Origin: Acetivibrio sp. | GTDB taxonomy: Bacteria > Bacillota > Clostridia > Lachnospirales > Lachnospiraceae | Assembly (NCBI GenBank): GCA_041739345.1 | Contig: JBGSNZ010000012.1 | Span: 1-42,363 of the forward strand | Length of the DNA: 42,363 nt | Direction: 5' to 3' | Shown: piece after piece, positions 1 to 42,363 of the stretch | Layout of the letters: every line of letters starts with the position of its first letter | How positions within the stretch are numbered: the stretch's first letter is position 1 | The notes under the pieces: generated by a model | What the model was told of the DNA's origin: nothing | Database searches by the model: none | The model's input: only the letters and a program-made list of their open reading frames with translations | Position numbers and translations under genes: made by a program

Positions 1-135
1 CCCCCCTCAAGATAAGATTTCCCATAGCAAAAGCTAGTAAGACCCCTGAAAGACCATCAGGTAGATAGGGCAGAGGTGGAAGTGCAGTAATGCATGTAGC
101 TGACTGTTACTAATAGGTCGAGGGCTTGACCAAAT
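1..135 (+). rRNA. rrl: 23S ribosomal RNA, 3' terminal fragment (domain VI)
   Basis: Recognisable homology to the 3' end of bacterial 23S rRNA: ...GATAGG..GTGGAAGTGCAGTAATGCATGTAGCTGACTGTTACTAATAGGTCGAGGGCTTGACC parallels the E. coli 23S terminus ...GATAGGCCGGGTGTGTAAGCGCAGCGATGCGTTGAGCTAACCGGTACTAATGAACCGTGAGGCTTAACC. The window starts inside the gene. Confidence 0.7.
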
Positions 136-219
136 GGTTCAGTTTTAGAAAAAATGGATGATGTTCTTACAATGTGTAGTTTTGAAGGTATATCCTTCTT
201 AGAAGCGAAAGTTTCTTAA

Positions 220-293
220 GGCCTAGTGGCTCAGTTGGTTAGAGCGCCGCCCTGTCACGGCGGAGGTCGTCGGTTCGAGTCCGATCTGGGTCG
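220..293 (+). tRNA. tRNA-Asp (anticodon GTC)
   Basis: Cloverleaf readable by eye. Acceptor GGCCTAG/CTGGGTC (2 GU pairs), D-arm GCTCAGTTGGTTAGAGC, anticodon stem CCGCC/GGCGG with loop CTGTCAC, T-arm GTCGG-TTCGAGT-CCGAT. Confidence 0.8.
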
Positions 294-340
294 TTTAAAC
301 AAGATAGTTTAGAAGTCTTTATTATATAGAGATTACCCAT

Positions 341-413
341 GGGATCTTAGCTCAGCTGGGAGAGCATCTGCCTTACAAGCAGAGGGTCACAGGTTCGAGC
401 CCTGTAGGTCCCA
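341..413 (+). tRNA. tRNA-Val (anticodon TAC)
   Basis: Acceptor GGGATCT/AGGTCCC, D-arm GCTCAGCTGGGAGAGC, anticodon loop CTTACAA, T-arm ACAGG-TTCGAGC-CCTGT. Confidence 0.8.
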
Positions 414-418
414 TTGTT

Positions 419-491
<73 letters not shown>

Positions 492-533
492 TTTACTTAT
501 AATATAAGTAAAAAGCAATTTAAAAATTCAAAT

Positions 534-615
534 GGATGGATTCCCGAGTGGCCAAAGGGGGCAGACTGTAAATCTGTTAGCTGCGCTTTCGAAGGTTCGA
601 ATCCTTCTCCATCCA
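534..615 (+). tRNA. tRNA-Tyr (anticodon GTA), class II with long variable arm
   Basis: Acceptor GGATGGA/TCCATCC perfect, anticodon loop CTGTAAA, long variable arm (TTAGCTGCGCTTTCG), T-arm GAAGG-TTCGAAT-CCTTC. Confidence 0.8.
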
Positions 616-651
616 TTTCAACAAGTAAATTGTTGAGTTAATAATTATTGT

Positions 652-725
<74 letters not shown>

Positions 726-730
726 TTTTT

Positions 731-804
<74 letters not shown>

Positions 805-829
805 TTGTGTTGTCTAAATTGGAAACTAC

Positions 830-902
830 GGGATATTAGCTCAGTTGGTAGAGCACTTGACTTTTAATCAAGTTGTCCGGGGTTCGAACCCCCGATGTCT
901 CA
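830..902 (+). tRNA. tRNA-Lys (anticodon TTT)
   Basis: Acceptor GGGATAT/ATGTCTC (2 GU pairs), D-arm GCTCAGTTGGTAGAGC, anticodon stem CTTGA/TCAAG with loop CTTTTAA, T-arm CGGGG-TTCGAAC-CCCCG. Confidence 0.75.
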
Positions 903-914
903 CTATTGGAACAG

Positions 915-950
915 AAATATCAAAACTTTTAATGTTTTGATATTTTTTTT
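915..950 (+). terminator. rho-independent terminator closing the rRNA/tRNA operon
   Basis: 12-bp stem AAATATCAAAAC / GTTTTGATATTT around loop TTTTAAT, followed by a T8 run. Confidence 0.7.
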
Positions 951-1111
951 ATATAAAAAGAGGGAATAGGTAAATGAAAATTGCTGGTATATTTGAGGCC
1001 CAAGTGGATAAAAACACTGGACCTCATTTTTATTATTTCTTCGATTAAGATATTCATATAAATTCCATAATAAAAGTTATATTTTACATAATTGTGAGAT
1101 AGAGATGATCT

Positions 1112-1327
1112 CTATTTTTTGCCTTTATTTGTTTTTTTCAATAGACGTTCACAATAAGGTAAATATTTCATTACTGTAGTGTGATATTCTTTACACGCAG
1201 CACAATTTCCATGTCTATCACATTTTAAACGTTTGCATTGGCAGTCGGGTTTTATCGTTTCCATGGTGGCAATCGCCTTTTTTGTTTCAATAATTAGAAT
1301 GTCTTTTTGTATTGTTTCCATGAACAC
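1112..1327 (-). CDS. small cysteine-rich hypothetical protein (CxC-x4-C-x5-C-x2-C-x12-C), probably a metal-binding module
   Basis: 71-aa ORF directly downstream of, and co-oriented with, the alpha/beta hydrolase gene (23-bp gap). Seven cysteines in a regular spacing. No family recognised from memory. Confidence 0.4.
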   Translation of the reverse strand: MFMETIQKDILIIETKKAIATMETIKPDCQCKRLKCDRHGNCAACKEYHTTVMKYLPYCERLLKKTNKGKK

Positions 1328-1350
1328 ATTGCTTTACTAATAGTTTACGG

Positions 1351-2070
1351 TCAATAGTTAATTTTTTTATTAATCCACGTTTCGAAGTAATCCAATTGTT
1401 CTTCGGTATGAAAGTAGTGCTCGCCATGTTCCATTATTTCCAAATCAATATGAAACCTCTTTACGAAATTTGTGATAATATCAAATTCGCACAACTTATC
1501 GTCTGAACCGTATAAAATTGCAGTATCCATATTCCAGATATTGATTGGATGGGATATAACATAGCTATAATAATCCCAGTACAAAGTTTGACCAATCGGA
1601 GTTGCGATTTCTAGTTCATTCTTTAATTGTTCTTCTGTTATATTAAACCATGTCATCATATTGTGTATGATACGATCCATATTTACAACAGGAGATAAAA
1701 AAAGCACTTGTTCAATAGATTCCAAAGAGAAGCTAAGCATACTAAAATATGCACCCATACTACAAGCAAATAAACTAATGTGATTATAAAAAGATTTTGC
1801 GTATGCCATAATACATTCTAGGTCTTTTACGCAGTTTTGCACTTTGCAAAGATATGGTTCGTCTTTTCGCTCTCCGTGTTCTGGTAAATCAAAGCTTAAA
1901 ACTTGATAGCCATGCTTTGTAGCATTCTCAGCAAAAACAGTTATTACATCGTCTTCTTTGTTTGATTCATTACCATGAATTGCGATAAATAGATGATCGG
2001 AAGCATCTCCCCATAGAATTGAGGGAATATTATTAATTTTAAATCGTTTCGTATTCATTATATCCTCCAT
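1351..2070 (-). CDS. alpha/beta-fold hydrolase
   Basis: 239 aa. HG oxyanion-hole motif (IAIHGNESN), nucleophile elbow FACSMGAY (GxSxG-like), C-terminal acid/His pair (GSDDK ... MEHGEHY). Typical serine-hydrolase architecture. Confidence 0.6.
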   Translation of the reverse strand: MEDIMNTKRFKINNIPSILWGDASDHLFIAIHGNESNKEDDVITVFAENATKHGYQVLSFDLPEHGERKDEPYLCKVQNCVKDLECIMAYAKSFYNHISLFACSMGAYFSMLSFSLESIEQVLFLSPVVNMDRIIHNMMTWFNITEEQLKNELEIATPIGQTLYWDYYSYVISHPINIWNMDTAILYGSDDKLCEFDIITNFVKRFHIDLEIMEHGEHYFHTEEQLDYFETWINKKINY

Positions 2071-2287
2071 ATAAATTTAAGTAATAATTTTGTGGCTGAA
2101 AGTTGAAATAGGATACAATAATAATATATAGAAAAAATCTTAGTTATTATTTGTATTAGATTTGCTAGTAGCCAAATTGTACTTGTAGTATACCATAAGA
2201 ATAATTGATTAACAATGTATGGAAAATCTCATATAAATATTAGAAATGTGGTACAATCAAGCTAATAAATAGGCAGGAGATGATATT

Positions 2288-3136
2288 GTGAGTACTATAT
2301 TGGAACAGACCATTCAAACAATAGAAGAAAGCAAAAATTTGGTTTTCTTTGGTGGTGCAGGTGTTTCCACAGAGAGTGGAATTCCTGATTTTAGAAGCGT
2401 AGATGGTGTATATAATCAAAGTTACAGATATCCGCCAGAAACAATTTTGAGTCAGAGCTTTTTTAAAAAGAATAAAGAAGAATTTTATCAATTCTACTGG
2501 GATAAAATAATATGTACTAGCGCTAAACCTAATATTACACACTGTAAACTTGCTGAACTCGAAGAAGTAGGGAAGCTAAGCGCAATTATTACCCAAAATA
2601 TTGATGGATTGCATCAGTTGGCAGGGAGTAAAAAGGTATTAGAATTGCATGGATCGGTGCATCGTAATTTTTGCATTTCTTGTGGAAAGCCGTATTCATT
2701 AGAGAAACTTTTATGTAATAAAGAACTTTTAAATAATAAGGAATTTGCAATTGGAAAAGAACTTTTAAATAGCAATGAATACCTTGAAAATAAGAAATTG
2801 TCAGAGAATCATATTGCAGACAATGAGGTATGTGTACCGCATTGCGATTGTGGTGGTGTCATAAAACCGGATGTAGTTTTATATGAAGAGGGACTTGATG
2901 AGAAAGTCATCCATCAGTCAATTCAATATATATCAGAAGCGGATACGCTGATTATTGGGGGAACTTCGCTTTCGGTTTATCCAGCAGCAGGATTTATTCG
3001 GTATTTTAATGGTAAACATCTTATATTAATCAACAAAACGGAAACATCTTTTGACAAGCATGCAGATTTAGTGATTCATTGTGGATTGGGGGAGGTATTT
3101 TCTAGGGTAATGGTGGATAAACTAGGTTCTATATAA
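2288..3136 (+). CDS. cobB: NAD-dependent protein deacylase, sirtuin (Sir2/CobB family)
   Basis: Canonical sirtuin Rossmann motif GAGVSTESGIPDFR, QNIDGLH, Zn ribbon CxxC...CxxC (CISCG ... CVPHCDCGG), HG catalytic His. GTG start 7 nt after AGGAGA. Confidence 0.85.
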   Translation: MSTILEQTIQTIEESKNLVFFGGAGVSTESGIPDFRSVDGVYNQSYRYPPETILSQSFFKKNKEEFYQFYWDKIICTSAKPNITHCKLAELEEVGKLSAIITQNIDGLHQLAGSKKVLELHGSVHRNFCISCGKPYSLEKLLCNKELLNNKEFAIGKELLNSNEYLENKKLSENHIADNEVCVPHCDCGGVIKPDVVLYEEGLDEKVIHQSIQYISEADTLIIGGTSLSVYPAAGFIRYFNGKHLILINKTETSFDKHADLVIHCGLGEVFSRVMVDKLGSI

Positions 3137-3499
3137 TGTTTACGAAAGAAAAAAAAGAATAATTAAAAACGGTTTAAATGAGAATAAAAATGGTCAAACG
3201 AGAATACAAAATGGAGTTAACAAAGAGTATAAGTTCTACTTATGAGATAGTGAAGCGAAATAAATAAAAAGATAATGAGGGATTTAATTAATAATTGTGC
3301 AATCTATATGAATAAATAATCATTTAATTAAAAAACTTGATAGAGGATAGTTAAGTATTTATGCAAGAAATTTTGTATCGTGAAAAAAGATTTTGTAGTT
3401 TTTGAAAAAGTATTGAATAAAAATACAGCGTGTGCTAAAATCATAAAAATTTGTAAAAAGTTATTTGTTTATATGGTAAACAGAAAGGGGCAGATACAG

Positions 3500-4570
3500 A
3501 TGAAAGCATTTTTAATTTTAGAAGATGGCACCTCGTTTAGTGGAAACAGTATTGGGTCGACGCAGGATGCTATTTGTGAAATTGTTTTTAATACCTCGAT
3601 GACGGGATATCTTGAAATTCTAACCGATCCGTCGTATGCAGGACAAGCAGTTGTTATGACGTATCCACTTATTGGTAATTATGGTATTTGCCTTGAGGAT
3701 ATGGAATCTTTAAAACCTTGGCCGGAAGGCTTTATCGTCGGTGAACTATCTCGTATTTCTAGCAATTTTCGTAGTGAAATGTCTATTCAATCATTCTTAG
3801 AAAAAAATCTTATCCCTGGAATCAGTGGAATTGATACCCGTGCATTAACTAAAATTTTAAGAGAAAAAGGTACCATGAAAGGTATGATTACAACCAAGGA
3901 AGGTTTAAGCATAGAAGATGCCTTGGCTGAAATTAAAAATCATACTGCTAAGCAGGTAGTAGATGAAGTAACTTCAAAAGAAAAAGTTAGCATTAAAGGT
4001 GACGGCTTTAAAGTTGCAGTTCTTGACTTTGGTGCAAAATTGAATATTATTAACTCACTTATTAAAAGAGGATGTCAGGTGGAAATTTATCCGGCGCATA
4101 CAAAAGCTGAAGAGATTTTACGTGATAAACCAGATGGAATCATGCTTACAAATGGTCCTGGTGATCCAAAGAATTGTAAAGATATCATAGCGGAAGTTGG
4201 TAAATTATATGAAAGCAATGTCCCAATCTTTGCAATTTGCTTAGGACATCAGCTAATGGCACTTGCAACCGGAGCGGATACTAGAAAAATGAAATATGGG
4301 CACCGCGGAGCGAATCATCCGGTAAAAGACATGATGACAGGAAAAGTATATTTATCCTCTCAAAATCATGGATATGTTGTGAAAGACGGAACACTAAATG
4401 AATCAATTGCAGTTGCGAGCTTTATAAATGTAAACGATGGTTCAAATGAAGGTTTAGAATATGTGGGTAAGAAAATATATACAGTACAATTTCATCCAGA
4501 AGCCTGCCCGGGACCTGAAGATACCGGATTTTTATTTGACCGTTTTATAAACGAGATGAAGGGAGAATAA
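3500..4570 (+). CDS. carA: carbamoyl-phosphate synthase small (glutamine amidotransferase) subunit
   Basis: CarA N-domain plus class-I GATase catalytic triad context (ICLGHQLMALATGA ... FHPE). The start is taken at ATG 3500 (RBS AAAGGGG 9 nt upstream), not the ORF-track start 3380, which adds 40 non-conserved residues. Confidence 0.9.
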   Translation: MKAFLILEDGTSFSGNSIGSTQDAICEIVFNTSMTGYLEILTDPSYAGQAVVMTYPLIGNYGICLEDMESLKPWPEGFIVGELSRISSNFRSEMSIQSFLEKNLIPGISGIDTRALTKILREKGTMKGMITTKEGLSIEDALAEIKNHTAKQVVDEVTSKEKVSIKGDGFKVAVLDFGAKLNIINSLIKRGCQVEIYPAHTKAEEILRDKPDGIMLTNGPGDPKNCKDIIAEVGKLYESNVPIFAICLGHQLMALATGADTRKMKYGHRGANHPVKDMMTGKVYLSSQNHGYVVKDGTLNESIAVASFINVNDGSNEGLEYVGKKIYTVQFHPEACPGPEDTGFLFDRFINEMKGE

Positions 4571-4574
4571 GTAT

Positions 4575-7500
4575 ATGCCAAAAAATCCAAAGATTCAAAA
4601 GGTATTAGTAATTGGTTCGGGACCTATTGTAATCGGTCAAGCAGCTGAGTTTGACTATGCTGGAACACAGGCTTGCCGTTCGTTAAAGGAAGAAGGCATT
4701 GAAGTAGTATTAGTTAATTCCAATCCAGCAACCATTATGACGGATAGGGACATAGCAGATAAAGTATATATAGAACCATTAACCATAAGTATGCTAAAGA
4801 AAATAATTCAACTTGAAAAGCCCGATAGCATCTTACCAACTCTTGGTGGTCAAGCTGCACTTAATCTCGCAATGGAACTTGCAGAATGCGGCTTTTTGGT
4901 CGAGGTAGGAACTTCACTTATTGGGACGACAACTGAAACAATTAAGAAAGCAGAAGATCGTTTAGAATTCAAAAATGCAATGGAAAAATTGGGAGAGCCT
5001 TGTGCACCGTCATTAGTAGTAGAAAACATAGAAGACGGTGTTAGATTTGCAAAGGAAATTGGTTATCCAATTGTTCTGCGTCCTGCCTATACACTTGGAG
5101 GAAGCGGTGGCGGTATTGCTTCAAATGAAGAAGAACTAGTTGAAATTCTTACCAATGGTCTGCGTTTAAGTCGTGTCGGACAGGTATTGGTGGAACGATG
5201 TATTTCAGGTTGGAAAGAAGTCGAATACGAAGTAATGCGCGATGCAAACGGAACTTGCATTATGGTTTGTAACATGGAAAATTTAGATCCCGTAGGAGTA
5301 CATACGGGTGACAGTATTGTCGTTGCACCAAGTCAGACATTAAGTGACAAAGAGTATCAAATGCTTCGAAGTTCATCCTTTCGTATTATAACAGAACTTA
5401 ATATAACGGGAGGATGTAATGTACAGTATGCGTTACATCCATCTAGCTTTGAATATTGTGTAATCGAAGTAAATCCGCGTGTGAGTAGATCTTCCGCTCT
5501 TGCATCCAAAGCGACAGGGTATCCGATTGCAAAGGTTGCAGCAAAGATTGCGCTTGGATATCATCTGGATGAAATAAAAAATGCAATTACGCAAAAAACG
5601 TATGCAAGCTTTGAACCTGCCCTTGATTATTGTGTTGTAAAAATGCCACGACTTCCTTTTGATAAATTCAAAGGAGCAAAAAGAACGTTAACTACCCAGA
5701 TGAAGGCAACGGGAGAGGTAATGAGTATCTGCCGTAATTTTGAAGGGGCCTTGATGAAGGCAATCCGTTCCTTAGAACAAAATGTAGATAGTTTACTATC
5801 GTATGATTTTTCTGATTTTACGAAAGAAGAACTAATTGATAAGTTAAAATGTATTGACGACCAAAGGATTTATGCGATCTCTGAAGCGATTCGCCAAGGA
5901 TTATCCTATGATGAAATTTATGATTATACAAAGATAGACATCTGGTTTATTGATAAAATTGCAATATTGGTAGAAATGGAGCAAATGCTGCAAACACAGG
6001 AACTATCCAAAGAGCTTCTAATGGAAGCAAAACGTATTGAATTTCCAGATACGGTAATTGCAAGATTAACAAATAAAGAAGAAATAGAAATTAAAGAGCT
6101 TCGTAATCAATGGAATATTCAGGCTGCCTTTAAGATTGTAGATACGTGTGCAGCCGAATTTGAAGCGGAGACACCATATTACTATTCTGTTTTTGGAGGA
6201 GAATCTGAAGTTAAATTCACCTCAAACAAGAAAAAAGTATTGGTGCTAGGTTCTGGTCCGATTCGAATTGGACAGGGAATTGAATTTGATTATTGTAGCG
6301 TTCACAGTACCTGGGCATTTAAAGAATCAGGCTATGAAACCATCATTGTTAATAACAATCCAGAAACGGTTAGTACAGATTTTGATATTGCGGATAAATT
6401 GTACTTTGAACCACTGACACCAGAAGATGTAGAAAATATTGTGGCAGTGGAAAAACCAGATGGTGCAGTGGTACAATTTGGCGGACAGACAGCAATTAAA
6501 TTGACAAAAGATTTGATAAAGATGGGCGTACCAATACTTGGTACAAAGGCAGAGGATGTGGATGCTGCAGAAGACAGAGAACGCTTTGATCAGATTCTAG
6601 AAGAATGCAAGATACCACGCCCAGAAGGGAAAACTGTATTTACAGTAGAAGAAGCAATCAAGGCGGCCAATGAACTTGGATATCCAGTATTGGTAAGACC
6701 TTCCTATGTGCTTGGTGGCCAGGGCATGCGAATTGCAATTAATGATACCGATATTGAAAAATATATTAATTACATTAATGAGATCGCACAGGAACACCCG
6801 ATTTTAGTAGATAAATATCTCGTTGGTAAAGAAATTGAAATCGATGCAATCTGCGATGGTAAAGATATTCTAATTCCAGGTATTATGGAACATATTGAAC
6901 GTGCAGGTGTACATTCTGGAGACAGCATTTCAGTATATCCATGTCAGACACTATCAAAAGGCGTGCAAGATACAATTGTTGAGTACACAAAACGTCTTGC
7001 CCATTCGCTTCATGTACTTGGTATGATTAATATACAGTTTATTGTATGCGGGGAAGATGTTTATATCATAGAAGTAAATCCACGTTCCAGTCGTACGGTA
7101 CCTTATATCAGCAAGGTTACCGGTATTCCAATCGTAAAGTTAGCAACAAAAGTAATGTTAGGTGAAACGATAAAAGGAATGGGATACGAACCAGGATTGC
7201 AGCCAAAAGGAGCGTATATTGCTGTAAAACTTCCAGTGTTTTCCTCCGAAAAGATCCGAGGCGCTGAGATTAGCCTAGGACCAGAGATGAAATCAACAGG
7301 AGAGTGTCTTGGCATTGCAAAAGAGTTTCTTGATGCGCTTTACAAAGCATTTCGTGGTGCCGGAATGGGAAAACCAAAATATAAGAAGATGCTGCTTTCC
7401 GTAAAAAAGGCAGATCGGGAAGAAGCATTAACGATTGCAGAACGCTTTACGAAGCTTGGCTATACTATTTATGCAACTCCTGGTACCGGTCGTTTTCTAA

Positions 7501-7769
7501 AGGAACATGGTGTTGAAATAGAAATTGTAAATAAATTAGGTCAGCCATCTCCAAATTTTATGGATGCTATCTTAAGTCACGAAATTGACTTGGTTATCGA
7601 TACACCAACACAGGGAGATGAAAAAGGTAGTGATGGATTTTTAATACGCCGAAATGCCATTGAAACGGGTATTATTTGTCTTACCTCTCTGGATACCGCT
7701 AATGCATATCTAACTTGCTTAGAAGATACAATGCGCGATTTAGAACCGATCGATATTTCAAATATATAG
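4575..7769 (+). CDS. carB: carbamoyl-phosphate synthase large subunit
   Basis: 1064 aa. Duplicated ATP-grasp halves (VIGSGPIVIGQAAEFDYAG ... VLGSGPIRIGQGIEFDY), oligomerisation and MGS-like C-terminal domains. The start is 4 nt after the carA stop. Confidence 0.95.
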   Translation: MPKNPKIQKVLVIGSGPIVIGQAAEFDYAGTQACRSLKEEGIEVVLVNSNPATIMTDRDIADKVYIEPLTISMLKKIIQLEKPDSILPTLGGQAALNLAMELAECGFLVEVGTSLIGTTTETIKKAEDRLEFKNAMEKLGEPCAPSLVVENIEDGVRFAKEIGYPIVLRPAYTLGGSGGGIASNEEELVEILTNGLRLSRVGQVLVERCISGWKEVEYEVMRDANGTCIMVCNMENLDPVGVHTGDSIVVAPSQTLSDKEYQMLRSSSFRIITELNITGGCNVQYALHPSSFEYCVIEVNPRVSRSSALASKATGYPIAKVAAKIALGYHLDEIKNAITQKTYASFEPALDYCVVKMPRLPFDKFKGAKRTLTTQMKATGEVMSICRNFEGALMKAIRSLEQNVDSLLSYDFSDFTKEELIDKLKCIDDQRIYAISEAIRQGLSYDEIYDYTKIDIWFIDKIAILVEMEQMLQTQELSKELLMEAKRIEFPDTVIARLTNKEEIEIKELRNQWNIQAAFKIVDTCAAEFEAETPYYYSVFGGESEVKFTSNKKKVLVLGSGPIRIGQGIEFDYCSVHSTWAFKESGYETIIVNNNPETVSTDFDIADKLYFEPLTPEDVENIVAVEKPDGAVVQFGGQTAIKLTKDLIKMGVPILGTKAEDVDAAEDRERFDQILEECKIPRPEGKTVFTVEEAIKAANELGYPVLVRPSYVLGGQGMRIAINDTDIEKYINYINEIAQEHPILVDKYLVGKEIEIDAICDGKDILIPGIMEHIERAGVHSGDSISVYPCQTLSKGVQDTIVEYTKRLAHSLHVLGMINIQFIVCGEDVYIIEVNPRSSRTVPYISKVTGIPIVKLATKVMLGETIKGMGYEPGLQPKGAYIAVKLPVFSSEKIRGAEISLGPEMKSTGECLGIAKEFLDALYKAFRGAGMGKPKYKKMLLSVKKADREEALTIAERFTKLGYTIYATPGTGRFLKEHGVEIEIVNKLGQPSPNFMDAILSHEIDLVIDTPTQGDEKGSDGFLIRRNAIETGIICLTSLDTANAYLTCLEDTMRDLEPIDISNI

Positions 7770-7804
7770 TAGTTGCATTTACAGTTGAACGAAATAATAG
7801 AAAT

Positions 7805-7850
7805 GGTCCTGGCACTCACTTAAAAGAATGCCAGGACCGTTTTGGGTTTA
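7805..7850 (+). terminator. rho-independent terminator after carB
   Basis: Stem GGTCCTGGCA / TGCCAGGACC (10 bp) followed by GTTTTGGGTTT. Confidence 0.7.
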
Positions 7851-8035
7851 TAATGCTTGTCGGTATTGAGCGTACGTTCTAACTAAGGTATAATGAATAA
7901 AACAATCTTTTGGAGTATAATATTAGAAAGTAATATTAAAAATAGAAAGTAAAAGTACAAAGTAAAAAAGAAGGAAATATAAAAGTTAGACTAAAAATCA
8001 TAGAATAATAAAAACAATTAAATCGAGGATTTGGA

Positions 8036-8770
8036 ATGGATCAGAAGTTATTTGAAGCAGCCTGCGAAAAAATTATAGACAAAGACAGAGAACGAAAGCA
8101 GATTGGTGTACTTGCAGAAAAGACCGTTCATGCTGTTCTTAAAAATTACATGGAACCAAATACAAAGTATCATGAAATTCGAATTGAGGGATATTATGCT
8201 GATATAGCAAGAGAGGACGAAATCATAGAAATCCAGACTCGAAACTTTAATACACTTCGAAGAAAGTTGGATGTTTTTTTAGCGCGTGGTTTTGTTACTG
8301 TGGTTTACCCCATTCCTTATATAAAGTGGATGAGCTGGTTAAATGAAGAGACAGGCGAAATTACCAATCGTAGAAAGTCACCGAAAAAAGGTAGTCCCTA
8401 TATGGCTTTTTTTGAGCTATATAAAATCAAAGAATATTTAACTCATCCCAATCTGCGAATTCACATTATTTTGATGAATCTGGAGGAAACGAGGATCCTA
8501 AATGGTTGGAGCTATGATAAAAAGCGTGGTTCTACACGATATGACCGCATTCCGCTAGAGCTAGTCGACGAGATTTATATTGATAGCACAAAAGATTATC
8601 AAAAATTGGTTCCTAAAACACTAGAGAGCGGCTTTTCTTCCAAGGACTATCAAAAAGAGACAAAGCTAACACAGCCAAAGGCACAGACGGCTCTTAATGT
8701 GCTAAATTATGTGGGAGCGGTAGAACGCATTGGTAAAAAAGGAAATTCATTTTTGTATGAAGTGAAATAA
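8036..8770 (+). CDS. hypothetical protein with PD-(D/E)xK-like nuclease core (..YADIA..EIIEIQTR..) and C-terminal wHTH-like tail
   Basis: 244 aa. A D...E-x-Q/K motif arrangement resembling YraN/Mrr-type restriction-endonuclease folds. A basic C-terminus follows (..NVLNYVGAVERIGKKGNSFLY). Family assignment is not certain. Confidence 0.5.
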   Translation: MDQKLFEAACEKIIDKDRERKQIGVLAEKTVHAVLKNYMEPNTKYHEIRIEGYYADIAREDEIIEIQTRNFNTLRRKLDVFLARGFVTVVYPIPYIKWMSWLNEETGEITNRRKSPKKGSPYMAFFELYKIKEYLTHPNLRIHIILMNLEETRILNGWSYDKKRGSTRYDRIPLELVDEIYIDSTKDYQKLVPKTLESGFSSKDYQKETKLTQPKAQTALNVLNYVGAVERIGKKGNSFLYEVK

Positions 8771-8800
8771 TGATTCATACAAAAGAGGAGAAAAAGTATA

Positions 8801-9334
8801 TTAAGAGAGTATAGTATAACGATTTTCAAGTTTTGATTTTAACAAAGAAATAATTTCGTCATATTGTTCTATGGCAATGTCTTTTTTTCTCACAGGTGAG
8901 GCCAAGGTTTTGTCAAAATAAAGAATTAGGTATTCTGCGGTTTCGTATATTTCATGAAAGCTTAAATAGTCTGTTTTGGTTTCTCCATCGGACATGCGGT
9001 TGCTTGCAGTTAAATAGGTACCATAAAGGTGTATCGTTTGCTCTTTTTTGAAGGAAGATTTCGTATCAGTTGGAAAGAGTTTTGTTACTTGGCGTTCTAG
9101 TTTTAGAAATAAAAAGCTTAATGAAATAAAAGCGACGATTAAAAAGATAGAGATAATTTTAATTGGATTGGTTTGATTTAAAAGGAAGCTAAAAATAAAA
9201 GTTCCTATCAATGATAATACAATCAAAGAAAACATTGTTTGATAGGATTTGCGAAAGGTTATAAAATATAGGTATTTTTTATAGTCATCTTTTTCCATTT
9301 TGGTTGTAATCTGAAATAATTCATGTTCGTCCAT
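8801..9334 (-). CDS. YcxB-like membrane protein (two TM helices plus bPH-like domain)
   Basis: 177 aa, two adjacent hydrophobic helices (MFSLIVLSLIGTFIFSFLL / IISIFLIVAFISLSFLFL) followed by a soluble domain. The architecture is typical of the YcxB family. Confidence 0.5.
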   Translation of the reverse strand: MDEHELFQITTKMEKDDYKKYLYFITFRKSYQTMFSLIVLSLIGTFIFSFLLNQTNPIKIISIFLIVAFISLSFLFLKLERQVTKLFPTDTKSSFKKEQTIHLYGTYLTASNRMSDGETKTDYLSFHEIYETAEYLILYFDKTLASPVRKKDIAIEQYDEIISLLKSKLENRYTILS

Positions 9335-9457
9335 AAAGTTTCCTCACAGCGTTTTTTGTTTGCTTGCAATCTATTAAGTCATATTATACACTATAGAAAC
9401 AAGGATTAAAATAGAGGAATCAAACTTAACAGTTGATTTTAAATAAAGGATTTAACT

Positions 9458-10870
9458 ATGATACGTTTACAACAAGAATTAGAAAATTATAGCAATAGTG
9501 ATTATTATCCCTTTCATATGCCGGGACACAAACGAAATGCTCTACTTATGAAAATGGGGAATCCCTATAAACTGGATATTACAGAAATCGATGGGTTTGA
9601 TAATCTTCATATGGCCGATGGCATATTAAAAGATATGATGAAGGAAACGGCTTCTCTTTATGGTGCATTAAAAAGCTATTACTTGGTTAATGGTAGTACA
9701 TCGGGTATATTAATAGGCATGGCAGCAGCAACCAATCATGGAGATAAGGTAATTATGGCAAGAAACTGTCATCGGGCGGTTTACCATGGCCTTTATTTAA
9801 ATGAATTGAAACCAGTATATTTGTATCCACAAGAGATTACTGATTGGGGGATAAGTGGTTCGATTTTAGCTGAAGATGTGGATAAAACACTAAAAGAAAA
9901 TCCTGATGCAAAAATGGTTATCATCACATCCCCAACGTATGAAGGCATTGTCTCTGATATAGAAGCAATTGCCAAAGTTGTGCATCAAAGAAATATTCCC
10001 CTTATGGTAGATGAGGCGCATGGCGCACATTTTGGATCTCACTCCTATTTCCCACAAAATAGTATTACGTTAGGGGCAGATATCGTGATTCACAGTGTAC
10101 ATAAGACTCTTCCCGCATTTACTCAGACGGCACTGATTCACATCAATGGAAATCTGGTTGATGAAAAGCGAGTGGAACAGTTTTTTAGTATGTATCAATC
10201 CTCTAGTCCATCCTATCTTCTTATGGCAGGAATTCAGGAAAGCTTAAATTTAATCAAAGTGCATCCTGAATTGTTGGAATTATGGAAGAATAATCTGGAT
10301 CACTTTTATGAAAGAGCTGAAAAATTAACGCATATACGTGTGCTTAGGGAATCAAATGGTGTAAAAGATCCGTCTAAGATCATTCTTTCTGTCCGAAATA
10401 CGGATATGACAGGGACACAGCTTTATGATAGATTAAGAGAGGATTATCATCTTCAAATGGAAGCGGAATTTGTGGATTATGTCATTGCAATGACTAGTAT
10501 GGCAGATACAAAAGAGGGATTTGAGCGATTAATAAAGGCTTTGGAAGAATTGGATAGAAAGATGATAGAAACTGTATCAACAAAAGAGAAGTGTCTAGTG
10601 CTTCCAATATTAAAACAGGAAATGATTCCTTATGAAGCAGAGCAAATGGAAGATTTTTTGTGTGAACTAAATAAAAGTGTTGGATTCATATCGAAAGAAT
10701 ATGCATTTTTATATCCACCAGGAATACCACTGGTTGTTCCGGGAGAGATTATCTCCGGGCAACTGGTGAAAGTAGTAGAGTGGTACAAAAAAAATGGATT
10801 GATAATTAAAGGATTAAGAGATCATAAAGCAAAGGACATCATAGTAATAGGAGGCAAAAAGAATGGGTAA
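9458..10870 (+). CDS. Orn/Lys/Arg decarboxylase family PLP enzyme (YaaO-like)
   Basis: 470 aa. HMPGHK N-terminal motif, the PLP-lysine region SVHKTLPAFTQTAL and the C-terminal domain are typical of OKR_DC_1. It sits at the Bacillus yaaO position. Confidence 0.85.
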   Translation: MIRLQQELENYSNSDYYPFHMPGHKRNALLMKMGNPYKLDITEIDGFDNLHMADGILKDMMKETASLYGALKSYYLVNGSTSGILIGMAAATNHGDKVIMARNCHRAVYHGLYLNELKPVYLYPQEITDWGISGSILAEDVDKTLKENPDAKMVIITSPTYEGIVSDIEAIAKVVHQRNIPLMVDEAHGAHFGSHSYFPQNSITLGADIVIHSVHKTLPAFTQTALIHINGNLVDEKRVEQFFSMYQSSSPSYLLMAGIQESLNLIKVHPELLELWKNNLDHFYERAEKLTHIRVLRESNGVKDPSKIILSVRNTDMTGTQLYDRLREDYHLQMEAEFVDYVIAMTSMADTKEGFERLIKALEELDRKMIETVSTKEKCLVLPILKQEMIPYEAEQMEDFLCELNKSVGFISKEYAFLYPPGIPLVVPGEIISGQLVKVVEWYKKNGLIIKGLRDHKAKDIIVIGGKKNG

Positions 10871-11447
10871 AATATATGCAGTATTAGGGAAAAGTGCTAC
10901 GGGAAAAGATACCATTTATAAAAAACTGTTAGAAAATCAAGGACTTCATTTGAAAGAAGTGGTAACATATACAACCAGACCTACCCGTAGTGGAGAAAAA
11001 AATGGCGTGGAATACTTTTTTACCACAAAAGATCAGTTAGATCAGTTTAACAAACAGAATAAGGTAATTGAACAAAAATGTTTTCATACTGTTTGTGGAG
11101 ATTGGTATTACTATACAGTGAATGATGGACAGGTTGATTTGAATTTATCGAATTATATTATGATCATTACTACACTTGAACGTTATGAAAACACTAGAAA
11201 TTTTTATGGGAAAGATGCTGTTGTACCAATTTATATTGAAGTAGAAACGGGACTTCGATTAGAACGAGCATTGATACGTGAAAAGCAACAGGAGAACCCA
11301 AAGTTTTTAGAAATCTGCAGGCGCTTTTTAGCGGATGAGGAAGACTTTTCAGACGAAGATATCGAACGCTTGGAAATTGCCAAACGCTATCAAAATGGGG
11401 ATATTAATCACTGTATTTCTGAAATTATTGCTGATATACAGAAATAA
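10863..11447 (+). CDS. guanylate kinase-like protein
   Basis: P-loop GKSATGKDT and Gmk signature YTTRPTRSGEKNGVEYFF. Overlaps the upstream gene by 8 nt (operon). Confidence 0.8.
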   Translation: MGKIYAVLGKSATGKDTIYKKLLENQGLHLKEVVTYTTRPTRSGEKNGVEYFFTTKDQLDQFNKQNKVIEQKCFHTVCGDWYYYTVNDGQVDLNLSNYIMIITTLERYENTRNFYGKDAVVPIYIEVETGLRLERALIREKQQENPKFLEICRRFLADEEDFSDEDIERLEIAKRYQNGDINHCISEIIADIQK

Positions 11448-11484
11448 AAAAGTGTGCTATACTAAAAGGTAAGGTGGTGAAGCC

Positions 11485-11925
11485 ATGGATATAAAAGTAA
11501 ACCAATTGCAACAGGTAAATCAAATAGAGAAACCGCAAGCCACGCCTGAAAGTGACGGAAGCTTCAAGTTTACTTTGATTAGTAGTATTGAGGAGCAGGA
11601 ACTTAAAGCGCAGCTTACTTTTATGATGGAAGAAATCACACAACAGGGGAAAAAGCTTGGAAAACATATGGATGTTCGTGATATGAAGCATTATCGCCAG
11701 TTGATAAAAGAATTTATGAATGAAGTGGTGAACCGTTCTCATAAGTTTAGTAGGGAAAACTTCCTTGACAGAAGGGGACGTCATCGTGTATATGGTATGG
11801 TGAAATTAGTAGACCAGACACTTGACGAATTGGCTACGGAACTTTTAAAAGATGAGAAGGATCATCTTCTTATTTTAAGTAGAATTGATGAAATTCGAGG
11901 AATGCTATTAGATATCATCACATAG
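11485..11925 (+). CDS. YaaR/DUF327 family protein
   Basis: 146 aa. Size, position (between the kinase and holB) and the [12 protein letters not shown] region match YaaR. Confidence 0.7.
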
Positions 11926-11939
11926 GAGGAGGGATTTTC

Positions 11940-12950
11940 TTGCCAAATTTTAATGATATTGTTGGTCATAAAAAGTTAAAACAACATTTACAAACTGCAA
12001 TTGAGCAGAATAAAGTATCACATGCTTATATAATTAATGGTGAACAGGGCGCGGGAAAACGCCTGATTGCATCCGTATTTTCAAAAACGCTTCAATGCTC
12101 TGACCCAAGGAAGGATGCACAAGGAATCAATCCTTGTGGTAAATGCAAATCCTGTATGCAGACAGATTCCGGAAATCAGCCGGATATCATTTGGGTTACG
12201 CATGAAAAGTATAGCATTGGTGTTGATGATATACGAATTCAAATAAACAATGATATTGGGATCAAACCATATAGTAGTCCTTACAAAATTTATATTATAA
12301 ATGAAGCGGACAAGATGACGGAGCAGGCGCAGAATGCAATATTAAAAACAATCGAAGAACCGCCTTTGTATTGTGTTATTATTTTGCTTACGAATAATAC
12401 GAGCCACATCCTTCCAACTATTCTATCAAGGTGCGTATTACTTGATCTTAAGGCAATTGATGAAGATAAGATTGTTCACTATTTGATGGAGAAGTATGAA
12501 ATACCAGATTATGCTGCAAAATTGGCAGCACAGTTTTCACAGGGAAATATCGGCAAAGCGATTCGATATGGAACTTCAAATGATTTTATGCAAATAAAAG
12601 AGGATGTACTTCATCTTTTAAAATATATTGACGAAATGGAAATAAGTGAAATTATAGATTCCATTAAAAACCTTTCAGAGCACAAACTTCAGATAAATGA
12701 CTGTATTGATTTTATGCAGCTATGGTATCGAGATGTGTTAATGTTGAAGGTTACCAATGACCCTAATATGCTTTTGTTTAAGGAAGAATATCATTTCCTG
12801 TCTGAACAGGCAAAAAGAAGAGGGTACGAAGAGGTTGAAAATATCATGAATGCCATGGATAAAGCGAAGGTTCGTTTGAATGCAAATGTAAACTTTGATA
12901 TTACTATGGAGCTTATGTTACTGACTTTAAAGGAGTGTAGAAATGACTAA
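11940..12950 (+). CDS. holB: DNA polymerase III subunit delta'
   Basis: AAA+ clamp-loader fold: GEQGAGKRL Walker A, Zn module CGKCKSC, SRC motif LSRCVLL. TTG start after GGAGGAGGG. Confidence 0.85.
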   Translation: MPNFNDIVGHKKLKQHLQTAIEQNKVSHAYIINGEQGAGKRLIASVFSKTLQCSDPRKDAQGINPCGKCKSCMQTDSGNQPDIIWVTHEKYSIGVDDIRIQINNDIGIKPYSSPYKIYIINEADKMTEQAQNAILKTIEEPPLYCVIILLTNNTSHILPTILSRCVLLDLKAIDEDKIVHYLMEKYEIPDYAAKLAAQFSQGNIGKAIRYGTSNDFMQIKEDVLHLLKYIDEMEISEIIDSIKNLSEHKLQINDCIDFMQLWYRDVLMLKVTNDPNMLLFKEEYHFLSEQAKRRGYEEVENIMNAMDKAKVRLNANVNFDITMELMLLTLKECRND

Positions 12951-13857
12951 AGTAATAGGAGTTCGTTTTCGTAAGGCAGGAAAAGTTTACTACTTTGATC
13001 CTGCAGGTTATGAAATTAATACTGGAGATAATGTAATCGTGGAAACTGCACGTGGTATCGAATATGGACGAGTTGTATTAGGGATGAAAGAGGTAGAAGA
13101 TGATGAAGTAATCCAACCGTTAAAATCCGTAATTCGTATTTCGACAAATGAAGACGATCAAATTGAAAAAACAAATAAAGCAAAAGAAAAAGATGCATTT
13201 CGTATTTGTCTTGAAAAAATAACAAAACATGGATTAGAGATGAAACTTATCGATGCGGAATATACCTTTGATAATAATAAAGTATTATTTTATTTTACAG
13301 CGGATGGGCGAATTGATTTCCGTGAATTAGTAAAGGATTTAGCTTCTGTATTTAAGACTCGTATTGAACTTCGACAAATTGGGGTTCGTGATGAGACTAA
13401 GATTATAGGGGGAATTGGTATTTGTGGTAGACCGCTATGTTGCCATATGCACTTATCAGAGTTTGCACCAGTATCCATTAAAATGGCCAAGGAGCAGAAT
13501 CTTTCCTTAAATCCGACTAAGATATCCGGAGTGTGCGGAAGACTTATGTGCTGCCTTAAAAATGAGGAGGAAGCATATGAAGATTTAAATAGTAAGCTTC
13601 CAAATATAAATGATGTGGTTACCACACCAGAGGGATTAAAAGGAGAAGTACAGAGTGTAAGTGTACTAAAACAATTGGTCAAAGTAATTGTAGTCATGGA
13701 AAATGATGAAAAAGAGGTTCATGAATATAAAGTAGAAGAACTTAAATTCAAACCTAGAAAACGCGAACGCAAGATGACACAGGAAGAATTAAAAGAGCTT
13801 CGCGCACTCGAAATGCTTGAAAAATCGGAAGGAAAGTCAAAGCTCGATGATGAATGA
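12943..13857 (+). CDS. ricT: PSP1-domain protein RicT/YaaT (stage 0 sporulation/regulatory iron-sulfur complex)
   Basis: PSP1 C-terminal domain with the conserved cysteine cluster (CGRPLCCH ... CGRLMCCL). Overlaps holB by 8 nt. Confidence 0.85.
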   Translation: MTKVIGVRFRKAGKVYYFDPAGYEINTGDNVIVETARGIEYGRVVLGMKEVEDDEVIQPLKSVIRISTNEDDQIEKTNKAKEKDAFRICLEKITKHGLEMKLIDAEYTFDNNKVLFYFTADGRIDFRELVKDLASVFKTRIELRQIGVRDETKIIGGIGICGRPLCCHMHLSEFAPVSIKMAKEQNLSLNPTKISGVCGRLMCCLKNEEEAYEDLNSKLPNINDVVTTPEGLKGEVQSVSVLKQLVKVIVVMENDEKEVHEYKVEELKFKPRKRERKMTQEELKELRALEMLEKSEGKSKLDDE

Positions 13858-14602
13858 GAGTGATTTTTTAAAACCGGGAGAACGGTTTGATGATTTACAA
13901 ATTGGAAGTTGCAAAGTAATACAAAATCCAGAACGGTTTTGCTTTGGTATAGATGCAGTCCTTCTATCTGATTTTGCGAGGGTAAAGGACAAGGAAACCG
14001 TATTGGATTTAGGTACTGGTACTGGAATTATACCCATTCTAATGGATGCAAAATCAAAGGGAAGTAATTTTACAGCACTTGAAATACAAACAGAGAATGT
14101 GGATATGGCGAGACGAAGTGTTGCTTTTAACGGGCAGCAGGACCGAATTAAAATTATCGAGGGAGACATTAAGGAAGCCACCAAACTATTTGGTTTGGCT
14201 TCCTTCCATGTTGTTACAACCAATCCACCATACATGACAAATCAGCATGGACTTCAAAATATGGACATGCCTAAGGCAATTGCCAGACACGAAATACTAT
14301 GTTCGCTCGAGGATGTGATTCGAGAAAGCGCTGGTTTATTAAAGGAAAATGGTCGTTTCTATATGGTACATCGTCCTTTTCGCTTGGCAGAAATTTTTGT
14401 TCTTATGACAAAATATCATGTAGAACCAAAGAGGATGAGACTCGTTTATCCCTATGCAGACAAGGAACCAAATATGGTTTTGATTGAAGGGTTAAAAGGC
14501 GGAAGACCTCGAATTACCGTAGAAGCTCCGTTGATTGTATATAAAGAACCGAATGTTTATCACGAAGAGATAAGCAGGATTTATGGTTTTGAGAGGAATT
14601 GA
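13847..14602 (+). CDS. class I SAM-dependent methyltransferase, tRNA (adenine-N6) methyltransferase-like (YabB/TrmN6 family)
   Basis: SAM motif I VLDLGTGTGIIP and NPPY catalytic motif (TTNPPYM). The start is set at the ATGATG pair overlapping the ricT stop. The ORF-track start 13817 is also possible. Confidence 0.7.
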   Translation: MMNESDFLKPGERFDDLQIGSCKVIQNPERFCFGIDAVLLSDFARVKDKETVLDLGTGTGIIPILMDAKSKGSNFTALEIQTENVDMARRSVAFNGQQDRIKIIEGDIKEATKLFGLASFHVVTTNPPYMTNQHGLQNMDMPKAIARHEILCSLEDVIRESAGLLKENGRFYMVHRPFRLAEIFVLMTKYHVEPKRMRLVYPYADKEPNMVLIEGLKGGRPRITVEAPLIVYKEPNVYHEEISRIYGFERN

Positions 14603-14607
14603 AGTTA

Positions 14608-15450
14608 ATGTCGGGAAAACTGTATTTGTGTGCAACTCCAATTGGAAACCTGGAGGATATTACATTTCGTGTATTAAAAGTTTTGAAGGAAGTAGATTTA
14701 ATTGCAGCGGAGGATACCAGACACAGTATCAAATTGCTAAATCACTTTGAAATTACCACACCCATGACGAGTTATCATGAGTTTAATAAAATAGAAAAGG
14801 CCAAGTACCTGGTAGAAAAGTTATTGAGTGGAACAAATATTGCATTAATTACGGATGCTGGAACACCTGGAATTTCAGATCCTGGGGAAGAGCTTGTTAA
14901 GCAGGCATATCTGGCTGGTATAGAGGTTACTTCTTTGCCGGGACCGGCTGCTTGTATCACTGCACTTACATTATCAGGACTTTCAACTAGGAGATTTGCA
15001 TTTGAAGCATTCCTGCCATCCGATAAAAAGGATAAACAAAGAATACTGGAAGAACTGAAAACGGAAACCAGAACAATTATTTTATATGAAGCACCACACC
15101 GTTTGGTTCGTACTTTGAAGGAACTGGAAGAAGCACTTGGAAATCGTAGGATGACACTACTACGTGAACTAACAAAAAAGTTTGAGACGGTATTTCAAAC
15201 AACGATTTCGGATTTGATTAGTCACTATGAAGAGCAAGATCCAAAAGGAGAATGTGTTTTGGTCATTGAAGGAACTTCCTTTGAAGCACTTGACGAAGAA
15301 GTAAAGGCGCAGTGGGAGAGCTTATCATTAGAAGACCACATGGAACATTATTTAAGTCAGGGTATTAGTAAAAAAGATGCAATGAAGCAGGTTGCGAAGG
15401 ATCGTAGAATATCAAAACGAGATGTTTATCAAGAACTTTTGAATGAGTAA
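14608..15450 (+). CDS. rsmI: 16S rRNA (cytidine1402-2'-O)-methyltransferase
   Basis: Tetrapyrrole-methylase fold: LYLCATPIGNLEDIT, AAEDTR. ATG 14608 sits 11 nt after GAGAGG. The TTG at 14599 is too close to the RBS. Confidence 0.9.
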   Translation: MSGKLYLCATPIGNLEDITFRVLKVLKEVDLIAAEDTRHSIKLLNHFEITTPMTSYHEFNKIEKAKYLVEKLLSGTNIALITDAGTPGISDPGEELVKQAYLAGIEVTSLPGPAACITALTLSGLSTRRFAFEAFLPSDKKDKQRILEELKTETRTIILYEAPHRLVRTLKELEEALGNRRMTLLRELTKKFETVFQTTISDLISHYEEQDPKGECVLVIEGTSFEALDEEVKAQWESLSLEDHMEHYLSQGISKKDAMKQVAKDRRISKRDVYQELLNE

Positions 15451-15486
15451 TTCAATAAAATAGAATCTTTTATTAAAAAGCAAAAA

Positions 15487-15520
15487 AAGAGAATGCGAGG
15501 GGGGCATTCTCTTTTTTTTC
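15487..15520 (+). terminator. rho-independent terminator after rsmI
   Basis: AAGAGAATGC-GAGGGGG-GCATTCTCTT followed by T8. Confidence 0.7.
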
Positions 15521-15646
15521 ATGTATTGATAGACAAGAAGAGGGGAGTCCCTTATCTATCATATATAATGAGAGGGGGAGTATAATTATATTATACGTTT
15601 ACAAAAGGTTTATTGAAATAATAAACGTTTGTATCGTATAAACTAA

Positions 15647-15904
15647 TTAGTCAATTATGCCTGCGAGTTTAGCAAGCTGAACAATAGAATCTTTAGAAAC
15701 CTTTTTTCCGCAAAAATCATAAAGCGATTCTTTTTCACCAGTAAAAACATCTGCTGGTTCGTATTTTGTTAATATAATCTTATCTTCGTCAACAAAAATT
15801 TCGAGAGCATCTCGATCTTCAACTCCAAGAGTTCTTCTTAATTCAATTGGAAGAGTAATTCTACCAAGATCATCTAACTTTCTAACAATTCCAGTACTTT
15901 TCAT
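15647..15904 (-). CDS. abrB: transition-state regulator AbrB (SpoVT/AbrB swapped-hairpin domain)
   Basis: MKSTGIVRKLDDLGRITLPIELRRTLGVEDRDALEIFVDEDKIILTKY is near-identical in pattern to B. subtilis AbrB. Conserved position after rsmI on the opposite strand. Confidence 0.9.
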   Translation of the reverse strand: MKSTGIVRKLDDLGRITLPIELRRTLGVEDRDALEIFVDEDKIILTKYEPADVFTGEKESLYDFCGKKVSKDSIVQLAKLAGIID

Positions 15905-16195
15905 CTGTGGTCTCCTTTAGCTAATTCATCTATGTTCTGTATATAACATATCATAGTAAATAAATGGAGACAACACAAAAATTTATTTTTATATAGCATA
16001 TAATTAATATGGAAAAAATATGAAATTCAAAATAATGTAAAAATAAGAGAAAAAAAGGAAAAGAAAACAGGGTAAAAACAACATAAAATATTGATAAATA
16101 GGGAATTTAGTCTTCTAAAACAACATTTTTTAAAGACAAATAAAATCAATTTTTGAAATAAAGTTTGAAAAAAGAAATAATTAGCATAAATTTAA

Positions 16196-18190
16196 TCACA
16201 AATCAGTATTATAGTAGAATTCATTTGTTGGTGGCAAACAACTGTGATTTTTGCAAACATAGTAGGTTGTTTTCTCATTCAAAAATTTATATTCCTCCGT
16301 AGGTTTTAGAAGGATAGTTACATTGGCATTTAGATGAATAATACCCTTTATTTTTTTCAAATCATCTTTATTTTTTAGTACGATAGTAATATGTTCAGGT
16401 GTGTTTAGATATAGTGAAAGTGCAAGCAAATAAAAGCTATAACCAGGAGGGTAATCCTTAACAGTGGAGGACATAAAGGTAAGCTGTTTTTCTGCTAAAT
16501 CGGTTAATTTTGGGTCTTTAATTAGATAAGACAGTTTCACAAGATTATATGCCATTACTGAGTTTCCACTAGGAATAGCTCCGTCATAGGTTTCTTTTCG
16601 CTTGATTATTAGTGATTCATTTTCCCTACCGTAAAGGTAAAAACCTCCATTTTTTTCATCGTAGAAATCAGAAATTACTTTATTGCAAAATTGGATTGCC
16701 TTATCTAAATATTTGCTATCATTTGTTGCTTCATACAAACCAATCAAAGCAAATATATAAAACGAGTAGTCATCCAAAAAACCGTTACCAGAATGTTCGC
16801 CTTCACGATAGCTAACAAATAATGAATTTCCGTCAGATAAATACTGTTCAATAAATGAATTTGTTTTTTTTGCTGCCTGCAGATAAGATTCTTCATTCAT
16901 TACACGATATAAAAGAGCAAAAGCAGCTATCATCAATGCATTCCACGAGGTCAAAATTTTATCGTCCAAATGGAGTGTGGTTCTTGACCTACGGTAATCA
17001 TATAGTAGAGGAATATACTCATCCATTTGACCATCCATATTTTCATTAGCAAGTAGATTTGGTATATTTTTACCTTCAAAATTTCCTCTTTCGGTGATGC
17101 CATAATAATGGTTAAAAATTTCTCCATTTTTTTTACCCAAAACCGTAAGAACTTCATCGTAGTCAAAAACATAATATTTTCCCTCTACGCCCTCACTGTC
17201 AGCATCTTGAGCACAATAAAAACCACCATTATCTTTGGTCATTTCACGTAGAATAAATTCAGCCGTTTTTTCTGCAATATTGCGATAGAGAGATTTCTTC
17301 GTAATGTAATAAAGTTTAGCGTAACTCATTATAAGCAATGCATTATCATATAACATCTTTTCAAAGTGAGGAACGAGAAAATAACGGTCGGTAGAATATC
17401 TTGAAAATCCGTAACCGATATGATCAAATATACCCCCTCGATACATTTGTGTCAGTGTTGTTTCAACCATAGTTAGAATAGATTTATCTTTACCTTGTTC
17501 ATAGTAATCCATCAAAAACAATAGATTGTGTGGTGTAGGGAATTTAGGAGCCAAACCAAAGCCACCAAATTCTTTATCAAAGCTTTGCTTAAACATCAAA
17601 GCGGCTGAAGATAATAGTGTTTCGCTAATTTCCCCTCTTTGTTGCTCTGTTTTATCTAAATAGTTCATAATTTCTTCGGCAGAATTTATTAGCTGCGCAT
17701 TGTTTTCTTCCCAGTTTTTGTGGATGGACATAAGTAGTTCGGTAAATCCAAGCATGCCACGTTTTGTATTTTTTGGAAAATACGTTCCAGCATAAAAAGG
17801 CTTTTGCTCCGGAGTCATGAAAATACTGGTGGGCCAACCACCACTTCCCGTGAACGCCTGACAAAAAGCCATATACAAACTATCAATATCAGGCCGTTCT
17901 TCTTTATCCACCTTGATTGACACATAATAGTTGTTTAATAATTCAGCAATCTGTAAATCTTCAAAGCTTTCATGAGCCATAACATGACACCAATGGCAGG
18001 TACTATAGCCAATGCTTAAGAAAATAGGTTTATTCTCCTTTTTGGCCTTCTCAAATGATTCTTCACCCCAGGGATACCAATTGACAGGATTGTAAGCATG
18101 TTGTAAAAGGTACGGAGATTTTTCATCCACTAATTTATTGGGGATTCGAGTAATTTCGGTTTCTTTATTCGTTACGTGTTCAGTTTGCAT
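16196..18190 (-). CDS. thioredoxin-domain protein YyaL (DUF255) with C-terminal six-hairpin glycosidase-like domain
   Basis: 664 aa. N-terminal Trx-like CxxC (STCHWCH) in the DUF255 context [18 protein letters not shown], then a long alpha/alpha-toroid region. Confidence 0.85.
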
Positions 18191-18371
18191 TCAATACACT
18201 CCTTATAGTAATAATTTAAACCTTTTAAAAGTTATAAATTTATTTAATAGAATTATTATGCCAATAAGGAGTGTGTTTTATGAAATAAGAAATAAAATTA
18301 GTGATGACTTTGTAAGCTATAATAATCAATATTTTTTTACTATATCTGTTGTTTTTCTTATTAATCTTTGT

Positions 18372-18400
18372 TTGACATGCTGGCTACCTTGCGCTACAAT
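18372..18400 (+). promoter_or_regulatory. sigma-A-type promoter for the padR operon
   Basis: TTGACA (18372-18377), 17-nt spacer, TACAAT (18395-18400). AAGGAGG RBS 33 nt downstream. Confidence 0.55.
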
Positions 18401-18447
18401 ATAGAGACAGTAACTTGCTTTGCAAGATAGACAAGGAGGTTGGGAAT

Positions 18448-18786
18448 TTGGCGGACAGGTCACAATTTCTTCGTGGAACATTAGAAGGTTGTATATTAAA
18501 GATTATTGAACAAAATGAAACCTATGGTTATGAGATTACAGAGAAGCTTCAGAAGTTTGGTTTTGCTGAAATTAGTGAAGGCACTATTTACCCATTACTT
18601 TTAAGACTTGAAAAAAACCAAATGATTGATTCAATAAAAAAAGAATCAGCATATGGACCAAAGAGAAAATATTATAACTTGACGGATACCGGAAGAAAAG
18701 AACTTCAAGAGTTTTATGCTTTGTGGTGTGAAATTCGAAATGGTATCAATCTTATTTTTCAAGATGGAGGGGAAGGAAAATGTTAA
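18448..18786 (+). CDS. PadR-family transcriptional regulator
   Basis: wHTH with the PadR signature YGYEITEKL...GTIYPLLLRLEKNQMI. TTG start 8 nt after AAGGAGG. The ORF-track start 18415 lies in the promoter/leader. Confidence 0.8.
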   Translation: MADRSQFLRGTLEGCILKIIEQNETYGYEITEKLQKFGFAEISEGTIYPLLLRLEKNQMIDSIKKESAYGPKRKYYNLTDTGRKELQEFYALWCEIRNGINLIFQDGGEGKC

Positions 18787-19463
18787 ACTTAAAGTATATA
18801 AGAGACGAAAATAACCAATTGAGTAAAAATCTAAGTATGGAATATCAGAAAGTATATACGGATATTGTATGCTATCTGAGAGTAAGCAATTTGAATGATA
18901 TGGAGCAGGAAGAAGTTAATAGCGATATATTAAGTATGTTTATTGATTGGGAAAAGCAAAGCATAAAGGTAAAAGATATGATTGGAGAAGACTATAAACA
19001 ATTTGCTGACGATATTGTTGCCGCTATAAATCCGCATAAATCCATACTGAAAAAAAGTAAAGAATATGCATTAATTATTATAAAAGCATTTGGCTATATG
19101 CTCACAATTGACTTTATAGTATTATATTTACCTGGATTATTGAAAGGAAATTTATCTTTAGTCTACGATTATACATTAGTCATGGCGGCTAGAGGATTAA
19201 TTATCTTTGTTGCTATGATTTTTGCAATAAACTACATTGGAGAAAACAGTTTTTCTCTTTCGGAAAAACAGATTCCAAAAACTACTCGTTTCTTAATTGG
19301 CTGTTGTATTGGATTGTTTATTATTCTATATATATTTCTGTCAAAGATGCTAGGCGAAGTAATTCTTTTATCAATTAATATATATTTTATTTTGGCGATT
19401 GTTGCAATTTTTTGGATATATAATGGCCTTCGTTGGCTTATAATCTATAAAAATTCACGTTGA
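18780..19463 (+). CDS. membrane protein, PadR-operon partner
   Basis: 227 aa. ATG overlaps the padR stop (ATGTTAA). Soluble N-terminal domain plus three or four TM helices, a common PadR-associated arrangement (DUF1700/DUF2812-like). Confidence 0.6.
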   Translation: MLNLKYIRDENNQLSKNLSMEYQKVYTDIVCYLRVSNLNDMEQEEVNSDILSMFIDWEKQSIKVKDMIGEDYKQFADDIVAAINPHKSILKKSKEYALIIIKAFGYMLTIDFIVLYLPGLLKGNLSLVYDYTLVMAARGLIIFVAMIFAINYIGENSFSLSEKQIPKTTRFLIGCCIGLFIILYIFLSKMLGEVILLSINIYFILAIVAIFWIYNGLRWLIIYKNSR

Positions 19464-19594
19464 ATCAATTAAGCAATTTATAAATTGTAAATATGCGTTG
19501 GTAATAATTTCTAACCGCAAAATTAACGTATATGCTTATGCTCGGTTTATTTAAATAACAATTGGAAACAATAAAGAAAAAGGGGGGTCATTCT

Positions 19595-19942
19595 ATGGAT
19601 GAAAATATTAATAATTATCAAGTAATTGAAAAAAATCTAGATTACCTTATTGAAAATCATAAGGAAATATATGATGCATATAAAAATTATGGAAAATTAG
19701 TACACGAAAATGGTGGTCCACTAGATGAGAAAACAAGATGGCTGATTAAAGTAGTACTATCTACTGATTGTCAAAATGAATATTCTTTAAAAACGCATAT
19801 TATGAAAGCTTTAAAAAGTGGATGTACCGAGGAGGAAATTGAACATGCTATTCTATTAGTAGGTCCAACTTCAGGGTTCCCAAAGATGATGAATGGACTG
19901 CTGATTTTTAGACAAGTTATTGAACAGATTAGAAGAAATTGA
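19595..19942 (+). CDS. carboxymuconolactone decarboxylase / AhpD-like family protein
   Basis: 115 aa, AhpD core-like motif ...STDCQNEYSLKTHIMKALKSG.. (C..xxxH pattern). The ATG is 7 nt after AAAGGGGGG. Confidence 0.7.
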   Translation: MDENINNYQVIEKNLDYLIENHKEIYDAYKNYGKLVHENGGPLDEKTRWLIKVVLSTDCQNEYSLKTHIMKALKSGCTEEEIEHAILLVGPTSGFPKMMNGLLIFRQVIEQIRRN

Positions 19943-20008
19943 GTTTTCTTATTATATCTAACCTACTTTTTGATATTCCTTAGTAAAATGATAAAAGAAC
20001 AATAAATA

Positions 20009-20062
20009 GGAGTTTGCAAAATGAGAAACTGAGAAATTTCAATTTTGCGAACTCCATTTTAT
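20009..20062 (+). terminator. probable rho-independent terminator (long-loop hairpin)
   Basis: GGAGTTTGCAAAAT ... ATTTTGCGAACTCC (14-bp stem, 1 mismatch) followed by ATTTTATTTG. Confidence 0.4.
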
Positions 20063-20309
20063 TTGTTCTATCAATATACAAATGAAAAAACTAAATGCCA
20101 CATAACAAGTAAAAGCAACCATAATAGATTATTTTCTGTAAATTTGCCATACCCTACACCGGCATATGCCATTTGAAACAGAATATGCATCAATGAAAAC
20201 ATGATAGCTGAAATAATGGTTGTTATTATTTGATAATATAAAGAATCAAGATATAACTTTTATCTAATCAGAATACATTATTATAAGAAATTTTTCGGGA
20301 AATGATTGC

Positions 20310-20891
20310 ATGTTAAATTATTTATGGGCATTTATGATTATTGTGGGTGTTGTCTTTGGAGTTTGCAACGGGAAAATTGACGCAGTTAGTAATGCGGCGC
20401 TGGACTCAAGTAAGGAGGCAGTAACACTTTGTATTACCATGCTTGGAATTATGTCTTTATGGACGGGGCTTATGCAAGTAGCAAAAGCAGCAGGAATTAT
20501 TGATGCACTTACAAAGAAGTTAATGCCGCTATTACATTTTTTGTATCCAAACATTCCAAAAGGGCATGTTGCAAATGAATACGTTGCGTCTAATATGATT
20601 GCAAACCTTTTGGGTCTTGGGTGGGCAGCCACACCGATGGGATTAAAAGCAATGGAGGAGCTTTCGAAATTAAATAAGAACTCGGAGCGTGCAAGTGTGG
20701 ATATGTGTACATTTTTAATTGTAAACATATCATCGCTGGAATTGATTCCAATTAACATCATTGCTTATCGAAGCCAGTATGGTTCGGTGAAACCAACTTC
20801 CATTTTGGTAGCAGCAATTATAGCTACAGCATGTTCAACATTGGCAGGAATTATTTTTGCAAAAGTAATGGGGAGAAGGAAAAAAGTATGA
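20310..20891 (+). CDS. spmA: spore maturation protein A (nucleoside-recognition/Gate domain)
   Basis: 193 aa polytopic membrane protein. SpmA-like motifs (LWTGLMQVAKAAGIID, NLLGLGWAATPMGLKAMEEL). Confidence 0.85.
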   Translation: MLNYLWAFMIIVGVVFGVCNGKIDAVSNAALDSSKEAVTLCITMLGIMSLWTGLMQVAKAAGIIDALTKKLMPLLHFLYPNIPKGHVANEYVASNMIANLLGLGWAATPMGLKAMEELSKLNKNSERASVDMCTFLIVNISSLELIPINIIAYRSQYGSVKPTSILVAAIIATACSTLAGIIFAKVMGRRKKV

Positions 20892-21415
20892 AATTTCTAA
20901 TTTATATTTCCGACTATATCATTCCCTTTGTTATTTTTTATATTGTAGCATTCGGAATCTTGCAAAAAGCAGATGTTTATGATGAGTTTGTAGTAGGCGC
21001 AAAAGATGGGTTGCGCACCGTTGTGGGGATAATGCCTACTTTAGTTGGTCTTATGGTTGCAGTTGGGATTTTGAGGGCTTCAGGAGCGCTTGATTTTGTT
21101 GCTAGCATCCTATCACCAGCTATGCAATATTTATGTTTTCCCTCCGAATTAATCCCACTTGCTACAGTAAAGATGTTTTCTTCTTCTGCAGCCACTGGAT
21201 TATTGCTTGATGTTTATAAGGAGCATGGACCAGATTCTTATCTAGGGACCCTGGCTTCCATTATGATGAGTTGTTCCGAAACGATTTTTTACACAATGTC
21301 GGTCTATTTTATGACGGCAAAGGTAAAAAAGACACGTTATACCTTAGCAGGTGCATTAATAGCTACACTTGCTGGAATTATTGCAAGCGTTTTCTTGACA
21401 GGAATCATTACATAA
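20888..21415 (+). CDS. spmB: spore maturation protein B
   Basis: ATGA overlap with the spmA stop. SpmB-like membrane protein (GIMPTLVGLMVAVGILRASGALD). Confidence 0.85.
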   Translation: MKFLIYISDYIIPFVIFYIVAFGILQKADVYDEFVVGAKDGLRTVVGIMPTLVGLMVAVGILRASGALDFVASILSPAMQYLCFPSELIPLATVKMFSSSAATGLLLDVYKEHGPDSYLGTLASIMMSCSETIFYTMSVYFMTAKVKKTRYTLAGALIATLAGIIASVFLTGIIT

Positions 21416-21574
21416 AAGGAATTGTACATAAAATATTTGTAATTGTTTATAATGAACAACATCAAACCCAATTAACACAGACATTTTAATTGTATCTCAT
21501 TTCCTATCGTGATATTATGAAGATAATGGAAATGAGATACTTTTATACGCAAAATAGTAAAGGTGATGATAATT

Positions 21575-23659
21575 ATGGTAGAACAAATTGGGAATAGAAA
21601 AATACATCTGGTTTCGTTTGATAATATTGAAGGATTTGATATAAGACCTGGGTTTTATGAGATAAATGGAGCAACAGCAATACCTGGTGGTGTGAATTTT
21701 ACCATTCATTCCAATCAGGCAACTTCTTGTGAACTTCTTTTGTTTCATCGAACCGAGGAAAAACCTTATGCAATTTTAAAATTTCCAGAGCATTATCGGA
21801 TTGGAAATGTGTATTCTATGATTGTGTTTCAACTTAACATTGAAGAATTTGAATATGCATATCGCTTAGATGGACCTTATATTCCGGAAAAAGGGATTCT
21901 TTTTGACAAATCAAAATATTTATTAGACCCGTATGCGAAAGCAGTCACTGGTCAAAGTGTCTGGGGAGAAACAAGGGCAATTGGAAATCAGTATAAAGCC
22001 CGCGTAGTAAAGGATGACTTTGACTGGGAGAATTGCGTCCAACCGTTAACACCAATGGAGGATTTAATAATCTACGAAATGCATGTTCGTGGGTTTACAA
22101 AAGATATCTCTTCTGGTGTTGTAAACCATGGGACCTTTGCTGGGCTTAGGGAAAAGATCCCTTATTTGAAAGAGCTTGGAATTACAGCGGTAGAGCTTAT
22201 GCCTATTTTTGAGTTTGATGAGCTTCTTGAAATAAGGGAACATGATGGAGTAAAACTTCTTGATTACTGGGGATACAATACCGTAAGCTTTTTCTCACCA
22301 AACACCGGATATTGCTCCAGCATTGAATACAATCGGGAAGGAAATGAATTAAAGCAATTGATTAAAGAATTGCATCAGAATGAAATCGAAGTATTTTTGG
22401 ATGTTGTATTCAATCATACCGCAGAAGGCAATGAAAAGGGACCTTACTTTTCGTTTAAAGGATTTGACAACAACATTTATTATATGCTAACACCGGAGGG
22501 ATTTTATTTTAATTTCAGTGGCTGTGGAAACACGCTCAACTGCAATCATCCAATTGTGCAGCAAATGATACTAGAGTGCTTGCGTTATTGGGTAACCGCA
22601 TACCGGGTGGATGGGTTCCGATTTGATTTAGCTAGTATATTAGGAAGAAATGAAGATGGAACGCCGATGAGTAAACCACCATTATTGCAAAGCCTTGCAT
22701 TTGATCCTATTTTAGGTAGAGTAAAGCTGATTGCAGAAGCTTGGGATGCCGGAGGCCTTTATCAGGTTGGCAGCTTTCCTGCATGGAATCGATGGGTTGA
22801 ATGGAACGGAAAATATCGGGATGATATTCGAAGTTTCTTAAAGGGTGATTATGGAAAAGTAAAGGCAGCAGCCAATTGTATAACTGGTTCTCCAGATTTA
22901 TATTTACCAGAGAGCGGAGGGAGCAAAGCATGCATAAACTTTATTACTTGCCATGACGGATTTACGCTTCATGATTTGTATTCCTATAATATTAAACATA
23001 ATAAAAAGAATGGATGGAACAATACCGATGGAAGCGATGCTAATTGTAGTTGGAATTGTGGTGTGGAAGGAGAAACCGATAATATAGAAATCCTCAAGCT
23101 ACGAAAGCGAATGGTAAAAAATGCATGCGCCGTTTTAATGTTAAGCCGTGGTGTTCCTATGTTTTTGGCAGGAGATGAATTTGGTAATACCCAATATGGA
23201 AACAACAATGCCTACTGCCAGGATAACTTAGTTTCTTGGCTTGACTGGAAACTGCTGGTTGAGAATCGCGATCTGTTTGAGTTTTTTAAAACAATGATAG
23301 CGCTCCGCAAAGAACATCGTATTATCCGCATGGAGACACCAAGATGCTCCATTAATTTGCCCGAAATAAGCATACATGGTCTAAGGCCGTTTGAACAAAA
23401 TTTTAATGAAAACAATCACTATTTGGGTATATTATATGCTGGAAGAACGGAAAATAATTTAGAAGACGACATTCTCTACCTGGCAATTAATACCTATTGG
23501 GAAGAACAGGAAGTGGAACTTCCGCATCTTAGAACAGGAAGTGTTTGGAAGCAAATTGTTTCTACAATGGAGATGCAAATGGATGAAGATATCATACTAA
23601 ATAACAAATTAGTTATAGGGTCACGAAGCGTTATAATTATGCAAGCCATTTCATTATAA
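21575..23659 (+). CDS. glgX: GH13 debranching enzyme (GlgX/isoamylase/pullulanase type, CBM48 N-domain)
   Basis: All four alpha-amylase-family regions are present: I DVVFNH, II GFRFDLASIL, III AEAWD, IV FITCHD. N-terminal E-set/CBM48-like domain. ATG 21575 is 8 nt after AAAGGTGA. Confidence 0.85.
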   Translation: MVEQIGNRKIHLVSFDNIEGFDIRPGFYEINGATAIPGGVNFTIHSNQATSCELLLFHRTEEKPYAILKFPEHYRIGNVYSMIVFQLNIEEFEYAYRLDGPYIPEKGILFDKSKYLLDPYAKAVTGQSVWGETRAIGNQYKARVVKDDFDWENCVQPLTPMEDLIIYEMHVRGFTKDISSGVVNHGTFAGLREKIPYLKELGITAVELMPIFEFDELLEIREHDGVKLLDYWGYNTVSFFSPNTGYCSSIEYNREGNELKQLIKELHQNEIEVFLDVVFNHTAEGNEKGPYFSFKGFDNNIYYMLTPEGFYFNFSGCGNTLNCNHPIVQQMILECLRYWVTAYRVDGFRFDLASILGRNEDGTPMSKPPLLQSLAFDPILGRVKLIAEAWDAGGLYQVGSFPAWNRWVEWNGKYRDDIRSFLKGDYGKVKAAANCITGSPDLYLPESGGSKACINFITCHDGFTLHDLYSYNIKHNKKNGWNNTDGSDANCSWNCGVEGETDNIEILKLRKRMVKNACAVLMLSRGVPMFLAGDEFGNTQYGNNNAYCQDNLVSWLDWKLLVENRDLFEFFKTMIALRKEHRIIRMETPRCSINLPEISIHGLRPFEQNFNENNHYLGILYAGRTENNLEDDILYLAINTYWEEQEVELPHLRTGSVWKQIVSTMEMQMDEDIILNNKLVIGSRSVIIMQAISL

Positions 23660-23767
23660 CTAGTAAAAAAACACTTGTAATTAAAAAAAACACTTGCTTT
23701 TTTAAAAAGAGTTGATAAAATGAATAAATATACAAAAAATATACATTCAAATACGGAGGGTTATAAA

Positions 23768-24556
23768 ATGAAGAAATTAATAGCAGTAGTTTTAATGTTA
23801 TGTACGACCGTATCACTTGCCGGATGTGGAAAATCGGTACCAGCAAATCAGGTGTTTTCAATAGATGATTTACCAGGGAAAACAATTGGTGTCCAGCTAG
23901 GAACAACAGGTGATATTTATGCAGCGGATTACGAAGAGCAAGATTCTACCGTAGAACGTTACAACAAAGGAAATGATGCAATTCAGTCTTTAAAGCAGGG
24001 TAAAATTGACTGTGTTATTATTGATGAACAACCAGCAAAAGCATTTGTTGCAAAGAATGATGACTTAAAGATTATCGAAGGTGGATTTGATCCAGAAGAA
24101 TATGCAATCTGTATTTCGAAAGATAAAGCGGATTTAAAAACTAGTATTAATCAAGCCATCACTGATTTAAAATCAGAAGGAACCTTAGATGCCATCATTG
24201 GAAACTATATTGGGGACGATACCAAAGGAAAGACTCCTTATACATCTCCTGCAGATATTATTAGAAGCAACGGAATACTCGTAATGGCTACGAATGCTGC
24301 ATTTGAACCTTACGAATATTATCAAGACCAAAAGGTTGTTGGTATTGATGTTGACTTAGCACAGGCAATCGCTGATAAGCTTGGAATGGAATTAAAAGTT
24401 GAGGATATGGAATTTGATGCGATCATCAATGCCGTACAGTCTGGAAAAGCAGATATCGGAGTGGCAGGAATGACGATTACAGAAGACCGTCTTATCAGCA
24501 TTGACTTTACCGATACGTATACAACCGCACAGCAAGCAATTGTGGTTAGAAAATAA
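23768..24556 (+). CDS. amino-acid ABC transporter substrate-binding lipoprotein (family 3 SBP)
   Basis: Signal peptide with lipobox LAGC. Two-lobe SBP_bac_3 pattern, tandem in this protein. ATG 23768 after GGAGGG. Confidence 0.85.
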   Translation: MKKLIAVVLMLCTTVSLAGCGKSVPANQVFSIDDLPGKTIGVQLGTTGDIYAADYEEQDSTVERYNKGNDAIQSLKQGKIDCVIIDEQPAKAFVAKNDDLKIIEGGFDPEEYAICISKDKADLKTSINQAITDLKSEGTLDAIIGNYIGDDTKGKTPYTSPADIIRSNGILVMATNAAFEPYEYYQDQKVVGIDVDLAQAIADKLGMELKVEDMEFDAIINAVQSGKADIGVAGMTITEDRLISIDFTDTYTTAQQAIVVRK

Positions 24557-24569
24557 GCAGGTGGTATAA

Positions 24570-25259
24570 TTGGAAGATTTTAAGATAAGATTTATAAACA
24601 ACTTTATCACGGATAATCGATGGAAATATCTGACGGATGGCCTTAAAACCACATTTTTAATTACTTTTTTTGCAGTATTAATTGGTATTTTGCTTGGATT
24701 TTTGGTAGCAATTATTCGTTCCACGGCTGACAAAAACGGTAATTTCAAAATAGCAAATGCAATTTGTAAGCTTTATTTAACGGTAATTCGAGGAACGCCG
24801 GTAATGATTCAATTACTTATCATTTACTATGTTATTTTTCAAAGCGTTGCAATCGATAAGCGAGTAGTAGCTATATTAGCATTTGGACTTAACTCTGGGG
24901 CGTATGTTGCAGAAATTGTAAGGTCTGGTATTATGGCAGTTGAAGAAGGGCAATTTGAGGCAGGAAGAAGTTTGGGATTTGGTTATGTTCAAACAATGTG
25001 GTATATTATCATGCCTCAGGCTTTTAAAAATGTACTGCCTGCATTAGGTAACGAGTTTATTGTGTTAGTAAAAGAGACCTCAATTTGTGGTTATATTGCA
25101 TTAACGGATTTAACACATGGCGGAAATACAATACGAAGCCAGACCTATGATGCGTTCATGCCCCTAATTGCAGTAGCACTTATCTATCTTTTAATAGTAT
25201 GTGCCCTTTCTTCCGGGGTATCTCGATTGGAAAGGAGACTTCGTACCAATGAGCGATAA
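24570..25259 (+). CDS. amino-acid ABC transporter permease (His/Glu/Gln/Arg/opine family)
   Basis: EAA-loop region ([20 protein letters not shown]) and polytopic TM profile. Confidence 0.85.
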
Positions 25260-25986
25260 TATTTTATTTGAAATTGAAAATTTATATAAAGACTTTGGCG
25301 AAGTTAAGGTCCTTAATAATATTAATACAACCATCTCGCAAGGAGAGGTAGTGGTAATAATTGGGCCATCCGGTTCCGGAAAATCGACTTTTCTTCGCTC
25401 CCTTAACTTACTAGAACAGCCAACCTCCGGAACTATCCGTTTTGAGGGGCTAGATATTACAGATAAAAAATCAAATATTAATAAATACCGCCAAAAAATA
25501 GGAATGGTATTTCAGCATTTTAATTTATTTCCACATAAGACAATTCTTGAAAATATGACACTTGCTCCTATGAAGCTTTTTAAGAAATCAAAAGAAGAAG
25601 CACAGAAAGAAGCAATGGAATTATTAAAGAGAGTTGGTTTGGAAGAAAAGGCAAATGCTTACCCTTCCCAGTTATCCGGTGGTCAAAAACAAAGAATAGC
25701 TATTGTACGTTCTCTTTGCATGAATCCAGACGTTATGCTCTTTGACGAACCAACGAGTGCACTCGATCCTGAAATGGTTGGAGAAGTTTTAAATGTTATG
25801 GAAGACCTAGCAAGAGGCGGAATGACAATGGTAATCGTAACACATGAAATGGGATTTGCTAAAAGAGTGGGAACTAGAATTATATTTATTGATGAGGGAG
25901 AAATTAAGGAAGAAAACCCTCCAATGGAGTTTTTTGAACATTCACAAAATCCACGTTTGAAAGAGTTCTTGTCGAAAGTGTTATAA
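25249..25986 (+). CDS. amino-acid ABC transporter ATP-binding protein
   Basis: Walker [11 protein letters not shown]-loop, signature LSGGQKQR, Walker [13 protein letters not shown]-loop. The start overlaps the permease stop. Confidence 0.9.
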
Positions 25987-25990
25987 ATTA

Positions 25991-26330
25991 AATTCTGGGT
26001 TAACTACGAAGGACGGACGCGAGTTTTTGTTGATAAGTGACGCCAGGAAAGGCTGATCAATTTTTATACTTTTTACAATTTACACGGCTCCCATGCTAGG
26101 ATTTTATATCAATCGTATAAGCATTCCACGTAATCTCTGGACGTCGAAAAAATAGCTCTAAGGAGCTATTTTTTCGACAGAGTTTACGTTCCATATACTT
26201 TAATGATATAAAATCCTAGCATGGGAGCCGTGTAAATTATACTATAGATTTATGAGCTCAGCCTTTCATGGCTGACTACGAGATACGGACTCGCTGATTT
26301 TCTAGCGTTTTATAAACCAAAACTAGAATT
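25991..26330 (+). repeat. type-1 foldback/MITE-like repeat, copy A (long imperfect palindrome with AATTCTGG termini)
   Basis: Begins AATTCTGGGTT 4 bp after the ABC ATPase stop and ends ..AACCAAAACTAGAATT (inverted terminus). Internally a ~300-bp imperfect hairpin centred on GCTCTAAGGAGCTAT. About 85-90% identical to rc(29388-29722) and to 42021-42222. Confidence 0.8.
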
Positions 26331-26706
26331 AAGAGTGAAGTGGTAAAAAGTCAAAGGTAGTTGTCATGTGATACACGGTCTTTGACTTTTTACTGTAAAC
26401 ATTCCAAACAACAGCGGCACCATTTTTCAAAATCAGCAAAAAAGCGGTGCTTATAATCTTCCTAATTCGAATGGAGGGGATGGCCTGTCCTTTGCATCAT
26501 TTAGCATATGAGATGGAAACTCTATTGAAAAAGAAGCTCCAAAGAGCTTCTTTTTCAATGATTAGAGGTTCTATCGAATGCTTATGCGGTTGATGCTAAG
26601 GACAGGCCATCCCCTCCATTCGAATGTCGAAACCATAAAAGCACCGTTTTCTTGCGTGACTTTCCCAAAACACGACGCGTACGTCATGAACAGTTAAACC
26701 AGAATT
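26331..26706 (-). repeat. type-2 foldback repeat, copy B (inverted relative to copy C)
   Basis: Ends ..AAACCAGAATT (rc AATTCTGGTTT). Contains a near-perfect nested palindrome TTCGAATGGAGGGGATGGCCTGTCCTT...AAGGACAGGCCATCCCCTCCATTCGAA with core GAAAAAGAAGCTCCAAAGAGCTTCTTTTTC. rc(B) aligns with 28934-29387. Confidence 0.75.
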
Positions 26707-26716
26707 CTTGAAATTA

Positions 26717-28753
26717 CTAGATGCTTTCGTTCGGAGTTTCTTCTTCTATTTTAAGACCGTCATCCATTTTTTCTTCTGTTTCACTAGGTGCGTTTACATT
26801 ATTTTCTACAACTTCGTCCGTTTTAATTGTTACGCCGAATTTTTCAAGAGTGATAAACTTTAGAAGCGTATCTATTATAGTTCCACTTCCGCCATCTTTG
26901 TTGTCTCCCATATTTACTACGGTCTTTGGAACGATATCAACCTTAGCACTCTTGATTGCATCCGATAATTTTTCTGAAACATCCTGAATAACACGATATT
27001 CTGCTCCGCCATAAGCCTTAACCTGAGCATCAATTGCACGGGCCTTAGCTAAACCTACATTAGATTCCTTAGATGCTTCCGCTTCACCTTCTAAGGTAAT
27101 TTTTAAGGAATTAGCTTTTGCAAGAGCAACAATCTGATTTGCTTCCTGCTCCGCTTTACTTGCTAATGCAGCACCGCTATTACGTTCGATTTCAATCTGA
27201 ATCTTTGAATTAGTAAGGAAGCTTTGCTGTTCCGCAACTGCCTCAGCTTCGCGGAGGGATTTTTCACTTTCCGCTGCAGATTGTTGTTTCTGGTAGGTTA
27301 CTTTCTTTTCTTCCGCAATCTGTCTTTCGCGTAATTGCGTTAGGATATTCTCAATCTGCTTATCTTCTACCGGTGATTTCGGAGTACCGATTAATACTTC
27401 TTCTAATTGAAGATTATATTTCTGGAATTTATCCCTCATCTCACCAAGGGATTTTTCACGGATTTCACTACGTTCCTGAATAAGTTCAATTAAGGTTTTT
27501 GTCTGAGCTACATCTTTGAAATATGCACTAACAAGTGGGTCAAGGGATTGGTTAACCAGCATATTAATATCACCAAAACGTTGGATGACCCAAGGAGCCT
27601 GCTTGTAATCAATATGCATAACAACAGATAGCGGTAAGGATGGCTCAAATGCATCCTTTGTAATGATATCTACTTCGGTCAAATTTTCATCATATTTATG
27701 AGTTCCGACTTCAGATTTGTTCCATTTTAAGATGATGTTCGTAGTTGGAACAAGAACGACTTTACCTGCATCCGTATTAAATGCATATTTACCAGGCATC
27801 AAAGGTTTTTCTAATACGCCCTTGCAGCCTTGACCAACCAGCTCGCCGTGTTTATAATCAGCACCCGTTGTATCCACACCCTCCGTACCAAAGAAGGAAA
27901 CAACAACGCCCACGAAACCGATAGGAACAACAGTCTTTGGTCTGAATTCTATGGTAGCAAACAACCGGTTAATGTAATAGGTACCATCCGTTAATACTTG
28001 TAACTGCTTACCTCTTTTTCCGCCAATTTCCAAGAATTTTTCTGGGTCTTGGAAACTTGCATGTTCCGCGCCCATATCAGGGGCAATGATTTCGCCTTGT
28101 TCAAGAGACTGTCCATCATGAATCGTTACGATGCCCATCAAATCACTATCCTGACTATTATTTCCCATGATTACTACCGGTCGAAAAGCAGTTCTATTAT
28201 TTAATGTTTCTTGCATGCTAGCCAACTCTTGTCTTTCATGTACATTACCACCACTAATAGCTTTAATATCGTTAGGGGTGATTACAATAAATTGTGCTAA
28301 GTTAATTGCATATGTACCTTCACGTAAGATGCCTCTTTGTGGACCTCTTTGACCGCCAGACTGTAAGAATCCTTTAACATCTTGAAAATTATTAGCTTCT
28401 TTTACTACCTTGCCAAGTGTTTGTACCGGGTTAAGTGGATGCCCGTCTTTTGCAAATACATAGGCAATTTGTCCTTGGGGTACAGTAATTAGTGGATACC
28501 TATGAATTTTGTACATTAACACAGATTTAAAATGAATACCACCACGAAGAACGTCAGGCTCATAACCAGCTTCCCCATTTAATGCAATGATAGAATCTTT
28601 CAAAGAACCTTTCATACTCCACCATTTTTCTACTACAGCTACTTCATTTGAATTAATAATCCTTAATCCTAAAATCTGAAAGATTAGCAAATATAGCCCT
28701 AATAACACTCCTAGTCCAATCAAAATGATTGGTAACATTGAAATAATTTCCAT
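26717..28753 (-). CDS. floT: flotillin-family (SPFH/band-7) membrane protein, FloT-like
   Basis: 678 aa. N-terminal TM hairpin, SPFH domain, long Ala/Glu/Gln-rich coiled-coil 'flotillin' region (...AEEKKVTYQKQQSAAESEKSLREAEAVAEQQ...EQEANQIVALAKANS...) and acidic C-terminal tail. RBS AAGAGGGA 6 nt before the ATG. Confidence 0.85.
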   Translation of the reverse strand: MEIISMLPIILIGLGVLLGLYLLIFQILGLRIINSNEVAVVEKWWSMKGSLKDSIIALNGEAGYEPDVLRGGIHFKSVLMYKIHRYPLITVPQGQIAYVFAKDGHPLNPVQTLGKVVKEANNFQDVKGFLQSGGQRGPQRGILREGTYAINLAQFIVITPNDIKAISGGNVHERQELASMQETLNNRTAFRPVVIMGNNSQDSDLMGIVTIHDGQSLEQGEIIAPDMGAEHASFQDPEKFLEIGGKRGKQLQVLTDGTYYINRLFATIEFRPKTVVPIGFVGVVVSFFGTEGVDTTGADYKHGELVGQGCKGVLEKPLMPGKYAFNTDAGKVVLVPTTNIILKWNKSEVGTHKYDENLTEVDIITKDAFEPSLPLSVVMHIDYKQAPWVIQRFGDINMLVNQSLDPLVSAYFKDVAQTKTLIELIQERSEIREKSLGEMRDKFQKYNLQLEEVLIGTPKSPVEDKQIENILTQLRERQIAEEKKVTYQKQQSAAESEKSLREAEAVAEQQSFLTNSKIQIEIERNSGAALASKAEQEANQIVALAKANSLKITLEGEAEASKESNVGLAKARAIDAQVKAYGGAEYRVIQDVSEKLSDAIKSAKVDIVPKTVVNMGDNKDGGSGTIIDTLLKFITLEKFGVTIKTDEVVENNVNAPSETEEKMDDGLKIEEETPNESI

Positions 28754-28933
28754 TCGTTTTCCCTCTTTCTTTTATAAAGTCAACTATTTACACATAGGAT
28801 TGTGCAAAAGGTGCTCCCCTAGAAACGGAGGCTCCCTAATTCCTTTTGCATTCCTAATATATATAATATCACAGTTTATTACATTATGTTTAACTATATG
28901 AGATTTTTAATTGTTTTCAAGGCATAATGATTT

Positions 28934-29387
28934 AATTCTGGTTTTCCTACGCAGGACGGACGTGGGGGCTTTTGGAAAGTCACGCAGGATGAGCGGTGAG
29001 TATATGGTTTTCGAAATTCGAATAGAGCACCGGGGCTGGTCTTAAAATCAGACGCATTAACCACTCGGCAGAACCTCTAAGCAAGGCAGAATGAGCTCTT
29101 TGGGAGCTCATTCTGCCTTGCTTAGAGGTTCTACCTCATAATGCTAAAATGCTTTTAAGACCAGCCCCGGTGCTCCATTCGAACTAGTAAGACTATGACC
29201 ACTGCGCATTTTGCTGGTTTTTGGTAAACGCCTCGCTGTTGTCTGAAATGTTAAAGTAAATACTGGAATTTATACGAAGATAGTAGTAAAAAGAGCAGGT
29301 GATGCCGTTGTTATTTGGTAATTTGCAGAAAAGAATTATTTATATCTCACTGGGTTTGCTTTTGACATTTTACCGAATGCTCCCAAA
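28934..29387 (+). repeat. type-2 foldback repeat, copy C
   Basis: Starts AATTCTGGTTTTCCTACGCAGGACGGACG (same 5' module as copy A). Nested palindrome CGAATAGAGCACCGGGGCTGGTCTTAAAA...TTTTAAGACCAGCCCCGGTGCTCCATTCGAA with core CCTCTAAGCAAGGCAGAATGAGCTCTTTGGGAGCTCATTCTGCCTTGCTTAGAGG. The distal part is homologous to rc of B. Confidence 0.75.
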
Positions 29388-29722
29388 TTCTGGTTTTTAC
29401 TATATGAAACGATTGTAAACCAGCGAGTCCGTATTTCGTAATCAGCCACGAAAGGCTGAGCTCATAATCTATCATTCAATTTACACGGCTCCCAGGCTAG
29501 GATTTTATATCATTAGAGCATATGGAACGTAAACTCTATCAAAAATCGGCTCCCAAGAGCCAATTTTTCGATTGCTTAGAGGTTACGTGGAATGCTTATG
29601 CGACTGATATAAAATCTTAGCCTGGGAGCCGTGTAAATTGTATAAAGACAAAACTGCTCAGGCTTTCCTGGCGTCACTTATCAACAAAAACTCGCGTCCG
29701 TCCTTCATAGTTAAACCGAAAT
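29388..29722 (-). repeat. type-1 foldback repeat, copy D (inverted copy of A)
   Basis: rc(D) aligns base-for-base with A over ~335 bp with scattered substitutions and small indels. Confidence 0.8.
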
Positions 29723-29800
29723 CTAAATCTTTACTTTGAGATAAAAATTGCGTATAATAAAATTAAATTTAACGGTTTGTGAGTATAGGGAGGATGAAAT

Positions 29801-29953
29801 ATGGATAAGTTATTTAGTGACGACGATTTGGCTGATTTATTGGCAGAGCTTGATACTGAAAATAACAAGGTACCGATTGAAGATGATCCGGAAATGGAAG
29901 CTGCCCAAAGAAGATACACCGAAATTATTAGGAAGCACAAGGATGACAAGTAG
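29801..29953 (+). CDS. small acidic hypothetical protein (50 aa)
   Basis: ATG 6 nt after a strong GGGAGGA RBS. Clean 50-codon ORF MDKLFSDDDLADLLAELDTENNKVPIEDDPEMEAAQRRYTEIIRKHKDDK. Below the 60-aa cutoff of the ORF track. No family recognised. Confidence 0.35.
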   Translation: MDKLFSDDDLADLLAELDTENNKVPIEDDPEMEAAQRRYTEIIRKHKDDK

Positions 29954-29988
29954 GAAATGCGAGATAAGTTGGAAATTCGGGAAACTTC

Positions 29989-30017
29989 TTGACAAATTAG
30001 ATTTCTGCGAATAAACT
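29989..30017 (+). promoter_or_regulatory. candidate sigma-A promoter for the metG leader
   Basis: TTGACA (29989-29994), 17 nt, TAAACT (30012-30017). Located ~50 nt before the first T-box stem. Confidence 0.35.
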
Positions 30018-30064
30018 AGTGCGTATATATTCCGCTTATGGATATAAGTGGATTAAAATATTTA

Positions 30065-30326
30065 AAATGCATGGAAAAGAAGAGTAGTCTGATAGGTTAC
30101 ATTACAGAGAATCCCGGTAGCTGAGAAGGGATATGGAGAATGCAGATGAAGATGGTCTTGGAGCAGAGTAACTGAGGTGTTATGATAAGCTTAGGTTACG
30201 ACGGTAGCACCCGTTATCGTGCAGACTGTTATGCAGTCATGGAGGCTTTTGTCGCAAGGCAAGGCAAATTAAAGTGGTACCACGAGATTATAGCTCGTCT
30301 TTAAGAGATTAAAGACGAGTTTTTTG
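30065..30326 (+). promoter_or_regulatory. T-box riboswitch leader (Met specifier) controlling metG
   Basis: Conserved T-box sequence AAATTAAAGTGGTACCACGAG (30266-30286) overlapping the antiterminator. Terminator CTCGTCTTT-AAGAGATT-AAAGACGAG plus T6 (30293-30326). Stem-I region with GA motifs (AGAGTAG / ACAGAGAAT) and AUG triplets in the specifier region (GGAGAATGCAGATGAAGATGG). Confidence 0.75.
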
Positions 30327-30364
30327 TATGTGAACATGTTTTAACAGAGTGAAAGGAGATTATT

Positions 30365-32329
30365 ATGGAAAAGAAAACGTATTATTTAACAACAGCCATT
30401 GCCTATACTTCAGGCAAACCACATATTGGAAACACTTATGAGGCAGTACTTGCAGACAGTATTGTAAGATTTAAACGATATCAAGGATATGATGTTCGTT
30501 TTCAGACAGGAACAGACGAACATGGACAAAAAATTGAATTAAAGGCAGCAGAAGCCGGAATTACGCCAAAGGAATTTGTTGACCAGGTTGCAGGAGAGAT
30601 CAAAAGCATATGGGACTTAATGAATACCTCTTATGATCATTTCATTCGTACTACCGATAAAGATCATGAAAAACAGGTTCAGAAAATTTTCCGCAAATTA
30701 TATGAAAATGGCGATATTTATAAAGGATATTATGAAGGAATGTATTGTACTCCTTGTGAATCGTTCTTTACTTCTTCCCAGCTTGTCGATGGAAAATGTC
30801 CTGATTGCGGAAGAGAATGTCAGCCTGCAAAAGAGGAAGCGTATTTCTTAAAACTAAGTAAGTATACAGACCGTTTAATTGAGCATATTAATACACACCC
30901 AGAATTTATTCAGCCAGAATCTAGAAAGAATGAAATGATGAATAACTTCCTTTTACCAGGTCTTCAGGATTTGTGTGTCTCCAGAACGACCTTTAAATGG
31001 GGAATTCCGGTTGACTTTGATGACAAACATGTTGTATATGTATGGCTTGATGCACTTAGTAACTATATTACTGGGCTGGGTTTTGATGTGGATGGAAATA
31101 ATGATGCACTTTATAAAAATTTCTGGCCTGCTGATTTACACTTAATTGGAAAAGATATTCTTCGATTCCATACGATTTATTGGCCGATTATGTTAATGGC
31201 ACTTGAAATTCCATTACCAAAACAGATATTTGGTCATCCATGGTTACTTCAAGGTGATGGAAAGATGAGCAAATCCAAGGGCAATGTACTTTATGCAGAT
31301 GATCTTGTATCTATCTTTGGGGTAGATGCGGTTCGTTACTTTGTGCTTCATGAGATGCCATTCGAAAATGATGGTGTTATTACCTGGGAGCTCATGGTAG
31401 AGAGAATGAATTCTGACCTTGCAAATACCTTGGGAAACTTGGTAAATCGTACTATCTCTATGTCGAATAAATACTTTGACGGCATTGTAAATAATAGAAA
31501 TGTAAAAGAATCCGTGGATGATGAATTAATTCAGCTAACATTTGAAACACCAAAAAAAGTAGAAGAAAAGATGGAAAAACTTCGTATTTCTGATGCCATT
31601 TCCGAGATCTTTACCCTATTCAAACGTTGCAATAAATATATTGACGAAACAATGCCTTGGGCGCTTGCAAAAGAGGAGGAGAAGAAAGCACGTTTAGAAA
31701 CTGTACTATATAACTTGGTAGAAAGTATTAGTGTGGGAGCTAGCTTGCTAGAAAGCTTTATGCCAGAAACCTCTGCAAAGATTTTGACACAAATTAATGA
31801 TACAAAGAGAGAGTTAACAGCCATGGATGCATATGGAAAATATGTATCGGGTAGCAAAGTAGTGGAAAAACCAGAGATTCTATTTGCAAGACTTGATATG
31901 GAAGAAGTACTAAAACAAGTAGAAGAAATGAAAGCAAAGCAGACGAATAATAGCAAAGAGGTAGAGCCAGTGATGGAGCCGGGTATTGATATAGAAGCAA
32001 AAGCTGAAATTGAATATGATGATTTTATGAAAATGCAGTTTCAGGTAGGCGAAATTCTTGCGTGCGAGGAAGTTCCAAAGTCTAAGAAATTATTATGCTC
32101 TAAAGTACGCGTTGGAAGTGAAATAAAGCAAATTGTTTCAGGTATCAAACAGTACTATAGCGCAGAAGAAATGGTAGGAAAAAAGGTTATGGTTTTAGTT
32201 AACCTAAAACCTGCCAAATTGGCTGGGGTATTATCCGAAGGAATGCTTTTATGCGCAGAAGATGCAGATGGTAATTTAGCGCTTATGACACCGGAAAAGC
32301 CAATGCCTGCAGGAGCAGAAATTTGCTAA
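30365..32329 (+). CDS. metG: methionine--tRNA ligase (with C-terminal tRNA-binding EMAP/Trbp111 domain)
   Basis: Class I aaRS: HIGN (HIGH variant, PHIGNTYEA), KMSKS, Zn knuckle CTPCES...CPDCGREC. C-terminal OB-fold tRNA-binding domain. Confidence 0.95.
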   Translation: MEKKTYYLTTAIAYTSGKPHIGNTYEAVLADSIVRFKRYQGYDVRFQTGTDEHGQKIELKAAEAGITPKEFVDQVAGEIKSIWDLMNTSYDHFIRTTDKDHEKQVQKIFRKLYENGDIYKGYYEGMYCTPCESFFTSSQLVDGKCPDCGRECQPAKEEAYFLKLSKYTDRLIEHINTHPEFIQPESRKNEMMNNFLLPGLQDLCVSRTTFKWGIPVDFDDKHVVYVWLDALSNYITGLGFDVDGNNDALYKNFWPADLHLIGKDILRFHTIYWPIMLMALEIPLPKQIFGHPWLLQGDGKMSKSKGNVLYADDLVSIFGVDAVRYFVLHEMPFENDGVITWELMVERMNSDLANTLGNLVNRTISMSNKYFDGIVNNRNVKESVDDELIQLTFETPKKVEEKMEKLRISDAISEIFTLFKRCNKYIDETMPWALAKEEEKKARLETVLYNLVESISVGASLLESFMPETSAKILTQINDTKRELTAMDAYGKYVSGSKVVEKPEILFARLDMEEVLKQVEEMKAKQTNNSKEVEPVMEPGIDIEAKAEIEYDDFMKMQFQVGEILACEEVPKSKKLLCSKVRVGSEIKQIVSGIKQYYSAEEMVGKKVMVLVNLKPAKLAGVLSEGMLLCAEDADGNLALMTPEKPMPAGAEIC

Positions 32330-32423
32330 TGTAACTTAGAACTTTCATCTATCCTAACTGTGTAATTACGATGCAGAAAGGATAGACGAAAGTTTTTTCT
32401 TTAAGACAGGAAGGACAAGACAA

Positions 32424-33194
32424 ATGATTTTTGAAAGTCATGCACATTATGAAGATAAGGCATTTGATGAGGATAGAGAAAGCTTGTTAGAAAGCTTTGG
32501 GGCAAATGGTATTGGTATGGTAGTTAATGTTAGCTCCAGTCTTGAAACCATTGAAAAGACCATTGAACTAATAAAAAAATATTCCTTTATGTATGGAGCG
32601 GTTGGAGTACATCCAGAGGAATGTGCCACTTTGAACAATGAATCCTTTGAGTATATTCGTAAAATGGCAACAAAAGAAAAGATAGTAGCAATTGGTGAAA
32701 TTGGTCTTGACTACTATTGGGACGAGCCAGAACGTAATATTCAAAAGAAATGGTTTGACGCACAGATTGAGCTGGCAAGAGAAGTGAATTTGCCAATGAT
32801 TATTCATAGCAGAGATGCAGCCAAGGATACATTAGATATTATGAAAGCACACAAAAGTGAGGAGATTGGTGGAGTTATACACTGCTTTTCCTACGGAAAT
32901 GAGATGGCAAGAGAATATCTTGATATGGGATTTTATCTTGGTGTAGGCGGTGTTGTTACGTTTAATAATGCAAAGAAACTAAAAGAGGTTGTGGAATTTG
33001 CACCAATGGATCGCATTTTAATTGAAACGGATTGTCCATATCTTTCACCAGTACCAAACCGAGGAAAGAGAAACTCATCACTTAACCTTTCCTATGTCGT
33101 TCAAGAGATTGCAAAAATCAAAGGTTTGGATTATGATGAGGTAGTAGCAATAACCGAGGAAAATGCAAAAAAGATGTACAAAATAAATATTTAG
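32424..33194 (+). CDS. tatD: TatD-family metal-dependent DNase/hydrolase (YabD)
   Basis: FESHAHY N-terminal metal-binding motif, HSRDA, and the ETDCPYL C-terminal motif. Confidence 0.9.
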   Translation: MIFESHAHYEDKAFDEDRESLLESFGANGIGMVVNVSSSLETIEKTIELIKKYSFMYGAVGVHPEECATLNNESFEYIRKMATKEKIVAIGEIGLDYYWDEPERNIQKKWFDAQIELAREVNLPMIIHSRDAAKDTLDIMKAHKSEEIGGVIHCFSYGNEMAREYLDMGFYLGVGGVVTFNNAKKLKEVVEFAPMDRILIETDCPYLSPVPNRGKRNSSLNLSYVVQEIAKIKGLDYDEVVAITEENAKKMYKINI

Positions 33195-33211
33195 AAGACA
33201 AGAGGTGGCGA

Positions 33212-34078
33212 ATGGCAAACTTAGGAATACCACAGAATACCATTGCAGTATTACAAAAGTATAATTTTAATTTCCAGAAAAAATTTGGTCAGAATTTCTT
33301 GATTGATACCCATGTACTCGAAAAGATAATCGATGCAGCTGGGATAACCAAAGAGGATTTTGTTTTGGAAATTGGACCAGGTATCGGAACAATGACACAG
33401 TACCTATGTGAAAATGCAAGAGAAGTGGTTGCAGTTGAGATCGATAAGAAATTAATACCAATTCTTGAAGATACATTATCCGAATATGATAATGTCACCA
33501 TTTTGAATGAGGACATTTTAAAGGTTGATATAAATAAATTGGCAGAAGAAAAAAATGGCGGAAAACCGATCAAAGTTGTTGCAAATCTGCCTTATTATAT
33601 TACGACACCTATCATTATGGGACTGTTTGAAAGTAATGTTCCACTTGATAGTATCACGATAATGGTACAAAAAGAAGTTGCCGACCGCATGCAGGTAGGA
33701 CCTGGAACAAAAGATTATGGGGCGCTTTCTCTTGCTGTGCAATATTATGCAAAACCACAAATTGCAGCAAATGTTCCTCCAAACTGTTTTATGCCAAGGC
33801 CAAATGTAGGTTCTGCAGTTATTACGTTAAAACGCTATGAAAAACCACCGGTTGAGGTAGAGGATGCAAAACTTATGTTTCGTATCATCCGTGCTTCCTT
33901 CAATCAAAGAAGAAAGACCCTGGTGAATGGACTTAATAACTCTCCTGAAATTTCGCTTTCGAAAGAAGTGATTGCACAAGCGATAGAAAAATTGGGAGTA
34001 TCCCCTTCTATTCGGGGTGAAGCATTGACATTAGAACAATTTGCAAGACTAAGTAACTTGATACAAATGAGGCAGTAG
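33212..34078 (+). CDS. rsmA: 16S rRNA (adenine1518/1519-N6)-dimethyltransferase
   Basis: KsgA signature FGQNFL, SAM motif EIGPGIGTMT, NLPY catalytic motif (ANLPYYITTPI). Confidence 0.9.
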   Translation: MANLGIPQNTIAVLQKYNFNFQKKFGQNFLIDTHVLEKIIDAAGITKEDFVLEIGPGIGTMTQYLCENAREVVAVEIDKKLIPILEDTLSEYDNVTILNEDILKVDINKLAEEKNGGKPIKVVANLPYYITTPIIMGLFESNVPLDSITIMVQKEVADRMQVGPGTKDYGALSLAVQYYAKPQIAANVPPNCFMPRPNVGSAVITLKRYEKPPVEVEDAKLMFRIIRASFNQRRKTLVNGLNNSPEISLSKEVIAQAIEKLGVSPSIRGEALTLEQFARLSNLIQMRQ

Positions 34079-34083
34079 AAAAT

Positions 34084-36381
34084 ATGGCTAAGAAGAAAAA
34101 AAAGAAAGCAAAGAAAATGACGCCGGGTAGGAAGAGGCTTCAATTTATTTTTAAAATATTATTATTGTTATTATTGCTAACTATATTAATTGCAGGAATC
34201 TTCCTATATATGAAATATGGAAAAACAGTATTTACGCTGCATGATGAAGCAAATACACTGGTGCGACAGTCAACGACGGAGACTTTTCGACAATCTGAAA
34301 CAAGTGAAGTCTATGATACCAATGGTAAAATAATCACGACATTAAAAGGAACGAAGGATACGTATTATCTAGAATATGACAAGATTCCAGATATGGCAAC
34401 GCAGGCTATGATTTCTATCGAGGATAAAAAATTTCTAAAACATAATGGAATTGATATCAAAGGTATTATTCGTGCGGCGAAGTCGTATGTTGATAACCAT
34501 GGAGAAATTACCCAAGGAGCTAGTACAATTACCCAGCAGTTGAGTCGTAATATTTTTCTGACGCACGAGGTGAGCTGGCAGCGAAAAGCAAAGGAAATAT
34601 TTATTGCTTTAGCAATGGAAAAGAAGTATTCCAAAGAACAAATCATGGAATTTTATATGAATAATATATACTTTGGTAATGGTTATTATGGTATTCAGGC
34701 AGCATGTAAAGGATATTTTAGCACCGATGTTGATGAGTTATCCTTAGCACAGATTACCTACCTTTGTGCAATTCCAAATAATCCAACTCTTTATGATCCA
34801 TTGGAGAACAGCGATAACACCATTAAGCGAAAGAACCGAATTCTGAAACAAATGAATAAAGATGGAGCAATTGGTGATGAAGAATATCGAGAAGCTGTCA
34901 ATGAGGAAATTACGCTAAAGGTTACAAAGAATAAAAAGCGAAATTATATTGAAACATATGTATACAACTGTGCAATTCGTGCACTTATGAAAAATCAAGG
35001 ATTTAACTTCCGATATACCTTTAATTCCGATGAAGAAAAAGAACGCTATCAAGAGCGTTATGACGATGTATATTCGATGTGCCAGCAGTCATTATATAGT
35101 GCAGGTTACCGCATTTACACTTCTATTGATACAAAGAAGCAAAAGCAATTGCAAAAGTCAGTAGATGATGTTTTGGCAGATTTCTCGAGTAAAAACAAGG
35201 ACGGAATTTATGAGTTGCAAGGAGCCGCTACCTGTATCGACAACAATAATGGAAGAGTAGTTGCTATTGTTGGAGGAAGAGAGCAGGATACCATTGGATA
35301 TACATTGAATCGAGCATATCAAAGCTATCGTCAACCTGGAAGCTCGATAAAACCTTTGATTGTATATACACCATCATTTGAGCGGTCGTATACACCAGAC
35401 AGTATTGTTGTAGATGAAAAAATGGAGGATGGACCAAAGAATTCAAATGGATCCTATGCCGGTAAAATTACTGTTCGTACCGCAGTAGAGCAGTCAAAAA
35501 ACTCCATTGCATGGAAATTATTTACAGAATTAACACCAGAAGTTGGGTTACAATATTTATTAAATATGAACTTTGCAAAAATATCGAAAAATGACTATTA
35601 TCCTTCTGCTTCTCTTGGTGGATTAACCAATGGTGTTAGTAGTGTAGAAATGGCTTCTGCATTTGCAACGCTTGAAAATGAAGGCGTATTTAGAGAACCA
35701 ACTTGTATTGTTTCCATTCTTGATTCAAGGGGAAATGAAGTGGTTAGTGAAATCCAGGATACCAAGGTAATCTATGATGCAAATGCAGCGCGCACGATGA
35801 CCGATGTTTTGAAAGGGGTATTTACGAGAGGAACTGCTAGGGGGCTTTCTCTTACCAACATGTCTTGTGCTGGAAAAACTGGAACGACAGATGATAAAAA
35901 AGATGGCTGGTTTGTTGGATATACGCCTTATTACACAACAAGTGTATGGGTTGGCTATGATATTCCAAAGCAACTAGATTCTCTTGCAGGTGCTACATAT
36001 CCGGGAAGTATTTGGAAAACATATATGCAACAGATTCATGAAGGATTAGAAAATATTGGATTTGTTAATTATACCAAAACGGAAGATACTACGGTAAAGG
36101 AGGAAGCAGAAGATGAAGAAAAAGTTCAGGAAAATATTCAGCAAAACGTTCCCGAAGAGCCACCTGTCGAAGCCGACGAGGATGAAAATATACTCGATTT
36201 GGATGCGCCGCTTGAAGGAGAGGAAGACACGACGCAAGATCCAGAAGCTGATTCACAAGGTCCAGAAGGGGAATATGACTATTCAGGCGATACACAAGAT
36301 GAAGAAACTCTGCAAGGGGATGAAGAAGTAACCGTTCCATCCGAAGAAGATATTGTTGAAACACCAGTACCAACCGAATAA
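34084..36381 (+). CDS. class A penicillin-binding protein (bifunctional transglycosylase/transpeptidase, PBP1A-like)
   Basis: N-terminal TM anchor. GT51 motifs EDKKFLKHNGID and GASTITQQL. Transpeptidase SxxK (GSSIKPL), SxN and KTG (AGKTGTTDD) motifs. ~120-aa acidic low-complexity C-terminal tail. Confidence 0.9.
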   Translation: MAKKKKKKAKKMTPGRKRLQFIFKILLLLLLLTILIAGIFLYMKYGKTVFTLHDEANTLVRQSTTETFRQSETSEVYDTNGKIITTLKGTKDTYYLEYDKIPDMATQAMISIEDKKFLKHNGIDIKGIIRAAKSYVDNHGEITQGASTITQQLSRNIFLTHEVSWQRKAKEIFIALAMEKKYSKEQIMEFYMNNIYFGNGYYGIQAACKGYFSTDVDELSLAQITYLCAIPNNPTLYDPLENSDNTIKRKNRILKQMNKDGAIGDEEYREAVNEEITLKVTKNKKRNYIETYVYNCAIRALMKNQGFNFRYTFNSDEEKERYQERYDDVYSMCQQSLYSAGYRIYTSIDTKKQKQLQKSVDDVLADFSSKNKDGIYELQGAATCIDNNNGRVVAIVGGREQDTIGYTLNRAYQSYRQPGSSIKPLIVYTPSFERSYTPDSIVVDEKMEDGPKNSNGSYAGKITVRTAVEQSKNSIAWKLFTELTPEVGLQYLLNMNFAKISKNDYYPSASLGGLTNGVSSVEMASAFATLENEGVFREPTCIVSILDSRGNEVVSEIQDTKVIYDANAARTMTDVLKGVFTRGTARGLSLTNMSCAGKTGTTDDKKDGWFVGYTPYYTTSVWVGYDIPKQLDSLAGATYPGSIWKTYMQQIHEGLENIGFVNYTKTEDTTVKEEAEDEEKVQENIQQNVPEEPPVEADEDENILDLDAPLEGEEDTTQDPEADSQGPEGEYDYSGDTQDEETLQGDEEVTVPSEEDIVETPVPTE

Positions 36382-36450
36382 AAAAGCGTGAAAAATGGAG
36401 CGAATACAAGTGGATATAATCTTCTTGTATTCGCCCCATCTTTATATTCA

Positions 36451-37224
36451 CTACATACTACCGAGAACCTGAATTGCCTTATCTTTTAAGATAAGTTCAA
36501 AGTGTTCTTCAAAGTAGGAATAACTTGCATAGGTAGTTCGTTCTGCTTTGCCATATTCTGATATAATATTGCATATCTTATTAAATTCTTCTGGTGTATG
36601 CTGTGATTTGCTAATCACTAAATAATATTTTTCAGTAGCGTTGTCTTTATATATACTGTTTAGTCCATTGTAAGACTTTGTGATATGCTCGGAAAGACGA
36701 CTAATTTCTTCTAATGATTGAAAGGAAAAAAACTTGGTTAGATTTGTTTGTGTCGCAACATATTTTGGTTCAATTTCGTCTGAGATTTCATCTTCGCTTG
36801 AATCGGAATCCATCGCTTTTTCATCTATATCGGATTCATCATCTAAGCCCATAATCTCATCTATTTTATCAAAACAATGAAGGATTTCATCTGCATAAGC
36901 AACATCTTCTTCTGCATTAAACTCATTAATTTCTTGTTCCGGTGAAAATTTTGAAAAACGAGTATCTAATTCGTCTGGATCTTCAATTTTAGTGATTACA
37001 AGAACTAAACATTCGGCAGAAACTGGAATTGCTTCAATCATCAAAGGAATATCATCTGCTTCAAACCCAAACTGATAAGCTGCTTGTTGCATCATATCAC
37101 GAAAGAGCTCTTTTGCTTTTTCTGTTCCATAAGCAAGTTCACTGATTCTTAGTTCCCTATCCATTAAATCTCTCTTGCTGAGGGTACATCGAATCTGATT
37201 ATCGCTGATTTTTTCAATTTTCAT
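36451..37224 (-). CDS. mecA: adaptor protein MecA
   Basis: MKIEKISDNQIRCTLSKRDLMDREL... N-domain, acidic linker, and C-terminal ClpC-binding domain. The start is set at ATG 37224 (RBS AAAGGATG 8 nt upstream), not the ORF-track start 37329. Confidence 0.8.
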   Translation of the reverse strand: MKIEKISDNQIRCTLSKRDLMDRELRISELAYGTEKAKELFRDMMQQAAYQFGFEADDIPLMIEAIPVSAECLVLVITKIEDPDELDTRFSKFSPEQEINEFNAEEDVAYADEILHCFDKIDEIMGLDDESDIDEKAMDSDSSEDEISDEIEPKYVATQTNLTKFFSFQSLEEISRLSEHITKSYNGLNSIYKDNATEKYYLVISKSQHTPEEFNKICNIISEYGKAERTTYASYSYFEEHFELILKDKAIQVLGSM

Positions 37225-37373
37225 ATAATCACATCCTTTTCTAAATATATCGAACCATCGATATGCAATAGTATCCTTAGTGTATGCGTGATTTAAAAAA
37301 AGTATAAGTGATATCCAAATTAAAGTCAACTAAAAATCAATTGACAAAATTTGCTTATGACACTAAAAATTAA

Positions 37374-37401
37374 TTGACAAAACTTGTTAATAGATTATAA
37401 T
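37374..37401 (+). promoter_or_regulatory. consensus sigma-A promoter abutting the kinase start codon
   Basis: TTGACA (37374-37379), 16-nt spacer, TATAAT (37396-37401). The ATG at 37408 lies 6 nt downstream. Confidence 0.55.
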
Positions 37402-37407
37402 ACTAGT

Positions 37408-38805
37408 ATGAGGTGTAATTTTAAAAAGAAAGGAGCGTTTGTATATAATATTATATGGTTTAATAAATATCGTGTTATTCAAAAACTAGGACAAGGTAGC
37501 AGTGGTATCGTTTATTTAGCTCAGCATGAAATGCTTCATACATACCGAGCAATCAAGCAAATGCCAAAGAAACAAGCAAATGCCCGGTGGATGAATGAAG
37601 TTAACATTTTAAAAATTCTTAGACACCCAAATATTCCTATAGTATATGATATTGAGGAAGATGAAAATTATATCTATATTATTGAAGAATATATAGAGGG
37701 TCAATCTTTACGAGCTTATAAGCTCAGTCAAACAAACATCAATGAAAATAAATTACTCGATTTCTTAATTCAGTTAAGCGAAGTTCTTGATTTTTTACAT
37801 TCTTTAAAACAACCCATTTTATATCTTGATTTAAAACCAGATAATATCTTAATTACAAATAGTCATCAATTAAAGTTGGTGGATTTTGGTACAGCAAAAG
37901 TTTTTCAAAAGGGCAATTCAGTAACTCATTCCTATGGAACAAAAGGATATGCCGCGCCGGAGCAGTATGGTGTGTATAAAGAGGATAAACGCTCGGATAT
38001 ATATGGTCTTGGTGGAATTCTTTTCTTTTTAGCAACAGGAGTTCCTTATATGGGAAGTAAAGAAGAGTTAAAAAATTTGGAACATACAAGCTATTATTCA
38101 AAACAATTTATAATGATTCTTACAAAGTGTTTAAAGTACCAACCGTCTGATCGTTATGCCTCGGTTGATGTGGTCAGGAAAGAAGCCACTTATCTAAAAC
38201 AAACAAAAGCGGACGTATGTGAAAATACACCTCATATTATCACGGTAACGGGTATGATACCCCGTATTGGTACTACTCATATCAGTCTTATGATAACAGC
38301 ATATCTAAATCAAATTGGAATCCCTGCACTTTATATTGAACAAAATGAGTCGCGTGTCGTGGAGCAGCTAAACAAATGCGTGGATAAATATTGGTTGGAA
38401 AAGATACCAATGGCAAGAGGCGATACCAAGCTTTTAATGCAAAGATATCCAAAATTTGATGTATTTATATGCGATTGTGGCGTATTGGTAAATCAAAATA
38501 ATACGTTTGTAGCGAAAGGTAAGAATTTCTTGGTTTTAGGATCTAAACCATGGGAGTGGAAGTTACCAGAACAAGGATTTAAGGGGACCTATTTGTTTAA
38601 TTACACAAAACCAGAAGATTTTGTATACCTTAAAGAGAAGTTAAAAGATACACATTGTGTAAGAGTACCATTTGCATCAGATTGCCTTTCAACGCAGACA
38701 AATCGCTGTGTTAAAGTATTCTTACAGGAGATATTAAACGATGTATTGGAAAAAAAGAAACAGCGATTCTTTTTTAGCAAATCGCGGGAATCAAGAAAGT
38801 ACTAA
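37408..38805 (+). CDS. Hanks-type Ser/Thr protein kinase (non-RD: HRD replaced by YLD) fused to a degenerate ParA/MinD-like P-loop domain
   Basis: Gly-loop LGQGSSGIVY, VAIK-lysine (RAIKQ), catalytic loop LYLDLKPDNIL, DFG (VDFGTAK), APE (GYAAPEQ). C-terminal ~200 aa begins IITVTGMIPRIGTTHIS, a Walker-A-like motif lacking the Lys. The start is uncertain: TTG 37384 lies inside the promoter, and ATG 37408 would be leaderless. Confidence 0.7.
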   Translation: MRCNFKKKGAFVYNIIWFNKYRVIQKLGQGSSGIVYLAQHEMLHTYRAIKQMPKKQANARWMNEVNILKILRHPNIPIVYDIEEDENYIYIIEEYIEGQSLRAYKLSQTNINENKLLDFLIQLSEVLDFLHSLKQPILYLDLKPDNILITNSHQLKLVDFGTAKVFQKGNSVTHSYGTKGYAAPEQYGVYKEDKRSDIYGLGGILFFLATGVPYMGSKEELKNLEHTSYYSKQFIMILTKCLKYQPSDRYASVDVVRKEATYLKQTKADVCENTPHIITVTGMIPRIGTTHISLMITAYLNQIGIPALYIEQNESRVVEQLNKCVDKYWLEKIPMARGDTKLLMQRYPKFDVFICDCGVLVNQNNTFVAKGKNFLVLGSKPWEWKLPEQGFKGTYLFNYTKPEDFVYLKEKLKDTHCVRVPFASDCLSTQTNRCVKVFLQEILNDVLEKKKQRFFFSKSRESRKY

Positions 38806-39319
38806 AATAATTGGAATTGTAGGAACGAATCGGGGAGTCGGCGTAACACACGTTTGCATAATGTTAGCCGAATACCTCACACTGGACAAAGGTTCTTTTG
38901 TTGCCATACTTGAATGTAATGATCATGGTGATTTTAAATGGATGGAGACAAATCTGTTTGGAAAAGGAAAGTTTCCATATTCATTCCATCAAGTACGTTA
39001 TTTTACAGCAGTAGATATGGAAAACTTAGAAGAAATGATGAAAAGCAAGTATGCATATCTTATACTTGACTTTGGCGTACAACTAAAAGGAAAGGAAAAA
39101 GCTCTCAGTCTTTGTCAAAAAAAGATATTACTCGGAGTGGAGTCATGGTGGAAGATAGATGCCATGAATGAAAAAAATTCTCATTTTTTAGCAAAGGGTT
39201 TTCAATGTATATATAACTTAAGCGAGGAGGGAATGCCCTATTCGCCACTAAACAAAGGACCAGGAAAAAAAGCAAAAAAAATATTGGATGAAATTGTGGA
39301 TTTTAAGTTCGTAACGTAA
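38741..39319 (+). CDS. stand-alone degenerate ParA/MinD-like P-loop domain protein (paralog of the kinase C-terminal domain)
   Basis: 192 aa. IIGIVGTNRGVGVTHVCIMLAEYL...AILECND parallels the kinase C-terminal IITVTGMIPRIGTTHISLMITAYL...ALYIEQN, with further matching blocks downstream. It starts in the +1 frame 65 nt before the kinase stop. Confidence 0.55.
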   Translation: MYWKKRNSDSFLANRGNQESTKIIGIVGTNRGVGVTHVCIMLAEYLTLDKGSFVAILECNDHGDFKWMETNLFGKGKFPYSFHQVRYFTAVDMENLEEMMKSKYAYLILDFGVQLKGKEKALSLCQKKILLGVESWWKIDAMNEKNSHFLAKGFQCIYNLSEEGMPYSPLNKGPGKKAKKILDEIVDFKFVT

Positions 39320-39500
39320 TAGAAATTAAGACGTCTCACAAACAAGCAAGACCTTCTTATCCAAATTGTAACCCGTAAACCATGCGTGGACTTGCACCTT
39401 ATATTTTCTATTATGAATGAATAAAATTATGCAAAAAGAGGGGGATGATATATTATAAAATGTAGTAAAATAAGCAAGAGTAAAGAAAATTAAATTAGCC

Positions 39501-39546
39501 CTCTATACATAAAAAGAAACCGGAGAGACGAATATGTTCATCGGTT
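39501..39546. terminator. bidirectional rho-independent terminator
   Basis: AAAGAAACCG-GAGAGACGAATATGTTCAT-CGGTTTCTTT with an A-run upstream and a T-run downstream. Confidence 0.6.
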
Positions 39547-39630
39547 TCTTTTTATGACCGTCTTGTTTCAAATAGAAAGAGGTGTTATACTAGTGTATAC
39601 AATTTTTGTACACAGGAGGAAAATATACGG

Positions 39631-41340
39631 ATGAACGAATCAAAAAATAAGATAAAAGCGGCACTTTTTCTGATTGTTCCGGTCTTTCTTATTGTTGTAA
39701 TTGCCGTAATAGCAAAACAACTCATGCCAAGCAAAGAACGAATTGAACTTACAGATTATTATCCGATAGAAGGTGACGAGCTTTTGCTTGTAATGCAAGA
39801 CGAAATCGCTGAAACAAAAGGATTATATATTGATGGTACTGCATATGTGGATTATGATACAGTAGTTTCCAATTTTAATAAAAGATTTTATTGGGATGCC
39901 AACGAAAATATTGTAATATATACCACCGCTTCTCAGGTTATTAAAGCAGAAGTTGGAGCAAAAGATTACTATGTTAATAAGAGTAAAACGGAAGTTGATT
40001 ATCAGATTGTAAAAGTAGTAAATGATGTAGCATATATTGCTGTTGACTACATTGAACTATTTTCCAATGTAAAATCAACATTATATGAAAATCCGAATCG
40101 TATTGTATTTACTTGCAAGTGGAAGAATGATTATACGGCTTCCAAAGTAAAAAAAGATGCGGTACTTCGTGAAAAACCAGACATCAAAAGTCCGATTGTT
40201 TATGATGTAAAAAAAGGGGACCAGCTAGTATATATTAAGGAAACCGATGAAGAAACCTCGAAAAATTTTCAAAAAGTGATTACAGAAGATGGCGTAATTG
40301 GATTTATTCAGAAAAAACGTTTAAAAGATTCTTATGATTTGGGACTAAAATCAGATTTTAAAGAAGAATCGTATTCATCCATTACAAAAGATTATAAAAT
40401 AAATATGGTTTGGCATCAGGTAACGAACCAAGACGCAAACAATTCGCTATTAAACCTTTTGGATGCGACCAAGGGAGTCACTACAATTTCACCTACCTGG
40501 TTTTCTTTAGCTAGTAATAAAGGAGAAATCACTTCCCTTGCAAGTGAAACCTATGTTAATAGAGCGCATAGTGCTGGAGTCGAAGTATGGGCATTATGTG
40601 ATGATTTCAATACTGAAAATGTGAATACTTTTAAATTATTGTCGTATACTTCCAGAAGAGAAAAACTTGAAAATGAGTTAATTGCATCGGCAATTAAATA
40701 TAACTTAGATGGTCTTAATATTGATTTTGAAAAGATTTCTTCTAAGGCGGCAACTCATTTTATACAGTTCATACGTGAATTATCTGTAAAATGCAGAAGC
40801 AATGGGATTGTATTATCAGTGGATAACTACGCGCCTGGATATACAGGATATTATGACAGGCAAGAACAGGGAATTGTCGCAGATTATGTAATTACCATGG
40901 CATATGATGAGCATACAGGTGGTTCCAAAGAAAGTGGATCAGTTTCATCGATTGAATATTTTACCGATGCGATTACAAATACCATAAAAGAAGTACCAGC
41001 GGAAAAAACCATTATCGGAATTCCGTTCTATACTAGACTGTGGAAAGAAGTAACAGAAGGTGAACAAGTTACCGTAAGTAGTGAAGCTTATGGTATGGTA
41101 AATGGTGCAAATCTATTAACGGATAATGGAGTTACGACCTATTGGGATGAAACTTCTGGACAAAATTATGGAGAATTTGAGGCCGATGGAGCAACGTATC
41201 GCATGTGGCTTGAAGATGCACAATCAATTGAACTGAAAATGAAAGCAGTTGAGGAAGCGAATGTGGCTGGAGTAGCCGGTTGGAAACTTGGGCTTGAGTC
41301 ATCCAGCATATGGGATGTTATTATAAAATATGTAAACTAA
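39631..41340 (+). CDS. membrane-anchored glycoside hydrolase family 18 protein (YaaH/YdhD-like spore peptidoglycan hydrolase type)
   Basis: N-terminal TM helix. Central SH3b-like segment. GH18 catalytic motif LDGLNIDFE (DxxDxDxE) and downstream MAYD. Confidence 0.8.
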   Translation: MNESKNKIKAALFLIVPVFLIVVIAVIAKQLMPSKERIELTDYYPIEGDELLLVMQDEIAETKGLYIDGTAYVDYDTVVSNFNKRFYWDANENIVIYTTASQVIKAEVGAKDYYVNKSKTEVDYQIVKVVNDVAYIAVDYIELFSNVKSTLYENPNRIVFTCKWKNDYTASKVKKDAVLREKPDIKSPIVYDVKKGDQLVYIKETDEETSKNFQKVITEDGVIGFIQKKRLKDSYDLGLKSDFKEESYSSITKDYKINMVWHQVTNQDANNSLLNLLDATKGVTTISPTWFSLASNKGEITSLASETYVNRAHSAGVEVWALCDDFNTENVNTFKLLSYTSRREKLENELIASAIKYNLDGLNIDFEKISSKAATHFIQFIRELSVKCRSNGIVLSVDNYAPGYTGYYDRQEQGIVADYVITMAYDEHTGGSKESGSVSSIEYFTDAITNTIKEVPAEKTIIGIPFYTRLWKEVTEGEQVTVSSEAYGMVNGANLLTDNGVTTYWDETSGQNYGEFEADGATYRMWLEDAQSIELKMKAVEEANVAGVAGWKLGLESSSIWDVIIKYVN

Positions 41341-41449
41341 AGTTTATTGGAGTTGTTGCAAAGTAGCAATTTGCTATTTTGCAGCATCTTCTTCTATAAA
41401 ACCGGAAAAACTTTTGTGGTTTCTTGATGGAAAGTAATTGGAGGATGAA

Positions 41450-42007
41450 ATGGATTTAACAGAGAGAATTTTTTATGCTGGAATTGAGGAATTCCGCGAT
41501 TATGGAATCAAATTTACGATGGACAGTTTGGCCTCAAGATTAGGTATTAGTAAACGTACATTATACGAAACAGTTCCATCAAAAGCGAAAGTAATTGAGC
41601 TCGTAATTGATCGAACCTTTGCAAATGTTAAAGAACAGCAAAAAGAAATACTAAAAAACGACACACTTGGGACGGCGGAAAAAATCAAGAAGCTCATGAC
41701 GATTATTCCGATATATTCCGATTTGATTGACTATCGCCAGGTAGTAGAAATTGGAAAGGTATATCCTGAACTTTATAAAAAGGTGCAAGAAGGAATTGAA
41801 GGAGACTGGGATGCGACACTTCGTCTATTAGAACAAGGAATTGAAGAAGGAATTATAAAGCCTTACAGTTTGATAATTATGCGTGAATTATTCTGTCTTG
41901 CATTTGAACGATTACTGGATGGAAGATTTTTAATGAAAAACGGCATCACTTATGACAAAGCCTTGGAAGAGGTGACCTCAATTATTTTTTCGGGGATACT
42001 GGCATAA
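41450..42007 (+). CDS. TetR/AcrR-family transcriptional regulator
   Basis: N-terminal HTH (FTMDSLASRLGISKRTLYETV). ATG 41450 is 5 nt after GGAGG. Confidence 0.85.
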   Translation: MDLTERIFYAGIEEFRDYGIKFTMDSLASRLGISKRTLYETVPSKAKVIELVIDRTFANVKEQQKEILKNDTLGTAEKIKKLMTIIPIYSDLIDYRQVVEIGKVYPELYKKVQEGIEGDWDATLRLLEQGIEEGIIKPYSLIIMRELFCLAFERLLDGRFLMKNGITYDKALEEVTSIIFSGILA

Positions 42008-42020
42008 AATACGGATACTA

Positions 42021-42222
42021 AATTCTGGTGTAATGAATGACGGACGCGAGTCTTGGTTGTTAAGGGACGCCATAAAAGGCTGAGCATTTTTGTTTTCCGC
42101 CAATTTACACGGCTCCCATGGTGGGCTTTTATATCAATCGCATAGGAATTCCACGTAACCTCTAAGCAATCGAAAAATCGGTTCAAGGGAAGCCGATTTT
42201 TGATAGAGTTTGCGTTCCATAT
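42021..42222 (+). repeat. type-1 foldback repeat, copy E (truncated, lacks the distal right arm)
   Basis: AATTCTGGTG..GACGGACGCGAGT...GACGCC..AAAGGCTGAGC...CAATTTACACGGCTCCCATGG...TTTTATATCAATCGCATAGGAATTCCACGTAACCTCTAAGCAATCGAAAAATCGG..AGCCGATTTTTGATAGAGTTTGCGTTCCATATA is colinear with A and rc(D). Confidence 0.75.
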
Positions 42223-42284
42223 AAGGCTGCTGAAAAACTACTGTTTTTTATTGCTCTCAGCAAAGATAATTATCCCTAATAAAA

Positions 42285-42336
42285 AAATAAGAGTAAAAAT
42301 GGCTTCATTTTTCCCATTTTTACTCTTATTTTTTTC
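42285..42336. terminator. bidirectional rho-independent terminator
   Basis: AATAAGAGTAAAAATGG - loop - CCATTTTTACTCTTATT flanked by A7 and T7. Confidence 0.65.
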
Positions 42337-42363
42337 ATATTTTTATGTTTTTTTGGTTCATTC

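Follow-up and report, generated by a model that had tools for sequence, protein, structure and literature searches.

In Bacillus subtilis, abrB is flanked by yabC and metS (PMC3384351). In the window, the 42,363-nt stretch of DNA analysed here from a Lachnospiraceae bacterium close to Velocimicrobium, the start codon of abrB (15904) and the T-box leader of metS (30063) lie 14,158 nt apart. The first-pass annotation of this DNA proposed that the intervening 14 kb were an accessory insertion, possibly acquired through repeats, which had split a conserved abrB/metS junction. Was the interval, then, acquired as one piece? Gene content was assessed by ORF calls together with NCBIfam, Pfam, and Rfam profile matches, and the genes that had been listed for the interval were all found at or near the positions assigned to them. 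The interval is variable between genomes and includes one real lineage-specific insertion of about 4 kb (16196-20238); a single insertion did not hold up, since spmAB is resident after abrB and glgX and the ABC transporter are common to sister species. We consider it likely that the abrB-to-metS interval is a layered mosaic, formed by separate events of different ages, in which two slots of gene turnover flank the resident spmAB. Its components are the long-resident spmAB, genes that sister species also have, and a single clean lineage-specific insertion of 4 kb. This reading rests on direct observations: where the modules begin and end, in which genomes they are present or absent, an empty site, a composition that is native, and a synonymous divergence like that of the backbone. 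The interval represents ordinary bacterial genome turnover, not a single foreign insertion.

Gene order on both sides of the interval

The backbone features flanking the interval are as follows.

9458-10870, decarboxylase, left backbone
10863-11447, kinase of 194 aa, left backbone
11485-11925, yaaR-like gene, left backbone
11940-12950, holB, left backbone
12943-13857, ricT/yaaT, left backbone
13817-14602, methyltransferase, left backbone
14599-15450, plus strand, rsmI (TIGR00096, 272.8 bits), final plus-strand gene of the conserved left cluster
15647-15904, minus strand, abrB (PF04014, 41.9 bits; TIGR01439, 28.5 bits against a cutoff of 28.3)
30063-30305, plus strand, T-box leader of metS (RF00230, 114.4 bits against a gathering score of 93)
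30365-32329, plus strand, metS (NF008900, 892 bits), opening the conserved right cluster (metS, tatD, ksgA, PBP onward)
32424-33194, tatD, right backbone
33212-34078, ksgA, right backbone

The families and their order on both sides were identical to those of the Bacillus subtilis origin-proximal block (yaaO, tmk, yaaR, holB, yaaT, yabB, yabC (rsmI), abrB, metS, yabD, ksgA). At the tmk position, however, the domain found in the kinase ortholog is that of guanylate kinase (PF00625), not thymidylate kinase. The rsmI orthologs kept their position in L162-L166 and L169 with 82-93% identity, and the gene after rsmI in the same contigs was 89-100% identical to the window abrB. The metS cluster was collinear with L174, L175, and L176.

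To define synteny in the family, we counted GTDB metS loci for which at least 9 kb of upstream sequence was available (n=54) and rsmI loci with the same minimum length downstream (n=30). Among the 54 Lachnospiraceae metS loci, abrB or rsmI occurred within 10 kb of metS in two, spmA or spmB lay upstream in 11, and a DUF885 gene in 17; none of the 30 Lachnospiraceae rsmI loci had metS within 10 kb. The abrB/metS adjacency is therefore essentially absent in Lachnospiraceae, and the junction is not conserved there. The recurrent family order was rsmI, abrB (minus strand), spmA, spmB, variable cargo, metS, tatD, ksgA, and in L046 the spmA-to-metS segment was inverted in place between abrB and tatD. 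Unlike Bacillus subtilis, the sampled Lachnospiraceae have abrB, then spmAB, then variable cargo, with metS less than 10 kb away in a minority only. In Bacillus subtilis, spmAB lies elsewhere, in the dacB operon. Direct succession of metS after abrB holds for Bacillus subtilis (PMC3384351) but does not hold for the examined Lachnospiraceae relatives.

Modules of the interval and their distribution in relatives

The left part of the interval, as far as the ABC transporter, contains the following features.

15905-16195, abrB-proximal part of the ancestral abrB/spmA intergenic region, alignable to the empty site in each of L164, L169, and L170
16196-20238, module M1 (4,043 bp, boundaries within about 3 nt): yyaL, padR, DUF1048, CMD
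16196-18190, minus strand, yyaL-like gene of 664 aa with a thioredoxin (DUF255) domain (PF03190, 255.9 bits)
18415-18786, plus strand, padR (PF03551, 88.5 bits)
18780-19463, plus strand, DUF1048 gene (PF06304), overlapping padR
19562-19942, plus strand, CMD/AhpD-like gene (PF02627, 55 bits)
20239-21415, plus strand, spmA-proximal intergenic region with spmA and spmB, backbone and not cargo
20310-20891, plus strand, spmA, in the order abrB (minus strand), spmA in relatives
20831-21415, plus strand, spmB (Gate domain), ORF from 20831 with likely start at 20888
21416-23684, plus strand, module M2, with glgX at 21563-23659 (TIGR02100, 646 bits)
23685-25986, plus strand, module M3, amino-acid ABC transporter: binding protein (23720-24556), permease (24570-25259), and ATPase (25201-25986), from NCBIfam/Pfam

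The order abrB (minus strand), spmA, spmB was found in L163-L166 and L169, and L170 showed abrB (minus strand), spmA on a short contig that ends in spmA. The same three-gene order was present in nine distant Lachnospiraceae contigs (L084, L085, L091, L106, L112, L140, L147, L151, and L154). The spmAB pair is thus long-resident backbone, not cargo.

The relatives, all metagenome contigs, were ranked by the identity of a single protein, SpmA, to that of the window. L162 (97%) carries an M1 whose interior differs from that of the window; glgX, the ABC transporter, the repeats, and flotillin follow. In L169 and L170 (91%), abrB directly adjoins spmA, followed in L169 by spmB, GntR, and a permease. 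L168 (90%) has AraC, spmAB, glgX, and the ABC transporter. In the remaining contigs abrB adjoins spmAB, which is followed by glgX and the ABC transporter in L164 (86%), by an MCP gene in L163 (85%), and by an MCP gene, a GGDEF/EAL gene, and the ABC transporter in L165 and L166 (84%). L169, L164, and L163 stand at roughly the same distance from the window.

The breakpoints of M1 were obtained by blastn against L164, L169, L163, and L165. The empty site was intact in L164, L169, and L170: the left flank of the window aligned with these sites through the motif TAGCATAAATTTAA, ending at 16195, and the two window flanks joined together (15905-16195 and 20239-20312; 365 nt) were collinear with their 366-378-nt abrB/spmA spacers. 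Within the interval, an empty-site counterpart existed for 16196-20238 only. M1 was common only to L162, the closest relative, with both breakpoints identical. M1 is therefore a true lineage-specific insertion. Neither direct repeats at its breakpoints nor a target duplication or recombination scar at its ends was found.

The interior of M1 differed between the two genomes. The yyaL copies shared 82% amino acid identity, with a dN of 0.098 and a dS of 0.82, the highest values of the region, and the nucleotide identity between the window and L162 fell from about 0.92 to about 0.82 at 16167. The higher yyaL dS could reflect allelic replacement from a more distant donor, rather than simple vertical descent. 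The CMD/AhpD-like protein was 85% identical to that of L162. The padR and DUF1048 pair was absent from L162 and has so far been seen here only in the window; the pair also occurs on Clostridium megaplasmids with 67-69% nucleotide identity. We read the M1 set (yyaL-like, PadR with DUF1048, and AhpD-like CMD) as a predicted small redox or electrophile-stress set.

After spmB, glgX was present in L162 (93%), L168 (85%), and L164 (79%) and absent in L169, L163, and L165. Orthologs of the ABC transporter lay downstream of spmB in L162, L164, L168, and L165/L166, with 76-86% amino acid identity and DNA homology from 23685. In the comparison with L162, backbone genes gave dS values of 0.25-0.60; glgX, at 0.64, was close to the backbone, the ABC genes lay at 0.34-0.56, and flotillin gave 0.60. 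In the comparison with L164, with dS almost saturated, the amino acid identities of glgX and the ABC proteins followed those of the backbone. Both modules are thus common to sister species and have diverged in step with the backbone; the ABC transporter extends to relatives with about 84% SpmA identity, and glgX to three species. Because spmAB, glgX, and the ABC transporter are present in relatives, most of the interval consists of genes that relatives also carry after abrB, which runs against the insertion reading. The polarity of the glgX and ABC gains and losses is uncertain, because relatedness was ordered by single-protein identity and not by a species tree.

The composition of the interval, for which a comparison with the backbone had been suggested, proved to be native. 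GC3 values of 0.19-0.34 across the interval compare with 0.15-0.36 for the backbone; the log-likelihood of synonymous codons was -0.86 to -1.12 and -0.89 to -1.07, respectively, and the two regions could not be distinguished. No integrase, transposase, or tRNA was found at the interval edges, and NCBIfam/Pfam profile searches found no mobility genes within it.

Flotillin, hairpin repeats, and the metS side

The right part of the interval and the contig end contain the following features.

25982-26320, plus strand, hairpin repeat A (nhmmer E = 9e-91)
26387-26714, minus strand, hairpin repeat B (nhmmer E = 5e-87)
26717-28753, minus strand, SPFH/flotillin gene, YqiK-like (PF01145)
28926-29261, plus strand, hairpin repeat C (nhmmer E = 6e-83)
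29395-29731, minus strand, hairpin repeat D (nhmmer E = 2e-94), right limit of variable DNA
29801-29953, plus strand, small acidic ORF of 50 aa on the metS side, backbone of the clade
42015-42223, plus strand, hairpin repeat E (nhmmer E = 2e-60, model positions 6-232), IS-interrupted, 12 kb outside the interval
42224-42363, terminal part of an IS at the contig end, inverted terminal repeat AAGGCTGCTGAAAAA

The flotillin gene kept its position in L162 with 91% identity, and its orthologs across Lachnospiraceae (80-85% identity) lay in other genomic contexts. It is a family-wide conserved gene, located elsewhere in other genera and here set amid four hairpin repeats; repeats A-D bracket this gene only. 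Repeat A formed a single hairpin fold (dG -144 kcal/mol, z = -14.7) and repeat C a fold of dG -171 kcal/mol (z = -15.4). A and D were about 90% identical, and B and C about 73-77%. An orthologous copy of A was found at 15674-16004 of L162, in which the ortholog of B is split by an IS (DUF772 and DDE_Tnp_1). The IS end in the window was 88.6% identical to the end of that IS, and the L174 contig starts inside it. In L174, the site of repeat D upstream of the small ORF was occupied by a copy at 265-584; in L175, the copy at this site (57-203) was degenerate. The L174 site orthologous to repeat E held a full-length copy (12834-13149).

Variable DNA does reach its right limit at the outer end of repeat D, as the first-pass annotation had noticed, but this repeat does not mark the edge of an island. 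Nothing was seen that shows the repeats to have mediated an acquisition: they are a dispersed clade family, with a fifth copy lying 12 kb beyond the interval and further ones in relatives, and probably serve as passengers or recombination substrates, not island borders.

The small ORF begins about 70 nt from the end of repeat D and was also called in L001. An 88-aa ORF at 29748-30014 was considered as the small ORF and rejected. ORFs of 49-51 aa lay directly upstream of metS in L174 (76% identity), L175 (56%), and L176 (50%), and none was detected in 73 more distant metS loci. The small ORF thus travels with metS. The flotillin-repeat C-repeat D-small ORF linkage was seen in the window contig only, and the assemblies of relatives all break upstream of the small ORF.

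Origin of the interval

The ancestral order in this part of Lachnospiraceae would have been rsmI, abrB (minus strand), spmA, spmB, variable cargo X, (small ORF), metS, tatD, ksgA. Slot 1, between the divergent abrB and spmA promoters, gained M1 after the split from the relatives with 86-91% SpmA identity, and the interior of M1 has been remodelled since; slot 2, after spmB, holds older cargo (glgX and the amino-acid ABC transporter). Since mobility genes are absent, the most likely route would be homologous recombination in the core genes on either side or illegitimate recombination within AT-rich intergenic stretches, routes described for hotspots without mobile elements (PMC5635113).

If a 14-kb accessory island, possibly repeat-mobilised, had been inserted in an ancestrally contiguous abrB/metS junction, the adjacency of the two genes in Bacillus subtilis (PMC3384351), an interval content unlike that of most relatives, and repeat D at the right limit would be accounted for. 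However, spmAB is resident after abrB across the family, in which the abrB/metS adjacency is itself essentially absent; glgX and the ABC genes occur in sister species, and their dS against L162 and their amino acid identity in the others resemble those of the backbone; the empty site covers M1 only; the composition is native without mobility genes; and the repeats bracket flotillin only and occur also outside the interval and in relatives. Such a model is already contradicted, and we regard it as scarcely credible. The window arrangement might conversely be ancestral for the clade, with relatives shortened by deletion (M1 lost repeatedly, glgX or flotillin lost or replaced). The patchiness of glgX and the ABC genes among about equidistant relatives (L164 and L168 with, L169 and L163 without) agrees with this and requires that genes of slot 2 were lost or replaced at some point. 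Nevertheless, abrB adjoins spmA in L163, L164, L165, L166, L169, L170, and at least seven distant contigs, M1 is seen in only the two closest genomes, and the spacers of L164, L169, and L170 match the joined window flanks in length and order, which independent deletions would not restore; wholesale ancestry is thus very unlikely.

An assembly artefact was also considered, in which a misjoin at the 73-90% identical hairpin repeats may mean that flotillin is not truly linked to the small ORF and metS in the cell. The same-strain Logan contig L001 has its start within repeat D and its end within repeat E, the L174, L175, and L176 contigs all break within 1.2 kb upstream of metS, and repeats C and D are spanned by no independent assembly. 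However, the left three quarters, which run from holB as far as flotillin and take in repeats A and B, are collinear with L162, an independent assembly from another sample; the order of repeat D, small ORF, and metS was confirmed in L174; and copies A-D are divergent enough for assembly. A misjoin accordingly seems quite improbable, and the layered mosaic remains the preferred reading.

Comparison with known systems

The layered mosaic resembles the hotspots without mobile elements described by Oliveira, Touchon, Cury, and Rocha (2017; PMC5635113) in that the same core families bound it (abrB/spmA, and the spmB-metS side), the accessory genes differ, and no integrase or tRNA is present. Unlike those hotspots, it was observed between species and genera on metagenome contigs, not in a within-species pan-genome. 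With genomic islands, ICEs, IMEs, and prophages, M1 shares a presence/absence polymorphism with a precise empty site, but it lacks an integrase or recombinase, a tRNA target, and att-like direct repeats, has native GC and codons, and is only 4 kb long.

The 330-nt repeat units of the window are non-coding, multi-copy, and intergenic like other hairpin or MITE-like repeats (ERIC/IRU, the Neisseria Correia elements, pneumococcal RUP/BOX, and Bacillus cereus bcr), but exceed most of the described families in length. For these units, neither a target-site duplication nor a parent IS with corresponding ends was identified, and no Rfam family matched. Also like those repeats, the units are palindromic over their whole length, with mutually inverted terminal sequences. 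Between repeat subfamilies the stem sequence differs and the pairing is kept, with double changes in 35 of 95 pairs.

Gene content of the interval

The genes that the first-pass annotation had listed between abrB and metS were borne out by the ORF list and the NCBIfam/Pfam scans, and these matches, together with the T-box and the four repeat units around the flotillin gene, show that the observation was correct. The features are listed below; the hairpin repeats A to E were located by a nucleotide profile search.

Features of the interval and its flanks (window positions; strand where noted)
9458 onwards: left cluster, from the decarboxylase gene through rsmI (14599-15450)
15647-15904, minus: abrB, after rsmI
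16196-18190, minus: DUF255/yyaL-like gene
18415-18786: padR, overlapping the next gene
18780-19463: DUF1048 gene
19562-19942: CMD/AhpD-like gene
20310-21415: spmA and spmB
21563-23659: glgX (TIGR02100, 646 bits)
23720-25986: amino-acid ABC transporter, three genes
25982-26320: hairpin repeat A
26387-26714, minus: hairpin repeat B
26717-28753, minus: SPFH/flotillin gene
28926-29261: hairpin repeat C
29395-29731, minus: hairpin repeat D
29801-29953: small acidic ORF, 50 aa, real extent from the ORF call in L001, a contig of the same strain
30063-30305: T-box (114.4 bits), then metS, tatD and ksgA
42015-42223: hairpin repeat E, 12 kb outside the interval
42224-42363 (contig end): terminal part of an IS, terminal inverted repeat AAGGCTGCTGAAAAA

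The kinase gene between the decarboxylase gene and yaaR (10863-11447) has orthologs of 77-84% identity in the relatives L163-L165 that are annotated as guanylate kinase (PF00625), not as thymidylate kinase; the domain is read from these orthologs.

Gene order around metS in the Lachnospiraceae

In Bacillus subtilis, abrB lies between yabC and metS (PMC3384351). The best match of the window's MetS among 185,579 GTDB species representatives was 82% identical, the best 80 MetS-matching GTDB loci were overwhelmingly from Lachnospiraceae, and the closer relatives, found in metagenome and MAG collections, included MAGs labelled Velocimicrobium sp. (MetS 89%, SpmA 85%). B. subtilis is therefore a very distant reference.

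The window proteins were searched by tblastn against two sets of 80 loci, one from genomes and anchored on metS, the other from metagenomes and anchored on rsmI, with at most 10 kb of flank per locus. Counts were taken from the metS loci whose upstream flank reached 9 kb or more (54) and from the rsmI loci whose downstream flank did so (30). Upstream of metS, abrB or rsmI was present within 10 kb in 2 of the 54 loci, and spmA or spmB in 11. None of the 30 rsmI loci carried metS within 10 kb downstream of rsmI. In these loci, spmA and spmB come directly after abrB wherever abrB was seen to follow rsmI (L084, L085, L091, L106, L112, L140, L147, L151 and L154). These counts give a recurrent order of rsmI, abrB (minus strand), spmA, spmB, variable cargo, metS, tatD and ksgA. 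The only locus in which abrB adjoins metS was L046, a Candidatus Anaerostipes MAG, where abrB is on the 3' side of metS and neither abrB nor rsmI occurs in the upstream 10 kb. Its adjacency results from an in-place inversion, between abrB and tatD, of the segment from spmA to metS (spmA, spmB, cargo and metS, 4804-13207). The conserved abrB-metS junction, which the first-pass annotation took to be split by an insertion, is thus not a feature of this family.

A DUF885 gene was present upstream of metS in 17 of the 54 loci and, by Pfam, was the immediate neighbour in 10 of those. In other Lachnospiraceae, no gene lies immediately upstream of metS more often than this lipoprotein-like gene on the minus strand (L002, 7654-9420; L008, 8030-9829; L067, 7647-9464; L052, 2056-3840), and none was found anywhere in the window. 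In the metagenome relative L085, spmA is apparently interrupted by about 6.6 kb of inserted DNA (11799-12131 and 18719-18958).

Close relatives and two gene-turnover slots

Relatives were collected by an SpmA search, in a series from 99% down to 84% identity. Since SpmA lies in the middle of the interval, flanks of 10 kb show both sides.

Gene order in close relatives (SpmA identity to the window)
L162, 97%, backbone proteins 93-100% identical: rsmI, abrB, yyaL, orf126, CMD, HxlR, flavodoxin-like, CLC channel, spmAB, glgX, ABC transporter, repeat A, IS-split repeat B, flotillin
L169, 91%: abrB adjoins spmA; then spmB, GntR, permease
L170, 91%: abrB adjoins spmA; contig ends in spmA
L168, 90%: AraC gene, spmAB, glgX, ABC transporter; unrelated genes beyond
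L164, 86%: abrB adjoins spmAB, then glgX, ABC transporter
L163, 85%: abrB adjoins spmAB, then MCP, sugar-sensing system
L165 and L166, 84%: abrB adjoins spmAB, then MCP, large GGDEF/EAL protein, ABC transporter (orthologous, 76-86% identity)

Across these graded relatives, the parts of the 14 kb all differ from one another in phylogenetic distribution. The flanks abrB and spmA are constant in the window, L162, L163-L166, L169 and L170, and the slot between them is empty, or holds yyaL-padR-DUF1048-CMD, or yyaL-orf126-CMD-HxlR-flavodoxin-CLC. The L168 contig has an AraC gene and a gene for a binding protein ahead of spmA and stops short of abrB. The second slot, on the metS side, is bounded on the left by spmB in the window, L162, L163-L166 and L169, the L170 contig stopping in spmA; it contains glgX-ABC, GntR-permease, MCP with a sugar sensor, or MCP-GGDEF-ABC. 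Hotspots of gene turnover that lack mobile elements have been described (PMC5635113), and as in those, the same core flanks in the clade and different accessory content between genomes were found here. The interval is best described as two adjacent gene-turnover slots, one between abrB and spmA and one from spmB to the metS side, which events of differing age have filled.

The locus thus documents two such slots, one on each side of spmAB, close to the origin-proximal core cluster. For Clostridia, Bacillus gene order serves poorly as a null model, and an apparent island defined on it dissolves when proper relatives are used; what is left is a resident gene pair, sister-species cargo and one small real insertion. 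The main value of the locus is this correction, and nothing in it would surprise a specialist.

The 4,043-bp insertion between abrB and spmA

The breakpoints of the segment with yyaL, padR, DUF1048 and CMD (hereafter M1), as given by blastn against L164, L169, L163 and L165, all fell at window 16051-16109 and 20238-20310. Inspection and alignment of the spacers placed the junction directly after the motif TAGCATAAATTTAA, which ends at 16195, and before AAAGAAT, which begins at about 20239. The empty site reconstructed from 15905-16195 and 20239-20312 is 365 nt long and collinear with the 366-378-nt abrB-spmA spacers of L164, L169 and L170. Therefore, M1 is an insert of 4,043 bp at 16196-20238, beginning with the yyaL stop codon. 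No direct repeats, inverted ends or recombinase were found at M1. With breakpoints within about 3 nt and empty sites at hand, it is a precisely mapped, integrase-free insertion, and its locus and the slots could illustrate turnover that involves no mobile element, or serve as neutral landing sites.

In L162, the closest relative, both breakpoints are the same as in the window and the interior is different. No remnants of its extra genes (HxlR, flavodoxin, CLC and orf126) were found in the window, nor any of padR and DUF1048 in L162. Nucleotide identity between the two was about 0.92 in the backbone and stepped down to about 0.82 along the whole of yyaL, where dN (0.098) and dS (0.82) were the maxima of the region. 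The raised divergence fits weaker constraint, and it may also be due to allelic replacement. Independent acquisition of yyaL in the window and L162 was not established, since dS is only moderately raised (0.82 versus at most 0.64). When M1 and the flotillin-repeat block were compared by blastn with 72,556 plasmids, only distant gene-level matches of 66-71% identity and no element-level match were obtained.

Evaluation of a single acquired island

If the 14 kb had been acquired as one island, its parts should be present or absent together. Only 16196-20238 behaves as one unit with an empty site; spmAB, glgX, the ABC transporter and the flotillin gene are each distributed differently, and a single island of about 14 kb is unsupported. 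No ORF of at least 80 aa in 16196-30060 matched an integrase, recombinase or transposase family; these ORFs belong to metabolic, regulatory, transport or SPFH families or are otherwise antisense overlaps. The window's tRNAs are confined to 220-903, with none at the interval, and att-like direct repeats were found neither at 16196/20238 nor at 16196/29731. The comparison of composition with the backbone, proposed in the first-pass annotation, gave no difference in GC, GC3 or synonymous-codon likelihood per gene: GC3 was 0.19-0.34 in the interval versus 0.15-0.36 in the backbone, the likelihood -0.86 to -1.12 versus -0.89 to -1.07, and the interval GC profile (0.28-0.40) lay inside the window's own range. 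The interval thus differs from genomic islands and integrative elements in having no recombinase, no tRNA or att bounds, native composition and no presence or absence as one unit.

The divergence of the remaining cargo was examined as well. Between the window and L162, dS was 0.25-0.60 for the backbone (holB, ricT, methyltransferase, rsmI, abrB, spmA and spmB), 0.64 for glgX, 0.34-0.56 for the three ABC genes and 0.60 for flotillin, and the amino-acid identities of the cargo outside M1 to L164, L168 and L165 track the backbone. glgX, the ABC transporter and flotillin have long been part of the lineage and are not recent foreign DNA. Flotillin orthologs of 80-85% identity occur throughout the Lachnospiraceae in other genomic contexts, between feoAB and a DUF2085 gene in L171 and L172 and in yet another context in Anaerocolumna (L173). 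The flotillin gene is therefore a native family gene in an unusual place here.

Right edge and small ORF

On the right, the outer end of repeat D is the limit of the variable DNA. The coincidence of right edge and repeat noted in the first-pass annotation held, a full copy being at the same place in L174 and a degenerate one in L175; this repeat copy predates the split from the Velocimicrobium-like MAG. ORFs of 49-51 aa lie directly upstream of metS in L174 (653-808; MetS 96%), L175 (274-426; 89%) and L176 (235-384; 86%), with 76%, 56% and 50% identity to the window copy, respectively. The small ORF therefore belongs with metS. It was not found in 73 distant loci. The linkage of flotillin, C, D and the small ORF is seen in the window contig only, and the contigs of L174, L175 and L176 each break at most 1.2 kb upstream of metS.

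The small acidic ORF has its own promoter-like site, and its conservation directly upstream of metS is confined to this genus-level clade. Only 125 nt separate the ORF from metS in L176, and there the T-box seems, from the sequence, to be reduced to its terminator-proximal part.

Hairpin repeats and the associated IS

Each repeat unit folds into one long hairpin, some 330 nt in length, with dG values of -144 and -171 kcal/mol and z scores of about -15. In seven copies, compensatory double changes that keep the pairing occur in 35 of 95 consensus pairs, the stem sequence differing between subfamilies. The two ends of a unit are inverted copies of one another (AAATTCTGGTTT...AAACCAGAAT), as in any full-length palindrome, and no consistent flanking duplication was seen. 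Further copies were found in L162 (15674-16004), L174 (265-584 and 12834-13149) and L175, and none in the loci of 160 more distant relatives. Rfam searches over the repeats at gathering and E-value thresholds returned no family, only spurious sub-threshold matches of the microRNA-type palindrome kind. Seven exact matches to the 17-nt repeat core in IMG/VR were dismissed as chance, since none was confirmed by the repeat HMM. Like MITE and REP-like repeats, A-E are multi-copy, non-coding and dispersed in intergenic DNA; however, unlike those that have a related autonomous IS, they have no IS with matching ends nearby.

The IS at the contig end has termini (AAGGCTGCTGAAAAA) that differ from the repeat ends, and it inserts into the repeat. 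Copy E is broken by the IS end at a CCATAT motif, and the contig ends inside the IS. In L162 the same IS (16410-18086), whose transposase has DUF772 and DDE_Tnp_1 domains, interrupts copy B, again at CCATAT, and the L174 contig starts inside this IS (1-142). The shared motif in the two copies suggests that the IS has target specificity for the hairpin. From the hairpin profile and the IS data, the repeats are dispersed hairpins of one family that an IS targets, which is why assemblies break here.

The first-pass annotation had considered that the repeats mediated at least part of the acquisition. No evidence for this was obtained, the family being dispersed, with copy E 12 kb outside the interval and copies in L162, L174 and L175. 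The repeats may have had a role in relocating flotillin. We hold as doubtful the fuller reading that A-E are an undescribed structured intergenic family of a Velocimicrobium-related Lachnospiraceae lineage, with compensatory stems, that is the specific landing site of a DDE-transposase IS (same CCATAT, two copies, two species) and perhaps the substrate that moved flotillin beside metS.

Outside the interval, the divergent intergenic region between mecA and a Ser-Thr kinase gene (37329-37391) contains a 30-nt motif, ACTAAAAATCAATTGACAAAATTTGCTTAT, in two tandem copies that are 87% identical.

Follow-up and report, generated by a model that had tools for sequence, protein, structure and literature searches.

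Correia/NEMIS elements, RUP and BOX of S. pneumoniae, ERIC/IRU and the bcr1-18 repeats of the B. cereus group are bacterial MITEs or structured intergenic repeats. The attC sites of integrons measure 57–141 bp, stand in direct orientation after each cassette and need IntI, while REPINs are about 100 bp long. REPINs and BIMEs are REP doublets mobilized by RAYT, a Y1 HUH transposase (Bertels & Rainey, 2011; PMC3116915). Bacterial MITEs have been described as 'generally less than 300 bp' and miniature derivatives of IS91/IS801 as one-ended rolling-circle products, with GGAC being one of the listed IS801 end/target tetranucleotides (PMC3189936).

Here, we analysed a 42,363-nucleotide stretch of DNA from Acetivibrio sp. 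(Lachnospiraceae; hereafter the window), in which a flotillin gene, floT, is bracketed by four non-coding elements, A to D. These belong to an apparently undescribed family of ~340-bp hairpin-forming, non-coding intergenic repeats. The best explanation of the locus, which we regard as probable, is that four copies of this dispersed family inserted around a resident floT.

The bracket around floT

The features of the bracket, and of a fifth copy of the repeat at the end of the window, are as follows.

25992–26329, plus strand: element A, type-1 foldback (repeat search, BLASTN, folding; nhmmer E 1.5e-105)
26008–26051, plus strand: 44-bp A head tract identical to a D tract (reverse complement of 29663–29706)
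26330–26392, no strand: A–B spacer with a small hairpin, GGTAAAAAGTCAAAGG...CTTTGACTTTTTAC (sequence, folding, spacer alignment)
~26393–26705, minus strand: element B, type-2 foldback (BLASTN, folding, type-1 HMM aligned over positions 7–333)
26717–28753, minus strand: floT-like SPFH/Band_7 gene (YqiK-type flotillin), 678 aa (ORF and domain assignment)
28754–28934, minus strand: floT 5′ region, inside the bracket, with promoter-like sites, e.g. TTGAAA-16-TATAGT at 28920–28893
28935–29269, plus strand: element C, type-2 foldback (repeat search, BLASTN, HMM)
29270–29386, no strand: C–D spacer (spacer alignment, comparison with L017)
29387–29722, minus strand: element D, type-1 foldback (repeat search, BLASTN, HMM, loci of relatives)
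29663–29706, minus strand: 44-bp D partner of the A head tract
42022–42223, plus strand: 5′ half of element E, the fifth copy, type 1 (BLASTN, HMM)
42224–42363, no strand: terminal part of an IS1182-type IS, bearing the terminal repeat AGGCTGCTGAAAAAC...; it interrupts E at TTCCATAT and runs off the window

When the four elements were compared with the window by BLASTN, A (25988–26331) aligned with 29726–29386 in inverted orientation at 84.6% identity over 345 bp (E 4e-104), and B (26389–26706) with 29260–28934, likewise inverted, with 70.5% identity across 329 bp (E 3e-29). The same inverted arms were recovered by a repeat search of the window. Matches in direct orientation were weaker (71% for A to D), so that the mirror order type 1(+)/type 2(−)/floT(−)/type 2(+)/type 1(−) is correct. 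The sequence-only reading had thus rightly described A/D and B/C as inverted homologues, arranged in mirror order around floT, and the 3.7-kb block as a single large inverted repeat centred on the gene, albeit an imperfect one. Its sizes held for A and D (~340 bp) but not for B and C, for which the 380–450 bp given had counted in the spacers (26330–26392 and 29270–29386); after boundary refinement, all four elements measure ~320–340 bp.

The elements sit tightly against their neighbours. The head of A (ATTCTGGGTTAAC..GGACGGACGCGAG) begins 5 nt past the stop of an ABC ATPase gene and its hairpin tip lies at 26147–26174, while the head of B, at 26705, lies 11 nt beyond the floT stop (tip 26528–26555; tail terminus absent). 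On the other side, the C head adjoins the floT promoter (tip 29085–29117), and the D head at 29722 touches the −35 box of the promoter of a small ORF and metG (tip 29541–29568). A motif resembling the hairpin of the A–B spacer also occurs 3′ of the D and L017_D tails and may, by its position, be an extension of the type-1 tail; the right part of the C–D spacer (from ~29357) is kept beside the D tail in L017. The spacers of the two pairs have a short hairpin motif in common and no extended alignment. As had been noted, the window encodes no complete transposase, but its last 140 bp (42224–42363) are the end of the IS1182-type IS. This IS splits E, whose head lies 14 nt past the stop of a TetR gene, at its centre, E being interrupted rather than truncated.

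A dispersed family of polar foldback repeats

About ten loci of the repeat family were found in the window and related metagenome contigs. In addition to E, copies lie behind an unannotated ORF that we tentatively read as rpiB-like (L012), as a type 1 plus type 2 pair behind a DUF1858 gene (L015), beside another gene whose end the repeat tail abuts (L014), and behind the chitinase and purM genes of L018; a short variant is present in L024. Since these copies adjoin unrelated genes, floT is not a specific partner of the repeats. The family was not found in plasmids, phages or IMG/VR, and its host range is probably a narrow, Velocimicrobium-like clade of Lachnospiraceae. Pairwise identities of type-1 copies are 72–86%, except for the orthologous D and L003_D (93%) and for L014 and L013 (90% over only 67 shared columns). 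In this alignment D is 82% identical to A and 80–83% identical to copies elsewhere and, by this measure, nothing sets the A/D pair apart.

Each of the four elements is a near full-length foldback of ~340 bp; folding gives a single long hairpin, at −145 and −159 kcal/mol and with z-scores of about −15 and −14 relative to dinucleotide shuffles. The copies share a conserved head, in which ATTCTGGTTTAAC is followed by CGGACGCG(A/G)G and next by (G/C)TGACGC.A.GAAA; their ends read ATTCTGG(T/G)TT... and ...AACCAGAAT, their tips are terminator-like, and no ORF is conserved among them. A central box, ATCA..CGCAT.A.CA.TC.....AACCTCTAA, is present once per element and always on the head-first strand. 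Judged by their sequences, A, D and E, as type 1, and B and C, as type 2, represent two subfamilies within one polar family; the type-1 HMM spans the type-2 copies full length.

The long arms differ in sequence between the subfamilies and keep their complementarity. Pairing is maintained in 94.6% of cells across copies, and double changes occur in 19 of 100 pairs, compared with 6.9 ± 1.8 in shuffles (none of 500 shuffles reached 19); the 36-bp helix 5 alone contains eight double changes and no one-sided change. Arm-to-arm or ectopic conversion could explain this compensatory pattern, with no need for selection on a single-strand intermediate. The head-first strand has 129 G:U pairs and its complement 61, with the same direction in all 10 independent copies, and the consensus pairs show 29 G:T against 14 A:C mismatches. 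This asymmetry is suggestive of strand-specific single-strand folding, and mutational bias could be part of the cause of the approximately twofold G:T excess. The hairpin centres of both B and C are gone from strain L003 (for C, 28983–29204), and short-read contigs break at hairpin centres; such losses and breaks are an instability typical of DNA palindromes.

Several of these properties would also be expected if the repeats were transcribed head-first, as 3′ UTR/terminator modules or independent RNAs, and selected for termination, mRNA stabilization or RNase III processing. Most of the copies beside genes (A, B, E, L012, type 2 of L015 and both L018 copies) have a head that is sense-oriented after the upstream stop, the tips resemble bidirectional terminators (A-run, stem, T-run), and both the G:U excess of the head-first strand and the significant covariation fit a structured RNA. 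However, the heads of C and D face the promoters of divergent genes and have no good co-oriented promoter, and in L014 it is the tail that abuts the gene end. The changes in helix 5 are all Watson–Crick doubles with no G:U intermediates, which is better explained by arm-to-arm copying of DNA, and presence/absence, centre deletions and IS targeting are DNA-level behaviour. Likewise, Rfam 15 gave no match in 25991–29722 at the gathering score, and E-values up to 10 added only long-hairpin noise from miRNA models, far below cut-offs. We consider an RNA-level role of this kind improbable.

floT and its sites without repeats

floT is a conserved chromosomal gene, not cargo. In L020, 213 bp separate the start of floT from the small ORF and metG, both C and D being absent; this floT is 93% identical over N-terminal residues 25–93 and has the same orientation relative to metG as in the window. 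The site 3′ of the ABC ATPase gene is empty in L022 and L027. At the site orthologous to D, an element is present in L003, L017, L018 and L019 but not in L020 or L022, and the D-site junction is identical to the nucleotide in four species, which indicates that the D insertion is old; among the loci examined, no recent transposition event was caught. Orthologues of floT with 83–84% identity stand in other contexts without repeats. The architecture had seemed unfamiliar around flotillin genes, and indeed the bracket is absent from the orthologous flotillin loci examined (L004–L007 and L020); empty sites, proposed by the sequence-only reading as a check, do exist in relatives. The floT without C and D in L020, the empty L022 and L027 sites, the dispersal of the copies, the ordinary D–A identity and the unalike spacers together indicate that floT occupies its ancestral position and that the repeats arrived around it.

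The same observations bear on the suggestion, also made from the sequence, that the block is a composite mobile unit, in which the ~750-bp inverted blocks would be the ends of a transposon or cassette that moves floT whole. The mirror-image architecture speaks for such a unit, as does the ABC operon–metG slot, which in various relatives holds floT, a nitroreductase or a surface protein gene. Moreover, the nearest species (L024/L017) have an A-head remnant and a full D, and no 85–98%-identical floT from them is in the protein database. The last point may be explained by assembly breaks: the hairpins break the clade's short-read assemblies at their centres, which is expected to fragment MAGs and to hide genes between repeats. 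In contrast, the repeat-free floT of L020, in the same place and orientation, largely refutes a composite transposon. The repeats are found singly and paired by unrelated genes, A and D resemble each other no more than copies elsewhere, the spacers lack extended alignment and the outer ends lack common target duplications. In addition, floT orthologues elsewhere have no bracket, base composition is even throughout the block, and the elements encode no protein. We give the composite transposon almost no weight; the bracket is, in our judgement, quite probably the product of repeat colonization.

A further possibility is that recombination between A and D, RecA-dependent or site-specific, flips the segment 26.05–29.66 kb as a regulated switch or a recurrent polymorphism. 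A and the reverse complement of D match perfectly over the 44-bp head tract, at which the other 27 pairs all differ at 5–12 of the 44 positions. By its sequence this tract looks like a recent, putative A-to-D gene conversion, a signature which implies that the outer copies have paired and do interact. A match of 44 bp is long enough for RecA recombination by minimal homology lengths. However, conversion does not need a crossover, the longest identical run between B and the reverse complement of C is 13 bases, and no recombinase gene lies nearby. Only a single orientation was seen: that of the window is shared by L003, the only other strain with the bracket (97–99% identical), and by the L020 floT relative to metG. 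A flipped segment would also take the floT promoter and the terminator-like repeats along, so that orientation should not alter expression and no switch function is apparent. An invertible switch or recurrent polymorphism is highly doubtful, and a rare RecA-dependent inversion is possibly the most that the bracket allows. The bracket has no demonstrated function.

Mobilization and comparison with known systems

In the proposed colonization, copies would have inserted into both intergenic regions flanking the pre-existing flotillin gene, each side receiving a type 1 plus type 2 pair, tail-to-tail with heads outward, to give the mirror-image look. Given two tail-to-tail pairs, mirror symmetry is an even chance. 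We infer that the copies, themselves non-autonomous, rely on an enzyme encoded elsewhere to spread them in trans. The likeliest route would be action of an HUH-type enzyme (REP/REPIN-RAYT, IS200/IS605 or IS91-like) on the folded head-first single strand, rather than cut-and-paste, and the inserted copies would then be homogenized through ectopic and arm-to-arm conversion. The window contains no transposase or autonomous partner with the repeat termini, and a search of 185,579 species genomes with the terminal pattern yielded only three hits, which are taken as chance (unrelated taxa; ~4 expected by rough estimate).

Cut-and-paste would apply if the repeats were classical MITEs, i.e. internally deleted, IS5/PIF-Harbinger-like DDE derivatives with terminal inverted repeats ATTCTGG...CCAGAAT and a 3-bp TWA duplication. 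The repeats are indeed short, non-coding and multi-copy, with terminal inverted repeats of ~8–12 bp and presence/absence between relatives. A has TAA and C has TTA on both sides, the heads usually follow TTAA, CTAA or TTAG, and a DDE IS of the IS5/IS1182 group occurs in these genomes. Yet three of the five complete copies (D, L017_D and L003_B) lack matching duplications, and the A boundary is uncertain because A and D share sequence beyond their tails. The elements have ends unrelated to those of the IS1182-type IS (AGGCTGCTGAAAAA), and strand-specific boxes and G:T asymmetry are unexpected for a double-strand cut-and-paste substrate. No autonomous IS with the same ends was found in the 185,579 species genomes, plasmids, phages or IMG/VR. 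A classical MITE origin appears unlikely. It is conceivable, albeit unlikely, that the repeats form a class of giant strand-polar 340-nt hairpins, an analogue of REPINs and attC, whose folded single-stranded DNA would be bound by an HUH enzyme (Y1 or IS91-like Y2), with boxes on the head-first strand only and the other arm kept complementary by copying, and whose heterotypic tail-to-tail pairs would both mark the genes between them and favour their turnover. If true, this would account for the differing genes of the ABC–metG slot.

Collectively, an eye-catching flotillin–transposon reading is replaced by a documented repeat family, useful for asking how repeats spread without an obvious transposase. 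Gene content at the locus turns over between close relatives, so that complete genomes would allow a test of whether repeat pairs are linked to gene replacement nearby.

Like a composite transposon or invertible segment, the locus has a single gene between long inverted repeats; unlike either, its repeats are not ISs, encode nothing, have independent histories and are 70–85% identical, while floT is ancestral at the site and its promoter lies inside the bracket, rendering orientation functionally neutral. attC sites are also sequence-variable, structure-conserved imperfect palindromes with terminal boxes, strand-specific folding and single-gene neighbours. Here, in contrast, copies are inverted around the gene and the R-box GTTRRRY/RYYYAAC is not conserved (GTTTAAC fits RYYYAAC in B, D and L013, not in A, C, L018 or L019). 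An integron cassette was rejected on the inverted copies, the inconsistent R-box and the lack of an integrase gene in the window.

With Correia, RUP, BOX, ERIC and bcr elements, the repeats share small size, lack of coding capacity, multiple copies, terminal inverted repeats, intergenic positions often abutting gene ends, stable predicted hairpins, modular subfamilies and a possible terminator or stability role. They differ in being at or above the size limit (~340 bp), in complementarity over nearly the full length, in heterotypic tail-to-tail pairs, in a target duplication that fits only A and C, and in having no identified parent IS. IS91/IS801 derivatives are likewise non-autonomous fragments, theirs being mobilized in trans by a Y2 HUH transposase, and GGAC repeats are present in the head of our elements; the IS801 derivatives have one IS end in common and lack the foldback structure. 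At one locus only, L024, an A-head remnant is fused to an IS91-family transposase fragment, to which the arms show no detectable homology.

No RAYT (Y1 HUH) gene lies within the 42-kb window. Compared with REPINs, the repeats are three to five times longer (~340 bp), with arms of ~165 nt rather than REP size. Each repeat is a foldback over its whole length, with a strand-specific, one-sided central box, the GTAG-type REP head is not conserved, and the host belongs to the Lachnospiraceae rather than being a proteobacterium or cyanobacterium. As in REPINs, however, the copies are extragenic and non-coding, inverted units form a hairpin in single-stranded DNA or mRNA, singlets and inverted clusters coexist and persist at orthologous sites, the transposase is absent from the element, and the hairpin is conserved rather than the sequence. 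The family thereby provides a Firmicutes case of long, structure-conserved, strand-polar palindromic repeats with concerted evolution, centre deletion and IS targeting.

Foldback elements around floT and their relatives

BLASTN within the window aligned element A (25988-26331) with the reverse complement of element D (29386-29726) at 84.6% identity over 345 bp (E 4e-104), and element B (26389-26706) with that of element C (28934-29260) at 70.5% over 329 bp (E 3e-29). Repeat finding on the window returned the same arms. Both methods recover the four non-coding blocks described in the sequence-only reading, and the alignments bear out its description of A/D and B/C as inverted homologues, the latter pair being more diverged. 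The size of ~340 bp that it had given for A and D held, but its larger figures for B and C had counted in two spacers; with refined bounds, all four elements measure about 320-340 bp.

Features of the floT block and the fifth copy
25992-26329: element A
~26393-26705: element B
26717-28753, minus strand: floT, encoding a 678-aa SPFH/Band_7 protein of the YqiK/flotillin type
28935-29269: element C
29387-29722: element D
42022-42223: element E, a fifth copy, its head starting 14 nt past the stop of a TetR gene
42224-42363: end of an insertion sequence (IS), present as an intact copy in the related metagenome contig L012

Every one of the four blocks is a foldback over almost its full length, with folding energies of -144.8 kcal/mol for A and -159.3 kcal/mol for the B region (z about -15 and -14 respectively, against dinucleotide shuffles). 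Because RNAalifold lost the long stems through gaps in a mixed alignment of full and partial copies, the structure was mapped from single-sequence folds instead. In the alignment of type 1 (A, D, E and relatives), 94.6% of cells are paired, compared with 31-44% in slid controls, and two-sided changes occur at 19 of 100 pairs versus 6.9 +/- 1.8 in shuffles, a count reached by 0 of 500. Helix 5 (36 bp) carries double changes at eight pairs and one-sided changes at none. The hairpin is actively maintained. Folding also yielded more G:U pairs on the head-first strand (read from head to tail) than on its complement (129 vs 61), and all 10 independent copies lean the same way; likewise, G:T outnumbers A:C among the consensus pairs (29 vs 14).

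Searched with the type-1 core, the JGI metagenomes yielded four true contigs and two chance matches, and contigs with MetG and ABC-ATPase homologues (L017, L018, L019 and L024) supplied more copies at orthologous and new sites.

Copies in related contigs
L012: type-1 copy after an unannotated ORF, which we read as rpiB-like
L013: orthologue of E
L014: solo type-1 copy
L015: type-1 and type-2 pair, tail to tail, beside a DUF1858 gene
L018: contig of a Velocimicrobium sp. MAG

A type-1 profile matches the type-2 copies B and C along their entire length, so types 1 and 2 are subfamilies within a single family. Common to all variants are a head (ATTCTGGTTTAAC, CGGACGCG(A/G)G and (G/C)TGACGC.A.GAAA), a central box of ~37 nt (ATCA..CGCAT.A.CA.TC.....AACCTCTAA) and a tip made of an A-run, a short stem-loop and a T-run. 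The central box occurs exactly once per element, every time on the head-first strand. The sequence of the long arms varies by subfamily and locus, and their complementarity is kept. Shorter or diverged variants (L024 15120-15290; L018 11870-12340) combine the same head and central box with different or far shorter arms; in the short variant and in the D copy of L018 the central box is located in the loop.

Rfam gave no relevant match at gathering or permissive thresholds, searches of plasmids, phages and IMG/VR gave no family match, and our literature search turned up no relevant account of MITEs or foldback repeats in Lachnospiraceae. The exact terminal pattern matched only three times (Flavobacteriaceae, Roseicyclus and Acetobacter) in 185,579 species with one genome each, against ~4 chance matches by our own rough estimate. 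We take these matches in unrelated taxa as chance, so that a family with this exact terminus is absent from the species representatives. The elements are a new family of bacterial intergenic palindromic repeats, an unusual variant in size and polarity.

Insertion of the repeats around a resident floT

The sequence-only reading had seen in the block the configuration expected of a composite mobile unit, or of a segment able to invert or excise. Its remark that the window encodes no transposase or recombinase holds for complete genes. A flank empty of repeats in a relative and the dispersal of the family contradict the composite unit. The related strain L003, whose flanks are 97-99% identical, has the same A-B-floT-C-D layout. 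In the more distant L020 (MetG 89% identical), floT has the orientation seen in the window, and only 213 bp separate its start from the conserved 50-aa ORF ahead of the T-box and metG; there is no trace of C or D. Residues 25-93 of its product are 93% identical to those of the window, and the full L020 floT was not found among the 120 homologues listed. In L027 (same organism as L020) and L022, ordinary sequence and no family member follows the ABC ATPase gene. Flotillin orthologues in other genera (83-84% identity) occupy unrelated contexts without repeats, and base composition is even throughout the floT block. Given these empty sites, repeat-free orthologues and flat composition, floT is not cargo; the repeats went into two intergenic regions flanking a floT already present. 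At least the D insertion is old, because its junction is identical to the nucleotide in the window, L003, L017, L018 and L019.

The interval bounded by the operon of an amino-acid ABC transporter and by the unit of small ORF, T-box and metG (window 25987-29800) is a small hypervariable locus whose content differs among close relatives.

Content of the ABC-metG interval
Window, L003 and L020: floT
L022: nitroreductase
L027: 298-aa membrane protein and a CMD-family gene
L024: IS91 fragment and an 878-aa surface protein (Big_2/CBM_X2)

No floT at 85-98% identity is on record, in contrast to MetG and ABC, for which there are relatives at 94-96%; either floT was lost from the locus in the nearest species, or its repeat-flanked 2.5-kb contig is systematically dropped by assemblies.

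Other observations concern neighbouring genes. The 50-aa ORF (29801-29953) lies shortly before the T-box leader of metG (30063-30305), a position conserved in L017-L020 and L022; it had no Pfam match above threshold and only a weak sub-threshold one to RnlA_toxin. In L021 (53-2818; GCA_029782595.1), a MetG homologue is called as 921 aa with repeated tRNA-synt_1g matches, followed by a separate tRNA_bind ORF, which probably reflects a misassembly or an artefactual frameshift. At the start of the window (1-903), seven tRNA genes (Asp, Val, Thr, Tyr, Met, Phe, Lys) come immediately after the 3' end of a 23S rRNA gene (1-133), and 5S rRNA had no match anywhere in the window.

Pairing, instability and exchange between copies

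Every pair that could be examined (A-B, C-D, the L015 pair and the L018 chitinase/purM pair) is arranged tail to tail with heads outward. The three with assignable subfamilies (A-B, C-D, L015) each join one type 1 to one type 2; the two L018 copies are variants left without subfamily and stand outside this count. As either type may lie proximal on each side of a gene, the symmetry of two such pairs around floT is an even chance. The pairs do not resemble duplicates of a single 750-bp block: a short hairpin motif is all that their spacers have in common, spacer lengths are unequal (about 15, 60, 115 and >100 bp), and the identity of A to D (82% over the alignment) is unexceptional beside the 72-86% of most other type-1 pairs. 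Plausibly, pairing is heterotypic because two copies of one type placed tail to tail would form a near-perfect palindrome of 700 bp and be lost.

The palindromes are unstable. L003 has lost 28983-29204 of C (222 bp; each junction shows CGCA microhomology) and the tip of B (~26492-26609, ~118 bp); both are symmetric palindrome-centre losses, centred on the hairpin. Short-read contigs with floT terminate in the B and C centres. Element E, seemingly truncated, is split by an IS whose intact copy in L012 encodes a DUF772 + DDE_Tnp_1_6 transposase of the IS1182 type and has the ends AGGCTGCTGAAAAA... In L012 this IS (371-2050) splits a second type-1 copy at the TTCCATAT site that it also occupies in E (window 42224-42363), in opposite orientation, which suggests that it targets the centre of the type-1 palindrome. 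A third copy (L017 1-135) sits at a different place; the end of the L024 contig proved not to be adjacent to this IS end.

Copies also exchange sequence. Over a 44-bp head tract (26008-26051), A and D of the window show 0 differences; all 27 other copy pairs show 5-12, and window D differs from the orthologous D of L003 at six positions. The alternative state is common to the D copies of L003 and L017, so the conversion ran from A to window D. Evolution is faster in the elements than around them: D is 93% identical to its L003 counterpart, within surroundings of 97-100%.

Given these 44 bp of perfect identity and the evidence of A/D pairing, inversion of the floT segment is mechanically possible. 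On the whole, the earlier interpretation is supported only in part. L003, the only other bracketed strain, has the orientation of the window, as has floT in the repeat-free L020. With a promoter inside the segment, inversion implies no switch function.

Possible routes of spread

These data establish that the foldback family is polar and non-coding, that its copies are dispersed and some sites empty, that the arms change in a compensatory way, and that copies undergo central deletion and ectopic conversion. The spread of the family would be non-autonomous, driven by an enzyme encoded elsewhere. The main alternative to the route that we favour would make the elements classical MITEs of the DDE kind, each insertion duplicating a 3-bp TWA target. 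The flanks TAA/TAA at A and TTA/TTA at C fit such a duplication, but three other complete copies do not, and A and D share sequence past their tails, which makes the boundary of A itself uncertain.

The elements may act at the RNA level, as most gene-adjacent copies lie head-first behind a stop codon and their tips look like bidirectional terminators. However, C and D face promoters, no co-oriented promoter of their own is present, and the all-or-none double substitutions in helix 5 resemble DNA copying rather than RNA selection. Integron attC sites were ruled out by orientation, size and an R box that is not conserved.

We favour a single-strand, hairpin-recognising route of the HUH type, because just one strand bears the conserved boxes, the head-first strand tolerates G:T wobble, and structure rather than sequence is conserved. 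In L024-L026, a 35-nt A-head remnant is found at the orthologous site behind the ABC gene (nhmmer E 0.022 in 117 kb) and is joined to a 64-aa piece of an IS91-family Y2 transposase (Pfam 1.6e-15; tblastn to annotated IS91 transposases). Remnant and Y2_Tnp fragment (L024 10747-10952) directly follow the ABC ATPase stop, with a terminator next. L024 comes from the nearest species, and the fragment is the sole enzyme-like sequence found touching any family member. Derivation of the type-1 arm from it was rejected, since only the 35-nt head aligns. The element head holds GGAC repeats, and GGAC is one of the IS801 end/target tetranucleotides (PMC3189936). An IS91-like enzyme behind the spread is a single, weak lead. 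In conserving structure over sequence, the elements resemble REP/REPIN-RAYT systems (PMC3116915), IS200/IS605 and attC.

Follow-up and report, generated by a model that had tools for sequence, protein, structure and literature searches.

Directly behind several stop codons of a 42,363-nt stretch of DNA from Acetivibrio sp. (contig JBGSNZ010000012.1, hereafter the window) stand long, palindromic, non-coding repeats, and the question that they raise is what kind of element they make up, how it reached these positions and whether its hairpins matter to the genes that flank it. An earlier note on this DNA had taken them for at least five copies of a dispersed MITE-like family bounded by the octamer AATTCTGG.

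Architecture of the repeats

Five hairpin units of ~200-340 nt were found in the window, at 25991-26706, 28934-29726 and 42021-42223, a content that is far beyond chance; nhmmer returned no further copy in the window beyond these units, named A to E. They are of two types, T1 and T2, and make up two composites (W_AB and W_CD), inverted around one gene, plus one truncated copy:

25991-26330, plus strand: unit A, T1 hairpin, left half of W_AB (T1 HMM, E 7e-105)
25991-26023, plus strand: outer TIR block of unit A, AATTCTGGGTTAACTACGAAGGACGGACGCGAG, part of T1
26074-26111 and 26204-26241: long stem arms of unit A
26323-26330: inner inverted terminus of unit A, CTAGAATT
26331-26388, no strand: A-B spacer, with a terminator-like hairpin at ~26349-26387, AGTCAAAGG...CTTTGACT, and a T-run on both strands
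26389-26706, minus strand: unit B, T2 hairpin, right half of W_AB (T2 HMM, E 1e-81)
26465-26499 and 26591-26625: long stem arms of unit B
26654-26706, minus strand: outer TIR block of unit B
26717-28753, minus strand: SPFH gene, 678 aa, SPFH/Band 7 (flotillin/YqiK-like), PF01145
28934-29260, plus strand: unit C, T2 hairpin, left half of W_CD (T2 HMM, E 2e-99)
29004-29050 and 29150-29196: long stem arms of unit C, with an apical palindrome at 29067-29135
29261-29385, no strand: C-D spacer, terminator-like hairpin degenerate
29386-29726, minus strand: unit D, T1 hairpin, right half of W_CD (T1 HMM, E 3e-111)
29474-29512 and 29605-29643: long stem arms of unit D
29716-29723: degenerate outer terminus of unit D, GATTTCGG
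42008-42250, plus strand: unit E, truncated T1 (T1 HMM positions 1-208, E 3e-52)
42008-42020: probable outer-module variant of unit E, AAATACGGATACTA
42021-42223: core of unit E, with the T1 5' arm and apical hairpin, the 3' arm missing
3' of 42223: tail of unit E, with a short GGCTGCTGAAAAACTACTG motif also present in loci L003 and L007

The composite is the element, and the five units are halves or a remnant of composites; what had been counted as at least five copies of two types thus proved to be the two halves of one structure that recurs as a unit. Its layout is tail-to-tail (T1-> spacer <-T2), with a homologous spacer, in W_AB and W_CD as well as in loci L001, L002, L003, L005, L008 and L010 described below. 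Composites measured 716, 793, 863, 781, 906, 911 and 1251 nt, and single hairpin units 310-366 nt with a GC content of 37-40%. T1 and T2 are diverged paralogues whose HMMs gave full-length cross-matches (E 1e-16 to 1e-28), so that the proposed modular superfamily, with types that differ outside a few shared modules, gives way to homology over the full length.

All complete composites end, on both outer sides, in an imperfect TIR that is at least 50 nt long; each half has an inner inverted copy as well. The TIR has the form (AAAGGGGnTGTCGCACTA)-AATTCTGG-TTTAACGG..GGACGGACGCG, also written GGGGnTGTCGCACTAAATTCTGG...GGACGGACGCG, and the 5' module earlier recognized as common to both types is indeed common to them, being the terminal inverted repeat of the composite. 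The inverted termini are real, but AATTCTGG is an internal block of them rather than the boundary of the element, since in several copies another module, of 13-18 nt, lies outside it; this outer module starts with GGGG in the copies of the related MAG only. The octamer occurs six times in the window, against 2.2 expected: at 25991(+), 26699-26706(-), 28934(+), 29386(+) and 42021(+), and in a sixth exact match, 30899(-), which falls within the metG coding sequence and is unrelated to the repeats. Among the positions that the earlier note had assigned to it, 25991, 26699-26706 (reverse complement), 28934 and 42021 were exact and 29388 was displaced from the true start at 29386; an inverted copy does occupy 26323-26330, but CTAGAATT matches the octamer at 7/8 positions only, and the degenerate copy placed near ~29712-29722 was recovered as GATTTCGG at ~29714-29723. 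The longer module AATTCTGG-N(8-15)-GACGNACGYG-N(11-14)-AAGNNACGC had four matches in the window, with 0 expected from shuffles.

The terminator-like hairpin of the spacer is bidirectional in W_AB and L008, one-way in L010 and L002, and degenerate or absent in 3/7 composites; a hairpin homologous to that of the A-B spacer is present in MAG loci L008 and L010 and degenerate in others. No conserved ORF was found in the elements, the longest (43-54 codons) being conserved in neither position nor frame, and an insert in the L003 spacer holds a 96-codon ORF with no Pfam match. L007 is an internally deleted derivative of 484 nt in which both outer TIRs are kept.

The repeats are not an assembly artefact, as the same sequences were present in independent assemblies (Logan L014/L015, JGI L016 and L011, and MAG UBA5725). 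The contig itself ends at 42363, shortly past unit E. Contigs of 2.5 kb around the SPFH gene arise because palindrome centres break short-read assemblies exactly there; the idea that short contigs of SPFH homologues betray flanking repeats in more taxa was not borne out.

Distribution, genomic setting and mobility

A strict TIR pattern, scanned against 185,579 species genomes, matched one MAG only, Lachnoclostridium sp. UBA5725, at 10 loci spread over 8 contigs; the composite count there is to be taken as a lower bound (at least 10 dispersed loci). The view of the repeats as a dispersed, non-coding, palindromic family was thereby upheld, these loci adjoining unrelated genes, and the concern that the window might hold a mere local duplication is answered by the presence of copies in this related genome. 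Flanking genes are unrelated (GerA, MarR, RpiB, LytTR regulator, signal peptidase, uridine kinase, SelO, PGM, FGGY kinase and TetR). One further true copy, L011, came from a metagenome scan, of which two other matches (L012 and L013) were rejected as chance matches in high-GC DNA. L011 is not the orthologue of site E, the adjoining TetR-family proteins having no detectable similarity, and the 13 nt outside AATTCTGG common to E and L011 are better read as a probable variant of the outer module. Composites and consensus TIR yielded nothing meaningful when searched by blastn against plasmid and phage collections, the best E-value of the consensus TIR against 72,556 plasmids being 6. Three viral-contig scans gave either no match or one chance match (L025), which was rejected as a copy since it lies inside a 672-codon ORF, with no nhmmer match and no inverted partner. 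Rfam 15 assigned the element regions to no family at gathering score and, at E up to 10, returned only eukaryotic miRNA-hairpin models, all far below threshold. In the literature, where general reviews alone were useful, we found no prior description of this repeat in Clostridia or Lachnospiraceae. The family is lineage-restricted, to a small Lachnoclostridium-like group.

Element ends lie within ~15 nt of stop codons at most sites. Unit A starts 4 nt past the stop of the ABC ATPase gene, which ends at 25986, and unit E 13 nt past the tetR stop, two distances that had been reported correctly, and unit B ends 10 nt from the SPFH stop. Flanking genes run into the sense half at W_AB, E, L003, L005, L007, L010 and L011; W_CD sits between divergent genes, and no flanking gene reads into it. 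The SPFH gene, enclosed by two inverted composites, is itself outside the repeat. We rejected the possibility that the elements are intrinsic to SPFH genes, as those of relatives at 81-84% amino acid identity are bordered by short intergenic regions in which elements are lacking, and also the possibility that SPFH-TetR adjacency in relatives reflects a repeat-mediated rearrangement, as the TetRs in question are not orthologues. The window and MAG UBA5725 have in common the T2 unit upstream of SPFH, at 181 nt in the MAG orthologue (L006) against 180 nt, and at least this insertion is older than the split of the two genomes.

How the element spread is less directly visible. In L016, a 97%-identical relative, all three comparable units were in place and differed by internal deletions only; neither in L016 nor in the MAG was an empty site or presence-absence polymorphism seen, so that it is the dispersed distribution alone that speaks for mobility. 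A search for target-site duplications (TSDs) at all boundary offsets of 0-24 nt found repeats of 4-5 nt at most, and none at all in four composites, random flank pairs reaching a repeat of at least 5 nt in ~15% of trials; this result is to be read with the age of the copies and the uncertainty of their true boundaries in mind. No TSD of any length, TA, TAA, TTAA and 5-bp duplications included, rose above chance, and the TAA/TTAA duplication suspected just outside the octamer is absent. The full-length autonomous element with the same termini that the earlier note had envisaged was likewise missing, no transposase or autonomous copy being found in the window, ~75 kb of MAG loci, the plasmid and phage collections or the three viral-contig scans. 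As neither transposase nor TSD was found, we infer from the distribution that the family spread by transposition.

Set against the MITE definition of PMC3184786, the elements have TIRs straddling a core, are non-coding and without transposase, and occur in multiple dispersed copies, but they show neither TSD nor presence-absence polymorphism and exceed the size of MITEs ('generally less than 200 bp, some ~400 bp').

Hairpin maintenance and its explanations

Each full unit folds into one long hairpin (dG -143.8 kcal/mol, z -18, for unit A; -160.7, z -13, for unit B), and these hairpins are maintained by compensatory changes. In T2, 32/108 pairs were changed on both sides, compared to 11.4 ± 2.3 upon shuffling (0/500) and 6-11 with slid partners; in T1, the corresponding figures were 14/100, 7.5 ± 1.8 and 1-4, such that both types stood above all 500 shuffles and all slid-partner controls. 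The long helix of T1 is nearly invariant, 31/45 pairs never varying. Common to T1 and T2 are a conserved asymmetric internal loop (5' ..GCAUAAGCAUUCCACGUAACCUCUA.. opposite 3' ..UAGAGUUUACGUUCCAUAUGCU..) and an apical GCUC-UUAnGG-GAGC loop. The central (apical) hairpin was considered as a conserved intrinsic terminator and rejected in that role: in MAG copies, covarying G/C replaces its A/U tracts, many copies have no U-tail, and a simple terminator scan was inconsistent on these hairpins.

The two strands of a unit are not equivalent. G·U pairs were in excess on the strand read from the outer to the inner end, relative to its complement, in 17/17 units (66 vs 19 in total for T1; 128 vs 30 for T2), with a stability there that was at least equal, and G·U was the majority pair at 12 alignment columns in the sense as opposed to 2 in the antisense direction. 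T1 and T2 favour opposite strands of the DNA. A G·T bias is also expected from a strand-specific single-stranded DNA hairpin or from transcription-associated C-to-T mutation.

Our preferred reading, held with slightly better than even confidence, is that of an old, lineage-restricted, non-autonomous foldback/MITE-like composite that flanking genes read as a 3'-UTR hairpin. The element would have spread to many intergenic sites in the ancestor of a small Lachnoclostridium-like clade. Given the symmetry of the composite, a transcript entering from either flanking gene would read a sense half, from the outer TIR inwards, and from this half a very long RNA hairpin would form; where the spacer holds a terminator-like hairpin, as it does in several copies, the transcript would run into that next. 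The composite may in this way act as a two-sided 3'-end module, through 3'-UTR structure, stability or termination. Selection on the sense form as a single strand, along with gene conversion from copy to copy and from arm to arm, would keep its hairpins intact. It is from two features only, the G·U asymmetry and the orientation of the genes, that we infer a role at the RNA level.

More doubtful is the view that the elements are palindromic DNA of a wholly selfish or neutral kind, left behind by a foldback/MITE burst and without RNA or host function. Arms would then be kept complementary by template switching in quasi-palindromes, arm-to-arm conversion and inter-copy gene conversion, and positions next to stop codons would merely mark tolerated insertion sites. 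Unit D and its L016 orthologue, 93% identical, differ by changes that include two adjacent compensatory pair swaps and by clustered patches matching other copies, at ~5% neutral divergence, a combination that points to conversion at the DNA level. Elements of the window and L016 were 93-94% identical, as opposed to 95.5% at 4-fold sites, and thus diverged at least as fast as the latter; as both T2 centres are moreover deleted in L016 (unit C loses 28987-29204), short-term constraint is weak. An inverted T2 centre in L008, the persistence of truncated copies (E, L007, L009 and L004) and the lack of an Rfam match fit a neutral history too. Selfish or neutral DNA, however, leaves the one-strand G·U excess of all 17 units in need of a strand-specific cause, and it has to contend with a different picture over longer time spans, where the elements are slower-evolving than 4-fold synonymous sites. 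Between the window and the MAG, T2 was 78% and all T1 pairs 82-88% identical, against 62.6% at the 4-fold sites of the adjoining SPFH gene, and at least one insertion is orthologous. Copies were ~85% identical to each other with no clustering by genome, and within-genome conversion is insufficient here because copies in different species stay similar. Finally, compact intergenic regions have kept at least 700 nt of DNA from a time before the two species parted.

We consider it distinctly unlikely that the elements are domesticated, very long (~330 nt) structured 3'-UTR RNAs, the loops of which serve a specific protein as binding site or guide processing by RNase III, with the composite serving as a dedicated two-sided transcript-end/insulator module rather than surviving as a passive transposon relic.

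Very improbable, in our judgement, is an origin as strand-specific single-stranded DNA hairpins, that is, giant REPIN/BIME-like doublets serving an HUH/Y1-type (IS200/IS605, RAYT-like) or other single-stranded DNA enzyme encoded elsewhere. Such an origin would account for a G·T-tolerant asymmetry limited to one strand per unit, for structure kept through covariation, for an inverted doublet with spacer as in REPINs/BIMEs and for the missing TSDs, as expected of IS200/IS605-type insertion. The units, however, are ~10x longer than REP or IS200/IS605 hairpins, their favoured strands are opposite whereas IS200/IS605 ends fold on the same strand, and they bear long conventional TIRs, which are missing from both of these groups; nor is there a RAYT or TnpA gene within the sequence of the window or the MAG loci.

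Very improbable, too, is that the repeats are paralogous genes for free-standing structured non-coding RNAs, or a new class of cis-regulatory RNA, rather than mobile relics. Strong covariation, strand asymmetry, the internal and apical loops common to T1 and T2, the near-invariant T1 long helix and long-term conservation above that of 4-fold sites would all suit RNA genes; however, no conserved sigma-70-like promoter was found in the units or upstream of them, helices of 35-47 bp with hardly a mismatch, TIRs, and internally deleted forms in which the TIRs survive are marks of mobile DNA and not of RNA genes, and hairpin centres freely lost in a close relative, an extremely narrow taxonomic range and the negative Rfam search also stand against it. 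Least probable of all is that the structure is local only, with long inverted repeats turning SPFH into a cassette, invertible or of composite-transposon type, on the pattern of an IMU-flanked unit: W_AB and W_CD are inverted around a single gene, the MAG orthologue L006 bears element ends on both sides, SPFH neighbourhoods vary among more distant relatives and the convergent stop codons would be just 14 nt apart without W_AB, but most MAG copies are single composites beside unrelated genes, making the family independent of this cassette, around 25991-29726 no direct repeat is better than a 5-mer at unequal offsets, which is within chance, the close relative L016 shows no change of orientation, and the arms are only 71-86% identical.

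Relation to known repeat systems

To our knowledge, intergenic repeat families are well catalogued in proteobacteria, bacilli and streptococci and hardly at all in Lachnospiraceae. The present family is uncatalogued; it is related in kind to the intergenic palindromic repeats known from bacteria but unusually large. It shows that double-hairpin repeats as large as 0.7-1.25 kb can occur in Lachnospiraceae genomes, where they fill whole intergenic regions, abut stop codons and give rise to deletions and inversions at the level of strains. Should the sense-strand hairpins have a part in shaping mRNA 3' ends, the composite would be a natural two-sided terminator/stabiliser module; if they have none, it would offer a clean case for how long palindromes stay complementary, by conversion or by selection. 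Its practical value lies in the annotation and assembly of these MAGs, and no new biological principle is at stake.

In the IMU-integron, two near-identical MITE copies flank cargo, with a 5-bp TSD and a known ISSod9-like transposase (PMC3184786). W_AB and W_CD similarly surround one cargo gene, SPFH at 26717-28753, but are inverted and 71-86% identical, with no significant TSD and no sign of cassette movement. PATEs derived from IS200/IS605 have subterminal hairpins on the same strand and no TIRs, whereas the hairpins described here lie on opposite strands and come with long TIRs. Tn3-derived TIMEs have an inverted repeat of ~38 bp that starts with GGGG and a 5-bp TSD. Here, a GGGG start is confined to the MAG copies, and there is neither a 5-bp TSD nor a meaningful plasmid match to the TIR.

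Closer in arrangement are REP doublets, REPINs and BIMEs, which likewise consist of two inverted, related palindromes with a variable spacer, occupy extragenic 3' ends and have no TSD; the roles proposed for them, in termination and mRNA stability, are also those proposed here. REP units, however, are GC-rich, ~20-40 nt in length and associated with a RAYT gene, whereas the present units are ~10x longer, have a GC content of 37-40% and carry long TIRs.

Among MITEs that form long RNA hairpins are ERIC of Enterobacteriaceae, bcr1 of the Bacillus cereus group, Correia/NEMIS of Neisseria and RUP of pneumococcus, base-pair compensatory changes having been reported for bcr1 (PMC3184786). Unlike these, the composite is much larger (716-1251 nt, with units of 310-366 nt), joins two paralogous hairpins tail-to-tail, and has no TSD, no cognate IS found and no demonstrated sequence similarity to any of them. 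In common with them, it is non-coding, multi-copy and intergenic near gene ends, with TIRs, a predicted long stem-loop, internally deleted derivatives and, as in bcr1, compensatory changes. Repeats of the ERIC/bcr1 type are transcribed, usually within the mRNA of a flanking gene. The effects on 3'-UTR structure, stability and termination proposed for ERIC, bcr1 and Correia provide the model on which a role of the composite may be conceived.

Palindromic units and composite organization

The octamer AATTCTGG was found six times in the window against 2.2 expected, and the longer module AATTCTGG-N8-15-GACGNACGYG-N11-14-AAGNNACGC four times against none expected. Five units of two types were delimited from detected repeats, pairwise alignments and profile searches:

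25991-26330, forward strand: unit A, type 1
26389-26706, reverse strand: unit B, type 2
28934-29260, forward strand: unit C, type 2
29386-29726, reverse strand: unit D, type 1
42021-42223, forward strand: unit E, type 1, 5' half only

The full units fold as single very long hairpins (dG -144 and -161 kcal/mol; z -18 and -13). The repeat features described in an earlier note were confirmed with small corrections: the reverse-complement octamer reported at 26323-26330 is actually CTAGAATT, a 7/8 match, the match placed at 29388 is real and truly starts at 29386, and the distances of 4, 10 and 13 nt to stop codons are correct. A further AATTCTGG match at 30899, lying inside the metG coding sequence, is unrelated and was rejected as a repeat copy. 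Since the same sequences occur in independent assemblies, the repeats are not artefacts.

Units A and B converge on one side of the SPFH gene and units C and D on the other ([A-> <-B] SPFH gene [C-> <-D]), forming one large inverted repeat that encloses a single gene; unit E is a solo half-copy. Types 1 and 2 were almost always tail-to-tail neighbours in the metagenome-assembled genome (MAG) Lachnoclostridium sp. UBA5725 (loci L001, L002, L003, L005, L008 and L010), with spacers homologous across composites; L007 is an internally deleted derivative retaining both outer ends, and L004 and L009 are partial copies. Composites span 716 to 1251 nt, and no conserved ORF was found within the elements. 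Given that the profile HMMs of the two types cross-match end to end (E 1e-16 to 1e-28), types 1 and 2 descend from a single ancestral hairpin unit, as paralogues that have since diverged. The 5' module that the earlier note saw as shared by both types is real and corresponds to the terminal inverted repeat (TIR) of the composite; AATTCTGG is not its terminus, an additional outer module, AAAGGGGnTGTCGCACTA, lying beyond it at seven MAG termini, among them both ends of L005, L007 and L010, where the two modules are inverted to each other. A different 13-nt outer variant is common to unit E and L011, a JGI contig, the adjoining genes being non-orthologous.

A short extra motif, GGCTGCTGAAAAACTACTG(N)TTTTT, recurs at one point of type 1, right after GAGTTTACG(TTCCATAT), at window 42226-42250, in L003 (a 31-nt insert, alignment A5 columns 205-235) and in L007 (about 1106-1140). 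It occurs in either orientation, or is a small palindrome, and may be a nested mini-module. The composite spacer of L003 also carries a ~560-nt, very AT-rich insert (L003:3364-3927) with a 96-codon ORF lacking any Pfam match.

Distribution and genomic neighbourhood

Among 185,579 species genomes, a collection that does not include the window genome, the TIR pattern matched MAG UBA5725 only (10 loci on 8 contigs), whose SPFH orthologue is 85% identical to that of the window at the nucleotide level. Metagenomes yielded one genuine further copy (L011) and two chance matches. Searches of viral contigs, plasmids and phages returned nothing genuine, the single viral pattern match, within a 672-codon ORF, being rejected as chance. 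Relatives with an 81-84% identical SPFH protein had no elements, short intergenic regions and other neighbour genes. Thus, the repeat family is confined to a very narrow clade.

The genes flanking the copies are functionally unrelated, and no transposase or recombinase gene was found in the window, a housekeeping region (carAB, holB, rsmI, metG, tatD and a PBP), or adjoining any MAG copy. SPFH/Band 7 genes lie directly beside two element sites (L007:1369-2238, 289 aa, in the MAG; window 26717-28753, 678 aa, flotillin-like), which may be a coincidence. In the MAG (L006:92-167), the SPFH stop codon is followed by the gene's own GC-rich terminator-like hairpin (GAACCGAATCGCG...GCGATTTGGTTC) and then by a solo TIR remnant of 36 nt; the window SPFH gene is devoid of this hairpin, the element beginning 10 nt past its stop codon. 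Elsewhere in the window, a 23S rRNA 3' end at the contig start (1-133) is followed by seven tRNA genes (220-902), with no 5S rRNA detected between them or just after (1-902). The methionyl-tRNA synthetase gene (30365-32329) is preceded by a canonical T-box leader (30063-30305, 114 bits), which a small ORF of ~50 codons with a good ribosome-binding site (29802-29954) separates from unit D.

Maintenance of the palindromes

Covariation in the hairpins is strong. Type 2 showed 32 pairs changed on both sides, where shuffles gave 11.4 ± 2.3 (0/500) and slid partners 6-11. In type 1 the count was 14, compared with 7.5 ± 1.8 for shuffles and 1-4 for slid partners. The long helix of type 1 is nearly invariant (31/45 pairs never vary), and 16 of the 35 pairs in that of type 2 are compensated. 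On the sense (outer-to-inner) strand, G·U pairs were commoner than on the complement in 17/17 units (type 1, 66 vs 19; type 2, 128 vs 30), majority-G·U alignment columns numbered 12 against 2 antisense, and folding was at least as stable in all 17. Double-stranded TIR recognition would not give rise to this asymmetry, which suggests either that one strand acts in single-stranded form, as RNA or ssDNA, or that transcription-associated mutation is at work.

Evidence from divergence presents a mixed picture. Four-fold sites of the SPFH gene are 62.6% identical between window and MAG; the type 2 unit at the orthologous position, 180/181 nt upstream of the SPFH start codon, is 78% identical, and every type 1 pair 82-88% identical, within or between genomes, indicating that the elements evolve more slowly than neutral sites over long time spans. 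Against the relative L016 (a JGI contig, 97% identical at the nucleotide level), in contrast, the elements diverged as fast (93-94% vs 95.5% at 4-fold sites).

The palindromes also change at the DNA level. Both type 2 hairpins of L016 are missing their central 125-220 nt, with collinear flanks:

L016:1383-1435: shortened type 2 hairpin, orthologous to window 28934-29260
L016:3663-3864: shortened type 2 hairpin, orthologous to window 26389-26706

One deletion junction has a 4-nt overlap, and the loss could be either real palindrome excision or assembly collapse. Two Logan short-read contigs of the window organism stop exactly at the palindrome centres of B and C (window 26544 and 29061/29084), so that the repeats fragment de Bruijn assemblies. 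The type 2 centre of L008 (1159-1323, ~165 nt) lies in the opposite orientation to that of every other copy (82% identical when reversed, flanks forward), likely a flip through recombination between hairpin arms. Unit D and its L016 orthologue differ at 24 positions, including two adjacent, fully compensatory swaps and some clustered differences matching the states of other copies, as expected from gene conversion or from correction between the arms.

Proposed mechanism and relation to known repeats

The best-supported reading is that of an old, non-autonomous foldback/MITE-like repeat, presumably spread by past transposition, whose halves would be co-transcribed as long 3'-UTR hairpins of flanking transcripts. 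By the symmetry of the composite, the first half met by a transcript from either side is a sense half, and genes are oriented into sense halves at A+B (both sides), E, L003, L005, L007, L010 and L011. A terminator would often follow the 3'-UTR hairpin: the spacer holds a terminator-like hairpin (AAAAAGTCAAAGG...CTTTGACTTTTT), bidirectional in A+B and L008 and unidirectional in L010 and L002. An effect on the mRNA may follow, and hairpin integrity may be upheld jointly by DNA-level conversion and by selection acting on the sense strand in its single-stranded form. Against this model speak the position of C+D between divergent genes, none reading in, the several spacers without a terminator (degenerate or replaced in C+D, L005 and L003) and the tolerated loss of hairpin centres in the close relative. 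The central hairpin was rejected as a conserved terminator, its A/U tracts covarying to G/C and many copies lacking a U-tail.

MITEs are defined by TIRs, target-site duplications (TSDs), small size, absence of a transposase and long stem-loops at the RNA level (PMC3184786). The MITE-like interpretation of the earlier note held in part: the family shares TIRs, dispersal, non-coding content and folding with MITEs but departs from them in size and in the absence of TSDs at element boundaries; no cognate IS was found in the window or beside the MAG copies. The elements matched no Rfam family, and searches of the literature turned up no earlier description of this repeat family in Clostridia or Lachnospiraceae. 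Knowledge of them is useful when these genomes are annotated and assembled, and the family offers a case study in palindrome maintenance. The presence of TIRs and the opposite favoured strands set the family apart from IS200/IS605-derived PATEs, and the lack of a 5-bp TSD and of similarity to plasmid-borne ends from Tn3-derived miniature elements. Closest in behaviour are ERIC and bcr1-type repeats, compensatory changes having been reported for bcr1 (PMC3184786), and closest in architecture are REP doublets and BIMEs, whose units are ~10x shorter. No mobilising enzyme was found for the family, which does not amount to a new kind of system but adds to the known bacterial intergenic palindromic repeats an uncatalogued composite variant of unusually large size, restricted to a tiny clade.

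What the first reader, a model, noticed from the sequence alone, without database searches (positions are those of the whole stretch)
26060..26250. Each repeat is a ~300-nt imperfect hairpin; loop and stem variation between copies hints at a structured RNA
In copy A the arms ACAATTTACACGGCTCCCATGCTAGGATTTTATATCA / TGATATAAAATCCTAGCATGGGAGCCGTGTAAATT pair perfectly (35 bp), as do GTCGAAAAAATAGCT / AGCTATTTTTTCGAC around an AAGGAG loop. Copies D and E carry a different central stem (ATCGAAAAATTGGCTC / GAGCCGATTTTTGAT, loops CCAAGAG and AAGGGAA), so the inner hairpin changes between copies while the outer stems and the purine-rich apical loop are kept. Type-2 copies have the same logic (28-bp GC-rich outer stem, 18-bp inner stem, central AAAGAGC palindrome). 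If transcribed as 3' UTRs of the upstream genes, these elements would form very stable hairpins that could act as terminators or stabilisers. They could also be a family of small structured RNAs or protein-binding DNA cruciforms.
Basis: partly seen in the sequence, partly recalled or inferred. Interest (0 to 1): 0.55.

Follow-up and report, generated by a model that had tools for sequence, protein, structure and literature searches.

The report
Palindromic mobile repeat family, MITE-like
The long hairpin is real, but it is one copy of a lineage-specific family of non-coding palindromic repeats that look like small parasitic mobile elements lodged at gene ends, and nothing here marks it as a dedicated structured-RNA gene.

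Summary
The hairpin at 26060-26250 is real. It has a 38-bp outer stem and a 16-bp inner stem (RNA fold z = -15). It is the core of a ~340-nt palindromic repeat, T1, present three times in the window. A homologous repeat, T2, is present twice.

A related Lachnospiraceae MAG holds at least 25 loci with these repeats. T1 and T2 usually sit tail to tail around a terminator-like hairpin, forming a 0.7-0.9 kb unit. Its outer ends read AATTCTGGTTTAAC..GGACGGACGCG, are mostly preceded by TA, and often lie at the stop codon of an ordinary host gene.

Pairing is kept by many compensatory changes: 20 pairs in T1 and 32 in T2. Isolated stem mismatches show no G·U over A·C preference. Changes between 98-99% twin copies are uncompensated. 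One arm has been recopied from the other, and a 97%-identical strain has hairpin-centred deletions. No Rfam family matches.

Best reading: an undescribed MITE/REPIN-like non-autonomous element whose palindromy is a DNA-level property. It is transcribed passively in 3' UTRs.

An RNA role is not excluded. The sense strand folds 6-10% better, and the apical loop and internal bubble are conserved between T1 and T2. No transposase partner and no empty site were found.

The parts
25991..26330 (+). T1 copy A. A full-length ~340-nt palindromic repeat bounded by AATTCTGG and CTAGAATT. It starts 4 nt after the stop codon of the ABC-transporter ATPase gene (25201-25986).
26074..26111 (+). Left arm of the long outer stem of copy A. 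It pairs with 26204-26241.
   Evidence: I8: 38 nt, 97% complementary
26204..26241 (+). Right arm of the long outer stem of copy A.
   Evidence: I8
26143..26178 (+). Apical hairpin of copy A: a 16-bp stem around a TAAG loop. This stem varies between copies by compensatory changes. The top of the stem (GCTC/GAGC) and the loop (TTANGG) are conserved between T1 and T2.
26112..26142 (+). Left side of the conserved asymmetric internal region: GTATA pairs with TATAC, then the unpaired AAGCATTCC bubble, then the ACGTAATCTCTG stem. At the stem's mismatch position other copies have the conserved C·T (AACCTC/GAGTTT); copy A has T·T.
26342..26394 (.). Spacer hairpin between T1 and T2: A-tract, stem, T-tract (GGTAAAAAGTCAAAG..CTTTGACTTTTTAC). 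It looks like a bidirectional terminator and is conserved at the start of the spacer in most composites.
   Evidence: -22.3 kcal/mol in the window; intact in L021, L027, L030, L031
26383..26706 (-). T2 copy, a divergent variant. Its left end (AATTCTGG on the minus strand) lies 10 nt after the stop codon of the SPFH/flotillin gene (26717-28753, minus strand). Together with copy A it forms composite 1 (25991-26706).
   Evidence: (I9)
28934..29270 (+). T2 copy B, bounded by AATTCTGG and CTGGAATT. In the inner arms 29067-29098 and 29104-29135, one arm is a 97% copy of the other, including an extra 5 nt (foldback copying).
   Evidence: (I6, I12); core deleted in strain contig L062
29386..29723 (-). 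T1 copy D. It forms composite 2 with T2 copy B (28934-29723), between the divergently transcribed SPFH gene and the metS leader region.
   Evidence: (I7)
42021..42222 (+). T1 copy E, positions 1-210 only. It starts 13 nt after the stop codon of a TetR-family gene and is cut at the motif TTCCATAT by an insertion sequence.
42223..42363 (-). End of an IS1182-like insertion sequence (AAGGCTGCTGAAAAACTACTG...) that interrupts T1 copy E and runs off the window.

Best explanation
The finding is one member of an undescribed, lineage-restricted family of non-coding, non-autonomous mobile palindromic repeats, in the MITE/REPIN sense.

**Anatomy**
- Two homologous ~340-nt modules, T1 and T2, are each almost entirely a foldback.
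- They normally sit tail to tail around a short terminator-like hairpin, giving a 0.7-0.9 kb unit.
- The two outer ends of that unit are inverted repeats (AATTCTGGTTTAAC..GGACGGACGCG), usually preceded by TA.

**Mechanism**
- Shown: the whole unit has been copied to many unrelated intergenic sites.
- Inferred: an enzyme supplied in trans copies it.
- Inferred: surviving insertions are those that harm nothing. They sit directly at or just after stop codons, where TA plus the element's first A or G restores a stop. Or they sit just upstream of promoters.
- Inferred: the hairpin belongs to the propagating DNA lineage. Pairing is kept on the internal branches of the family, and copies decay without compensation once inserted.
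- Shown: arms can be recopied from each other, and the hairpin provokes deletions.
- Inferred: when an upstream gene reads into a copy, the RNA necessarily folds into a long hairpin in the 3' UTR. That is most likely a side effect, not the reason the structure is conserved.
For: - **Copy number and spread.** At least 21 full T1 and 12 full T2 copies lie at unrelated loci in MAG 'Lachnoclostridium sp. UBA5725', besides five copies in the window. Elsewhere there are only two metagenome contigs and nothing in viral contigs, plasmids or phages.
- **Sharp ends.** Twin composites at different loci are 98-99.4% identical, and homology starts exactly at AAATTCTGG. Both modules carry terminal inverted repeats. 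TA precedes AATTCTGG at 21 of 33 ends.
- **Fixed architecture.** T1(+) - spacer - T2(-) recurs with a conserved spacer start. Even 'solitary' L015 has a T2 remnant.
- **No coding capacity**.
- **Ordinary flanking genes.** They include rplL, yajC, rpiB, signal peptidase, an ABC ATPase, SPFH and TetR.
- **Covariation.** 20 of 91 pairs in T1 (0/500 shuffles reach this) and 32 of 99 pairs in T2.
- **No RNA signature.** G·T is about as frequent as A·C among isolated stem mismatches. Differences between twin copies are uncompensated.
- **DNA-level events.** One arm has been recopied from the other. A 97%-identical strain has hairpin-centred deletions and sequence replacement.
- **Insertions into the loops.** Two other mobile elements have inserted repeatedly, one into the internal bubble and one into the apical loop.
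- **No Rfam family**.
- **Fit to published descriptions.** Bacterial MITEs are small and AT-rich, with TIRs, TA at the termini, stable stem-loop transcripts and enrichment downstream of genes (PMC10969869, PMC2229807, PMC3049150). REPINs have conserved inverted arms and a compensating spacer (PMC3116915).
Against: - No autonomous partner was found. No transposase gene carries the same termini in the window or in about 200 kb of fetched loci.
- No empty site was recovered, so the target-site duplication and mobility are inferred from flanks and twin copies only.
- The composite (0.7-0.9 kb) and each module (~340 nt, nearly all foldback) are large for a bacterial MITE.
- Interior blocks are more conserved than the termini. 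For T1 this is inflated, because copies were fished with a 17-mer from the arm.
- The apical loop TTANGG, the bubble AAACATTC and a C·T mismatch are conserved between T1 and T2 although their long stems differ. The sense strand folds better than the antisense in 30 of 33 copies. Both facts would also suit a functional folded single strand.
Confidence: 0.65

Rival explanations
1. Functional RNA hairpin. The sense-strand transcript of T1 or T2, co-transcribed with the upstream gene, is selected as a 3'-UTR element. It could be a barrier to 3' exonucleases, an RNase III site or a terminator helper. That selection would maintain pairing and the conserved loops.
For: - Fourteen left ends lie within 14 nt of a co-oriented stop codon, so the upstream gene must read into them.
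- The sense RNA is more stable than the antisense in 18/21 T1 and 12/12 T2 copies, by a mean of 9 and 17 kcal/mol.
- In a symmetric self-alignment of the consensus, G·T far outnumbers A·C in the outer region.
- The apical loop and bubble are conserved across T1 and T2 while the stems covary.
- There is precedent: Correia RNA is cut by RNase III, and ERIC changes mRNA decay in an orientation-dependent way (PMC10969869, PMC2229807).
Against: - There is no G·U preference in well-defined stems. When pairs predicted for either strand are pooled, the counts are similar.
- Twin-copy changes are uncompensated and mostly A·C.
- About a third of the ends face promoters rather than gene ends.
- The big hairpin has no conserved U-tract.
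- A 97%-identical strain has lost the hairpin cores at both T2 sites flanking the SPFH gene.
- No Rfam family matches.
Confidence: 0.15
2. REPIN-like element moved as folded single-stranded DNA. A single-copy HUH/Y1 (RAYT- or IS200-like) enzyme would recognise the folded hairpin, including its conserved bubble, mismatch and loop, on one strand and copy it. Pairing would then be selected directly for transposition.
For: - The architecture matches REPINs: conserved inverted arms and a spacer that keeps pairing by compensatory change (PMC3116915).
- Unpaired motifs are conserved between T1 and T2.
- Folding is strand-asymmetric.
- Pairing is maintained on internal branches of the family but not after insertion.
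Against: - The modules have clear terminal inverted repeats with TA flanks, which HUH-moved elements typically lack.
- The arms are not themselves short REP palindromes.
- The size is 3-4 times that of a REPIN.
- No Y1/HUH gene appeared in the window or next to any fetched copy.
Confidence: 0.15
3. Protein-binding DNA cruciform or chromosome-organising site with a host function.
For: - The long perfect arms and a 16-bp central palindrome with a 4-nt loop could extrude as a cruciform.
- Two unrelated mobile elements insert into the predicted loops, which suggests the loops are exposed in DNA.
Against: - The family is restricted to one lineage.
- Copies decay, are deleted and are interrupted.
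- No binding protein or regular spacing is evident.
Confidence: 0.03

Closest known systems
Correia/NEMIS elements of Neisseria and ERIC/IRU of enterobacteria (bacterial MITEs)
   Same: They are non-coding, multi-copy and intergenic, with terminal inverted repeats and TA at the termini. Their transcripts fold end to end into a long stem-loop. They are often co-transcribed with neighbouring genes, where they can affect RNA processing (PMC2229807, PMC10969869).
   Different: Those elements are 100-160 bp. These modules are ~340 nt and usually travel as a two-module 0.7-0.9 kb unit with a central terminator-like hairpin. No IHF site or outward promoter was seen. Sequences are unrelated. No TSD or parent IS was shown here.
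Pneumococcal RUP, BOX and SPRITE repeats
   Same: The host is a Firmicute. The repeats are AT-rich and highly structured, enriched downstream of genes and between convergent genes, clustered, and inserted into one another. SPRITE lies close to CDS 3' ends and resembles a terminator (PMC3049150). RUP uses TA targets and IS630-like TIRs (PMC2229807).
   Different: Sequences are unrelated and these elements are much longer. Here the terminator-like part is a separate central module. The link to an IS630-type transposase is only suggested by the TA flanks.
REPINs (REP doublets forming hairpins) mobilised by RAYTs
   Same: Two highly conserved inverted segments are separated by a less conserved spacer whose pairing is kept by compensatory changes. 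The hairpin is predicted in ssDNA or mRNA. The doublet, not the singlet, is the replicative unit (PMC3116915).
   Different: REPINs are ~70-110 nt, lack TIRs and TSDs, and are tied to a flanking single-copy RAYT gene. No such gene was found here, and these elements have TIRs.
Caulobacter/Brucella CIR repeats
   Same: The RNA model has two long inverted-repeat arms joined by a linker, and a motif is exposed in a terminal loop (PMC2229807).
   Different: CIR lacks TIRs, is far smaller, carries a GANTC methylation motif and occurs in Alphaproteobacteria. There is no sequence relation.

Membership tests
Bacterial MITE | Small non-coding element, typically <500 bp | tested here: met
   T1 is ~335-340 nt and T2 is ~335-340 nt. 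The longest stop-free stretches are 29-76 codons and are not conserved. The usual T1+T2 composite is 0.7-0.9 kb, above the typical size.
Bacterial MITE | Terminal inverted repeats | tested here: met
   T1 has AATTCTGGTTT at one end and AAACCAGAATT at the other. T2 has AATTCTGG and CAGAATT. The outer ends of the composite share ~32 nt, plus 17 nt more in one subfamily.
Bacterial MITE | Target-site duplication flanking the element | tested here: inconclusive
   TA precedes AATTCTGG at 21 of 33 ends, and T2 right ends are followed by TA. No empty site was found to prove duplication. In some copies the flanks are inverted rather than direct repeats.
Bacterial MITE | Many dispersed copies in intergenic DNA, with evidence of recent copying | tested here: met
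   At least 25 loci in one MAG plus five copies in the window. Twin copies are 98-99.4% identical with unrelated flanks.
Bacterial MITE | A related autonomous IS sharing the TIRs | tested here: not met
   None occurs in the 42-kb window or the fetched loci.
Bacterial MITE | Transcript predicted to form a stable stem-loop | tested here: met
   z = -14 to -15. Mean energy is -146 kcal/mol for T1 and -160 kcal/mol for T2.
REPIN/RAYT system | Two conserved inverted segments with a compensating spacer that forms a hairpin | tested here: met
REPIN/RAYT system | Association with a REP-flanked RAYT (Y1 HUH) gene | not testable with these tools
   No Y1/HUH domain occurs among the window ORFs or the ORFs next to copies.
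REPIN/RAYT system | Short (~20-40 nt) REP palindromes as arms, total length ~70-110 nt, no TIRs | tested here: not met
   The arms are 36 nt and not self-palindromic, the element is ~340 nt, and TIRs are present.
Curated structured RNA family (Rfam) | Match to a covariance model at the gathering score | tested here: not met
   No hit at gathering. Below threshold there are only generic miRNA-precursor hairpin models.
Structured RNA under RNA-level selection | G·U tolerated over A·C in stems (strand-specific covariation) | tested here: inconclusive
   Well-paired stems show no bias (11 vs 16 in T1; 13 vs 13 in T2). Twin-copy changes are mostly A·C. Yet the sense strand folds 6-10% better in 30 of 33 copies.
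Intrinsic (Rho-independent) terminator | G+C-rich stem directly followed by a U-tract | tested here: not met
   The T1 and T2 hairpins have no conserved U-tract. Only the separate spacer hairpin has the A-tract/stem/T-tract form, and it is intact in only about half the composites.

The most novel reading that the evidence does not exclude
The 0.7-0.9 kb T1-terminator-T2 unit may be a mobile element whose spread, or whose retention by the host, depends on a folded single strand. It would have covarying stems around a conserved apical loop (TTANGG), a conserved pyrimidine bubble and a conserved C·T mismatch.

Two forms of this reading remain open:
- A giant REPIN-like system in Firmicutes, moved as hairpin ssDNA.
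- A portable '3'-UTR plus terminator cassette' that docks at stop codons and is kept because its RNA hairpin protects or processes the upstream mRNA.
Probability: 0.2. Interest if true: 0.55.

Novelty: new member of a known kind. Interest (0 to 1): 0.3.

Why it matters
The family adds an unusually large, two-module foldback repeat to the short list of Firmicute MITE-like elements.

It gives a clean example of how compensatory change in a palindromic repeat can mimic RNA covariation. Anyone screening genomes for structured RNAs needs the control used here: compare G·U with A·C mismatches, and compare twin copies.

The elements also break assemblies, attract other insertion sequences into their loops, and rewrite the 3' UTRs of housekeeping genes such as rplL and yajC. 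They therefore matter for annotation and for reading transcriptomes of this lineage. If the hairpin proved to be the recognised substrate for transposition, it would extend hairpin-dependent mobilisation to much larger elements.

Tried and rejected
- **Rfam.** Searches at gathering and at E <= 10 gave only generic hairpin (miRNA-precursor) models.
- **Collection scans with the 17-mer from the T1 arm.**
  - Genome collection: real copies in only one MAG.
  - Metagenome collection: two real contigs among 28 chance hits.
  - Viral contigs: none.
- **Plasmid and phage BLAST** with the composite: no match.
- **Composite transposon around the SPFH gene:** rejected. The gene lies outside both elements, between a right-type and a left-type boundary, and it is an ordinary flotillin-like gene.
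- **Empty-site hunt.**
  - Exact-protein look-ups returned only repeat-truncated Logan contigs and one 97% strain contig that carries the elements at the same sites.
  - The ABC-ATPase and TetR look-ups found nothing.
  - An 84%-identical homologue in another genus has no synteny.
- **Strand asymmetry from a consensus self-alignment** (G·T 18, A·C 1): not relied on. It did not hold when pairs from both strand folds were pooled, or for mismatches flanked by three Watson-Crick pairs.
- **Selection for a stop codon at the element border:** weak. The border triplets are TAA, TAG or TGA at 27 of 33 ends. Among single-base variants of TAA, six keep a stop and five (four TTA, one AAA) do not.
- **Mini-ORF reading of the extended flank AAGGGG(A/T/G)TGTCGCAC-TAA** (start-codon-like ATG/GTG/TTG variation): noted but not pursued, as it occurs at only eight ends in four loci.
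- **Type I toxin or small-protein coding:** rejected. There is no conserved ORF or RBS.
- **A third related family:** none found with nhmmer.

Full report

Yes. In copy A the arms 26074-26111 and 26204-26241 are 38 nt long, 97% complementary and 92 nt apart (I8). The apex is a 16-bp stem, GTCGAAAAAATAGCTC / GAGCTATTTTTTCGAC, around a 4-nt TAAG loop.

The reported span folds as RNA at -93.7 kcal/mol, against -30.7 +/- 4.1 for dinucleotide shuffles (z = -15.3). The whole element gives -142 kcal/mol as RNA (z = -14.2) and -79.5 kcal/mol as ssDNA (z = -14.0).

**2. What the element is**

The hairpin is the core of a ~340-nt repeat that I call T1. Copy A, defined by its ends, runs 25991-26330. The window has three T1 copies:
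- 25991-26330, plus strand.
- 29386-29723, minus strand.
- 42021-42222, plus strand, truncated.

It also has two copies of a second repeat, T2, at 26383-26706 (minus strand) and 28934-29270 (plus strand). There are no further copies.

T1 and T2 are homologous over their full length and in the same orientation: the T1 HMM hits T2 at E = 1e-25 and 1e-18. They share several features:
- The left terminus AATTCTGGTTTAAC..GGACGGACGCG.
- An internal asymmetric region: ATCAGnCGCATnAAACATTC on the left and CATAwTGCTmAAATGAT on the right.
- A stem AACCTCTAA / TAGAGTTT with a conserved C·T mismatch.
- The apex GCTC-TTANGG-GAGC.

Their long stems have unrelated sequences.

**3. Relatives elsewhere**

A 17-mer from the T1 arm found real copies in the species-representative genome collection only in the MAG 'Lachnoclostridium sp. 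UBA5725', at about 25 loci. The metagenome scan gave two real contigs (L039, L043) among 28 hits. Viral contigs, plasmids and phages gave nothing.

The window is itself a 42,363-nt NCBI contig. The closest named relatives of its SPFH protein are Herbinix, Mobilitalea and Anaerocolumna, at 79-84% identity. None of the fetched loci overlaps the window outside the repeats.

In all, 21 full T1 and 12 full T2 copies were aligned. Pairwise identity among T1 copies has a median of 82%. Two young clusters at unlinked loci reach 98% (L007, L009, L023) and 99.4% (L021, L031). In the first cluster, homology with the flanks begins exactly at AAATTCTGG.

**4. The replicative unit is a composite**

T1(+) is followed by T2(-) in fixed tail-to-tail orientation in the window (twice) and in most loci. 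A seemingly solitary T1 in L015 has a T2 remnant beside it.

The spacer begins with a conserved GGTAAAAAGTCAAAGGCAG. In about half of the composites this forms an A-tract/stem/T-tract hairpin that looks like a bidirectional terminator. Examples are window 26342-26394 (-22.3 kcal/mol) and L021, L027, L030 and L031. Twin copies share the whole composite, spacer included.

The two outer ends of the composite are therefore ~32-nt inverted repeats. A subfamily extends them by AAGGGGnTGTCGCAC. TA precedes AATTCTGG at 21 of 33 ends. T2 right ends are followed by TA.

The elements have no conserved reading frame.

**5. Where copies sit**

Of 33 left ends, 21 have a co-oriented ORF of at least 80 codons ending within 90 nt. 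Fourteen of these are within 14 nt. In five, the ORF's stop codon is exactly the TAA or TAG triplet in front of ATTCTGG.

In the window, the gap between the stop codon and the AATTCTGG repeat is 4 nt for the ABC ATPase gene, 10 nt for the SPFH gene and 13 nt for the TetR gene.

The upstream genes are ordinary: rplL, yajC, rpiB, signal peptidase, a GNAT, GerA, a TetR and an SbcC-like protein. The other ends lie mostly about 60-100 nt upstream of divergent start codons, which leaves just enough room for a promoter.

This resembles the enrichment of pneumococcal repeats downstream of genes, which was interpreted there as tolerance of parasitic insertions (PMC3049150). My inference is that insertion at the TA of a stop codon is harmless because the element's first base (A or G) restores TAA or TAG. 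A unit that carries its own terminator can also replace the host terminator.

**6. RNA structure or DNA palindrome?**

Pairing is clearly maintained.
- T1: 97.2% of cells are paired over 91 pairs. Twenty pairs have changes on both sides, against 8.5 +/- 1.6 in shuffles (0/500). Slid controls pair at 29-41%.
- T2: 32 of 99 pairs have compensatory changes, with up to four pair types per position.

The strand-specific signature expected of an RNA is missing where the pairing is unambiguous. I counted isolated mismatches flanked by three Watson-Crick pairs on each side:
- T1: G·T 11 against A·C 16.
- T2: G·T 13 against A·C 13.

Pooling pairs predicted from either strand gives similar numbers of columns. 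Between twin copies, all six differences at paired positions are uncompensated, and four of them are A·C.

So pairing is preserved along the internal branches of the family, the propagating lineages. It decays neutrally after insertion.

DNA-level events are directly visible:
- In T2 copy B, the arm 29104-29135 is a 97% complement of 29067-29098, including 5 nt that most other copies lack. L030 shows the same pattern.
- In a 97%-identical strain contig (L062), the core of that copy (window 28987-29204) is deleted between CGCA microhomologies. The other T2 has lost its inner hairpin and has a different sequence.

Expression was not testable.

**7. What still speaks for a folded single strand**

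- The sense strand, the one co-oriented with the abutting gene, folds better than the antisense. This holds in 18/21 T1 copies (mean 9 kcal/mol) and 12/12 T2 copies (mean 17 kcal/mol). The copies are not independent, and the strand is simply richer in G than in C.
- Unpaired motifs are conserved between T1 and T2 while the stems drift: the apical loop, the bubble and the C·T mismatch.
- In T2, which was not fished by its own sequence, interior blocks are 86-92% identical. The covarying segments are 58-70% and the termini about 59-69%.
- The 96% identity of the T1 arms is partly an ascertainment effect of the 17-mer search.

These features fit a REPIN-like element recognised as hairpin ssDNA (PMC3116915). 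They also fit an RNA role like that of Correia or ERIC transcripts (PMC10969869, PMC2229807). I cannot exclude either.

**8. Terminator idea**

The big hairpins have no conserved U-tract. Only some inner-stem subfamilies have A/T-tracts. The terminator-like structure is the separate spacer hairpin.

**9. Comparison with known systems**

The family meets most defining features of bacterial MITEs: non-coding, TIRs, TA at the termini, many dispersed copies, recent twin copies and stable stem-loop transcripts. A TSD and a parent IS are unproven, and the size is unusual.

It resembles REPINs in logic but fails on size, on arm structure and on the presence of TIRs, and no RAYT was seen. It matches no Rfam family.

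I file it as a new member of the known kind 'small non-autonomous palindromic repeats'. I give this general reading a confidence of 0.65. Within it, I cannot tell whether movement is of the DDE/TIR type or depends on a folded hairpin.

**10. Other things seen**

An IS1182-like insertion sequence sits after the T1 bubble motif TTCCATAT. Its transposase has DUF772 and DDE_Tnp_1_6 domains, its ends read AAGGCTGCTGAAAAA, and it makes an 8-bp TSD. It occupies this site in window copy E, L022, L029 and L039, and has left a 31-nt remnant in L016.

A second element, with the end TGATGTGACCCCCATAAGTTAGAC, sits in the apical loop of three T1 copies.

The repeated use of the two predicted single-stranded regions is a hint that the hairpin forms in DNA in vivo. 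That is an inference only.

Noticed in passing
window 42223-42363; L039 371-2061; L029 3725-3747; L022 7793-7817; L016 about 4063-4093: An IS1182-like insertion sequence sits at the same T1 site in at least four independent copies, in both orientations. It has a 495-aa transposase with DUF772 and DDE_Tnp_1_6 domains and ends reading AAGGCTGCTGAAAAA. The site is the motif TTCCATAT, duplicated as an 8-bp TSD in L039. A 31-nt remnant remains in L016. This looks like a site-specific preference for the hairpin's internal bubble.
   Followed up: partly
L003 1-89; L014 1-26; L010 1-24: A second, unidentified element is inserted in the apical loop of three T1 copies, between CTCTTAAG and GGGAG. Its end reads TGATGTGACCCCCATAAGTTAGAC and it has a subterminal hairpin, ATCGCGAAGTAG-TTTTT-ACTGCTTCGCGAT. 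Contigs break there. There is no Rfam match.
   Followed up: partly
L062 (JGI Ga0134288_1010515) against window 26383-26706 and 28934-29270: A 97%-identical strain keeps both T2 sites. One T2 lacks the central ~218 nt. The other lacks its inner hairpin and has a consensus-like rather than window-like sequence. The repeats therefore turn over much faster than their flanks, by deletion and by gene conversion or replacement.
   Followed up: yes
L021, L025, L026 and L031: 17 nt outside both ends of the composites: One subfamily has an extra inverted flank, AAGGGG(A/T/G)TGTCGCAC, followed by TAA. It reads like an RBS plus a three-codon mini-ORF (ATG/GTG/TTG TCG CAC TAA). It could equally be the split arms of a hairpin into which the unit inserted. 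Its meaning is unknown.
   Followed up: no
window 30063-30305: A T-box leader (114 bits) lies upstream of the methionyl-tRNA synthetase gene (30365-32329). T1 copy D ends a few nt upstream of a promoter-like site at 29730-29758. An 88-aa ORF without a Pfam match (29748-30014) lies in between.
   Followed up: no
window 1-903: The window starts with the 3' end of a 23S rRNA gene, followed by seven tRNA genes: Asp, Val, Thr, Tyr, Met, Phe and Lys. This part of the chromosome is ordinary housekeeping DNA.
   Followed up: no
L016 3364-3936: In one composite the spacer between T2 and T1 is about 600 nt and holds a 96-aa ORF with no Pfam match. This suggests the unit can carry extra DNA.
   Followed up: no
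L060 and L061 (Logan assemblies of SRR28170468 and SRR28170467): Short-read assemblies of the same organism break inside the T2 copies on both sides of the SPFH gene. The repeats fragment assemblies of this lineage.
   Followed up: partly

Follow-up and report, generated by a model that had tools for sequence, protein, structure and literature searches.

Leaderless mRNAs, a subject treated in PMC4633059 and PMC4007540, are known from a range of systems. Examples are lambda cI, Tn1721 tetR and many mycobacterial and Deinococcus genes. True leaderless genes keep their 5' AUG in frame across orthologues and usually have no Shine-Dalgarno (SD) sequence. Conserved near-cognate start codons that follow a strong SD are found in infC (AUU/AUA), E. 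coli pcnB (AUU), S. aureus and B. subtilis ccpN (AUA) and S. aureus cvfC1 (AUU), and AUU and AUA starts of this kind are conserved in another Firmicute, where their efficiency is about 10% of that of AUG (PMC13009471). The gene for a Hanks-type Ser/Thr kinase that is described here resembles both of these groups in part and differs from each of them. It also bears comparison with the STAB-SD 5' mRNA stabilisers, such as that of B. thuringiensis cryIIIA, which form part of long leaders and have a demonstrated stabilising effect on mRNA.

The kinase ORF occupies positions 37408..38805 on the + strand of the window, which is the whole 42,363-base stretch of DNA that was analysed, and it encodes a kinase domain from residue 21 (Pfam Pkinase E=5.6e-48) and a C-terminal non-kinase domain. 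Its divergent neighbour on the - strand, at 36451..37224, is mecA, which encodes the adaptor protein MecA (Pfam MecA E=4.2e-70) and has the sequence AAAGGATGTG upstream of its start, with 5 more nt before ATG 37224. The kinase would have 465 aa if counted from ATG 37408 and 451 aa if counted from ATT 37450, and a search of NCBIfam assigned no specific family to the kinase or to the downstream ORF. Orthologues of the kinase were found, their loci are syntenic, and the compared set comprises about 17 other lineages beside the window, labelled L001 and so on. The L001 kinase has 85% protein identity to that of the window, with coding sequences that are 87% identical overall, and L002 is a metagenome contig that is 98% identical to the window. 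Conservation of the promoter, of TATAATA and of the ATT-ATA codon pair was scored over 12 aligned loci, and the kinases of the loci compared for the promoter are merely 45-87% identical. A kinase-alignment scan of genome contigs relied on generic kinase motifs and brought back mostly non-orthologous kinases, the informative ones being L005-L010, L012, L013 and L066 only, and a pattern search of metagenome contigs with TATAATACNANTRTGAGGTGTAA gave a single match, in the unrelated, intragenic L090.

Our preferred account, to which we give a probability of about 50% as a whole, combines a single conserved promoter that was duplicated in one lineage with an ancestral SD-led start at a near-cognate codon and a newer, leaderless route into the same protein. 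The kinase appears to be kept at a low, IF3-sensitive level of expression through a near-cognate start, a leaderless start or both, and a small promoter duplication and a 1-nt insertion seem to have rewired its transcriptional coupling and its translational entry point in one lineage. No new principle is involved, and the locus is of interest as a clean natural test case for the origin of leaderless genes.

The kinase promoter and its duplicated module

The hexamers TTGACA (37374-37379) and TATAAT (37396..37401, + strand), which are separated by a 16-nt spacer, match the promoter consensus at 12/12 positions and form the sole TTGACA-N16-18-TATAAT arrangement in the 42,363 bases, where 0.09 would be expected. 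The 12 aligned loci share TTGAC, the spacer length and TATAATA, the last of these without a single change, and the spacer motif AAAATTTGT is also conserved among the loci compared. The sequence-only reading of this DNA had proposed that the distal member of a repeat forms a perfect promoter, which is borne out by the match and by its conservation at orthologous loci, and the distal box and TATAAT are, on this evidence, a real and conserved promoter of the sigma-A (sigma-70) type. It had also placed TTG 37384 inside the promoter spacer, correctly so; this codon is not the kinase start, because the orthologous stretch is non-coding and has in-frame stops. Back to back with the kinase promoter lies a promoter-like site for mecA (37301..37329, - strand), consisting of TTGACT (37329..37324), 17 nt and TATACT (37306..37301), with a 10/12 match; its hexamers, which read AAAGTCAAC and AGTATAAGTGA when taken from the + strand, are retained at the orthologous loci. 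The kinase would thus be served by one conserved promoter in a familiar arrangement of back-to-back sigma-A promoters, with an upstream A-tract and, in the ancestral single-copy state, with kinase and mecA -35 boxes that are 11 bp apart. The window lineage departs from this arrangement in that the -35 and spacer module is duplicated, which adds 33 bp between the two promoters.

The tandem 33-bp direct repeats that had been noted at 37332-37364 and 37365-37397 are confirmed by a repeat search, which returned a 30-nt direct repeat at 37329-37358 and 37362-37391 (87% identical, 33 nt start-to-start), and in full register the two units, 37329-37361 (33 nt) and 37362-37395 (34 nt), are identical at 28/34 positions. 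Their shared core, written as a 22-nt degenerate pattern, matches exactly twice in the window as against 0.04 expected from shuffles. Tandem Repeats Finder reported no repeat at the duplicated box, because two diverged copies score below its threshold. Copy 1 (37329..37361, + strand) consists of an A-tract, TTGACA (37341-37346) and a diverged spacer, has no good -10 (the nearest candidate being AAAAAT at 18 nt) and abuts the mecA -35 box, like the single unit of the orthologues; because 10/12 of its promoter positions match, it could act as a weak second promoter. Copy 2 (37362..37395, + strand) consists of an A-tract, the TTGACA -35 box and the 16-nt spacer, and agrees with the lone unit of L001 at 31/35 positions. 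Both copies have ACTAAAAAT-AATTGACAAAA nearly intact.

The duplication is present in the window and L002 only. A single unit, with the -35 box of mecA on one side and the kinase -10 box on the other, is found in L001, L003/L005, L004, L085/86, L087, L088, L089 and L091-L094, and in alignment window positions 37351-37380 are unmatched in 6/6 of the orthologues aligned. The intergenic DNA that flanks the duplication is 105/106 identical between the window and L001, as against 28/34 for the two copies when compared with each other. Read from this distribution, the duplicated box is a lineage-specific promoter duplication rather than a conserved repeat-binding site, and the earlier suggestion of a repeat-binding regulator site common to mecA and the kinase fails, because all other lineages carry one unit. 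In the lineage of the window, the segment of 33-34 bp that links the mecA -35 box to the kinase -10 box was duplicated in tandem. Copy 1 would have remained beside the mecA promoter, with its A-tract and TTGACA where the UP element of mecA (an A/T-rich upstream promoter element) would sit, and copy 2, joined to TATAAT, would be the working kinase promoter. The divergent promoters would by this event have moved three helical turns apart, with no conserved regulator site involved.

Translation signals ahead of the kinase domain

The ATG at 37408-37410 begins 6 nt past the -10 hexamer, at the predicted +1, and shares the reading frame of the kinase in the window. No other ATG of the window both opens an ORF of 60 aa or more and follows a good -10, itself preceded by a -35, at a distance of 5-8 nt. 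Its position bears out the earlier statement that it falls where transcription is expected to start, the most likely predicted start being at A37408 or no more than 2 nt from it. A leaderless kinase mRNA is therefore physically possible in the window genome, and to this extent the proposal of a leaderless transcript stands; it does not stand as a description of the gene in general, since a comparison with orthologues finds that ATG 37408 is not the conserved start and that its counterpart lies in another frame, is stopped or is absent in most lineages. The ATG belongs to a conserved 5' block, ATGAGGTGTAA (37408..37418, + strand), which lies at the predicted transcript start and contains an SD-like GAGGTG. 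The block, TATAAT-N6-(A/G)TGAGGTGTAA, is conserved as DNA, and its frame relative to the kinase varies. It is found 6 nt after the -10 in the window, L001, L085, L087, L088 and L089, and in a GTG form in L003, L091 and L092. The initial (A/G)TG is in the kinase frame only in the window/L002, L003 (GTG) and L088. In L001, L085/86, L087, L089, L091, L092, L093, L006 and L009 it lies in another frame or meets a stop after 1-4 codons, and the block is absent from L004 and L094. Because the block is out of frame in the closest relatives, and because the ATG stands at -47 from the W17 codon in L001, L085 and L087 as against -48 in the window, the in-frame ATG of the window is a derived state on the kinase tree, reached through a 1-nt insertion. 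Comparison with STAB-SD elements is prompted by the GAGGTG, which falls inside the opening 8 nt of the predicted transcript and has no usable start after it in most lineages; a point of difference is that the SD-likeness is lost in L009 (GAGATG) and L093.

The SD sequence AAAGGAG (37429..37435, + strand) had been set aside in the sequence-only reading, and it is instead the most conserved translation signal of the region. It is present as AAAGGAG or AAAGGGG in 13/13 clade loci, where it keeps a near-fixed distance from the conserved IIWF motif and mostly stands 20 nt ahead of the W17 codon. The accompanying statement that no in-frame ATG, GTG or TTG follows it before the Gly loop is correct for the window, since TTG 37384 and ATG 37408 are the only canonical in-frame starts between the stop at 37375 and the Gly loop. 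In L085/86, L087, L091, L006 and L010 there is no in-frame ATG, GTG or TTG anywhere from the last stop to the W17 codon (that of the L equivalent in L010). What heads the conserved protein region at all 12 aligned loci is the codon pair ATT ATA (37450..37455, + strand; Ile15 and Ile16), which is invariant at the codon level in 12/12, in an alignment in which a single codon is kept in just 8/82 invariant-residue columns and the three other invariant Ile columns use 2-3 codons each. These are the sole in-frame near-cognate codons in L085 and L091, and L087 adds an in-frame ATT at -9. From 37423 on, the window and L001 agree over 68 nt without a difference, as compared with the 87% identity of the coding sequences overall. 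The fixed position of the SD, the five lineages with no canonical start and the invariant ATT-ATA together make SD-led initiation at a near-cognate codon, probably ATT 37450, the most likely conserved route into the kinase.

In its conserved SD, in the lineages that have no canonical start and in its invariant ATT/ATA, the kinase is like the genes with near-cognate starts, and for a regulatory protein such as this a low level of expression is plausible. It is unlike them in its spacing. The candidate start ATT 37450 lies 14 nt after GGAG in the window, and the same spacing is seen in most clade loci, whereas 15 window genes with GGAG have 6-12 nt between GGAG and start; a good distance of 7 nt after GGAGG is found only for the ATT of L006 and the ATC of L010, and a second purine tract precedes the ATT by 6-9 nt in L088, L089, L091 and L092. 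AUU initiation in the window would, by this spacing, be very weak. A further difference is that some kinase lineages have gained canonical starts by different routes. In L004, L089 and L092-L094 a GTG or TTG is fused to the SD or stands 2 nt past it, and might be used despite the short spacing. Synonymous TAT/TAC changes at Y13 between lineages hint that codons upstream of the ATT may be translated in some of them. The stretch 37408-37500 is unstructured (MFE -7 kcal/mol, z = +1.14 against shuffled sequences), and since it folds no more stably than shuffled sequence, no riboswitch or attenuator is indicated; a scan of 36300-38000 against Rfam (E up to 1) turned up just two sub-threshold chance matches, at 36376-36458 and 36786-36865, which are outside the region of interest.

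The transcript that we envisage would begin with the conserved block AUGAGGUGUAA, continue through an unstructured A-rich linker and reach the SD. Translation in the ancestral state would have been SD-led, with a weak and IF3-sensitive start that was most likely AUU 37450. The linker, which reads TTTT in the window and TTG in L001, has gained 1 nt in the lineage of the window. This insertion brings the 5'-terminal AUG into frame, so that leaderless initiation, as a recent addition, can now also yield the kinase, in a form that is longer by 14 N-terminal residues. Should transcription begin exactly at A37408, AUG 37408 could easily outcompete AUU 37450. The features themselves, the extent to which they are conserved, the shifts of frame and the absence of canonical starts from relatives are observed directly, and from these we infer where transcription starts, that AUU is used and what share of protein each route contributes.

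Alternative routes into the kinase

A purely leaderless kinase mRNA, with transcription from A37408, 70S ribosomes on the 5' AUG and an AAAGGAG that merely encodes Lys-Gly, seems to us rather unlikely. It agrees with known leaderless mRNAs in that the ATG lies at the expected start of a strong-promoter transcript, exactly 6 nt past a perfect -10, and opens a long ORF in frame as the sole canonical start downstream of the promoter. Of about 16 lineages, 12 have an ATG or GTG at the matching position. Even the Roseburia hominis block, ATGAGATGT, encodes MRC, and in L093, L009 and L006 the ATG is kept 6-7 nt after the -10 despite a wholly diverged discriminator, which argues that a 5'-terminal start codon has a function of its own and counts against the SD-led reading. 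The frame of the triplet, however, is not that of a true leaderless gene. In most lineages, the 85%-identical L001 among them, the triplet lies in another frame or is stopped, with the state of the window derived, and in three lineages it is GTG, a poor leaderless start. A conserved SD lies 21 nt downstream, and the SD and ATT-ATA are conserved at the nucleotide level. The other scorable genes of the window (25 ORFs of at least 150 aa) have an SD-like motif 6-12 nt before the start, and in the relative C. phytofermentans few transcripts are leaderless (PMC5171806).

The conservation of (A/G)TG at +1 regardless of frame could also be explained, though we consider it unlikely, if the 5' block were a ribosome-loading device, either a leaderless mini-ORF or a 5'-terminal SD-like standby site or stabiliser, from which ribosomes are handed over to the SD and the near-cognate start by termination-reinitiation or sliding, and which became fused with the kinase ORF in the window. 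In five lineages the 5' ORF stops after 1-4 codons, 5-12 nt before the SD (after MRCN in L001, VR in L091, MV in L093, MT in L006, and M or MRC in L092), and in L001 the stop TGA of the mini-ORF overlaps an in-frame TTG as TTGA; five lineages have a kinase with no canonical start; and SD sequences enhance reinitiation, while IF3 governs leaderless, near-cognate and reinitiation events alike (PMC2268962). Against this, the out-of-frame ORFs of L085, L087, L089 and L009 are 18-40 codons long and run through the kinase start, so that the architecture is not uniform. By our own estimate, about 1/4 of AT-rich frames would by chance contain a stop in their first 4 codons, and L004 and L094 have no block at all. 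A broader proposal along these lines, distinctly unlikely in our judgement, is that the Lachnospiraceae kinase family has largely given up a canonical start in favour of a two-part, IF3-sensitive device, in which a 5'-end start codon, often with the SD-like GAGGUG, loads ribosomes as a leaderless mini-ORF or standby site, AAAGGAG captures them and the invariant AUU initiates; the 1-nt insertion in the window would have fused both parts into a leaderless kinase gene, and the window would be a snapshot of a gene that is switching its mode of initiation. We hold it very unlikely that the two boxes are tandem regulator sites shared by mecA and the kinase, or that the upstream box is a second promoter, P1, which gives a leadered transcript. 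The near-complete ACTAAAAAT-AATTGACAAAA in both copies and the 10/12 match with AAAAAT at 18 nt would suit such roles, but the single copy in all other lineages means that no repeat architecture is conserved, AAAAAT has no -12 T, a P1 transcript would have a leader with no SD ahead of ATG 37408 and TTG 37384, and the conservation of copy 1 is explained by its place upstream of the mecA -35 box. Finally, it is highly improbable that the leaderless ATG is universal and that programmed -1 frameshifting or transcriptional slippage in the A-rich linker joins its frame to that of the kinase in the out-of-frame relatives. The linkers of L085 (A AAA AAA G) and L087 (C AAA AAG) would permit it, with a -1 product, MRCNKK..KG.., like that of the window, but L001 has no slippery site and stops after 4 codons, L089 would need +1 rather than -1, L091, L093 and L006 stop after 2 codons, and folding predicts no stimulatory structure downstream. 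Frameshifting or slippage fits L085 at best and was rejected as a general mechanism. Two other candidates were also discarded. One is a +1 frameshift from the invariant out-of-frame ATG 37455 (ATG GTT TAA), in which the stop that follows GTT is a mere consequence of codon 19 and is absent in L085, L088, L089 and L092, and for which GUU-to-UUU re-pairing is poor. The other is TTG 37439, located 3 nt downstream of the SD, whose frame is not that of the kinase and closes after 16 codons.

Start calls in public annotations

Public start calls for this kinase are inconsistent. Some fall on a TTG that lies within the promoter, some on the ATG at +1, and some on internal Met codons, the use of which deletes the Gly loop. 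The comparison of loci explains these inconsistent calls and names the signals that are truly conserved. In lineages with no canonical start the gene callers resort to internal Met codons, at the expense of the Gly loop, and about 9% of the closest 120 homologues are truncated at an internal Met.

A conserved Shine-Dalgarno sequence and the kinase start

The ORF downstream of the repeats encodes a Hanks-type Ser/Thr kinase (Pfam Pkinase, E=5.6e-48, domain from residue 21) that has a non-kinase domain at its C-terminus. Among named homologues, the closest comes from the Lachnospiraceae genus Velocimicrobium. As the sequence-only reading had reported, AAAGGAG lies at 37429-37435 and is followed by no in-frame ATG, GTG or TTG before the Gly loop. 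Every clade locus has AAAGGAG or AAAGGGG, in most cases 20 nt before the Trp codon (W17) of the conserved IIWF motif, and in five independent lineages (L085/86, L087, L091, L006 and L010) in-frame ATG, GTG and TTG are absent from the last stop to the conserved (I/L)(W/L)F-x-KY motif. The only in-frame near-cognate codons common to the clade are the ATT and ATA just before W17 (I15 and I16; 37450-37455 in the window); ATT stands 7 nt after GGAGG in L006, as does ATC in L010, and a second purine tract lies 6-9 nt before ATT in L088, L089, L091 and L092. In a codon analysis of 12 loci, a single codon is kept in just 8 of the 82 columns of invariant, degenerate residues, and these include ATT (I15), ATA (I16) and GTT (V23), clustered at 37450-37480, while the three other invariant Ile columns use 2-3 codons each. 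The window and L001, the locus with 85% protein identity, are identical over 68 nt from 37423 as compared to 87% over the whole CDS. The 5' region is unstructured by fold prediction and matches no Rfam family.

Gene callers have taken internal Met codons in the lineages that lack a canonical start, and the homologues P0005, P0006 and P0012 as annotated are without the Gly loop and the catalytic Lys. This is the case for 11 (~9%) of the closest 120 kinase homologues, namely these three and P0031, P0032, P0040, P0054, P0063, P0078, P0094 and P0097; in several further members of the 120, Ile takes the place of the initiator Met found in most. For L085, L087 and L091, the three checked at the DNA level, the truncated annotation results from the absence of a canonical in-frame start upstream.

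L007, L008, L066 and many homologues with the motif GKE(S/R)M(P/Q)QEIWF are distant orthologues with an ATG start just 3 nt past AAAGGAG, an unusually short gap as compared to the 6-12 nt in the other genes of the window. The entire kinase family thus seems to be marked by a weak or strained initiation region and, largely without a canonical start behind its conserved Shine-Dalgarno (SD) sequence, fits the known class of regulatory genes with near-cognate starts. We consider this family-wide feature to be of more interest than either the repeat or a leaderless reading of the transcript.

The kinase promoter and the triplet at its predicted start

The kinase promoter is real. TTGACA (37374), a 16-nt spacer and TATAAT (37396-37401) match at 12 of 12 positions, and a perfect TTGACA-N16-18-TATAAT occurs once in 42 kb against 0.09 expected. 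The ATG at 37408 begins 6 nt past the -10 box, where it had been placed from sequence, and is the sole window ATG that both lies 5-8 nt past a good promoter and opens a reading frame of 60 aa or more. The block TTGACAAAATTTGT...TATAAT-ACNANT-(A/G)TGAGGTGTAA is near-invariant across loci whose kinases are merely 45-87% identical, and intergenic conservation is at least as high as that of the coding sequence. In more distant loci the discriminators are unalignable, yet an ATG is kept 6-7 nt past the -10: TATAAT-AAATAC-ATGGTGTGA in L093, TATAAA-GGTTGC-ATGAGATGTG in L009 (Roseburia hominis) and TATAAT-CTGTTAT-ATGACATAA in L006 ([Clostridium] polysaccharolyticum).

The frame of this +1 triplet relative to the kinase was scored locus by locus. 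It is in frame and open in the window and L002 (ATG), L003 (GTG) and L088 (ATG). The ATG is out of frame in L001 (MRCN, then stop) and in L085 and L087, where a TAA of the kinase frame lies within GAGGTGTAA; L089 has ATG in the other frame, L091 an in-frame GTG with a stop after 2 codons, L093 and L006 an out-of-frame ATG with a stop after 2 codons, and L009 an out-of-frame ORF of 40 codons from its ATG, and the triplet is absent from L004 and L094. Neighbour-joining of the kinases pairs the window with L001, and L004, L085, L087 and L003 branch outside this pair; the ATG is at -47 from the W17 codon in L001, L085 and L087 and at -48 in the window. Together these indicate that the window's in-frame state is derived, its linker having gained 1 nt (TAATTTTAAAAAG vs TAATTGAAAAAG). 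Judged from this comparison, the conserved start of the kinase is not the +1 ATG.

The proposal of a leaderless kinase mRNA is therefore possible for the window, where the ATG is in frame at the predicted +1, but as a derived condition and not as the conserved mechanism. If the transcript begins exactly at A37408, 70S ribosomes could use the 5'-terminal AUG, and, with that AUG now in frame, the product would be the kinase with 14 extra residues. Two points speak against giving such initiation a high prior: in the related C. phytofermentans leaderless transcripts are rare (4% of intergenic starts), and the genes concerned usually have an additional start site and an ordinary ribosome-binding site (PMC5171806); and the other scorable window genes have an SD-like motif 6-12 nt upstream of the start. 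Initiation at ATT 37450 would itself be weak in the window, given its distance of 14 nt from GGAG; the distance is 6-12 nt in the 15 window genes with GGAG, and GTA, TAT and AAT stand in frame at 5, 8 and 11 nt. In S. aureus, conserved AUU/AUA starts with a strong SD yield ~10% of AUG (PMC13009471). Leaderless and near-cognate routes are both antagonised by IF3 (PMC2268962), so that either one would hold kinase levels low. Our reading of the sequences is that an ancestral SD and near-cognate route has probably been kept, with leaderless entry superimposed on it recently.

An ATG or GTG is kept 6-7 nt past the -10 whether or not it is in the kinase frame (window 37408-37418; L001, L085, L087, L089, L091-L093, L006 and L009). 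In five lineages it opens a mini-ORF of 1-4 codons that ends 5-12 nt before the SD; the mini-ORF stop in L001 overlaps an in-frame TTG, as TTGA, and in Roseburia hominis MRC is still encoded at this place (ATGAGATGT). The conserved triplet could represent a leaderless mini-ORF, or an SD-like standby or stabiliser site, that loads ribosomes ahead of a weak start. The architecture is not uniform, since in other lineages the ORF runs 18-40 codons through the kinase start. Frameshift models were rejected as a general explanation.

Duplication of the upstream half of the promoter

Reading 36900-37800 bore out all of the earlier statements about the sequence, including two 33-nt direct-repeat strings at 37332-37364 and 37365-37397. 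A repeat search pairs 37329-37358 with 37362-37391 as direct repeats of 30 nt (87% identity, 33-nt spacing); taken in full register, the two units span 37329-37361 (copy 1) and 37362-37395 (copy 2), with identity at 28/34 positions. The window has two occurrences of a degenerate 22-mer built from the core, where 0.04 are expected, and Tandem Repeats Finder makes no call for the two-copy repeat. Upstream regions were compared for 13 loci of the clade and for a number of more distant ones. Among the loci extracted, only the window and L002 (a metagenome contig; 98% protein identity) have two units, and one unit is found in L001, L003/L005, L004, L085/86, L087, L088, L089 and L091-L094. The single unit of L001, L003-L004, L085, L087 and L089 begins right past the mecA -35 box (AAAGTCA, then AC...) and ends right before TATAAT; in single-copy loci the mecA and kinase -35 boxes are back to back with 11 bp between, and in a seven-locus alignment 37351-37380 lacks a counterpart in each of the orthologues. 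The intergenic DNA flanking the repeat is identical between the window and L001 at 105 of 106 positions. The copies differ at 6 of 34 positions, most of them towards the 3' end (the spacer) of copy 1, which fits relaxed constraint where copy 1 no longer serves as promoter spacer.

The repeat is thus a recent and ordinary duplication, specific to one lineage, of the promoter's upstream half. Copy 1 has stayed at the ancestral position adjoining the mecA promoter, and copy 2 is attached to the -10. The divergent mecA (37224..36451; Pfam E=4.2e-70) has a promoter-like site, TTGACT (37329..37324), 17 nt and TATACT (37306..37301), that directly adjoins copy 1, whose A-tract and TTGACA at about -40 to -60 of mecA would occupy the position expected of an UP element (A/T-rich upstream promoter element). 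A repeat-binding regulator shared with mecA is unsupported, given a single unit in all compared loci except the window and L002. As to the suggested second promoter, the upstream box, paired with an AAAAAT 18 nt away, matches at 10/12 positions and may be a weak promoter, but the feature is not conserved.

Gene neighbourhood

The order PBP1A, mecA (minus strand), kinase, small P-loop-like ORF and GH18/SH3/Cu_amine_oxidN1 protein (window 34084-41340) recurs in the Lachnospiraceae contigs L001-L004, L085, L087, L089, L093 and L094, and this conserved order suggests a signalling module linked to the cell wall or to proteolysis. The mecA 5' UTR (minus-strand RNA) contains at 37247-37264 a perfect 7-bp inverted repeat, ATATCGA-ACCA-TCGATAT, which fold prediction pairs into a hairpin; the leader around it is highly conserved, L003 keeps both arms with the loop ATTT, and the arms are changed in L004. 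This repeat could act as a hairpin in the RNA or as an operator. The kinase C-terminal domain (38218-38805; TGxxxRxGTTH) shows distant similarity to a 192-aa ORF that follows it (38741-39319; GTNRGVGVTH) and overlaps the kinase ORF by 65 nt. BLASTP gives E=4e-5 with 19% identity over 142 aa, and no Pfam or NCBIfam family matches either of them. The PBP1A ORF (34084-36381) ends in a long, acidic, low-complexity C-terminal tail (36100-36381) that is rich in Glu, Asp, Pro and Thr.
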